Source of the DNA: Ruditapes philippinarum
Taxonomy: Eukaryota
Length of the DNA: 64,000 nucleotides
NCBI RefSeq assembly: GCF_026571515.1
Contig: NW_026859735.1
Location: forward strand, 62,001-126,000
Reading direction: 5' to 3'
Shown: piece by piece, positions 1 through 64,000 of the stretch
How the letters are laid out: the number at the start of each line of letters is the position of its first letter
How positions within the stretch are numbered: the stretch's first letter is position 1
Program-made: the position numbers and the translations under genes
Notes under the pieces: model-generated
What the model saw: the letters and a program-made list of their open reading frames with translations, nothing else
What the model was told of the DNA's origin: nothing
Database searches by the model: none

Positions 1-12300: not shown

Positions 12301-14503
12301 GTCTACAGTATGCGCTTCACTGACCATTCTGAATAAAACTAAATGATGCAAATGTTTCGCTTAGCATTCAACAACTCCGAAAGTATCAAAAACAGGCAAT
12401 TTCCAACAATAACTCTGTTTCGAAATCATGCAAATGAATAAGCAATCTTTAAAAAAAAATTAAGCTTGAACAAAATTTGTCAGTTCTAGAGGCCATTTCA
12501 CTTTTTGACAGCGCAACTTTATGGTAGTAGCTTTATATTGAAACCCATATGATAGAGGGATTTTATTAGTATTCATATTATGAAAGTTCTCGTTAATTAT
12601 AGGGCAAAAGGTTGTCAACGTTAGCAAATTATTCACTATTCAAAGTTCAAAAAAATATTTTTTCCATAGGTTGCAGTGACACCATCGCAAACTGTGCCGC
12701 TTACGACCCGTCCATTTGTACCAGCACCGACTACAAACAATGGGCATCGCAGAACTGTGCTGGCACATGCCATTTGTGCTGTAAGTAATTAATCAATAAG
12801 GTGTACACATGGAAGATTCTCAAAGTTTGGATGTTGCTTTTCGTCATGATCGGATTTATGTATGCAAAGAGAATAAAATGAAGCAAAAAACGTATCATAA
12901 CAAATTTTCCGTATTGAAACAGTGTATTTTGTTTAAATAAAACATCATTTAGCTGCGGAAAATTCTGTTTTTAATTTTAGCACTTCTATCTAACAAATCT
13001 AGAAATCCTTGCACATGTGTTCCTATTTTTATAGATAAAAAATTATCGGACCGAACTTGTTTTATTACAGCAAGTCAAACTTCCGGAGGTTCAATGACTG
13101 GTACCGTTACTGGAACTGGCGGTGGTGGTGTTATCACAGGAACAGGAACCATGACTGGAACCGGAACTGGAACTGGTGGCACCATGACAGGATCAGGTTC
13201 CGGTAAGCAATATTTTGTTATTTATTCCATGTTTTATTTCTAAGTACTTTAAACTTTATATTGCGTGCGTCCGTTCACGAGTACTGAAATATTTTTAAAA
13301 TTAGGCGGGCTTAAAATACTTTGTTCAATGAAATGTATTAATTTAATAACAATTTCTTTGACGAATGGAAATGCAAGTAAACTTCGTCATTTTGATTGAC
13401 TAATGAATACTAGGCTAAACGATGAATGCCAAGTATTGAATACGGATACAATTTCGTATTTCTTCGAAATTACAGTATTTTACCAGGAATCTTATGGATA
13501 CATTACATTATATGTAATTGTTTATCCTTACTTAGGCTGTGTTTATGCCGGACATCTGTATACACAAGGTCAATCTTGGAAGGACGGTTGTAAATTCAGA
13601 TGCCAGTGTGTAGAAGGAGCAACCGGAAAATACCAATGCACACAACTGTAAGCCTTTTCTTAGGATTTATAAGTCACGACAGTATTGGAGCAGTATCTCT
13701 GGACGCTTGCAGAAATCATGATCACAAAATAGAAAAATATAGCTTTTTCGCCGATTCTTACACTTTTCATTCATTACTGTTTAAAAATATGTGTGAACAG
13801 ATGCATTAGACGTCTTAAACAGAATATCGGCAGGTAAAAAAGGGGAGATTTAAACATTTAACCTTGTCCGGTTTATACCGGAATACGGTATTTAGAGTTT
13901 TGCTCCAACACTTTTTAGTCTTTTTAACATTAATTATTTCCTTCAATATTGAAGATAATCATAGCAATTCTGTGATGACTGGTGAGTTTTCATCTGGAAA
14001 GAAGAAGTTCGTTATTGAAAAAACAGAAACATATAACCCTAACCCTAACCCGAGAAAGGAGAAAAACAATTATCTAGCATGAGAAAATTTTCAAAGCCTT
14101 ACATTTTTGGGGGTGACAATGAGTACATTTAACCTCTGCAGAGCAATGCCATTTAGGAGAAAATAATCTAGTTGTTGCTGAAATGTGTTCCTCTACAGAA
14201 TGTTAATTTCAATGGGAAACCTAACTTGGGAAAAATTAATACTGTGCACAGTGTTGTATAGGGATGGTTGGTCGGTCTACAAAACGCTGCTTTACAAAGG
14301 TTACGTGTGTATAAGGTCTATAAAGCCTAATCTCGTTTTTTTGTACACTTGTTGAATATGTTGATATATTTTGCAGGTGTGTACAATGGCAGCTTCCACA
14401 ACAGTGTCACATGAACCCACCTGCACCAGGCAAATGTTGCCAGACCCCATCTTGTCCAGCTGGCTTTGACATCAAGTATCCAGTAGGATATACTGAAGAG
14501 TAG
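315..14503 (+). CDS. Multi-ShKT + Gly/Thr/Met-repeat + C-terminal VWC protein, 5'-partial (14 exons: 315-560, 826-939, 1173-1223, 2545-2622, 3177-3290, 6049-6153, 7009-7140, 10589-10666, 10797-10919, 11289-11417, 12670-12780, 13071-13202, 13536-13647, 14377-14503)
   Basis: Every exon is bounded by AG/GT and they join in frame. Five exons encode six-Cys ShKT modules C-x6-C-x7/9-C-x12-C-x3-C-x2-C (e.g. CADKLPDCASYDHSICDQASYHDWVFENCQHWCNKC) and seven encode (GTMTGG)-type linkers. The last two encode a 10-Cys VWC domain (CVYAGHLYTQGQSWKDGCKFRCQC...GKCCQTPSC), with stop TAG at 14501-14503. The start codon and signal peptide lie upstream of the window. The donor of the first exon (560 vs 557) is slightly ambiguous. 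Confidence 0.9.
1230..1600 (-). pseudogene. Possible decayed transposon accessory ORF fragment (SWIM-finger-like, Kolobok/ISL2EU type) in an intron
   Basis: Broken minus-strand frames read ...ILKHFGDIKVSAKG...KYIAADIQA / KLFAIHVKSDKKLSNAGYCTC, resembling the lead-in to a SWIM C-x-C motif. Frameshifted; the rest of the motif is missing. Confidence 0.3.
3409..5319. mobile_element. Non-autonomous foldback DNA transposon with ~650-bp terminal inverted repeats (CCGTA termini, Tc1/pogo-like)
   Basis: 3409-4081 is the reverse complement of 4671-5319 at high identity (ccgtattaccggcg...cagtgatggcagatcactgcag / ...cgccggtaatacgg). Spacer ~590 bp. Right flank TA, left flank CA. No transposase. Confidence 0.85.
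7703..9990. repeat. 32-bp minisatellite (~70 copies), consensus cacttcttacaccctgaacattactcactgag
   Basis: Directly visible tandem array in the intron between ShKT exon 7009-7140 and linker exon 10589-10666. Period 32 (e.g. unit starts at 9131 and 9163). Confidence 0.97.
11975..12152. repeat. ~100-bp-period direct duplication (acacgtgtagtct.tagc.gggcaag.caaa.ccc...ttgcgg...ctttgacttccccgtat), probably a transposon end
   Basis: Two diverged GC-rich copies near 11981-12047 and 12081-12152. Confidence 0.55.
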
Positions 14504-16175
14504 AATCGAATTGTTTGAAATGTTATGGAATTAAGAAATTTAAAAAAAAATGATAAAAAATCAATGTTTGTATTGTTATATTTATATATACCATATATAT
14601 AGCACTAATTACCTCTTTAAAAAAATACACCACAAGGCATTTACTTACTTTAACATTACCCCATGACGTATGACGCTCGGGCAGCCTACCAGGACAGTGG
14701 TCATACAAAGCCTTTGGGTGAGATTATAGTTGTTTTAGTGAAGTTGTCGTATGATATATGTGCATGGTTAGCACGGAATGGTTTTCATATTGATGGTTTT
14801 CGATCACGAGACATATAATGAAATTACCACAGACCTAAAATATATCACTTCTCATTTAATATACTTTGTAAAAATTTTATGGTCTATTGTCCTGTCAGTC
14901 AACAATTGTCTTAATATACAGGCATCATAGCCATAGAATTGAACAATTTTAGATGGTCATTAACTTCATAGTGTCTGTGGCATTTGTAGGTAAAAATAAA
15001 TTAACTTGTAGGAAAAGAATATTCTAAACGGAGAAAATACTTTGTTTTGACCCCAGATGACCCACATTCGAACTTGAGCATGACTCTTCTAACCCATTTC
15101 ACGGATATTTGAACCGAAAACGTTCGCTTTAGAGTGTAAACAAAGTTTTTCCATATTTGGGCTGTGTGACATAGATTTAACTCCAGGAAGCTGCTGGAAA
15201 TCACCAAAACAACCTATCTGACAAATTGTCAGGATGTTTGTGCTGTGCCCAGATAAACCATATTTAAACTAAAGCTAGAAGTAATCTTAACAACCTTTCT
15301 GGCCAGTTTCCAGGATATTTGGATCGATACAGTTCCGCCACGCTTTTCCATATTTACGCTGTGTAACCCAGTTTTTGACTCAAGGTCATGACCTTGAAAT
15401 CATTTAAACAATCTTTCTGACAAATGTTAAGGATATTGGTGCTAAATGTTTTTCTCTAGGTTGTAAAACAATGTGGTTGGTTTTTTTCTCCATAATTGGA
15501 CTGTGTGGCCCAGTTTTTGGTCCCAGATAATCCATATTCGATCTTGAGCTAAAAAGTAACTAAACTACCTTTCTGACTAACTTCCAGGTTATTTGGACCG
15601 AAACAGTAGCAACTAGAGTATTAACAAGTTCTTTCTTCTTCTTCTTTTTCTTTTTTTTTAAGGTGAGATAAAAAAAATGACCTTGAATGTCAGTCATTTA
15701 TGAATGCGGGTCAAGTTCAGTCTCAACTTGAAGGTCTTGTCCAAGGAGTTGTTGTGTTTTACAGTACTCCATTAAGAAAAAACGCAATTGGGACCAAAAC
15801 TGCCACATTATATTCATCTCCCCAACTCCCTTAAAAATTGATTTTGTTAAACTAATTTTGTATACAGGGACATATAAAAAGAACCAATGGCTGTATTGAA
15901 TGTAAACACTTACATATACCAATCATAGTGACATTACTATGTCATTGATTGTTTAGCAGTTAATTGTCTTGTTTTTTTGTCAAGTACACATGTATAATAT
16001 ATACGTTTCAAACTTCTTTATTTCTATAGTTCATTGTAATAACATAATCATTGCACTTCTCATTGTAATAAAATTTAATGGTTATAAATGTGGGTAAAAA
16101 CATTTAAATATGTTCTTCTGCTCAATAAATATTTAACTGAAATTGTTAATTTAAATTTAATATTGGCAACAAGTA

Positions 16176-16862
16176 TACGAGAAATGATCAAAAAGTTCTC
16201 GGCCTGATATTCTTCTAGCCACTACACTGACATTTACACACGATGCGTCGATACCGATATCTTATTAAAGATTACTGACCGAGCTACACACGGTTTTACA
16301 CAGATTAAGTAACATAAAACACACTTTAGTCAGTAAAGGGGTGTATCATTTAGACTAAATGGAGAAAGTTGAAATTAGAGCCGAAATTAAGTTTTGTAAG
16401 AATGGGATGCCCCCCCCCCTCCCCCAAAGGAAATCCATGAAGGCTTCATGGATACACTTGGGAAGGAGTCCCCTTCCTATAGCACTGTAAAAAAATAGTT
16501 GCTGAATTTTAGAGGGGCGGAGAGAGCATTGGAGATGATCAGCGGCCTGAGCGGCCACCATGGCAACGATGAAACTGCCGAAGCTGTGCACGATCTGGTC
16601 ATGTGCGACAGAAGGCCAGACCTGCAAAGCATTGCTAGGGAAGTGGGTATAAGCTTTGGTTCAGTTCAGGCAATTCTGATGTCTATGGCACCTCAAAGGT
16701 TTCCGCTAGATTGGGTCCCCAGACAGTTGACTGACGACCAGAAACGGACCGGGGTTGACATTTCAAAACATCTTTTGTCTCGCTACAAGGATGAACCTGA
16801 TTTTATCTACCGGATCGTAACTCAATACGAAACATGGGTCCATCACTTCGATCCAGAATCCA
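16176..16862 (+). mobile_element. Truncated, frameshifted mariner transposon remnant
   Basis: TA followed by a mariner-like TIR (tacgagaaatgatcaaaaagttctcggcctga at 16176). ATG at 16359 gives MEKVEIRAEIKF, then after frameshifts KEIHEGFMDTLGKESPSYSTVKK*, IAREVGISFGSVQAIL (HTH), WVPRQLT (mariner WVPHEL-type motif) and IVTQYETWVHHFDPES (start of the DDD domain, catalytic D altered). 3' half and right TIR are absent. Confidence 0.9.
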
Positions 16863-17284
16863 TACATCTCTAAATGATTTCAGCGAAAATAAGGCAAATT
16901 AAAAGAACCACTGATCTTAAAAATGCTTCCTCTTTCCAGAAATGATAATTTGTAAGAGTTATCAACGTCCCCTACCTAAGGGAAGTTTTACATGAAGCAC
17001 AAACTTGAGGTATGGATCTGGACTTTCAGTGCACAATTTTGATCAATGCTAGGTCTGCATATGCAAGTAACAATAAATTCATTAAAGAAATATAATGAAA
17101 TAACCCCTGTGTATGTGTCAACAGAAATACATTTGTATAGTTATCACTATTTCAAAGTCAAAAAATGAGACAAATACAAAATGGATTAAACTGGGTATAT
17201 TTTCGTGTCCAGTCCTCAATCAAGTTATGTGGGCAATTCACCAAAGCATTCTTTTTGCATGGACTTGACTTGGCATCATACCCT

Positions 17285-18042
17285 GTAAAAGAATATTTTA
17301 GGCTTTGACCTCAGTGTGACCTTGACCTTTGAGGTAGGGGTCTAGGTGTTGCGCATGACATGTCGTAATATTATTGTTAACATTTGTGCAGTTATTTTAA
17401 AATCCCTTGATAGATGAAAATGTTATACACTGCACAATAACAGACCATGTTAAGCTTAAGCACTAAAGTGGGACCTCGACATTAAAGGTAGGAGTCGGAC
17501 TGTTGCATATAACACATGGTTCCATTGTGAACATTTGTGTCAAAATCCCTTTAACAATAAATAAATTATGGACTGCACACAAGATATATCCTATAAAAGA
17601 CCATGCCAAGTTATATTGAAATCCTCTATACATGTAGAAGTTTTGCTGGGACAAGCGTTTTTCAATGACCTTGACCTAGTTAGTGACCGGACACAAAATA
17701 TACCCTGAAACAGACTATGTTAATATTTGACCTCCAACTGTGACCTTGACCTTGGAGGCAGTCAACTGGTAATTGCGCATGACGCATCGTCTCTTTATTG
17801 TTAACATTTGTGCCAAGTATTTTCAAAATTCCTTCACGGAAAAGAAATTTTACCCTCTAGACACTGTTGACCTTTAATCACCAAGTGTGACCTTGACCTT
17901 GTAGGAAGGGGTCCGGTTGTTGTGCATGACACATCGTCTTATTATTACAAACATTTGTGCCAAGTTATTTCCAATTCCTTTGATAAATGACATAATTATG
18001 GACCGGACACAAAAATGTGACAGGCGGACGGACAGACGGATG
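17285..18042 (+). mobile_element. Pearl/HINE-like (non-autonomous Helentron-type) tandem-core repeat, degenerate
   Basis: Repeated core gtgaccttgacctt...gttgcgcatgaca..tcgt...aacatttgtgccaagttattt, ending in a (gacg/gaca) microsatellite at 18019-18040. Confidence 0.65.
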
Positions 18043-19162
18043 TGCTCAAAGTTTGGTATTTAAGTGGCTACTCTTTTGTTATCTCTTTTGTTCTTTTAGC
18101 GATGTAAGAGAAAAAGTACCACATAAGAGCTTACTAAATGAATAGCATCAAAAGAAATTTACTGTTAGTAACTTACCTATTGTTCCCATTGCCCCCGAAG
18201 TATCAATATGTTTGGACAGACAGATTTCTATATCAGACGGGGGACAATTATCATTATGTAAAAATCAAACACAACAAAAAATATGTTTATATTATTTTAT
18301 TAAATCAACCTCACACCACACGCTAACAACAAAAAGGATATACACTGTTTACATATGGAAGCAAAAATACACCAAATACATGAAAATTGCATACATTCTA
18401 CCATGGGTAAATTTTACTGGATTACAATCTAAAATATTCTGTATCAATGTGCATCAAATTTTGAAAACCCTTAACCTGCTGAATTTTTGTAATGGAACAG
18501 CCCAGCTTTGAATTTGGAACAGTTTATTCAAAGTTTAAGGGGTTTTATTATCAAAATACAAAAACTAAATTACCAAAAGTATAGAACTTGGTCAGTCTGC
18601 TCTATACTGCTGGAAAAAGCATAACATTTATCAATTCCAGCAGATTCAGGGTTATATTACATCACAAATAGTTCTTATTTATCCCAAATTCTACTTCAAA
18701 CATAGTTTTTTATAGATGCCAAATTCTACTTCAAAAATAGTTTTTTAGATCCAAAAAAAGTTTTTTAGAGATCCCAAATTTTCTCAATAATTATTGTATT
18801 TTTCAGGAGGCCATATCTTAGAGAATAAAAATATAAATTCACTTTTTTTTTTACTTCATTAACATCTAAACCCATCAACAAAGTACTTTAGGGGAGACAA
18901 ACTAATTGTACAATATGTAACACACAAACCAGATACAGAATCTTCAATGTGACCATAAATATTACATTGTTTAAAAAACTACTTTTTTATTGTTTTCTTA
19001 TGATAAAGCAGATTTTCTTGCTACCTCAGTTTCTGTTTGGAAGTTAGTATCTGGGTCATGTAAAAGCCACGAAAAAATGGGTATTTTACAGTGAAATCTA
19101 GTTATCTAAAATTCAGACAAGTTTGAAAAATCTGACATCTGGTGGCTTATTTCATACATATA

Positions 19163-20346
19163 CAGGCCTCGACTCTAACTTTTTTAGCAGGTGGTACGCC
19201 GGACCACTAGATTTGAAAGTTAGGTGGTCCTTCCAGAAGTCAGGTGGTCAGTTATCATTATTAAATCATTTTACTGCAAATGTAGAAAAAAATGAACTTG
19301 ATGACAAAGATGTATTATTAACCTATAAAGAAAACAGATATTTTTAGATAAATATTTTTCATCTAATCAGAAAAAGGAGAGCAAATCAGTAGGTATTCTA
19401 TCGTACAGTTATTTGTTTGTTTGTTTGTTTTTATGTCATTCAAAAAAACACATCAGAGCTCTTATTTATGTTAACTTTTATATTGAAGTGATTACTCCCT
19501 CAACTCAAGTTAGGGAATTATTAGTGAAACCATTTGTGTCTGTTATTTTCTTACTGTTATTCAAATATTCATTGCTGATAAGTCATGATAATCTATTATA
19601 GATAAACATTTTTAATGAAACTAATAAACTATCTAATCTAAATTATTAAAATAATAACAATGTTATAGATAACTATAGTTTAGCTTATTTTTCTCACATA
19701 TTTATAATACAGAATTTTTACCTCCCTGTTGCTTGTTGGTTGATATTCATTTTTGACATTGAGTATTTTTAACCTTTTAAAGTATTTTTAACTCTAGGAG
19801 AAATAGATCTCTTATTGTTATACAGTTAAAATAAAGATAAATAGCAAAGAATTTCTAGATGTATTTTTTCCAGTTCCTTTCGTTTGCTGCCGTTAATTTA
19901 AGTTTATCCGATATCATATAATTACCATCATCGGATACTCACGGTTGAACATAACATAAATGTTAATGGTTCTGCCGTGGGTATCAGACAATGCATAATT
20001 ACTAGCACCATTTTAATGAATTTTGTACCTAAATTAATATCACAAATTCTTAACTTTTTTAACTTGCATAAACAAAATTTTGGCGACTTCAAATGAAAGT
20101 TATTGATGACATAGGGAACTTCTTTAACTAATCAGAGATTAATGAACCATATACATGTACATCGGACACATGATTTTAAACAAAAGTATATAACATGTTT
20201 TTGACCAATCGCCATTCTCCCAAATGAGCCTTGCATCAACCAGGAAATTCAAGTGGTCAGACGGACCAGTGGGTTTTAAAATTAGGTGGTCCTTGCCAAA
20301 ATCAAGTGGTCTCGGACCAACGGACCACCGCTAATGTCGAGGCCTG
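19163..20346. mobile_element. Non-autonomous hAT-like element with 11-bp TIR caggcctcgac and apparent 6-bp TSD catata
   Basis: caggcctcgac at 19163 and gtcgaggcctg ending at 20346. catata sits directly before (19157-19162) and after (20347-20352). Clustered subterminal ggtggtc/ggacca motifs at both ends. Confidence 0.8.
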
Positions 20347-20593
20347 CATATACCACACATTGACCAACATTTATATGCCTTTTTAAAAGTATTTATTCCT
20401 TATAGAATTTCTACAAAATTCATTAGCTACTTGGGAAGAGGATTTTTTTTTTAAATAGTCACTTAAAAATTAATAGAGCTTAATGGAATTTAAGAACTTT
20501 ATAATTTTATCAATATTTCCATGAAATTTTATATGTGTATTTGAAATAAAAAGTACATTCTAGATAAAGTTTGTAAAATTGGCCAAGTTCATC

Positions 20594-21430
20594 AAACAAG
20601 AGCTGTCCGTAAGACAGCGCGCTCGACTTTTTTATTGCTTGCCAATAAAAAAAGTTTTTGCAGTAAAAGGCAATACAAGAATCTCTGTATTTTTAAAGTG
20701 AACAATGGCCATAATTCAAATAAAATCTTTGACAGAATTACCTTCTCCTGGACATGTTTGGGAATCATGATTGTAAACAAGTATTCCAACTTTCAAATTA
20801 ATATCTCAAACAGTTCAGTCAAAAAGTGGACTGGTACTAAAAACTTAACCAAGATTCTAAGTCGATAAAAGGCCTTAATTTTTAAAACAAATCCTTGACA
20901 GAGTTACCTTCTCTTGCGTACAGATGGGGGTAATGATGTGAAATAGCATTAAAAGTTTCAAAGCAATATCTCAAAGGGTTAAGGCAATAAGTGGATTTTA
21001 CCCATATTCAATGTATTTTCTAAGTCAAAAAGGGGCATAATTCTGTCAAAAAACCTTGACAGAGTTATGTCCTCTTGTCTGTTGATGAAGGTCGTGATGG
21101 TAAACAAGTATGGTCAGTTTCAAAGCAATACCTCCAATGGTTTTGAAATAAAGTGAGGTGGTACAAAAAACTTAACCAAGCTCAATACACTTTCTAAGTC
21201 AAAAAAGGGCCATAATTCTGTCAAAAACCTTGACAGAGTTATGTACTCTTGTCTGTAGATGGAGGTTATGATGGTGAACAAGTATGGTAAGTTTCAAAGC
21301 CATACTTGTAATACTTCTGAAATAAAGTGGGGTGGTACGAAAAACTTAACCAAGGTGTGACGCCAACGCCGACGCCGACGCCGGGGCGAGTAGGATAGCT
21401 CCCCTTTTCATAGAAAAGTCAAGCTAAAAA
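20594..21430 (+). mobile_element. Pearl/HINE-like element, copy 1 (subterminal IR, ~4 core repeats of 160-175 bp, (gacgcc)n, 3' hairpin)
   Basis: Starts aaacaagagctgtccgtaagacagcgcgctcgacttttt and ends gaaaagtcaagctaaaaa. Core units begin near 20856, 21019 and 21193. Near-identical copy at 51155-51960 and an old copy at ~55257-55535. Confidence 0.85.
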
Positions 21431-24400
21431 GAAAGAATTCTGATTTCATTCTTAGAAGTCTCTACTACCATTTCTCTTACATAAGTTTTATACCGTCACT
21501 CCTACACTGTCAAAAAAAATTAAAAATCTACCATTCACAGATCTTCTATACAATTCTCTTCCAAGGGGAAACAACCATCATTCAATTCAGTTAAGTTTCG
21601 ACCCATTAAGACGTTTATAATATCATCTAATTCTCCGCAACAAAAAAAGAAGTTCTCATCAACACGGCTCGTTCTTCTCTTATAAAAGACTTAATCTTTT
21701 CACGACACATACTGTTTACTTATTTTCATCCTCTTAAAATTTAACAGTGTAAAAATAAACTTTTTATCAAAACCACAATCGTTAAAAAAATGAACCAAAT
21801 TGTGGTTTGAAAAAAAAATCTCTATAAAATAATCTGTATGGGCAGAAATGACCTTGATTAGCAAAGTAAAATATGGCAGGACTAGAACTGTTTCTCTGTT
21901 TAACAGAATAAAAAAATATATAACAAATTTCAATAACAACAAAATGCTGTATATATGTAAAACGAAAATTGCTTTCTCCGTCCACTTAAAACGATCATGG
22001 AACAATAACATATTCAACAATACAAGTTTCATACTCGTCAGATTTCGCCCCGCCCTCTCAGACTTTTTTGAGCAATAAAAATATAGTTTGACCCACTCCT
22101 TTATCTTTGTCTACTTCATTACCTTACATAAATGATCATACAGTATACTACGTATAAGGTGTTTCTTTACAGAAATGTGGCTATTTTTCACGGTTTTGAG
22201 ATATATCATATACCGTTACCATGGAAACTGCCATTTTACAAAAATTCCATTCACATACAAGATCTTCACAGTAAATGGGTATTCAAGGAACTAACTTTCA
22301 ATGTCATATAATATTACCAGTCTTTTCTGTATTAAAGAAACACCTTTAACAATAATATAAAAAAAAATCCACTCTCTTCTTACTCATAAACCTCGACACT
22401 TTCCTAATTAACCACTTTTGTTACCATGGTAACAACAAAAATGAACAATATTCATTATTTTCAACAACAACGAAAAAAAAAAAAGTAAACCTCAACCATA
22501 ACTATAGTGACTCATTCCAGTTCTAACAATAATTAACTACTTGGATAAACTAACATATTTCACACACAAGATGACGAAACAGGTCAAGGTCACTTCTGCC
22601 CAATAGGTGATCAGTGTAAAAACTTCATGGAATTATATAGCACTTAGAGTACATTATTATTAACAATTTTAAGCAAATATATACAATATAAAAAAGGTAT
22701 TATGTACAATTTAACAATATAAGTATAGGTATTTTTAAATAAATGAATCCACAGTTGAAACTATTGTCTACAGTATCATTTTCCAAAGAAGTTCACCAAT
22801 ATTAAGACTATCAATAGCTTGTGTAAATTCAACAATCCATTTTGCCATGTTTTGCATTTTTTGTTTGTAAGATTTTAAGTCTCAATGACACTGTAGCAGT
22901 CATCTTAGTGATTTTCCTGTTTTACTTGTGAAAGAAAACCATCAACATCCTATATGGATATCTTCCGAGCATCAAGTATCAAAAGTCCTGTGCAGGAGTT
23001 GACAAACAGTGACAAGTGGCAAGTGTATCAATGTCAGTAACTTTAACCACTTGGCAATTAAAGCCCTCTAGATTTCTTCACAAATTCAAATACAGTCTAG
23101 TCCATGTAGACCAACATTTGTTAATTTATCTTACTATACCGAAAGATGTGAATGGCTGAATTTAAACTAGCCATTGATAGATGAATTGCTTCAAAGGCTT
23201 CCCTATAAAACATTTTCCACTTTTAAATATTTTAGTAACAATTATGACTAACTTTTACCAGCTAATAGTTTTTGTTGTTTTTTTTATACTACCAAACTTG
23301 TCTTTAGACAAACATAACATAGTTTCAACAAATGGATTCAAATTTTACATAAGATATGGCTTTACTTGCTAAGGAAGGAGAGAAAGAAATACATTTTTTA
23401 CAACATTTACCCACCTACAAAGACTAACTTTTTCTAAAATTTAACAAGTCCCTGTCCTAAAGCTAAATTACCACAGAATGTGATTTTCTAGAAATGAATT
23501 TCTCAGCAAATAAAACCATATCCATAATTATAATTTTATATTTCTATATATAACAATGTACACAACCACATAAAATGAAGTCTAGCAACAATCCAGTGCC
23601 CAAGGTTATAAAATGTGAGCTGATCTAAATACTGCATCTTGATTGGTCCATTTCAAACTGCAAACCTTCAAAATCGACCAATGAGGTGAATTTGTCTCGA
23701 TTTTATAATTTTACAACCTCGGGACTAGGCCATACAACTGCAAAGAACTGACAAGAATAAAACATGTAATATTTAACTTTGGTTTTGAATCACATCAGCG
23801 TCACTCATTCTACATACTTTTAAGCATCGTCCAAACCACGAGCAATTTGGCACAGAGTAAAATTCCTGAAGTGTGTGACAATAAAAAAAAAGAAAACACG
23901 AAGTCCTTGAGCATTGTATCTATGGCCTAATCTCACGTGATAATATAGTAAAACAAAACTTGATCACACTATGCACTGTCACAGAGATGGAAACAGACGA
24001 ACAGCCAACAATTAATATACATAAGCCTATGATTTCAATGCATCATCTAACATTCTATTTTCTTCAGTTAAGCAAAGTACATCTATCACATTAACAAAGT
24101 TTGACTATCACAGCAGTAGGACTGCTGTTATGTATAATGACTAACTTTATCACTGCAGAAACGCACTATATGATATGTTTTTATCATTAAATTTCCTTTT
24201 TTAAACGAGGCTAAAGAAAAGTCGGTTATTTATAGCCGGTATTTCCTCTACCGGACTCCAAATGTAATGTAGCCGGACAAATATACCACTGTTTGAAATT
24301 TATAGGGGATTTTTACCCAAATCACTAACATGTTATGGTGTTTATGTTTTGTCTGAAAGCATATTTTTTTTTTTTAATTGAAATTTTGCTTACCAGTAAT

Positions 24401-25964
24401 TTGAACATCCATTAAGAAAACTTGCCCAAAACTATACATTTGTTTAACTAAATTCTGGCAAAGTCTATCACTTTAAGTAAGGTTTAAAATTTCACAGTAT
24501 GACAAATAACAATTAGCTACTTTAAACATGAACATGTGACCATCTCTGTAACAAGAACAAACTATGTCATTAGATGACAACAACACGGTTCACACAGCAG
24601 CTCTCCCATTCAGTATGTTTCATTCCTGAAAGACTATTTTCATGTGGTTGCACTAAATAGCATTGTAAGAACACAAAATTTCATTTGATACATGACAATC
24701 ATCTACTTTTGTCTTGCACAAGCTTCTATGAATATTGACTCGTGATTTCAATTTGAATTTGGGTGACAAGCATTCCTCACTTTTGAGATTAAGTCATGTG
24801 ATATACTAAGACACGTATTACATTCTTGCAAAAGGTTTATGCAATGTTAACACCACCTTAATTTAATTAAACAAGCTATCTTTATCAAACCTTGCATCTC
24901 AGAAAAATCACATACAAGTAACGGGGCACTCAGAATTAGGGCCCCGAATTCAACTTCCTTAAGAATGCCACACCTGGTCAAGCTTTTAAGTTCAAAGAAA
25001 GGTACAGAGTCAAATAGTAATTACCATGTATATGATGGCTATATGAAGTTTACTGTGCAAGACAAAAATCGACTACCTCTTAACAAAGAAAAACAAAAAG
25101 ACTATAACACACTCTGCTTAATAAGGAACAAAAGCTTTGAAACAGTCAGTACTTAGTACATGACAAATTCATTCCCACAAATACTATGAATTCAACAAAA
25201 CAGCTAAAACAAAACCCACAAACAGATGTGCCTATTCTATCTAATAAGGGTACAACAACAACAAATTCTAAAATGTAATAAATTGTAAGTATTAACTACC
25301 CATGCTGAATTGAATTCATAGTATTTGTTCTCTATTTACACGCATTTCCAGGGCTCACAATACTGCAATATTAAGCCCATTCCAGTCATATAACTTTCCT
25401 AATTCATTTTGGCTCTTATTAAAATACTTGCCAGTAATAAACAGAATGTGACCCCTGGAATTTTAAGTACCTGAACTGAAACTGTATTATCATGAATAAT
25501 TAACCTTTTCAACGCTATATATCTTAAATGGAATTTTGCATCTTTCAAATCTGGACCAAACCATTTATCATTTTCATAGAAAAGTTCAAAATATTCACTG
25601 ACTGGATAGCAAACAATGCAGACCATGATCAGATGTTGTGGATGTTCAGGCTGACCTTGGTCTGCACTGGTTGCATGGCTCTGACAGCAACCTTAAGGTT
25701 GAAAGTGACAAGTTAAATAGGTAAATCAGTAAATTCAAGACTAGAAAACTGATTTAAAAAGATTTTTCTTACAAATTACAGGTTTCAAGCATTTAAAACA
25801 CACACTTTGTCTACATCTGAAATATCTATGACCGAGCAATACCCATTTGACCAACTTGGAAGACTAGCATCTAACATTATACATAGAGGTAAAATCAAAA
25901 GAGTATGATTTTTTTTTCTAGTTTCAGTTCAGTTACCTCTTTCACCCATGCATGAACACCTTTA

Positions 25965-28900
25965 TTAGCTCCACCCCTGCTGCTGTCTGTTGGAAGCACT
26001 CCAACCAGCGTAACTCCCAGGCTGAGGCTCAGTCGCATGATGTCCACCCCATCCCCAGGCTGTACTGGTCTGTGGTGCAGCGTAAACATGACCTGCAGTT
26101 TGAGGAACCCCTGCATCACCCGAGGCTACAGGCTGATGATGTTGCGGAGGCGGGCCAGGGGGAGGAGTCATATGTGCCCAGTTACCACCCTGACCCTGCA
26201 GCATGGCTTGTGCAGCTGCCATCATCGCAGAATTGAATAGGTTAATACCAACAGCATTCATATCCTGTGGTGGCATGTTTGGAGGGAAGCCCATTGGTTT
26301 TGCAATCTGGTTATTTTTGTGTGGCTGCCAAGTCCCCTGATGATTCACCAACTGTGTATAGTTACCTCCCCTTTGTTGAACAGGGCCATTTTGAACTCCT
26401 GGCTGAACCTTCTTGTCTCCAAATCGGTCTGTTCCTTTTGGTGCCGCATAACTCACATGGACACTTACACCTTTTACTATATGATCTTCCCCACAAAGAC
26501 TGTGAGCAACTTCAGGGTCCGAAAATGTGACAAACGCAAATGATCGGAATGGTTTCGGGATGAAAACGTCTACCACCTCGCCATACTGACAGAAATAATT
26601 CCTGAGATCGTCTGATGTGATATCTTCTGTACATCTAGCAATGAACACTTTACGGTTGATCATTTGGTGTGCACCTTCCTAAAATGACATTTCAAAATCA
26701 TGTTCTTGTAATTACCCAACCAAATATTGAATTTTCTATGATTCTCATATCTTATAAGGTGGTCAATCTAATAAATATTGCCTTCATATATATATATATA
26801 TATATCAGCTGACATTAGTCGTCATTACAATATATACTGTATGAGGCGGACCGGGAACAATGCAGTGGTTGGACTATGCACTGGTAAATTAAATAATTAA
26901 ATGTGACTTACTGTCATGATAAGGAATTTCACCTCTGTTTTATGATATAACATCAGTGCACCAAATATTATTAAAAGCCATTACTTCGTTCAAAGTTATT
27001 ATCTGGAAACTAGATTGAAAGACAAACCGACAAGTTTGCTGGCTAAATGACACCCCCCCCCCCCCAACAACTTTGTGGGGGGTATAATATTAAAAATATT
27101 ATAAAAACATTTTTCTATTTACAATGCCATCTGTTAACTTATATAACTGAAATGCCCCAAGCACATTCTTCATCAGAACCATGACTTAACAGCAGCTAGT
27201 TGATAAATTTAACTGACTGAACAACAGAAAGATGTTCCTATAGATAGCCTCTGCTATGGACCATGCATTTTAAACTGAACTGAAATTGAAAATTATTGGG
27301 TAAATTCCATTTTCAATTGTTGGAATATGATTTCAGAATTTCCCCTATTTCTGATTTATCTTGCAATTATTTTCCCTTCAGCAAGCAACAGGTTGTTTTG
27401 AAAACTGAAAAAGATCACTGCCTAGGAAACAATATCAGCCATAAAAGCCATTAAGATGCAACTCTCAAGAGATGCTTGTCTATGCCTACTTTCAGGAAAA
27501 AGACATTAAAAACTCAGATTGTAAGCTGGTGTACACAAAAAGTTCTAATTCCATGTTACTGTATTTTAGAATTGCAATACAATTTCATTAAATTCAAGTA
27601 CAGACAGTACAGTAACATAAGATTCTCCATGGTTTTGCTAAGGACTTGGATAATAGTTCAAGGCTCGACTTCTGTTTGTAATTCCAAGACGTGAGTGACC
27701 AAAAAATTTCAAACACATAATTATATAATTTATAAAAATGGATATTACCAAAAATCTTTTTGACACAAACTTACATTTGAGTTTGGAATGGTAACATCGC
27801 ACCATCTACCATCAATGTTGTGTCGCTGGGACATACATTTCATTTGATCTTCATACTTATGGAAACGTATAAACCCGTAGCCTTTCGATTGGCTTGTTTT
27901 TTGATCTCGTTTCACCTGAAATTGACAAATTACAAAAGAAAAATTAATATCAACTCTACATACTGTGTGCTAAAAGTAAACACCTAGTTTTCATAAGATA
28001 TGAGGTAGTAGTATTTTGTCAGTAGGAACTGTACAGTAATAAGTCTCGGTAAGTGACCAACTCCTATAACACTGAAGATATGTGTCAAGTTTCAACGATA
28101 GATTTTGAAATTTTACAGGTACAAAAGTGTAATAATATACCGTATTGTTTCTATTTATAGTCCCCCTTCTAATTAGCGCCCCCTGGGTGAAAAATGAAAA
28201 AAAAATTCTTACCTGACTTGAAAATTTTAATATCCGAAGTGTATTTAAAAAAAATAAACAGAAAAAAACTAACTGTTGTAACTTCCAAGTAACATTCAAC
28301 TTCCAGTTTGAATGCATTCATGTACGTTTTCTTAGAAGTGCAACCTTCTATTGTGTATTGATTAAATCACTGAATCAAGTTTTTTTACACACAGGTAAAC
28401 TGATGGGTGTTAGTACTAATTTAGGAAAAATCAATACTTAACAAAGTTTATCTTGGTCAGCAGACTACCGTATTGTCTACAATAATTTTGTGCTGCTTAT
28501 TTATCGTACGTGAACAAGGGGTTTATAGGACGAAAATAGTTGGGAGATTTTTTAGATATTTTTAAACATAAAATTAATTTTCATTTTATGCAAATGTGCT
28601 TCTAATTAACGCCCCCCGTTTCCGTTTTTGCAACGCCCCGGGGGCGATAAATGGAAACAATACGGTAATTCCATAGAAATCCATAGAAAGTTGCATTAAA
28701 AACCTAACAGTTGCAGAAACAATTTCAGTAAAGTAAGAAACCTTATTCAGGCTGAATAGTCAAACTAAGAACTAGTAACTTTCCACTTTTATTAGCCTTA
28801 AAGCTTAAGGTGCTTCTTTGTGCACTATTTCAGACAAACTGACAACATCTTAATACACCCAAAAACTTTCCTTTAGATAAACCGATAAACCTGATTTAGT

Positions 28901-31900
28901 GTTCCACTCAACAGCTGTGAAACATAGGGAATTTTCAATTAGAAATCTTGACCAATGGGACTGCACCCCACTTTTCCTTTAACATTTTCAAATGGTCATT
29001 TTATATTGAACATTTCGTACCTGTACAAGCAGGAGTTCACCAAACTTTGAGAAGTAATTTCTTAGGTCTTCCTCAGAACTCTTCCAAGGTAGCCCTAACA
29101 CGATGAGGTCACTACATTTCTTTTCACTGAGACTAGTCTTTAAGCTTATATCTTCGCCTACAGCTCCTTTCTTCTTGTCTGTAAATAAATCCGTGATAAA
29201 ATAAAACATTAACAAAATATGTGACTATTTACCAAACTTGTATACATATGTTCATCAGTTCAATTTCTTTGCCCCATGTGCAAAGGCATGTTTTTTGATA
29301 GAACTATCATGGATGTGAATTGTAATAGAGAAAACAGCCTGTGTGACACACAACAAACCGAAAAACCAGAGAACACTATCAAAACACCAGATTATCTTTA
29401 TCAGTGTTTTTTTTCACTTTTGGGGGAAGGGGGTCGGTGCCCTTTGGAAGGGAAATTTTAGTTGTTTACTTATTTTACGTTTTTTTTTTGCGATGGAAAA
29501 GGGGAGCAACTCTTGCAACACAAGTTTAAAATATGTCTCTTTTTCTTAATATACGGATCTAAAATATCGATGCGTCACATGTTAAACTTGTTGGGACGCC
29601 GGGAGTAGCTCCCCTTACCTACCAGAAAACGATTTGTAAACAACCTTGCTTAACAGTAACTCTTACAGGCATGAAATAAAACATTTTTCGGCAGTTAGTT
29701 GCAAAAAAATATTTATTGCAGGCAGATTAGGGCTGCCATATAGGGGGAAATAACAGTATTTCTATTATTTGTGTAACCAGATAAAACATGTTTCATTTTT
29801 TCTTGCATACTGTAATGCTATTTTTATTAGAAATTGTTTATCCAGCAAAAACCATACATTTGAATCAAGCAAGGAAAAATATCCGATTCAGTTATTGCTG
29901 GTTATAAATAAAATTCTTTACAAAATTAAGGGAAACCTTTACCTTTAATTCTTACCTTCAGCCTGACCAAATTGTAACTTTAAAAGCTTTTGACATATTT
30001 AGTGTTAGTCAGAACTTAATTATAGACAAATTATGGTAAGTTCAAACATAAACATGTTTGTTTACACCATCGAAGTACATGGTATTCAATCTATAATATT
30101 ACATCCAGGCTGTATGATTAATTAAGCAAACTATATCAATAAAATTTAACAGACTTTTGCCATTTTACTCATTGCAAAAAACAGTCTAAATTCTAATGAA
30201 AATATTATATATATATAACAGTTTTCAATGCAGTGATTTGATTACTATTTTAACCACAAAATCAAAGGGCAAATACACATGTGCGTATGCGCAAAACATT
30301 TCACATGGAGTTTAGCATCTGCTGTCACCTTAGTCCTAATTATAAGACCTATACGTAACCTATTTCATATTTATCAGTTATTAATCTGATATTTTACATT
30401 TTTCATGTTACGTTAGGTCTTAACAGATCACTGCAAAAACATGTAGCAAACAATTTGACATTAGACATCGATTTAGATCTAATGCATTTAAACAATTAAG
30501 ACAGCGTGTATTTACATTAATTTTGACCTATTTATAAACAACGCTAAAAAATAAATACCTTTTAACAAAATAATTAAACTGTCACATCCTCTCATTTATA
30601 ATTAAATTCCTTGTACAGCCGATAAACAAATGGCCGCCATACAGTGCTCGAAATCTTATTGGCTAATTCAAATGCAAGCGTTTAAATGAGTCAGAAGTTT
30701 TTAACAGAATATTTTTTTAACGAAATAATTGCTCATGCACCGTCAGGGTGTTCGAATATATTTTTTCGTTCAAAAATGTGGAATCAATCTGTAAAGCACT
30801 TTACTTAACCAGTATGGCCGATTGGCAAAACTAAATTGATGTTTTTATTTTATTTTTAATTGATAAGTTATTAAGTACATTGTTTCAGAGTTTTTGTTAA
30901 TGATTGAGCATGAAATTGAAAGAAAAGAAGATAAGCTTTTGAATAAAGCTTGAAAGGCAAGATAAAAGACATCTTTTGTTTTTTTTAAAAATGCTATGCA
31001 TTTATGAGCAATAACTATTAGACATCAGACTTGACCTACATAAAACTATAACAAGCCTGTAACGTGTAATATATTGGACTACTGTCACCTTAGCTGGCAA
31101 TTTAAGTCAAAGTCCATTCTACATGTATAAAGTAAAACCGGGGAGAAGTGCCTGCACTGCCACTATGGCGATGTTTGTTTGTTTTGGGTTTTACATCACA
31201 TCGACACAGTATAGGTCATATCGCGACGTTCCAGCTTTACTGGTGGAGGAAGACCTCAGGGTGCCCTTCCGTGCATTATTTCAGGCATGAACGGGCACCT
31301 GAGTAGAACCACCGACGTTCCGTAAGCTAGCTTGATAGCTTCCTCACATGAAAGAATCCAAAGTCCCTGTCGGGATTCGAACCCACAGCGGTGAGGGGCA
31401 AGTGGTTTGCTATGGCGATGTGTGTGTTAAAATAAGTGCAGGCTTCGACAGGTCCAAACGCCCGCTTGCATTTGCAAGTGAATATTATAGTCAGGCGAGA
31501 ACAATTGTAAGATTCCTGATCCAAATTAAATCTTTTACTTTATTTTTGTATTAAATAAATTGGCTAGACTTTAGAAATCTCTCCGCAGCTATTTTTCACA
31601 TTATAATTTTACCCAGTATTATTTCTTCAATATATATGTTCAGTGATTTTTTTTCCAATTTTCAAAACAACCTGTGGCTTTCTGAAGGGGAAAATATAGC
31701 GCGATAAATCAGAAAAGGGGGAAATCAAATTCCAACAACTGAGAGTGGAATAGTTACCCACACATTATATAAAATTTTTAATTTCAATTCAATTTATCAT
31801 GCATGGTACATAGCAGAGGCTTTAGGGATTCTAGCTGATATAATAAGTCAGATGCTGTTAAGTAATGGTTCTGGTGAAGTGCACAGGGCATAACAGGGGA

Positions 31901-32441
31901 AAATATTAGCTTTTTTAGGGGAAAATATACCTATATTTAGCTAGGGGAAACAGCCTTTATTCGGCTGTAAAATACAGGGAAAAAAATCACTGATGTTTCT
32001 CTACAAAATCACTCAATTACTTCTAGGGATATGGTTAGAGTAAGTGTTTAAGGGTAAGGGTTAGGTTTAGAAGCTAAGGGTTTGAAAAATGAAACATGGA
32101 CTTTTACTGCGAAGTGCTCCAATAAATTTAATGTTCTAATTATACAATGTGCATTATCATTTATCAACCTCTATTAATTAGTTGCAAAGTCATTGATGTA
32201 TACCTTTTGGAAAAACAACGAGGTATGTATGATTTTTCCAGCCGTTGTCTGGTGGGTGGAGCTTGTTATCACTTAGGCGTATCCCTCGGAAATTTCCAGT
32301 TTGTGGGTTTCTGTACTTCAATCCACAGGCGTTGGGAAACTGTCCGGATATTGTGCTAAGTAGAAGAGTACCATCCTCTTCACTTGGGATTTCAACAGCC
32401 TCTTCATTTTCGTCGTCTGTTACCTGAATATATTGAGGCAT
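25965..32441 (-). CDS. TARDBP: TAR DNA-binding protein 43 (TDP-43) orthologue, 416 aa; exons 32441-32204, 29178-29021, 27915-27775, 26678-25965
   Basis: N-terminal domain [46 protein letters not shown]; RRM1 ([30 protein letters not shown]); RRM2 ([36 protein letters not shown]); Q/G/P-rich tail with [12 protein letters not shown]. Exon lengths 238+158+141+714 = 1251 nt, all GT-AG and in frame. Confidence 0.97.
27140..27420 (-). mobile_element. Partial inverted copy of the 31641-31993 MITE in TARDBP intron 3
   Basis: Reverse complement reads cagtgatctttttcagttttcaaaacaacctgttgcttgctgaagggaaaat...gataaatcagaaataggggaaa, matching 31641 onward. Confidence 0.7.
28140..28665. mobile_element. Tc1/pogo-type MITE with TA target duplication in TARDBP intron 2
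   Basis: ta|ccgtattgtttctatttat ... ataaatggaaacaatacgg|ta. Subterminal ttctaatta(g/a)cgcccc motifs at both ends. Confidence 0.85.
31175..31409 (-). mobile_element. 5'-truncated tRNA-derived SINE (MESC/Meta-like core) with 12-bp TSD
   Basis: B-box ggttcgaatcc, core tcatgtgaggaagctatcaagctagcttacggaacgtcggtggttctactcaggtgcc, (aaac)n tail. TSD ctatggcgatgt at 31163-31174 and 31410-31421. Confidence 0.88.
31641..31993. mobile_element. MITE with cagtgattttttt TIRs and apparent 5-bp TSD atgtt in TARDBP intron 1
   Basis: atgtt|cagtgatttttttt ... aaaaaaaatcactg|atgtt. Confidence 0.75.
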
Positions 32442-32494
32442 TTTAGTAAAATGGCATTAAAATCTCGAAAAATATCTTGCAGGGTTTTCCCAAG

Positions 32495-32525
32495 AAATTA
32501 CTTCCGAAACAAAATGGCGACACGA
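32495..32525 (-). promoter_or_regulatory. Putative TARDBP core promoter / 5' UTR motifs (ETS and YY1)
   Basis: acttccg (ETS) at ~32500 and aaaatggcg (YY1) at 32511-32519, 60-80 bp upstream of the ATG in a locally CpG-richer patch. Confidence 0.5.
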
Positions 32526-34423
32526 CACTCTTTTAGAACGGTTCGAATACATTTACGTCGCAATGTCCGTTTCCGATTTATATTTCGTTCACCAGTCTAT
32601 CGTAATTATCGGTGTATATGTAAATTCAATTTACAGTGATAAAGCATTACCGGCAACTCGTAAAATATTTCTTTCTGTTAATTGAAAGTTTAATGTAAGA
32701 TATACTCGCTGTAATTAACAATGCAATTGCTTTTCTGGTGATTACAATCATTATTCTGTATTATATCGTAGCAAGAATGGTAAAAACCACTTCATTTTTA
32801 TACAATATACAAAATTTAGTGGTCCACTGCCTTGCACACTTGTGAACGTTTTACGTGTCGGTTTTATTGCATTTTTTTTGCAAAATGGGCTTTAAATCAT
32901 GACCGCGTATAGAGGACATCACCGTGCACTAAAAGACAGTGAACAAGCGGTGCCATGTTGCATTCAAAAATTCATATTTTAATAAAATATGTGTCCGGAC
33001 CACGGCTTCAATAGGACCTTATCAGAATTTATTATTACAGAATGTAATATAACGTTCCATGACCTTATGCAGTAGACAATCTTTAATTTTTCTGAGCTTT
33101 GAAGATATTTCAACCTTTCATACAGTGATATACCTTTGTTGACACAGAAGAGCAATGTTAAGGTTTTCTTAAGTTGATAAGGTCTTTGGTGAACTACCAT
33201 TGTTAATAATTTTAGTTTCTCAGTTTGATAGATATTATACACAAGGACAGTATCAAGTAGTAGTCCTGATTACTTGCAAAATGGACTGTAAGTAATGCAA
33301 TATAAAAATATATCCACGTGACAAACATTATCAGACTATTAATAGGTTTGGCATGCAGCGATACTTTTTTCGTTGTGATTAATTCTGCAAATAGCAGACC
33401 ACTTGGAAACACTTATAACATTTAATATACATAACAGACAGATATTTTTACATTCATAACTTTTATTTGATTCGACGGTTAACAATTATAATTTATCTAA
33501 ATCGGTTATGATCATTAGCTGCGAAAAGCATAAATACGAGGTTTTTTTTAAAAAAAAATGTATTTTAGTTTCGGAAAAAAGTCGGAAAGAACACACGAAT
33601 TTCAATACAATTGAGGTTATTTGTAATCTGCAAAATCATGAAGGCGATTTTTGATTTTCGCCAAGAAATCTAAAAGTGAGAGCTATATTTTATTCAGTTG
33701 ACCTTTTACCGAAGATTTTATATATTGTCAAAAAAAAAAATCACTATGCACATCGTATTAAAATACGTCAAGGTACCAGTTTTTCTACCTTCAAATATGC
33801 CCCTTTTTAAAAATTACGAATGAAAGGGTCCGTATTGAAAGAATGTTTTGTAAAAATATTGAGTACAATGCATATTCATGCAGTACAGCGTATGTTTTGT
33901 ACGAATTAACGTCCGAGTAAAATATCATATGTTGTCTTTTCCCCTTTCTTTTGCACGATAAACATGAATAATGTAAAACATGTCACCAGGATTTACTTGG
34001 TCACATAAAAAAGCAGCTTGTGCAAATTTACTTATAAACCGTCTTTAATGACTTGGTAGTAATTTTTTCACTTAAATTTCATAATACTCATGCTACACTA
34101 CAAACAGTTCTGTAAGTCAAACGTTGAAATCTCGTCAACATTTTATTTATTGGATGGCAAAGGCAGATTTTGGGTTGATCATTAGTTGATCTAATCGGCT
34201 ATATCATGAACCCAAAAGAACAAACGACCAACTAATTTTAAATAATTCGGATTTGGTTATAATTGTCTAGTTGTATTTTTAAATCGATTCTGAATGACAA
34301 ACATATGTTTTAATCACAAAATTATAATTGAAATAGAAAACTTTCAACAAAATAATACGTTCTGATTATAAAAAGATTACACCCTGTAAATCAAAAGTCG
34401 CATGATGGTATTTTTTTCAGTCT

Positions 34424-35410
34424 GTTTTATTTCCAAGATGATTATGAACAATCGGCGAGGTGTTCTAAACGCGATATGCCGTGACAGCGCTTGAAGTAAA
34501 AAAATGTCGTTTATTTTGTCACCGGTCAACAGAAGGTCCTACAAAACGGCCGAAAATATTTTCCCGTAAACATAAAAGACACGAAAATTTGAATTAATTG
34601 AATATTGTTAATTTTTCATCTGTGGAACTGTATTTTCTGTGATAATATCGCTACATGGAAGACTCAGATCAGTTTTATTTCCGAGATGATAGCGAATCAT
34701 TGGCGCGAAATGTCGTGACAGCACATGTTGTATAAAAATGTCGTCCGGTAAAAGTTATCGCACAGAAGGAACGAAAATATTTTCCTTTAAAAAATTAAAT
34801 TTATGTTTTGATGAATTTTTCATGAAATGTTTTTTATACAGCTAAATTAAACTTTTTTAAAAACATTTGTTTTTGCCCATTATCGACAATTTAAAAGGGG
34901 CTGTAAATTTTTTGTCCTTTCACAGTGATTTTTTCTAATCTTTTTTTTTTCCCCAAAGGAGATTATTTTGACCCACCCGGCGAGGTGCCCCAAACGAAAT
35001 TTATGCCTTTTGACAGCCCCCAAAGTAAAAAAAACGCCCGGTTAGTGTTTCGAAAAAAAAAGACAAAAAACATTTTTTTTGGACAAAAAAAAGGTGAATA
35101 TATATATTTTTTAAAATTTTTGGTTTTACGAAATTTTTTTAAAGGGGGTTCAAACATTTTTAATATTTTTGAAACATTACGATTATCGACAAATGAAAGG
35201 CAGTATAATTTTGTCCTTTCTCAGTAGATTTTTTTCAATAAATTTTATTTCCGAGATGATTATGAACCATCGACAAGGAGTTCCAAACGCGTTATGCAGT
35301 GACAGCACATGAAGTATAAAAATGTCGTTTTTTTTTCACCGGTAAACGTGATCGCACAAAACGGACGAAAATATTTTCCCTTGAACCTTAATAACACGAA
35401 AATAAGAATA
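34424..35410. repeat. Diverged ~250-300-bp tandem repeat (about 4 units)
   Basis: ttttatttcc(a/g)agatgat...gtgacagc...aaaaatgtcgt...cgaaaatattttcc recurs at ~34424, ~34673 and ~35242, with a garbled unit at ~34945. Confidence 0.7.
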
Positions 35411-38400
35411 TATTGTAAATAATAAAATTGTTTAATTTTTATCTTTGTAATTTTTTACTGTTCAGTGTCACAAATGTGTCCCTTTTCAGAATTTATATTA
35501 CATTTATTCTTAGTTTCTTTTCCCATACTAACATGTATGCCTGTATCAACGTACCATACAAACGTAACATTGGAATATCTATTGATGACTTTTTCTTTGT
35601 GATGAATAACAAGAAACGCGTTAGCTTGATACTGAACTCATTCATTCATTGCAATATACAGTGAATATCAAACAAAAAAGCACTCGCCTGAAATAACGTC
35701 AGTGTTGAAAAAATATCCGAAAACATTTGAAAACGGGCAGTATAATATATTTGTAAAGGACAGGGAATTTCTTAATGCGTGCACTAGGAAGACTAACTAA
35801 GTGCAGTTAAAATGTCATTTTAAATGATGGCCTACAATGATGGGAGTGCATACTTCATTTTTCTTCTTGCGCATCCGGTTTTAACTATTCGGGAAAAAAT
35901 CGCGCCTACCGTAAATAACGATTTGTCTATGACGCGATATTTTATAGATTTCCCGATATTTGATACAGTAAATTACTAATGTTCAGCGGACTCGGAGTGA
36001 TAGCTGCAAAAACTACGGTCTTACCTCATTTCATATTTCTTCTCCTTGTAAAAACACGTCATCGTCCCGTCATTTGGGTGACACATCAATGAGGGCTGTA
36101 ATATGCTCGCTCCTTCTAAACAAAATTTTTCATAGACATGGAATTGCAATGTTGACAAAACACGTAAATGTACTGATCTTAGTGATCTATGTACACTACT
36201 CAGCAATTTTATCCATATGGATGTAGCTGAAGTTCACTTGAATGAATTGGCGACCTCCGAAATTGAACACTTTCAAGAAATCGTCAAATTACTTGCATAT
36301 CTCGAAATGACATGCTTGCATGGCAATTACGGGACTGATAGGTAATGAATAAAAAGTCTTGGAAAGAAACAAAGCATTGGAATCCGAACCGGGCAAGGGG
36401 CGAGATACTAATATTTAAAAATTTCCGGGAGATTTGTAAAATAATACTTTAAAACTGCAAGATTTTAAAAGTAAACAGTTTTTTAGCCTTTTAAAATTTC
36501 GACAAGAACCCACCCCTGATATTGTAAATCTATGGCACTATCATAAAAACACCATCAGATTAAAGGGAATGAATTTGGGGGCAGCAGTGAGAAAAAATGT
36601 CCCCAACAAGAAAAAAAAAAAAGGGTTAAAAAAAAATCCGGGTGGGAAAACCATTTTTCCCCAAACCCTCATCCGGGGTTTGTGTTTGATTTTAAAATTT
36701 AAGCGGGTTTATTTTTTTAATTTTTTTTTTTAAACTAAAACAAACGATCACCTCAGTTTCACATCAACAGACGGACCGGCTATTGCAACAGATTTTAGAA
36801 ACTGGGTAAATACATTCTCATTAGAAGATAGGTTAAGTATGTTGGCAATAGAATCCTGGACGAAGTGATGTAAAGTCTATCCTATAATTAAAGCTTACAG
36901 CCTGTATAATTTCTCCCTATGTCAATTAGAGTATATAGAGATGAAAAGCTGAATTCTATTCTGAAAAGTTATGACAGCTCAAATGTTTAAGACTGGCCTG
37001 ACAAAGGCTTAACACTTTGTTCTCTTGCACTCTACAAGGGTTAGGTTTAATAACAAAGCGTACTTTTGATATTAACTTCACCTTATATACATCTTGCAAT
37101 TGTTTGGAGATGTCAATCCTTGGATTGATTCCTTAGGATCTGGACGTCCAACAAGATGCGGTTTTTGTGGTAAAAGCTAGCTATCACTGAAGAACGGTGA
37201 AAAAGGCACACAATCAAACAACTTGACGACGTGTGAACAATTGGGGGTCCTGCAACCTGCAGTGGCTGTAAAAGTTCATGGCTTCTTAATAAAATTAAAT
37301 TAAAATTAATTAATAAAACACTGATTTGATGACTATGAATGGTGTTACAATGGTAAAAGTACATATTATATGTATTATAAACCAATCAGGTCTTCATAAT
37401 TATAAAGGCCAGTAGAAATGGTAGACCTAACGAGGAGTAAACTTATTGTGTAAGATGTGGAAGAGCAAAACAAAATACCGAAATCGTAAGAACTATTTGT
37501 TAGCAATATAGCTCTGTTAATTGAAATGAAATTAGGTACGATCTACGCGTGTGACCAAGTTGTCATCAGAAATCATTGTGTATCCTTATAATTTTTTACG
37601 TTTCAAAAAAGACAATTTATTTACCGACAAAATTTCTATATCCCCAAAAACGAAAATTTATTTTTAAACTGATAAAATTTGATGTGAAGAAAAAAGTTAA
37701 AGAACATAACTTGACATTGATTGAGATTGGCAATTTTCTTATGATGATTAGGTAGACATGTTGATGACTCTATCATGGAAAACTTTTTAGATGATTTGAT
37801 GACAAGACAGTGATAATGAAAACTAATGAAATAACGCATGTTAAAGGAACTAACACCATTACTTTTAGTCAATCTTTTATTAAATTTACAAAGGTAAAGT
37901 ACACCAACAACTGATGTCACATGATTAGGCATGAAATGTCAATATGAAAATGAATGACTGGTGATAAAAGTACAACATTTAACAAAGAAAACAACTATAG
38001 ACTGTTCCAATGGGTTTGGCCTGGCTCTGTCCTGGAGGTTTGGCCTTGCTGTATGCACCACTACCGGTGACTGGATAACACTTTAATACTTGTTGAACAT
38101 CTATTATTAACTTATTTCATCTATTAAAGAAAAGAAATTTAAGCAGCCCTTACTTAACACTGTACATTTTGTATGCTTATGTCATTTAAATTAACATCAA
38201 CATGCAGCAAGAGAAATATTGGCTGAACAACAGAAAATTTCATTATACAATACATGTACCTTGTAAGATGTTTAATTAAACAGTAGTAAATGTTTGAATT
38301 CCTAAGGTGACAAAACACTAACCTATAACCTACCTCTCAAAATGCCTGTCTGCTTGAAAAATATATACAACTTTAAAATACATTGTTTTGTAAAAGGGAT

Positions 38401-38543
38401 ATTTAAAATATCATTAATTGGCATACTCATTACTGTATTCATTTATTAAAGCACTAACAAAAACTATAACAACATTGCTGCACAAATACTGACTTTTATC
38501 AATATAATTGTTTGATTTATTAATGAAAGCTAGAGACTGATGT

Positions 38544-41500
38544 TTAGTATCTTGGCCTAGAAGCCTGTTGTGGGGTCCTTGCACCTCCAATCTGACCCCT
38601 CTGTTGCTGTGCACCAAAACCTCCCTGTTGGGGTCCCCTAGGTGCAGCCTGACCTTGCATTGGGGATTGCTGTTGAAACTGACCATACTGAGATCCACCG
38701 TAACCAGCCTGAGCACCCTGGCTCCCTTGCTGTCCCTGCTGTCCTGGATAACCACCTGGCTGGCGGGCACCTTGTTGATTATTTGGTTGATAGGAACTTG
38801 ACCTAGGGGATGTTGACTGGGTCACAGTTGATGGCAAACTTTTCAACAGACTTGGTCCACTCTGAATCAGATTATCTAATGCCTTCTGAACATTTGGGTT
38901 ATCAAAGTTAATCAATGGATTAGATCCTTGCTGGTTCTGTTGAGGTCTGGCTGGGGTACCACCTCCCGAACCACCATATACGGACTGGGCTTGGATGGCT
39001 GCTGACTGGCTCGCACTCGGTACCGAGGATCCTGATCCATTTAGTATGTTGAGAATTTTGTTTTGAAGTTCTTGTTGCTGTTGCTGTAGGAAGGCAGAGG
39101 TACTGTCCCCTGCACTGGCACTTGGGGCTTGAACCCCAGTGGGAGCTGGTCTTGGTGGGCCAGCACCTACAACAAAGAAAAAGTTAGTATGAATTTTATG
39201 CTCAATCATTTTTACAAATCGTAACTCAATCTATTTTATTGTTAGACATGATCACCTTATGATTTGGCCAGATCATATGGTTTTAATCTTATATCATAAA
39301 CACCATGTCTTTTAAAACATTTTCAAAATGCAAATCTTTTCAAAATCACTGAAGTTACTTTAAAACCACTCAAGGATTTTCAAAATATATGAAAAACTAT
39401 CTTTAGCCAATTACTTTTCCTGGGACTTAGACAGAATTGGAACAATGTAGGCTAAAACAGGGAGGCAAATATTGAGAGTAAAAGGATTGAATGAAAAGTT
39501 GAAAAAAATTTCTCAAACTATTGTTTACAAAGATATTCTCTAAAAATGCCCGGCAAAGTGTTTCAATCTTCAAAATGGCTGTTAGACATATTGCGGAACA
39601 TGACCTTTCATGTATATCAGTTTAAACCTATTTATTGAATCTTGACTATGAAACAAATTCAGGCAAATTTTAATAACCTGTTCCAAATGAGATTCATAGA
39701 ACAAAACCTGTTGTAATGCGAAACATGGCCATGATCTCCTGGTTTCTGATTGGTTTTAACACCTATTGTAACAAATTTCTAGAATTACTTCAGCAGTCAG
39801 ATCACCTAACCAACTGTGCTGGATAACTAACCAGTAATTATCGGATTTCTTTGTAAGCGACCAACTTTTAATCTAAAAACAAATCTAAATAAAGCTTTGA
39901 CATAAAGGCACACAACTTTACCACAAGGTCAAAGCTTACCCTACAAGCATAACCACTAGTAACTACATTTCTTTCAGTGTTACACTGATAGGCATTCAAT
40001 ATATTTTGATCCTCCAAATTATTAAAAATAGTGCTTATTTTCCAAAACAGGTAGAGTGGTTGCACCATGAAGGAAGAACACGTTATGTATTTTATATAAC
40101 TGAAGTAATTTAATATACTGTTTAAGCTGTGACTGTCAAACATGGTCAAAACATCTTCACACAAAAGCACACATGAAATTATGTGAATTATGCATGACTG
40201 GGAGGTGAACAAATGTGTTTTACATAAAACAGAAAGTTTCAAACAAAATACTGTTTTATTGGCTCTAATTCTAAATGACAAAACCTGGTATTCTATAAAC
40301 TCATACATTTAAAAAATAATACTTGGAGTAATTGAATAAAAGAATGATGTTTTCAACAAGGTCCAAACCAACAGCAAGACAGCCCTATACAAGGGTTATT
40401 TTAACCAATCGGGTCCTTCCCTTTAAGTTGGGGAAATTAGCAAAGTATTTTTTTGCAAAAAGAGAAGAAAATTGAATTTCAACAGAAAACTGCCTATTTT
40501 TACGAATTTTCTATGGAGAAGACGCCTGCTATAAATGGATTAAAAGCCCAGCTATCATCCAAAACTACTCGCTTTTAAGAAACATCTTATTCATTTTGTA
40601 TATTTGTTCTTATTTTTATTAAGTTTGCTTTGTTAATAAAAAGAGTACAAAAAACTGGGAAATATTTCATTATTGTATTTAAATTAAACTTACTCTCTGC
40701 TGGTGGCCGTATACCCTCATTTATCATCAGTTTTTCCCTACGTTCTTTTAGATAGTCGATAACTTTTCCTAACTCTTCAATTGTAAGCTGGCGATTATCT
40801 GCCAGTAAATTTAAAAGGTACGCAATATCAGCTGACGCTGGTAGGAACGGGGGAGCACTTGGTGCTGGAGTTGCTCCCGGCAATGCGCAGGTGGCGCGGC
40901 TGCCTTCTCACGCTGCGTCTGGATGTACTTCTCAAAACTGGAAGCGATTAGCTTCATGGCATCTTCCAGCGGCATGTTGCGGTGTTCTGCGAGGAGAGGA
41001 AACATACGTCTTTCGATTAAACGGTGGAATGATTGTTTATTTATGACGTTACTACAACATTCAAAATATACGTTAAACTTTTCTGTTTACTCTCACTTGC
41101 AAACAGTGATACTATGTTTATCTAAAAAAAAACTTTAAGCCTATACAATTTTGTTTGAAAGAAATAATAAACTTACCGTTTTAAGTTACATTTTAGCTAG
41201 TTCCAGACATTCAAGACCAAGAAAAAAAAATCCGAAAAATTTTGTATTTATTTATTTCTTTTTACACAAAAATGTTTGATTACTTTACTTTTTATATCTT
41301 TCATGTAAAACAGAATTTGCTTTTTATTTTTTAAATCAAATTAAAATCCCTATATTACTGTACTATCAGAATCAGATGTAAATGAGTTTGTTATTGCTTA
41401 TGTTTATGCCGATGATTTATATTTATTTAGAACATGATATATCAAAAATTTTATTTCATCTAATTGTTATATTTTTCAGCAATCTATTTCCTATACTGTA

Positions 41501-44500
41501 TATCATTTTCAATAAGGAAAATAAAATTCTTTTTTATTTTTAATCATATGCAAGAAGCATATAAAGAACGTGAAGTGAACATTTTAAATAACAAATATGT
41601 CAAAGAAGTGTTATCCTGCTTTATAGACTACTATTCTAGTTTAATGGCTTTTCTTGGGGGTTTTCTTAACTCCGAAAATATTCAGAAATATATTCTAGGA
41701 GGATATTACCAAATAATTTTAATGTGTTAAGTTTGGATGTTTAATACGACTTTGTTGTAAAATGTCGATCGCTGACGAAATATTTGACTATCACAGACTT
41801 CTTACTTGTGTTCGGTTCGGGTTTTTTTTTTCGGAGAGAAATCAGAGAATGTACGTGAACAAAACAGTGACAGACTTATTTAGAGCACTTATACAGTTGA
41901 TTATGAAATACTATGATACTGTACAATGAATGCGGGTCATACCTTTTCTCTCACCTTTATCCCGTGTCCCGATGAAATTGAATTAGAGTTACTGTTCATA
42001 TTATTTTACATGTAGTTTAGTTTGCTCCTTTGTCAGGTTTTTTCATTTAACTCCTATTTTAACAGGTTTTTATGCATTATTTATATACAGAAGGTGATAT
42101 CAATATTTGTTTAAATTTAACTTATATACTGTGCGACTATATCAAAAGTGCATCAAAAACTCAACATCATTTATATGCTACAGGATAAATCTATATATTT
42201 CATTAAATGCATGTCACTTGTACATTATGCATTTTATAAGGAAAAAAAACTTTGTGCAATTTATATATTTCAGGTCGAATTTGGCTTTTTTCAAAATTAC
42301 GCGTCATCTATATTTTGTAGGGTATATAAATAGTTTATAAAACAACTGTGTGTCATTAATATACTTTAGACAATATCAGTTTATTTTTTATCGAACTGTA
42401 GGCTGCATCAACAACTATCTGAGTAATTTATAATGTATCATCAAATGACAATAGTTTATCCAAAACTACGCATCATCTATATACTGTTGGGTATATCAGT
42501 ATTTTATGGGGGCAAAAATGTGCCATTATAGGCACTGAAGGCCACTCAATATATTTTATCAACTGTGCATAATTTATATACTACACACTATATTAAGAGA
42601 TACGCGTTAACTATATTGGCAGTGGCTATATCCAAATCCACCGTGACAACGGCCGAAAGGTCAAAACATAGTCCCTGTATTGTGTTATATGAAGGTATGT
42701 CCTTTTATGTTATTTTTACTCATGATGGTACATCTTGATTTTATAACTTTAAGGTTGCTTTTGATGAGTTATTTGCTTTTTGACAATTTATATCTTGCTG
42801 GGTTTTTAACTGCTTAAAGAAGCCTTTTAAAAGTTTATAAAAAGTAAGAAAAAAAATTTTTTTTATTCAATTTATAATACATGTGAGATTTTAACTTACC
42901 ATTTTTTATTTTTATTTAATCAAAGAACAATATACATAAATATACATTTCTACTAAAATACAATCATTTAAAATCGACATAGTATAAAATATTGCGAAAT
43001 AACCGAGAATAATGTTGAAATATATTTAACATTAAATTTAAACGCATATTATTTGTATCAACAGGTAATGGACCGATCCGGTTCGTAACGCCAAACTGTC
43101 CATTTAAAATATGAAGGATTATAATATAACAATCGTAAAATTCGGCAACTAACGATTTAGGGTCTGGTTCTATGTGAAAGCCGACCTGATTTTATACTTG
43201 TGTCACAGACTGATTACAATCGCCACAAGCGTTAAAAAAAGTCCATACTTTCAACCAGAAATTAAGTACTTTTCACAATGATTAAATTAAACATATTTTA
43301 CACCGTGTATTAAATAGTTAAATACATCATTCCGCATCAGTTTTTACAAAAAGCGAATACTTGAAATAACTAAACAGCTGTCTCCCCTAAAATTAGAAAA
43401 TGAAAACAAAGGAAAAGGTATACTGGTAGTTCATAATATTTGAGATCTACACAACAAGGTCACACAGTGCCAACAAAAGGAACTTTCACGATTTGTTAGG
43501 GTTATATAAATAACCTAATTGGGAATTACAGAGGAGTGGGGACTCTTTAAGGACATTGTACACCTTTTCACATCGATAATTTGGAAATACCTTTATATCT
43601 ATATACTATGTACTTAATATACATCTTCACATTGGCTTATTTAGATTGGGTAGGAAAATTCTTTTAATAGCTTAACACTTAACATTTCATAAAGTTTTTG
43701 TGTTATATCTATTGCATAACAATTTTGTACGGCACAAAGTTTTCTGGAAACACCGGCTTTTCTAAATTTTAAAGGTAAAGAGCTATAATGATGATGACGA
43801 TGATGAATACGATGATGATGTAAATGTATTAGTAATGATGATATGATTTCTTAGAGAAAAGTTAAACAAAAGTAAAAACAAAATGCAGTAAACTATTTGT
43901 TTTTATTCATTTTAAAACAGTTCCCCAACATCGTGCATTCAGAATTTATTCTGTCCCAGGTATTGTTCGAACAAAATGACGCGAACGGTAAAACGTAAGT
44001 TTACATCTTTTTATACGAGTTCAACCAATGAGCATCAAGATTACTCATTCAATTTGAACAGTTTCTTTTTTTATAAGGGTTTGTTTAAAATGGGGGGGGG
44101 GTGTTAATTAGAAATAAAAAATCGTAAAAAAAACTTAAATAAACACCATTGACGTAATCTATTTTTATTATTTTTCGTACCATCTGTTTTTACGGTTTTA
44201 CGGTTTTGTCACAACGCTACCATTTGCAATTATTTGCACGTCTACTTAAAAATCTTAATAAAGGTTTAGTTAGAAAGCTGTTAATTATTTGACAGACATC
44301 TAAACACACAAAGTTTGCAACAAGTCTGCAAATTTGTATCAAACGCTATTGATAGGTCTTTGTCGTTTTATGGACTGTTAGTTGAGAAAAAGGTCATTGA
44401 ACTTTAATGAGAAAATGGCTATAAACTTTCTCCTAACGCAACAACCTACAGTATCTTGGATTATCCATTTTACGCATTTCAACACTATTTATGCAACATA

Positions 44501-47500
44501 TGTAGCGAGCCATATTTACATGAAATGGTTTACCGAATAAACATGTGTTTTATATACAGCTTTCATTTAAACTCAACAATTTCGCAATAAGTTATAAGGA
44601 GACAGCTGCTTAGAAGAAAAACATCGTATCTCTACTTTTGTACCTAAAATTACCCCATTTCCACAACAAAAATTCCTTACCTTGAGGAGTACCATGAAGA
44701 ATGTTCAATGTAAGAGATTTATGAGTCTCATTTTGGGTATTGATTATGATGGCGAATAAAAACTTCTGCCTCGCAGCTTCCTCCACCATATTTGGCACCG
44801 TCAGATCCTCTGGTATGACAATGATGTCAATGATGAGGGCGTGTTGTCGCAGCCTAGCCTCAATAGACTCGGCATATTGTCTGTAATAATCAAGAATATC
44901 CTGCTTTAAATATAGTATTTTTTTTAACATTTTGATTAAATAGTACATATGATATCACATGGATGCCCCCACATTTTACTGATTTTTTTAGTCAGACAAT
45001 GTATGGGCATTAAAATTTCCACTTTAACAAAGGACAGTTTTTAACTGTAAAGCAAGGCAAGCTCATTTCACATATTTAGCCATGGTAAGAATTATTCAAC
45101 TGTAATGTTAGTACCACTTTATAAACATATACAAAGTATCACTTTATAAACATACATTTTACCTGCTCATGTAAAAGTTCAATTCATTTACTTTATATGC
45201 TATTTTTATTTTTATCTATGTTATACAGTGCATGTCCTAACAATCTTGTGGTAACAAAGATTTTGTTTGTTGTTGAGGTGTTACTCAAGGGAGTTAAATC
45301 TATAGTGAAGTTTTACTTTGAGAACGTTGCAGATGTGGGTGTGAAGAGTATTTGCTCTTCAGAAGGCCACCCTACAGTGGTTGCAATGTATCGTAATATA
45401 GAGGATATTTGTTTGTTTTGCATGTAAGATTGAAATATAATTTCACTGAGTGAACACCAGATGCAATATTTTCACGAGTGGCGTAGCCACGAGTGAAAAT
45501 ATAATAGCTGGTGTTCACGAATGAAATATATTTCAATCTTATATGTAAAACAAATAAATTTTCTTTTTATTTCATGCGTTTTAAGTAATTTTAAGTAATT
45601 TTTACTGATTTTGCCGCGTAACGTCGCGCATTCTCCTTCGTGACGTCATCACATCATGACGTCACATCAACAAATTTGAAATATAGTTCTGTTAAATTTC
45701 TCTAATTTTGTTACATTTTTAGCATAATGTATGGTGACATCGACTTTCTTTTCCGAAAGAAGCAAAATTTACGCATGACGGCATTTATTTTTGCCTGTAA
45801 TTCCATTCAGTTTTGATTTTCTTTTCATCCGCATTCAGATATAGTCCGGCTACAGTGAAAATTATATTTTATAAACTTCACTAGTGGTTTATCAGAATAT
45901 AATCATCTGATATATTACAATAAAACACTGGAAAGCATGAAATAAATATATAGTGGTTAATGATTATCAAGTTAAGCTGTAATATTTAAATCTTATCTGT
46001 TAAATTCTGCCCAAATTTATCATAGAATATACGTACGCTAGTTGCTTATTCATACAAATAATCTGAACATCTGCCGGAAGGGACTTTTTTGGCGGTGGTG
46101 GTGGGGGTAGAAAGGGGTCTCTGTAGTAAGGATCTCTGTATGGATCATCATAGGGATCTCGTCTGTATGGGTCACGTCTAAAATTACAATTTTTAAGTAA
46201 AATAACTACATAATATTCATATAATGTTAAATAACTACATTATATTAAGATATTACTCAATTGAAAGACTAACACTTTTTACCTTTTTCAGATCATGTTG
46301 GGTGTGTTGAGTTTAAATTTAGCAGTAACAAAACAGTTTTCCTGTCTTATAAGACTACTCACTTGTAACACTGATTTTCATTGGCTGAGCATAACATCAA
46401 TATAATCTATATACACTGCTTTTTTATCATTTAAATGACATACCTGTAAGGATCGTCCCTGTAAGGGTCTCTGTAGGGGTCGTCAAGTGGGGGTGGTCGT
46501 CTGTATGGGTCAGCATAGTATGGGTCATCCCTGAAACAGGCAACAATTTCCAAAATAAAATCAATTGCAGCTTATCATCTTTAAAAATGAATAACAAATA
46601 TATAGAAAAATAATCGATATTTAAGACCTTTGAGCTTCTGGTTTGACCTTGACCTGTTTGTTAAGAATATTGATGCTGCACGTAAAACCGTACCGTGTTT
46701 CATTCAGCAAAAAATCAGGCAACAAGTTGAATGTTCAAAAGTAATTATCAGCAACCTCAATTTTAATCACAGTTTGTCTTGTCTTTATGTCGACTTTAAG
46801 ACATTTTTTGTCATATCTAGGCAGTCGTTTCCAGCTTTACCTGACAACTAACAAGTAATTATTAATTTGTCAGCAAGTGACCAACAACTTATCCCACATG
46901 ATTTCTGAATACAGGGTGAGGGGCAAATGACCATAAGACGCAATGTCTCAAATCAATTCTTAGGGGGAAATTTATCTTTGCCGAAGGTCCAAACCAGTGT
47001 CCTGTCCCGTTGATTACAAATCCGATGCTCTCTCTACTGAGCAAAGCGGCCAGACTTTTAAACAAAGAGCATAAATATTCTTGCCCAATGTTACAGCAAA
47101 ACCGAGCTATACTAGACACGTGTTAGTAATATACATAGCATATACTTTGGTGCACTTATTTTATTTTAAGCTCAATTTCGTAACAAGTTCTTGCAACTTT
47201 ACTAATCTTCCTGGAACCAGCAAATACTGGTGCCACATGAAGAAACATAGTCCTGACCCGAGCAGGGCTTGAACCCATGATTCTGGGTTTAAAGGCAGAC
47301 ACCTTAACCACTAGGCCACTGCTCCCCTGACTAGTGCAAGTTTTTTACTGTATAACTTTGTTTCAATCTAATCTCTAAGCAACCATTGATTTGGGCAATC
47401 AATTTCTGAGGCCTAGGCATTTTGTAAATAAAGTTTTAAAGATAATGCCTAAAACTAAATCAGACACAGCCACATAAATACACCAATTTAACAAAAAATT

Positions 47501-50500
47501 TAACAAGATTGTGGTGAGATGAAAGACATTGAAAGTGTACATGGTGAGATGAAATCCATTGAAAGTGTACAAAGGATAAAGCAATTAAGCAATAACTACA
47601 GCAAATAAAAGGTACTATGACATACAACATAAAATAATATCTAGCAAGATGTTGCAACATCTTTGTTGGAATCAAAACTATAAATGTGTCCATTGCCTTT
47701 ACATAATTATGCATATTCATAAAGGTTACAAGTTGCAGAACAAAAATCTAATTGAGTTACACAAATAGAAAGACGAGTACATCAGCATCAAATATTTTTT
47801 CAAATATTCTAGCCGAAAACAAAACAACTCAAAACTAGAAACTAGCAGACTATAAATGGCTCTAAAAATATCTTCCCGACAACCACTTTGTCAGAATCAA
47901 CAGTGGCCAATTTAGAGCTCAAGGACAACCTCCCTGCCAAATCTGAGGTTACTACAGCCAGTGCATTGCTAAGTTATGTATTCTACATGCTTCAAATGTG
48001 AAAATGTCAAAATCAATACATTGCGAACAGGACATTCTTTAGCAATTGAGAAGAAAAGCTTTTTTTTTGTCAAGGTCCTGTGACCTTGACCTTTGACCCC
48101 AGTGACCTCAAAATCAATAGGGGTCACCTTATAGTCATGATCAACATCCATGCCAAATATGAAGACTGTGGGTCAAAGGAATCTTAAGTTAATGGTGTGG
48201 ACAAACTTTTTGAAGTCAAAGTCCCTATGACCTTGACCTTTGATTCCAACCTTGGACCTGGTGACCTCAAAGTCAATAGGGGTCATCTACTAATCATGAC
48301 TAACCTCCATGCCAAATATGAAGACTAAGGGTCAGAGGAATCTTAAGTTATTGGGTGGACAAGCTTTTTGAAGTCAAGGCCCCTGTGACCTTGACCTTTG
48401 ACCTAGTGAACTCAAAATCAATAGGGGTCATCTACTAATCATGACTAACCTCCATGCCAAATATGAAGACTAAGGGTGAAAGGAATCTTAAGTTATTGGG
48501 CGGACAAAAAAAAACCGACGGACAGCCGGACGGACAAGCTGATTCCAGTATACCCCCCTTACAACTTTGTTGTGCGGGGGTATAAAAAGAAATAAGAGAA
48601 CTGAATAAATGCTCTCAAAATTTATCATTTACCAACTAACTCAAGTCCCGAGTTATAAAAATTTTGAATCGAGATCAGTCATTAATACCGGCCTCTGATT
48701 GGTTGATTTTGAATACAACATTTGAAATTGACCAATGAAATAATCCCATAAGCAGACTGTTTCCAAAGATCAGCATGATAACAATGAGTCATGCAAGGCT
48801 AATATATCAACACACAGCCTACCTTGGTGGAGCAGGCCCTGCCATATCAACACTGTCCCTAAAATTATAGGGACATTAAAAATACAAATTTTATAATATC
48901 TCGAAATTGTTAAAAACCAATAACCGCCAGTAATTTCAAGAGACCATGACAATGTTATTACATTTTTAAAGGTTTTATTCACAACATTTTTTTATACACA
49001 AAAAATAGGTATTTTGTGCTTATTTTTATTTTCTATCATGAGCATTTTGAATTGTAGTCCTGAACTGCAACATATATGTATTTTTAATTAAGAATTTCAA
49101 CAATATCTGTACCATTTTTAAGAAAGCAAATCATCACATCATGATTTTGGTGTAGTGATCTCTACATAAAAACAAGTAGTGATCAATACATTTGAACATA
49201 GTGATCACTTCATAATGAACAAGTGATGACTAGTGAGCACAATATAATATGAACAAGTTATTGATACATATGAACAAGTAGTGATCACTACATTTGACCA
49301 AGTAGTGATCAATACATATGAGCAAGTGATCAATACATATGAACAAGTTATCAATACATATGAACAAGTGATCAATGCATATCATCAAATGATCAATACA
49401 CATGATCAAACTTAAGAGAAAACTTTTTTTTAAATGACAAACTTTCATGATTTCAGAAAGTACATACCTGGGTGGGGGTTCCCTCCTAGGATAAGGGTCT
49501 CTGAATCTGTCATCATAGGGGTCCCCTCGAACTGGTGATCTGTCCCTACCCCCTGGGGGTGGAGGACCACGGCCATCTCTGCCTGGATATCTATTTAAGA
49601 TTATGCATATGATGTATTTATACACAATATTTAACTAAAATATCTTACATATCTTGAAAACAATCTCTTGAATATTTGGAAAGATTTTTTAACATTTTAG
49701 GCTGTCATATTTAAGTTACAAATAAAAAGAACCTGCAGATCGCAGTTGAAAAAATTCAGAGCACCTGAACAAATTGAACTCAACCCAACTCACTAGCCTC
49801 TTTGCTCAGTTTGTAATGGTGAATTTTTCCTTAACAGCAAAAAGGTCAAGTTCTTGTATAATACTAGAAATTGACATGTTTTCAAACATATAAAGAAAGG
49901 TTAGTTTGCCATAAATGACATACCCGCCTGGTTCCCTATCAAAATCTCTACTGGATCCTGGTCCTCCCCGACCTGCACCTCTGTCTAATGGTGGGCGCGG
50001 TGGACCTCCGGCACGTCTACCTTCTGCTGCCATTTTTACGTCTGTCAAAAATAAAACAAACACACATTTTCGTATGTATATATATTCTTTATCCCTTTTA
50101 ATATATTCCTTCTTACCATGCTTTTGCTTAAGCAATAAGTTAAATGTATGTTGAATTTCTGCTTGTGAACAGGGAACATGCAAATACATATTATAGGGAT
50201 AAGGTTTCAAAATTGTTTTGAGGACGAGTCTTTTTAAACATTTTTTACTATCAAAAGTTCTAATGACTTTTAATCTTCATACTATGAGTTAATAATTAGC
50301 ATCATGAATCTTTGAAAAATATAACTTCATATCAAATTATCAATAGATGTCACAATAAATGACAGTGTAAAAATGAGGGAACAAAAAAACAACAACAAAC
50401 TTGTTTCAATTTTCATGTGTTTATTATTTATAGACAAACAAGAATTGACATCTATCAGCTTTTTTTATTGCAGATGCACAAAAAAAACTGTATTTCTCAT

Positions 50501-53500
50501 GCAGAACATGTCTTCATGAGAAATCCATAAAATTATAGATCAATTCTATAACTTCTGCAATGTTGCTCTAGGAAAATATGTTATTTCTTTATAAAATGTG
50601 TCTATAACAAATACAATATACATGACTATAATGCAATTAGTTAGGATAAATCTGATGTTAAAAATATCTATCAGAGGCCTGTGGTATACAGTGGAATAAA
50701 ACTGTGTTCATCCTCTTGACATTATTTGTACACTTGACATTATTTGTACACTTGACATAATCATTATTTGTACACTACCTGTACATATCCGAGACATTAA
50801 ATGTATATTTTTTATTTTGGCCACTATGAACAAGCATTACAAACAGTTTTGTTTTTTCCATCAAAGAGAAGAGCTCTTAAAGCTTTCTTCTACATAACTA
50901 TGGGGAGAAAAAACAATTGTTTTATTATGAAAATGAAAAACAAACTGAACATTTAAATATGTTTTATTTCAGCAAATTATCCAGTTTCTGTAACAAGAGC
51001 GATCAGTGATCACATGTGTCACCTGCTGATAGCCAAATGCATGTTGCAGCTACTGTGTAGCAGGAGGCACAAAAATTATTAACAGGCTAAAATGTGTTAC
51101 TATTATTCAAGGGCCATAACATAGCTAAAAATCACAGCTTAACCAGAAAATAAGCGTAAGACAGCGCGCTCGACTTTTTTATTGCTTGCCAATAAAAAAA
51201 GTTTTTGCAGTAAAAGGCAATACAAGAATCTCTGTATTTTTAAAGTGAACAATGGCCATGAGCATTAAGATATTTAGTGAAGAATTATTTTACTGAATTG
51301 TGTGATACCCTTGAACACTGCAGCAAAGTTTGAAATGTTTAAGTCAAAAGAGGGCTGGTAAGAAAGAAAAAAAAACTAAGTCGATAAAAGGCCTTAATTT
51401 CTAAAACAAATCCTTGACAGAGTTACCTTCTCTTGCGTACAGATGGGGGTAATGATGTGAAATAGCATTAAAAGTTTCAAAGCAATATCTCAAAGGGTTA
51501 AGGCAATAAGTGGATTTTACCCATATTCAATGTATTTTCTAAGTCAAAAAGGGGCATAATTCTGTCAAAAACCTTGACAGAGTTATGTCCTCTTGTCTCT
51601 TGATGAAGGTCGTGATGGTAAACAAGTATGGTCAGTTTCAAAGCAATACCTCCAATGGTTTTGAAATAAAGTGAGGTGGTACAAAAAACTTAACCAAGCT
51701 CAATACACTTTCTAAGTCAAAAAAGGGCCATAATTCTGTCAAAAACCTTGACAGAGTTATGTACTCTTGTCTGTAGATGGAGGTTATGATGGTGAACAAG
51801 TATGGTAAGTTTCAAAGCCATACTTGTAATACTTCTGAAATAAAGTGGGGTGGTACGAAAAACTTAACCAAGGTGTGACGCCAACGCCGACGCCAACGCC
51901 GACGCCGACGCCGGGGCGAGTAGGATAGCTCCCCTTTTCATAGAAAAGTCGAGCTAAAAATCACAGCTTAACCAGAAAATGTGTTTAAAATGCGCAAATA
52001 CTTGAGGTACCGATCAATCCTGTAAAGTTTCATTTAATTTTGCATTAATAGTAAAGACAAAACTTTAAAAAATAAAAATCATTAAAGGGCCATAACTCTG
52101 ACAATAAACCTTTAACAGAAAAATGCTGATAATATTGCACAACTAGACTTGGTACTGATCATTCCTGTTATGTTTGGATGAAATTGCACCAGCAGTTTAC
52201 GAGGAATAGTCCGGACAGGTTTTGTGACAGACAGACGACGGAGAAGTGATCCATATATGTTGCCACTACTGGCAACACAAAAATTCAATATTAGCATATT
52301 TTAATTTGAGTTTAAGAAGAATAACACTGACAAAATCTCCTGAGGGCCCTTGACATAGCTTTTATTCTCTTCATTTATATATATATATGACAAACAGTAC
52401 AGAAATCTATCTAAATATTTTTATCCAAACTGACCTCTTAAATCTCACCATCGCTCTCCCCACCCCTCAACTACCCTTAAAAACCTCACACAAGGGCAGA
52501 CGTCTATCTTAGCCTTTGCTAGGTACAAATATATTTAATATCTACATCAGTATAGAAATTAAGGAACAATGAGAAGAAGTACACATTATGTATAGAAGGA
52601 AAAACCAGAAACTATAAGCTCCCCAGAAAATTTATCGGGCAGCATAAAATCAGCTTGCATTTTAAGACAGTCTCTCGTCTGCTAACTAGATGCTTGCTAT
52701 TTTATATCAATACGTAATGCAACAATAGTAATAAAGAATATGATAAAATCCTCTTCTACTTGTAGATCATAGAGAGATGAATATTATATTCGATCCATTC
52801 ATCTGAACACAAATTTTAAAGTGAATAATAAATGAAAATTTAATATAATTATGTTATATATATGTACCGTGGTGTTCTAAAAATAATCTACTACAGGCGA
52901 ATTACTGAATTATGGATGAAGTTTTATTTTCATTCGTTTTTTTATGTATTATTTAAATAACAACATGTATAGTTTCACTCACCGTACTAGTGTATGCATG
53001 TGGTACCAGGTACTGCCGCTAAAATTATCTATCGCTTTGCCGATTTTTGTTTCAACAACAAAGATGCATTTGTTTTAACTATGATTGTGATACTCAAATT
53101 TACATATTTTCATTAATATACAATGTCGTATTAAACTATTTCAATTCTTACTTTACAATTAAGCTAATATGATGGGACTGTGTACGTCACCCAATCGATT
53201 TTTTTGCTAATCATGCGCTTCAAATTTTTTAAGTAAATAACACAACCTTTTTATTGTTATACATTTTGAAGAATAACAACTGAATAAGTTAACTGTATAT
53301 AATATGCTGAGGAAATATGTTAAGGATTATTTTAGTATAGTTTATAGAAATTAAAACACATACTGTTATATCTCTTTTTCACTGTTTCTCCAAAATTAAA
53401 GGGTTATTTAAAACGCATGAATATTGTATGTTATAGATTAACATGTTCTGTAAGTGAATATACTGCTATTTGAAGTAGGTTTTCTACTGTTCATCAATGA

Positions 53501-56500
53501 TTTTGTGCATGCGCATTTAGCTTTTAAGGAAATATTACATATTTCTCATCATTTGGGTATTTTAGGAACGTTCTACTTATTTTAACAGCGATAGCTTTAA
53601 ACACTTTAACGTTAAATCAAAATTTTGTTTACCGATTTCAATTTTAGTAGTCTTACTAATTAATGTCATACAACACAAATTGTTGGAACTTTTTTACATC
53701 GAATATTTTAAAAAGTAAACAATATGTCACGCTGATAGGCTGACAACTCACCACAACTTTTTTACAATATATTTTAAAAGTAAACGATTTGTTTCTTGCA
53801 AGATGCACTTATGAGACTTTTGACATAAAATATCAAAACAAATTATTTTATTGCTATGGTAACTCTTTTTAACAGTAGACATTGGCAACAACATGTGACA
53901 CATTCATCTAATGAATTGTTTGTTTGATTGGGTTTTACGTCACACCGACACAGTATAGGTCATAAGCCAACATTCCAGCTTTACTAGTGGAGGAAGACCT
54001 CAGGTGCTCTTCGGTGCATTATTTCAGCCTTGAATGGGGACCTGAGTAGAACCATCGACGTTCCGTAAGCTAGCTGGATAGCTTCCTCACATGAAAGAAT
54101 CCCCAGTCCCTCTGGGGATTCAAACCCACAGCGCGAGGGGACAGTGGTTTGAAGTCAACGACCTTGACCACACGGCCATGGACGCCCCATTTATCTACTG
54201 TGAAATAGGTATAGCATATTATGCTGTAGTGGTTTTCTGAGGCTTTGTATTTTGCTACCAGCAGTGTTGGCAATATCTCACAAGACCAAAGGGTAGCAAA
54301 ATACATGGCCCCTAAAAGGTTACAACATAATGATCCGTTTATTACATACCTATAAATATTATCACTAAAAGAATTTCAATTTACTTGACTTCTATTGGAA
54401 ATATAGCTTGTTGAGAAATTAAATTCATGAATGACGGATGACTACATAAATCTAACAAAAGAGGCCCGACCCTCAGAAGTATCAGCTCCCATTTTTAAAT
54501 GCTACATAATGCACAGCTAAGATGGGAAGCAACGATGAAAAATACTCTTCCTTATATGGTACCGTTTTATGTCAATGTGTTGAATCATACTAGTGCTTCA
54601 TGATTTGTCTCTATTTTAGGGTTAAATTTTTAGGTATACAATAAATACATTAACAAAAAATATTTGTTTTCATTTAAATGTTTGTAAAGTTGTATTAATT
54701 TTTCTTGCTATTCTTATATATAATGTTATGTAGAGTTTTTTTTTATATATTTATCATTCTTCAGTTGTGTTTTTTTGTTATTCATATATTTAATGTAGTG
54801 TGTGTTTTTCATATATTTATTCTTATATAATTGGAAAATATAGAAGTAAATTTTATAGTTAGTTTGAACAAATTTTAATTTCATAATGATGAAAAGTTTG
54901 AAGCTTATTGAAACCACACAGAAGATTGCTTCCTGGAGCTAACTGACACACACATTAATTTGACTTTTAATAATACTGCACGTATGTAATGTCGCTTTTC
55001 ATTGGATAATTGTGACGTTTATATAGTTTTATATGCACGGCTGCTGTCGATTTATGAAGAAAACAATGTTGCTTGCTGTATTAAAAATTTGTTATAAGAT
55101 TTCTAACAGGTTATATGGCCGTATATAAACGGTTGTTTTCAATATAACCCGAGCCGCTCAAACATTTATATAGGGCCATAATTATAATGTCAAAAAATCT
55201 TTATAACTAATAATATCACATTCTATTTTCAGAGCATTTTAATTACTTATAAATAGGACAAGAGCTGTCTGTAAGACAGCATGCTCGACTATTCTCAGTG
55301 CTTGATAAAGCTTCTGGATAATATAGAATTTTGTACATTCAAATAGGGCTATAATTCTGTTAAAATCCAAGTAAGAGTTATGAGCCTTACATAGCCTGAC
55401 ATCCTTCTATGCTCTCAAATCACTTCAGATATTTTTTGGGACACATACTTGCATGAGAAAACTTAACCAGTGTGACGGTTACACCGGGGTTATTAGTACA
55501 GCAGTTGTCTCTGTTCTTCGAATAATCAAGCTAAAATTTGGGCGTTTAGGAACATCAAAAGCCTGAACTTCAGGAAAAATCATTAAAAGAGCGCTATAAA
55601 GTTTAGAGTGTTTTATTTCCAACTTCAGATAAATAATTTTAAAAATCTTTATTTATTTGTGGCAAGACGCATAATAATTAGTCATATTGAACCAGCTTAT
55701 TGTTGATTATCAACATGGCGGTTAACAATGGTTATTGTTTAACGAAACATACATTGTAAAGAAAATTTATTATATACATTTGATCATGTTCAAGTTTCAA
55801 TAACTCTCATGGTATTGTTACCAGTCTGAATTTTACCACACTCATGGATGGCTTGCAAGACAACCCTTCATTTCAATTGCTTTTTTATGTATTACCGGTA
55901 CATAAAACAAAAGAAACTTCCAGCATGGGTACAAATGTAAAAATAACTGAAACACCATTTTGATATGCAAGAAATAAATATAACTCTCAGTTCTAGAAAC
56001 AGAACAGAGGTTCGAACCAAAAATGTCACGCATCAAATTCTATCAATTTGTACATATATATGCCCCCATTTTTGCATCTTGACACCGAAATCTCTTAAAA
56101 CTTTAAATGGACTGTTCAAAGTTCAAAGCCAGGCAAGTCCATTAAATAAATTCAGGTTTAAAGACATGCCAACATTGATAAAGGCATATGGCGACTTTCT
56201 AGCTTTATAAATATAGGAAGACCCCAGTTCTGATCCATACATTAAAGGAACAAACAGGCACCCGAGTTAGAACCACTAACTTTTTAAACTAGCCGGAAAG
56301 CTTCCTTGCATGAAAAACTCCAAAGCTCCTGTTCGAATTCAAAATTTATAGTCAGCCACCATAACTACTTTGCAAAACAAAAATTCCCTTTTTATTAATT
56401 AACTATATTAAGGTTATAAGTGAGCAAAAATTCTCCCAAAGCAAATATTTCACTGAAAGGAAAAATCAACAAAGAGCACCTACCAAGAACTTGTCCTAAA

Positions 56501-58191
56501 AATTTTGTTCCATTCTCAGCCTCTTGTGCCTTCCTGGCATCCTCTTCATTCTCAAATTGCACGAAACCAAAACCACGGTCATGGATTGAAACACCTGAAA
56601 TAATGTACTTAACTCAAACAAATGTTACTTTCATACAGTCACACAAAATTTTAACAAAACCCAAGGGCATGGATTCAATTTTATGAAACAAAGAAGGGTA
56701 TGAACTCAATTATATGATTTCATGAAAAATGATTTCAGATGAATAATGTCTATCATAAAGCTTTGTCAGAGACACAGGAATACTCCCTTGTGGCTTAGGG
56801 ACTGCCTTTAAGAATTGCAGCCACAGGTTCCCTCTGGTTCCCTCTGTGTGATCATAAGAGGCAACTAAATGGATCTGAATTACTGGTAACTAATCTAACT
56901 ATGCATCGCTTAGCTCCAGCAGGTGAGGTGGTTTTGTTGGTGTTGCTTGAAGTTTTTTTTTACACTCACTGTTAGCGGCTAGCCAAAATAACTTTTCCTG
57001 TTTTGGCGCCTTATGACCTTAACTTAGTAAGTGCGCCGTAAAGCCACAGGAATAAAATTTAGAAAAACAAGCACAAACAGTTAACACTAATGGATCTGTA
57101 AATATTGACAAATTTAGGGCAATGCATCTTAAGAACACAAGCTGCTCCTGCTTTCTTTAAACAGTTTCCATGTAGTGATGATTTACAGTGATATGAGTGG
57201 GTGTTTTCCACTGCCATGTCAAAATTTAAGAAAATACTAAAATGAATATGGCGAATTGCATAAATGCCAACTAGTGTCCATAATCCATAATTGTTATATG
57301 GTCTAAATGGACAAACATGCAATTCTAATCTGAAATATAAATCAGAACAAAGTTACTTCTGTAAGTGCTGAAGAATCTCTAACCTTAGTAAGTTTTCTTT
57401 TTACTTAGTCATTCAACATATATGTAATTTGATACAGGTATCTTAGACCAAATGAAGCTGGTATTTAGAAAGTACATTATCACAATCTCTTTAAAAAGCT
57501 TCTAATTTCACCTATGCAAAGTTTTTAAATCACAGTACTTCGCCAAAATAAATAATTCTAACCATTCAATATAATATAAACATTACTTATTGTTATATAT
57601 TTGACAAATCACTTTTAATGTAAATTTTGTTTCCTTGACTGAATCAAAGTTTGATTAGAAATAATAGTGCATTTTGCAAAAAATATGTCAACAAAAAGAC
57701 ATTTTGACTTAGAACGATGTCCCATCATTTCTACAAATGAAACAGATTACTATTTAATTAAATATAACTTGAATTGTAAACTTACCTAAAATTTTACCAT
57801 ATGGTGCGAAAAGTGACTCTAATTCTTCTTTTGTACATTTGTCCGATGGTAACTTTCCAATAAAAATTCTAGCGTTTAAAAATGCCGGATCTTCAATATT
57901 TGTCCGACTTCTAACATCCCTCAAGTGTCGCGACGGAGATCTACTACTCCGCCTCTCACTTCTAGAATTTCTAGATTCTCTCGATTTACTTCGGGACCGA
58001 CTCCTGTAATGTCTACGACGAACTGGTGACCTACTTCTTCTCCGGTACCGATCACGTGAACGGGACCGCGACCTGGACATTGATCTTTTTTTACCAGGAG
58101 GTATGACTCTTCCAAATTTATCTATACGTTCACGTGGGGAGCGACTACGGCTCCGGCTTCTGCTTGTACTCCGTGACCTGGTCCTAACCAT
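38544..58191 (-). CDS. NCOA5: Nuclear receptor coactivator 5 / Neosin-like protein (RS domain, RRM, RDPY repeats, NCOA5 core, Q/G-rich tail), ~700-712 aa; exons 58191-57786, 56594-56484, 50041-49924, 49590-49468, [48858-48823], 46530-46444, 46177-46037, 44880-44681, 40986-40694, 39166-38544
   Basis: RS-rich N terminus; RRM (ARIFIGKLP...FAPYGKILGVSIHDRGFGFVQF); D-P-Y-R repeats; NCOA5-type motifs YAESIEARL, FAIIINTQNETHKSLTLNILHGTPQEHRNMPLEDAMKLI, LLNLLADNRQLTIEEL, QQELQNKILNIL, INFDNPNVQKALDNLIQSGP. All junctions are GT-AG and phase-consistent except a 1-nt shortfall in exon 40986-40694. Confidence 0.9.
45407..45559. repeat. ~150-bp imperfect palindrome, probably the end of a Crypton-like non-autonomous element extending to ~45945
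   Basis: atttgtttgttttgcatgtaagattgaaatata...gtgaacaccag...attttcacgagtggc GTA gccacgagtgaaaat...ctggtgttcac...tatatttcaatcttatatgtaaaacaaataaat. The palindrome is seen directly; the family assignment is inferred. Confidence 0.75.
48055..48585 (+). mobile_element. Pearl/HINE-like element: 3 core repeats (~150-165 bp), (gacg)n and a 3' hairpin
   Basis: Core gaccttgacctttga...tcaaaatcaataggggtcatctactaatcatgactaacctccatgccaaatatgaagac x3. Terminal hairpin tatacccccc...gggggtata at 48549-48584. Confidence 0.8.
49171..49410. repeat. 21/24-bp minisatellite (atcaatacatatgaacaagtg), ~10 copies
   Basis: Visible tandem array in an NCOA5 intron. It explains the ICIDHL repeats in ORF 49230..49625. Confidence 0.85.
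51155..51960 (+). mobile_element. Pearl/HINE-like element, copy 2, nested in an older HINE-like element (~50991-52282)
   Basis: Near-identical to 20608-21430 except for one swapped core unit. The host begins taacaagagcgatcag and ends gacagacagacgacgg...tgttgccactactggcaaca. Confidence 0.85.
53916..54188 (-). mobile_element. Full-length tRNA-derived SINE (same family as 31175-31409)
   Basis: Head ggggcgtccatggccgtgtggtcaagg (A-box) and gggtttgaatcc (B-box), same core and (aaac)n tail. Older copies near 22880-23065 and 56180-56345. Confidence 0.88.
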
Positions 58192-59644
58192 TGGTGCCCA
58201 ACTCTGAAAAAATATGCCAATATTGCAATTAATAAACTGTAAAAAAGAACTTGATGTAATTCCTAATGGTACATGATACAATTGTATATGTCATGTGAAG
58301 AAATTTTCTGGGCTATTATAAAATCAATAATAAAACACAAATAATGTTTTTCTTAAAATTTCAATGTCAGAAAACAAATTTCAATCTTATTTTTGGAGTA
58401 TCAACTGTCTATCAACTGTCTTTGTGTAAATTTTCTAGTCATGGGGTGAATGTTTAAACTTTGGTCTTGAGAATACTAATGAAATAACAACCTGTTTTTC
58501 CCCAACTTAAGTTAAAACCGATGATGTATGACTTTTAAAATTTTTTTCTTCAGATCATCCATTTCACACTTTCTTTTACAATACTTACCTTAATACAGGT
58601 GGGGGCTATCAAACAAATTTCCAAGGCCAAATATAGGTATTTTTTCTCAGCCAATGAAAATTATTTCCATTATCAAAATGTTAAGTATTGATGAGAAATG
58701 GGTTAATTTGTTCATACTAGTATTTCTTGCAAAGATAAAACTACAAGCATTTTTTTAATCCAGCACATATAACCAGTTTTAATATCCAGAGAGATTACAT
58801 GTATATACCCAAAATTTACTTTATCAATCAACATTTTAATAAATCATTATTTTTCCTAAAGTTCTTGTTTTAAATTCTCTGTATTTCTCAAGTTTTTCTA
58901 AAATATTTTAGCAAAATCCTACTTATTTAAAAGCTGCATTTTAGAAATTTTATAAAAAAAGAAAAGAAATAGCTATATATTTCATTCATAAAATGGGTTT
59001 CATATCAACTTCTGTTCTTATTTTGGCGTCCAGACAACCAAAATGAGTTTTTGAAAGTGTAAATGTCTGCAACCCGAATTCTCAGTGTGGTGAAATTAAA
59101 AAAAAACAATTCTTCTTAAATCAAAATTTAAGCAGGACTCCATTCCAGAACCTTTTATTTCATTTCTATCCATTAAATGTTTCAATAACAAAAAACTAAA
59201 AGAAATTTTTAAAGTATTCACAAAATTTTTGTCTTTGTTTCAAAATGATTTTAATTCGATACTTCTCATTGTGGGATTTTTTGTTTTATTGTTTAGTTCA
59301 CTTAATTGGAAAATTTTCTTTTAGCCCTTAATTAAAGAACAGTTAAATGGTGTGCATTAATTGTTGAAGATTGGGTTATACAGTTAGTGTGCATATCTTC
59401 AACAGTAACTGATGTACATGTATACAATATTTGTTTCAAGGGACAAAGATGGAAAATTTATGAACATTGAAATTACACAGGCACCCATGTATATAAATAT
59501 ATTGAAAAAAAAAATCACTTTCAAAGACTTAAACTTTTTTATCAACCTTGCAGCTGGATATAGCTACAATATTTCCGGTATATTTATGTTTGTAGTATAA
59601 GTAACGAATAGAAAGAACAAATCTAAACATAACTTCAACTTTAC

Positions 59645-59745
59645 CTGTCCCCTTTATCGTGATAGGCAAACAAAATAACCGCAAGTACAAAATGAAAAAT
59701 TTGTTACGTCAAAAAACATCAAAATGTAGGCGAATAAACACCGAA
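59645..59745 (-). other. Candidate non-coding 5' UTR exon of NCOA5
   Basis: Donor ggggacag|gtaaag at 59645/59644 in a CpG-containing patch. The first coding exon starts with an acceptor (58203) 12 nt before the ATG, so an upstream exon is expected. Confidence 0.35.
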
Positions 59746-61549
59746 TAAACTCTTGAAAATGCTTCCAAAAACCGTCATTACTCCAATCATATATATCAAA
59801 TTTTCAAAGCAATATAAACCTATATACATATATAAAATGGTATTTTTAAATAACATAATAATAGCACTAAGCAGGGAACTTAATGTCTAAATTTAGGCTT
59901 ACAATACAATAGGACAACTTAACTAATACTTACTGGCATAAAATTGATAAAAGAAACAAAATATTTTCAATAAAAAGGAAAAGTCTGTTAAATCTGCCCC
60001 ATAAATTTTATAAAAAGAAGTTATTGCTACTATGAATAAAAAATATAATTAATACTCTCTCTAGTAAAAAAAGTTCCTGAAAATAGTTTGCATGTTTAAA
60101 ACATAATAAAAGCATTTATTTGTGAATAATCATCAAAAGGATTCCTGAATTCCTGCAAAGTTATGCATAGGAAAATGATTGATTACAGACAGACAGATGG
60201 ACAAACAACACCATATTTTTATACATGTATGTCCTGAAGAACTATGGTTGTATAAAAACATCATTACTAAAAATACTGTCTCAAAATGCAAAATATAAGA
60301 ACTTTATAACTTACAGAAATTTTATAAGTTATCAGTCTCAAAATGATATAATGACTATCACTTAGCTTAAAATGATATCAACAGACAAAAGAAATATCTT
60401 TTTAAAGGATATATATGTATACCAATTTGTCAAATCATAAATTTTTTATTGTAGAGTTTAAAGTCAAAATGACACCAGTTAGATCATAATAATTTATATC
60501 CTCCGGTTTGCTACATAAGTGTGATACTTATTTTGTTTACATCGCAGCTTCTCTTGAGATTTCTGTTACTCAAGAACAAAAAAAGGATTTATTAAGCATA
60601 ATTATTTTTTTCATTGACACAAAGGTCTAACAATTTAGAAAAATTGTTAACAAAACATAAATTCTAAAAATGCTAAAAGGGTTGACTATCATGGATTCAT
60701 GATCATACTTCACTTTAAACATTGATTACATAACAAATTCTTGCAAATTATAATGCTTTTGAGTAACCAGAACTTCATCTTGAGATAGGTGTCAAAACAT
60801 GGTCATGACTCATGTCAGGATTGAGATCAGTTAACAGGTAATCACTAGCTAGGCCTACAGGATGTGTACTCCAAGAAAACGCTGTAGTGAAAGTCCACTA
60901 ATAATCATGCCAGGAATCTGGCACATTAGTATTTATTCATGAATCACTCTTTTGAGTAAAGTGAAGCATATTTATAAAAGTGAAGCACATGCTGATAAAA
61001 CTATATATAATCTATTAAAACAAGCCATGTAATCAACATATAAAAAAAATTATTCCGAACATAAACTACCCAATAATTTCCAATACTGAATAGGTGAAAA
61101 CATTCACTGTTTTGCCACCATCTTAAACAAAATGTTTGATCACGTGACTATGTGAGTACCAGATGGACCTTTGCGGGTTCGTTTAAATATGTGTGGAAGG
61201 TACGAAAACAATGCCATGTGCTTTAAATGATTTAATCTTTTTTAACTAAATAAAAAAATTCAAAAATTATAAAAGGTGATTCACTGGCTAATTCTACAAT
61301 TTTATTTACGTACTGTAAACTTATAAAATTGAAATAAAATTGAAATCATGTCATGTCAACAAAGATGTTTTAAATATAGTATGTATGCCAGTACTCCAAG
61401 TGATTACCGCAAATTACGACTTTATGTCATTCGAGGTCTCACGGTGACGTAACTCCTACTCCTAACAACATCATGGTCAACATCAGCTGGTTTTATTGAT
61501 GTTTTCGCGGCAATTTCATTAAGAGACTAAACAGTATTAATATCTTAAT

Positions 61550-61912
61550 AGCGAGCTCGATGAGCTGGCCCGAAGGGCCTGCTCCTAAAGCGAGCTTAAC
61601 GGTAACGCGAGTACCTGCTAAGTGAGGGCAGGTTTTGAAAACTTCCGTCCGAAGTACCTAATTGGACACATCGCAACTTTTCAAATTACAAGATAAGGAT
61701 AAAAGCTGATGTACTCTGATTGAAAACGGAAGTGTAGACTGGTGTCCCGCGCACTTATATTGAAACCATAATAAGGAGGAACCAGAATAAACGGAAGCAG
61801 TATATAAAATACTGAATGACTATTTTAAAACGGAAAATTTAAAATAAAAATGAACGATTGTTTTAACTATTTTACAGTAAAAGAAAATCGAGCTCGCTTT
61901 GAGGCTTTGCCT
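61550..61912. mobile_element. Small element with a 12-bp inverted repeat (agcgagctcgat) and a 3' hairpin, Helentron-associated type
   Basis: agcgagctcgat at 61550-61561, atcgagctcgct at 61887-61898, followed by the hairpin aggctttgcct. Confidence 0.5.
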
Positions 61913-63306
61913 TTTTCATATATATATTACAATTTAAATAGTCTGGATCAACATTAAAACAATATTTATTTAGATTATGATTATTCGCAAGAATTAATTA
62001 GGAAAAGAATATTTGCAAATTTAAAAAAGGTTTCTCATAACAGCTCTGATACAAAAGTTTAATGCAGCATCAGACGAAACAAAAAAAATATTAAAAAGCA
62101 GGTCATAAAGTTCTGGAAGCCAGAACTAAATCCACACAATCGGGTGAGAATGAAAAGAAAAAAAAAACTTTCTTCACAGTAAAATTCCAACTAAATTATT
62201 AGAACCCAAAGTGTTCGAACTCCAGTGCTACAATATGTTTAAATGCATCTTAAAGTTTGCTTACACGTTTTTCTTTCCAAATTTATATAAAATGAGAATT
62301 AATCATGGAACCGTAAATTTTTTCACAAACTGGCTGCACTTCTTTGTTACGGCCGATGAAATTGAGTCATGTTTGTGCATTCTGCATTTATGTTTCTGTT
62401 AGCATATAAGGAAATTACATTAATAATGCATTCCATTTAAGTCAACTTCATATACAAACTCACAAAATTACCTTTTTCAGTAAAAACTTTGCCAAAATTT
62501 TACAATGTGTTTTCGGCCTCAATTTGATGTGAAGGTGAAACGGTATTTTTCATTGGTTTATTAGTTTGCTTATTGTCCAATAAAATTACGAATAACATAA
62601 ATGGTATGTCTAAATTCGCGCACACGTTTTCCGAAATGAGCTTTGCACGCGCGCACTGTTCTGACAATCGAGAAATGGAATCCCTACAAAAAGTCCAAAA
62701 CGGCAATTTTATAAATGTTGCAGGCTTGGTTTAATTGAGTCTGTTCATGGACGGTGTTACCACCTACGTTCTTTATAGCATTCAACATTTAAAACGTGAA
62801 ATGGTAACTTTTTGAACGATATATACATGTTCATATGGCAACAACACGTACGTCGGTTATCAAGGAACCTTCAGGGTGACAATTAAGTGTCATTCCATGA
62901 AAAGCGGCGAATGGTCCCCAAATAAAAGAATGTTCTAAACGAGAAAACAATGGGCGGAACCTGGGACTTAAGTCCTAGGCGGAAACAAATAAAATTAGGT
63001 GATCGATCAGTGGTTTCAGAGGCATAAGAACTCCAGGACATATTTTGAGATATCACAAGAACTCCGGGACATTAGAAAAATCTGGTATAAATTTGTTAGC
63101 CGGGGCTTTATGTTTGCGATTTTGCATTATAATTAGGTAATTATATATGGCAAGGATGAACAGGTCAATACTTGCGAATTGGCAAATAATTTGGAAATTT
63201 TACTCAAAACTCCCAGATTTTACGCAAGAGGCGATGAAAAATGGACTATGAATTAGATTTTGACACATAATACAATATGTAAGGCAAGCTTAATCATGAA
63301 AGTTTA

Positions 63307-64000
63307 ATTTAGCACCTTAAACTCACTTTTTAAAGATGAAAATTACCATTTTTCAAAATTGACGAGTGTTTTGCAGTATATATACAATAGTTTTCCGACG
63401 AACTCCGTGACATTTATCACAAGAACTCATTGACAAGTTATCATAGGAACTCCATCCCTCGTGTAACACTTCCTTCCCCTTGATTCAGGCCTATTTAAAT
63501 ACATGTTACAGACTAATTAATAAAATATGCACCATCTAAACAAAACACCAAGCATACAACTTCACAGTTAAGACATATGGTCAAAGCAAATGTATTTAAA
63601 TGGTTAAGAAACAACAAATAAGTATACAGTTCTGTTACGAAGCCAAATTTCCAACAACAACAAAAAAAATATATTAAAGGAAAGCCAGCTGCATAACCAT
63701 AGAGCTTTAAATTACATAATATTCTTCTTTAATAAATGTTCTTTTATAACACAACAAAATTGAGGGGAAACAGTTTGTCGCTATTTAGCACCTTAAACTC
63801 ATTTTTTAAAGATGAAAATTACCATTTTTCAAAATTGACGAGTGTTTTTGCAGTATATACAATAGCTAGTTTTCCGACGAACTCCGTGACATTTATCACA
63901 AGAACTCCTTGACAAGTTATCATAGGAACTCCATCCCTCGTGTAACACTTCCTCCCCAGTGATCCAGGCCTATTTAAATACATGTTACAGACTAATTAAT
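63307..64000. repeat. Direct repeat of >=215 bp with 476-bp spacing, running off the window end
   Basis: 63307-63521 closely matches 63783-64000. Both contain short gaactcc sub-repeats also seen at 63029 and 63060. Confidence 0.85.

What the first reader, a model, noticed from the sequence alone, without database searches (positions are those of the whole stretch)
26178..26243. Vertebrate-type conserved helix retained in an invertebrate TDP-43 low-complexity domain
Seen: [22 protein letters not shown] within an otherwise diverged Q/P/G/H-rich tail that also has spaced Trp motifs (AWGWG, AGWS, terminal QGWS). Established: human residues ~319-334, [16 protein letters not shown], form the transient helix that drives phase separation and lies in the ALS/FTLD amyloid core; fly and nematode orthologues lack an obvious match. 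Inference: the helix is ancestral to bilaterians, and this 416-aa protein is a natural variant for testing aggregation resistance.
Basis: partly seen in the sequence, partly recalled or inferred. Interest (0 to 1): 0.7.

Follow-up and report, generated by a model that had tools for sequence, protein, structure and literature searches.

The report
Clam TDP-43 helix lacking gatekeeper proline
One of a clam's three TDP-43 genes keeps the first half of the short segment that makes human TDP-43 self-assemble, a segment we found in most sampled bilaterian animals including flies, but it naturally has serine where humans have a proline reported to prevent clumping, so it would be a ready test of how this ALS protein stays soluble.

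Summary
The motif is real: residues 325-346 of an intact, spliced, four-exon, 416-aa TDP-43 gene (minus strand). It is the homologue of the human conserved region (CR), z=7.3 against shuffles. It is not a vertebrate-type rarity: the human CR matches 36 of 38 named lophotrochozoan and 32 of 36 named arthropod proteins, and 4 of 6 Drosophila ones. Filarial nematodes keep a degenerate copy, 3 of 4 Caenorhabditis proteins have none, and 0 of 5 cnidarians match. So an origin in the protostome-deuterostome ancestor is supported, and 'absent in flies' is wrong. Only the first half (human 319-330) and Trp334 are kept; the Met-rich second half is replaced. The new point: this gene belongs to an old molluscan duplicate lineage with Ser at human Pro320. 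In human TDP-43, P320S was reported to precipitate heavily. None of 22 gastropod CR copies has this proline. Helicity is only predicted, at low confidence; self-association and aggregation resistance are untested. Verdict: a new variant of a known element that is useful for the helix versus cross-beta debate.

The parts
32204..32441 (-). Exon 1: start codon and TDP-43 N-terminal domain
   Evidence: Pfam TDP-43_N E=1.2e-34; GT donor
29021..29178 (-). Exon 2: basic NLS-like linker and start of RRM1
   Evidence: AG/GT ends; joint to exon 3 in contigs of X5 and X8
27775..27915 (-). Exon 3: rest of RRM1, with Tyr at the human F147 position
25965..26678 (-). Exon 4 coding part: RRM2, 155-aa low-complexity tail and stop
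   Evidence: best PDB sequence hit human TDP-43 E=3.2e-38; Foldseek best hit mouse TDP-43 RRM2, rmsd 0.8
26199..26234 (-). Conserved-region core N328-L339 (= human N319-L330), predicted transient helix
   Evidence: alignment; highest helix-propensity 10-mer of the tail, 0.91 versus human 0.92; only helix in the AlphaFold2 tail, low confidence
26229..26231 (-). Ser329 (TCT), at the position of human Pro320
   Evidence: sequence; alignment column
26178..26180 (-). Trp346 (= human W334), 7 residues after the Leu instead of 4; followed by only 2 bulky residues in 7 (human 5) and a Pro run
26049..26051 (-). Trp389 (= human W385)
   Evidence: 53 of 54 rows
26001..26003 (-). Trp405 (aligned to human F401)
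   Evidence: W in 41 of 54 rows
25971..25973 (-). Trp415 (= human W412)
   Evidence: 53 of 54 rows

Best explanation
This segment is the inherited first half of the TDP-43 conserved region in an old molluscan duplicate gene, and it likely works as in humans, as a short transient helix through which RNA-bound TDP-43 molecules would self-associate. SHOWN: intact spliced gene; homology; a conservation island as strong as RRM2; retention of L330 and the three tail Trp residues; Ser at position 320; replacement of the 335-340 half; membership of a Ser320 paralogue clade spanning bivalves and gastropods (moderate support). INFERRED: the Ala/Met/Gln/Leu core folds transiently into a helix capped by Asn-Ser instead of Asn-Pro; helix-helix contacts plus the spaced aromatics drive condensation on UG-rich RNA; the shorter helix and Gly/Pro flanks make assembly weaker and more fluid than in humans, which offsets loss of the proline.
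For: Human CR versus shuffled tail z=7.3; profile score 47.8 bits versus shuffled maximum 12.2 (close relatives were in the training set). Core identity 0.78 versus 0.22 for the rest of the tail. The core is the top helix-propensity window in the tail and the only helix in the AlphaFold2 tail. The residues reported to matter most in human CR assembly, L330 and W334 (PMC12658102 passages), are kept. Position 320 is P 67, S 24, H 14, Q 3, T 1, A 1 among 110 distinct anchored contexts from 412 tails. In the Aurora-Rose table Ser scores 1.25 at N-cap, so a helix model tolerates the change. On a tree of the folded domains only, all 11 Ser rows form one clade (85/84); 3 changes versus 12.4 for shuffled labels, 0 of 1000 as low.
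Against: The AlphaFold2 helix has pLDDT about 46-52 and covers only 8 residues. Helix propensity follows from an Ala/Met-rich sequence and does not exclude cross-beta. The 335-343 half, said to be needed for the human tetramer model, is missing. Pfam TDP-43_C does not hit the window's tail even at E<=10. Proline compensation is not general: Ser320 copies of Haliotis, Aplysia and Littorina have 4-5 Pro in the core-equivalent span and the Pro320 clam paralogue has 14, against 13 here. The anchoring pattern fixes several core residues by construction. Support for the Ser clade is below the starred level, and kin share labels, so the shuffle test is weak.
Confidence: 0.68

Rival explanations
1. 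The segment works as a labile cross-beta polymer core. Ser at 320 extends backbone hydrogen bonding, and the mollusc proteins either form firmer, functional polymers or are held in check by their flanks.
For: Backbone N-methylation at human 321-329 impairs phase separation, and P320G/S/A precipitate (bioRxiv 10.1101/2021.12.05.471332). Exactly 321-330 is the part conserved here. Arthropod and chiton copies that lost Pro320 mostly have a Pro three residues upstream.
Against: 0 of 22 named gastropod CR copies have Pro320, and their nearest upstream Pro is 10-43 residues away in the six measured. An essential insulator should not be lost twice. Sea-urchin copies have Gln there.
Confidence: 0.17
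2. The segment is kept mainly as a binding site for partner proteins (hnRNP A/B type), with self-association secondary.
For: Human 321-366 binds hnRNP A2, and that peptide competes with fly TBPH for hnRNP A2 (PMC2709582 passages). The fly motif found here would explain that result.
Against: In the same paper, deleting 321-346 alone left splicing inhibition intact. No partner was tested here.
Confidence: 0.13
3. The match is a chance or convergent poly-alanine patch in a low-complexity tail.
For: Short poly-Ala helices are common in RNA-binding-protein tails (PMC9054762 passages).
Against: p=0.0005 against composition-preserving shuffles; same position and same Trp anchors across phyla; 36 of 38 lophotrochozoan proteins.
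Confidence: 0.02

Closest known systems
Human TDP-43 C-terminal conserved region (residues 319-341; PDB 7py2 chain sequence)
   Same: Domain order NTD-RRM1-RRM2-low-complexity tail; N319, A321-A328, L330, W334, W385 and W412 are kept.
   Different: P320 is Ser, A329 is Met, L-to-W spacing is 7 not 4, the Met-rich 335-340 half is replaced, there are 13 Pro versus 2 in the span matching human 282-360, and the Ser-Ser pair before the last Trp motif is absent.
Pfam TDP-43_C (PF20910)
   Same: Already reaches some invertebrates above its cut-off: Mytilus 30.3, Octopus 37.8, Branchiostoma 47.8 bits versus 27.9. An invertebrate CR is therefore implicit in a public database.
   Different: No hit on the window's tail; the Mya orthologue scores only 18.2 bits.
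Mya arenaria TDP-43-like P0003 (orthologue) and the other molluscan Ser320 copies
   Same: 79.8% identical over 411 aligned residues; same Ser320 core; 100/100 clade with the window.
   Different: The bivalve B1 subgroup has a Pro/Gln/His tail; gastropod members are Gly-rich; the B2 copy (G000:C568) has lost the W334 equivalent.
Drosophila TBPH and other arthropod TDP-43
   Same: Carry an N-P-A-hydrophobic-hydrophobic-A-A-A-L...W motif.
   Different: The core is 9 rather than 12 residues, usually keeps Pro320, and is missing from some splice isoforms.

Membership tests
TDP-43/TARDBP family | TDP-43 N-terminal domain | tested here: met
   PF18694 E=1.2e-34, 118 bits versus cut-off 27.1
TDP-43/TARDBP family | Two TDP-43-type RRMs | tested here: met
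   68% and 69% identity to vertebrate-type P0122; best sequence and fold hits are TDP-43 RRM2
TDP-43/TARDBP family | RNA-contact residues W113, F147, F149, R151, F194, F229, F231, D247 (list recalled) | tested here: met
   7 of 8 identical; F147 is Tyr
TDP-43/TARDBP family | Intact, spliced transcript | tested here: met
   no internal stop; two joints in contigs of 2 of 4 laid runs
TDP-43/TARDBP family | UG-rich RNA binding and splicing repression | not testable with these tools
   needs binding or minigene assays
TDP-43 conserved region (human 319-341) | First half 319-330 with L330 | tested here: met
   9 of 12 identical to human
TDP-43 conserved region (human 319-341) | Pro320 | tested here: not met
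   Ser329
TDP-43 conserved region (human 319-341) | W334 | tested here: met
   W346, shifted by 3 residues
TDP-43 conserved region (human 319-341) | Met/Leu-rich second half 335-340 | tested here: not met
   2 bulky residues in 7 versus 5, then prolines
TDP-43 conserved region (human 319-341) | Pfam TDP-43_C above cut-off | tested here: not met
   0 families for the 156-aa tail
TDP-43 conserved region (human 319-341) | Transient helicity | tested here: inconclusive
   predicted only, pLDDT about 50; propensity 0.91
TDP-43 conserved region (human 319-341) | Self-association, phase separation, amyloid formation | not testable with these tools
   needs bench assays

The most novel reading that the evidence does not exclude
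Molluscs have run a natural experiment on the ALS core. A whole TDP-43 paralogue lineage fixed Ser at the 'insulator' Pro320, gastropods lost Pro320 from both paralogues, and these proteins stay soluble because of context changes that can be found and transplanted (loss of F316, a shortened second half, a shifted Trp), or else they use a firmer, functional polymer. Either result would discriminate the helix and cross-beta models of TDP-43 assembly and name natural suppressors of aggregation.
Probability: 0.3. Interest if true: 0.7.

Novelty: new variant of a known kind. Interest (0 to 1): 0.42.

Why it matters
The papers read describe the conserved region as conserved in vertebrates and the fly tail as considerably divergent. 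The element is much older, and fly TDP-43 proteins have their own copy, which could be mutated in situ in fly ALS models. The elegans-like Caenorhabditis proteins sampled lack it, so they are the exception. Natural Ser/His at Pro320 supplies ready-made variants for an open dispute (helix versus labile cross-beta) and for finding sequence context that suppresses precipitation. The motif's mere presence in this clam is ordinary.

Tried and rejected
(1) Four copies of residues 138-180 of exon 4 folded as a complex: no verdict, score 0.01; evidence neither way. (2) No RNA holder listed on record in the run search. Raw-read runs X23 and X24 (4-5% read) gave only sparse exon coverage, mostly repeat-derived reads and no joints, so no expression level and no test of CR-skipping isoforms. 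Exon 1 and intron 1 were not covered by the lay. (3) 'Prolines compensate for Ser320' was rejected as a general rule. (4) 'The three clam genes are recent duplicates' was rejected, p-AU 0.00016. (5) Human CR alone does not detect the nematode motif (0 of 3). The profile detects 2 of 18 at p=0.003 and C. bovis at p=0.01; the two filarial species are close kin and 18 tests were made. (6) Cnidarians: 0 of 5 significant by either test; the Nematostella record has a 20-aa tail and may be truncated. (7) The Atlas did not hold the unnamed protein tried, so two deep unnamed groups stay unplaced. (8) The deep-mutational-scan tables for position 320 were too large to read. (9) The 3' region shows no UG repeat longer than 6 nt. 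(10) The 57-row careful tree did not finish; the quick tree left the C568 group unplaced, and I rely on a 28-row careful tree (26 of the 55 database rows kept, chosen by hand, plus two clam models). (11) PMC9610444 and PMC5014597 were not held. (12) No earlier findings of this scan.

Full report
Observation. The stated peptide is encoded on the minus strand at 26243-26178. It is residues 325-346 of a 416-aa protein from four exons with canonical introns. Exon 1 is a TDP-43 N-terminal domain, and the best sequence and fold matches of exon 4 are TDP-43. Contigs of two runs show the exon 2/3 and 3/4 joints. The one variant listed inside the motif, at 26199, is a synonymous third-position change in the Leu339 codon.

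Organism and copies. The genome has three TDP-43 genes, each with an NTD exon and an RRM2-plus-tail exon. The copy on C14858 is identical in exons 1 and 4 to P0017, which the database names Ruditapes philippinarum, so this is a venerid clam. The three proteins are 52-59% identical and are not recent duplicates (p-AU 0.00016).

Is it more than chance? Human 316-340 scores 52 against the tail, with a shuffled null of 23.0+-4.0. The 12-residue core is 0.78 identical across 53 relatives, against 0.22 for the rest of the tail. W346, W389 and W415 align with human W334, W385 and W412.

How widespread? With the human segment alone as query (not circular), p<=0.01 in 36 of 38 named lophotrochozoan and 32 of 36 named arthropod proteins among the 120 of 301 hits listed, and in 4 of 6 named Drosophila proteins. 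Of the Drosophila misses, one is an isoform of a species whose longer isoform has the motif. Amphioxus, tunicate, lamprey, one of two sea-urchin copies and a rotifer also match at p<=0.005. A 28-sequence profile finds a degenerate copy in Litomosoides and Wuchereria (p=0.003), weakly in C. bovis (p=0.01), and none in C. briggsae, C. nigoni and C. sp. 36; C. elegans and D. melanogaster themselves were not among the named hits I tested. Five named cnidarians gave no significant match. The element therefore dates at least to the protostome-deuterostome ancestor. The 12-residue form occurs in chordates and spiralians, and a 9-residue form in arthropods, sea urchins, a chiton and a tunicate; which is ancestral is unresolved.

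What is different here. Only human 319-330 and W334 are kept. The Trp is three residues further out, the Met-rich 335-340 half is replaced, and the span matching human 282-360 has 13 Pro versus 2. The residue at human Pro320 is Ser. Zhou et al. (bioRxiv 10.1101/2021.12.05.471332; parts 1-3 of 4 read; supplements closed, so their Fig. S3 on P320S/A was not seen) report that P320G, P320S and P320A precipitate profoundly, that P320G is toxic to cells, and that backbone methylation rescues droplets. Natural sequences have S in 24 and H in 14 of 110 distinct contexts. On a tree of the folded domains only, the 11 Ser rows (bivalves and gastropods, including the window and C568) form one clade at 85/84, and His marks the gastropod members of the other clade at 91/85. 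These supports are moderate, and two rows that are not named molluscs (an annelid and an unnamed protein) fall weakly beside the Ser clade, so the duplication date is uncertain; the bivalve-gastropod split is Cambrian (recalled). Of 23 named gastropod proteins, 12 have Ser, 10 His, one has no CR and none has Pro. In the listing, F316 is present in 14 of 17 non-vertebrate Pro320 contexts of the long form and in none of the 34 Ser/His contexts (my count by eye). That rests on about two independent events, so it is a lead only.

Mechanism. Most likely (0.68) the core acts as in human TDP-43, as a transient helix that self-associates. It is the top helix-propensity window (scale from the supplement), it is the only helix in the AlphaFold2 tail though at pLDDT about 50, and it keeps L330 and W334, the residues that matter most in the human alanine scan (PMC12658102, passages). 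Ser is an acceptable helix cap, so loss of Pro320 costs little under this model. Under the cross-beta model (0.17; PMC7682574 passages) the loss needs compensation. Proline-rich flanks could provide it here but not in gastropods. A partner-binding role (0.13) fits the report that the human 321-366 peptide competes with fly TBPH for hnRNP A2 (PMC2709582 passages). Helicity, self-association and aggregation behaviour of the clam protein are all untested.

What is known. Passages of PMC6814767, PMC12658102, PMC10450430 and PMC7682574 use 93 vertebrate homologues, or fish-to-human alignments. PMC2709582 calls the fly tail considerably divergent. Passages of PMC6744496, PMC7831090, PMC10530927 and PMC9054762 gave nothing on an invertebrate CR. 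Ten library searches (listings and abstract starts seen) returned no paper on an invertebrate CR, molluscan TDP-43 paralogues or natural P320S; the only paper holding 'P320S' was the preprint. Most subscription journals and all figures are outside this library, so this is weak evidence of absence. Pfam TDP-43_C already passes its cut-off on Mytilus, Octopus and amphioxus.

Verdict. Observation confirmed; interpretation partly supported. The gene is a member of the TDP-43 family. The motif is a homologous but half-length, Pro320-less variant of the conserved region, common across bilaterians and unremarkable in being present. Its interest lies in the natural Pro320 loss and in correcting the vertebrate-only and absent-in-flies picture. 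Interest 0.42.

Noticed in passing
window 38547-58290, minus strand: Upstream neighbour looks like NCOA5: an exon at 44613-44954 matches PDB 1v95 at E=2.7e-10; an RS-rich, RRM-start exon lies at 57757-58290.
   Followed up: partly
L003:1459-2178 (G000:C568): The third clam paralogue has Ser at both 319 and 320 and no W334 equivalent; orthologues in Mya, Mactra and Mercenaria share this.
   Followed up: partly
P0082 versus P0474; P0027 versus P0004: Annotated isoforms of Drosophila tropicalis and Littorina saxatilis lack the conserved region while sister isoforms have it, like human short TDP-43 isoforms.
   Followed up: no
nematode proteins P0236, P0267, P0245, P0212, P0415-P0435: A nematode-wide conserved island late in the tail (alignment A3) is probably the degenerate CR; it is absent from C. 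briggsae, C. nigoni and C. sp. 36 but present in C. bovis.
   Followed up: partly
P0385, P0392, P0386, P0387: Coral TDP-43 tails share their own Met-rich, helix-like motif near the C-terminus; not significant against the CR.
   Followed up: no
P0226 group: A large set of unnamed marine TDP-43 proteins, nearest to cnidarian records; several examined end in a shared short amphipathic motif.
   Followed up: no
window 29100-29178 and 27880-27890, minus strand: The second basic cluster of the NLS-like linker is reduced relative to the other paralogues, and RNP1 has Tyr for F147, as in the Mya orthologue.
   Followed up: no
window 16499-16870, plus strand: A 124-aa frame resembling a Tc1/mariner transposase fragment (recalled resemblance; Pfam gave no supporting hit).
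   Followed up: partly
window 287-583 and 12953-13240: Simple G/T/A-rich tandem tracts that read as Gly-Thr repeats.
   Followed up: no
window 29400-29700 and 25600-25750: High read depth with many loose ends: dispersed repeats inside intron 1 and the 3' region.
   Followed up: no
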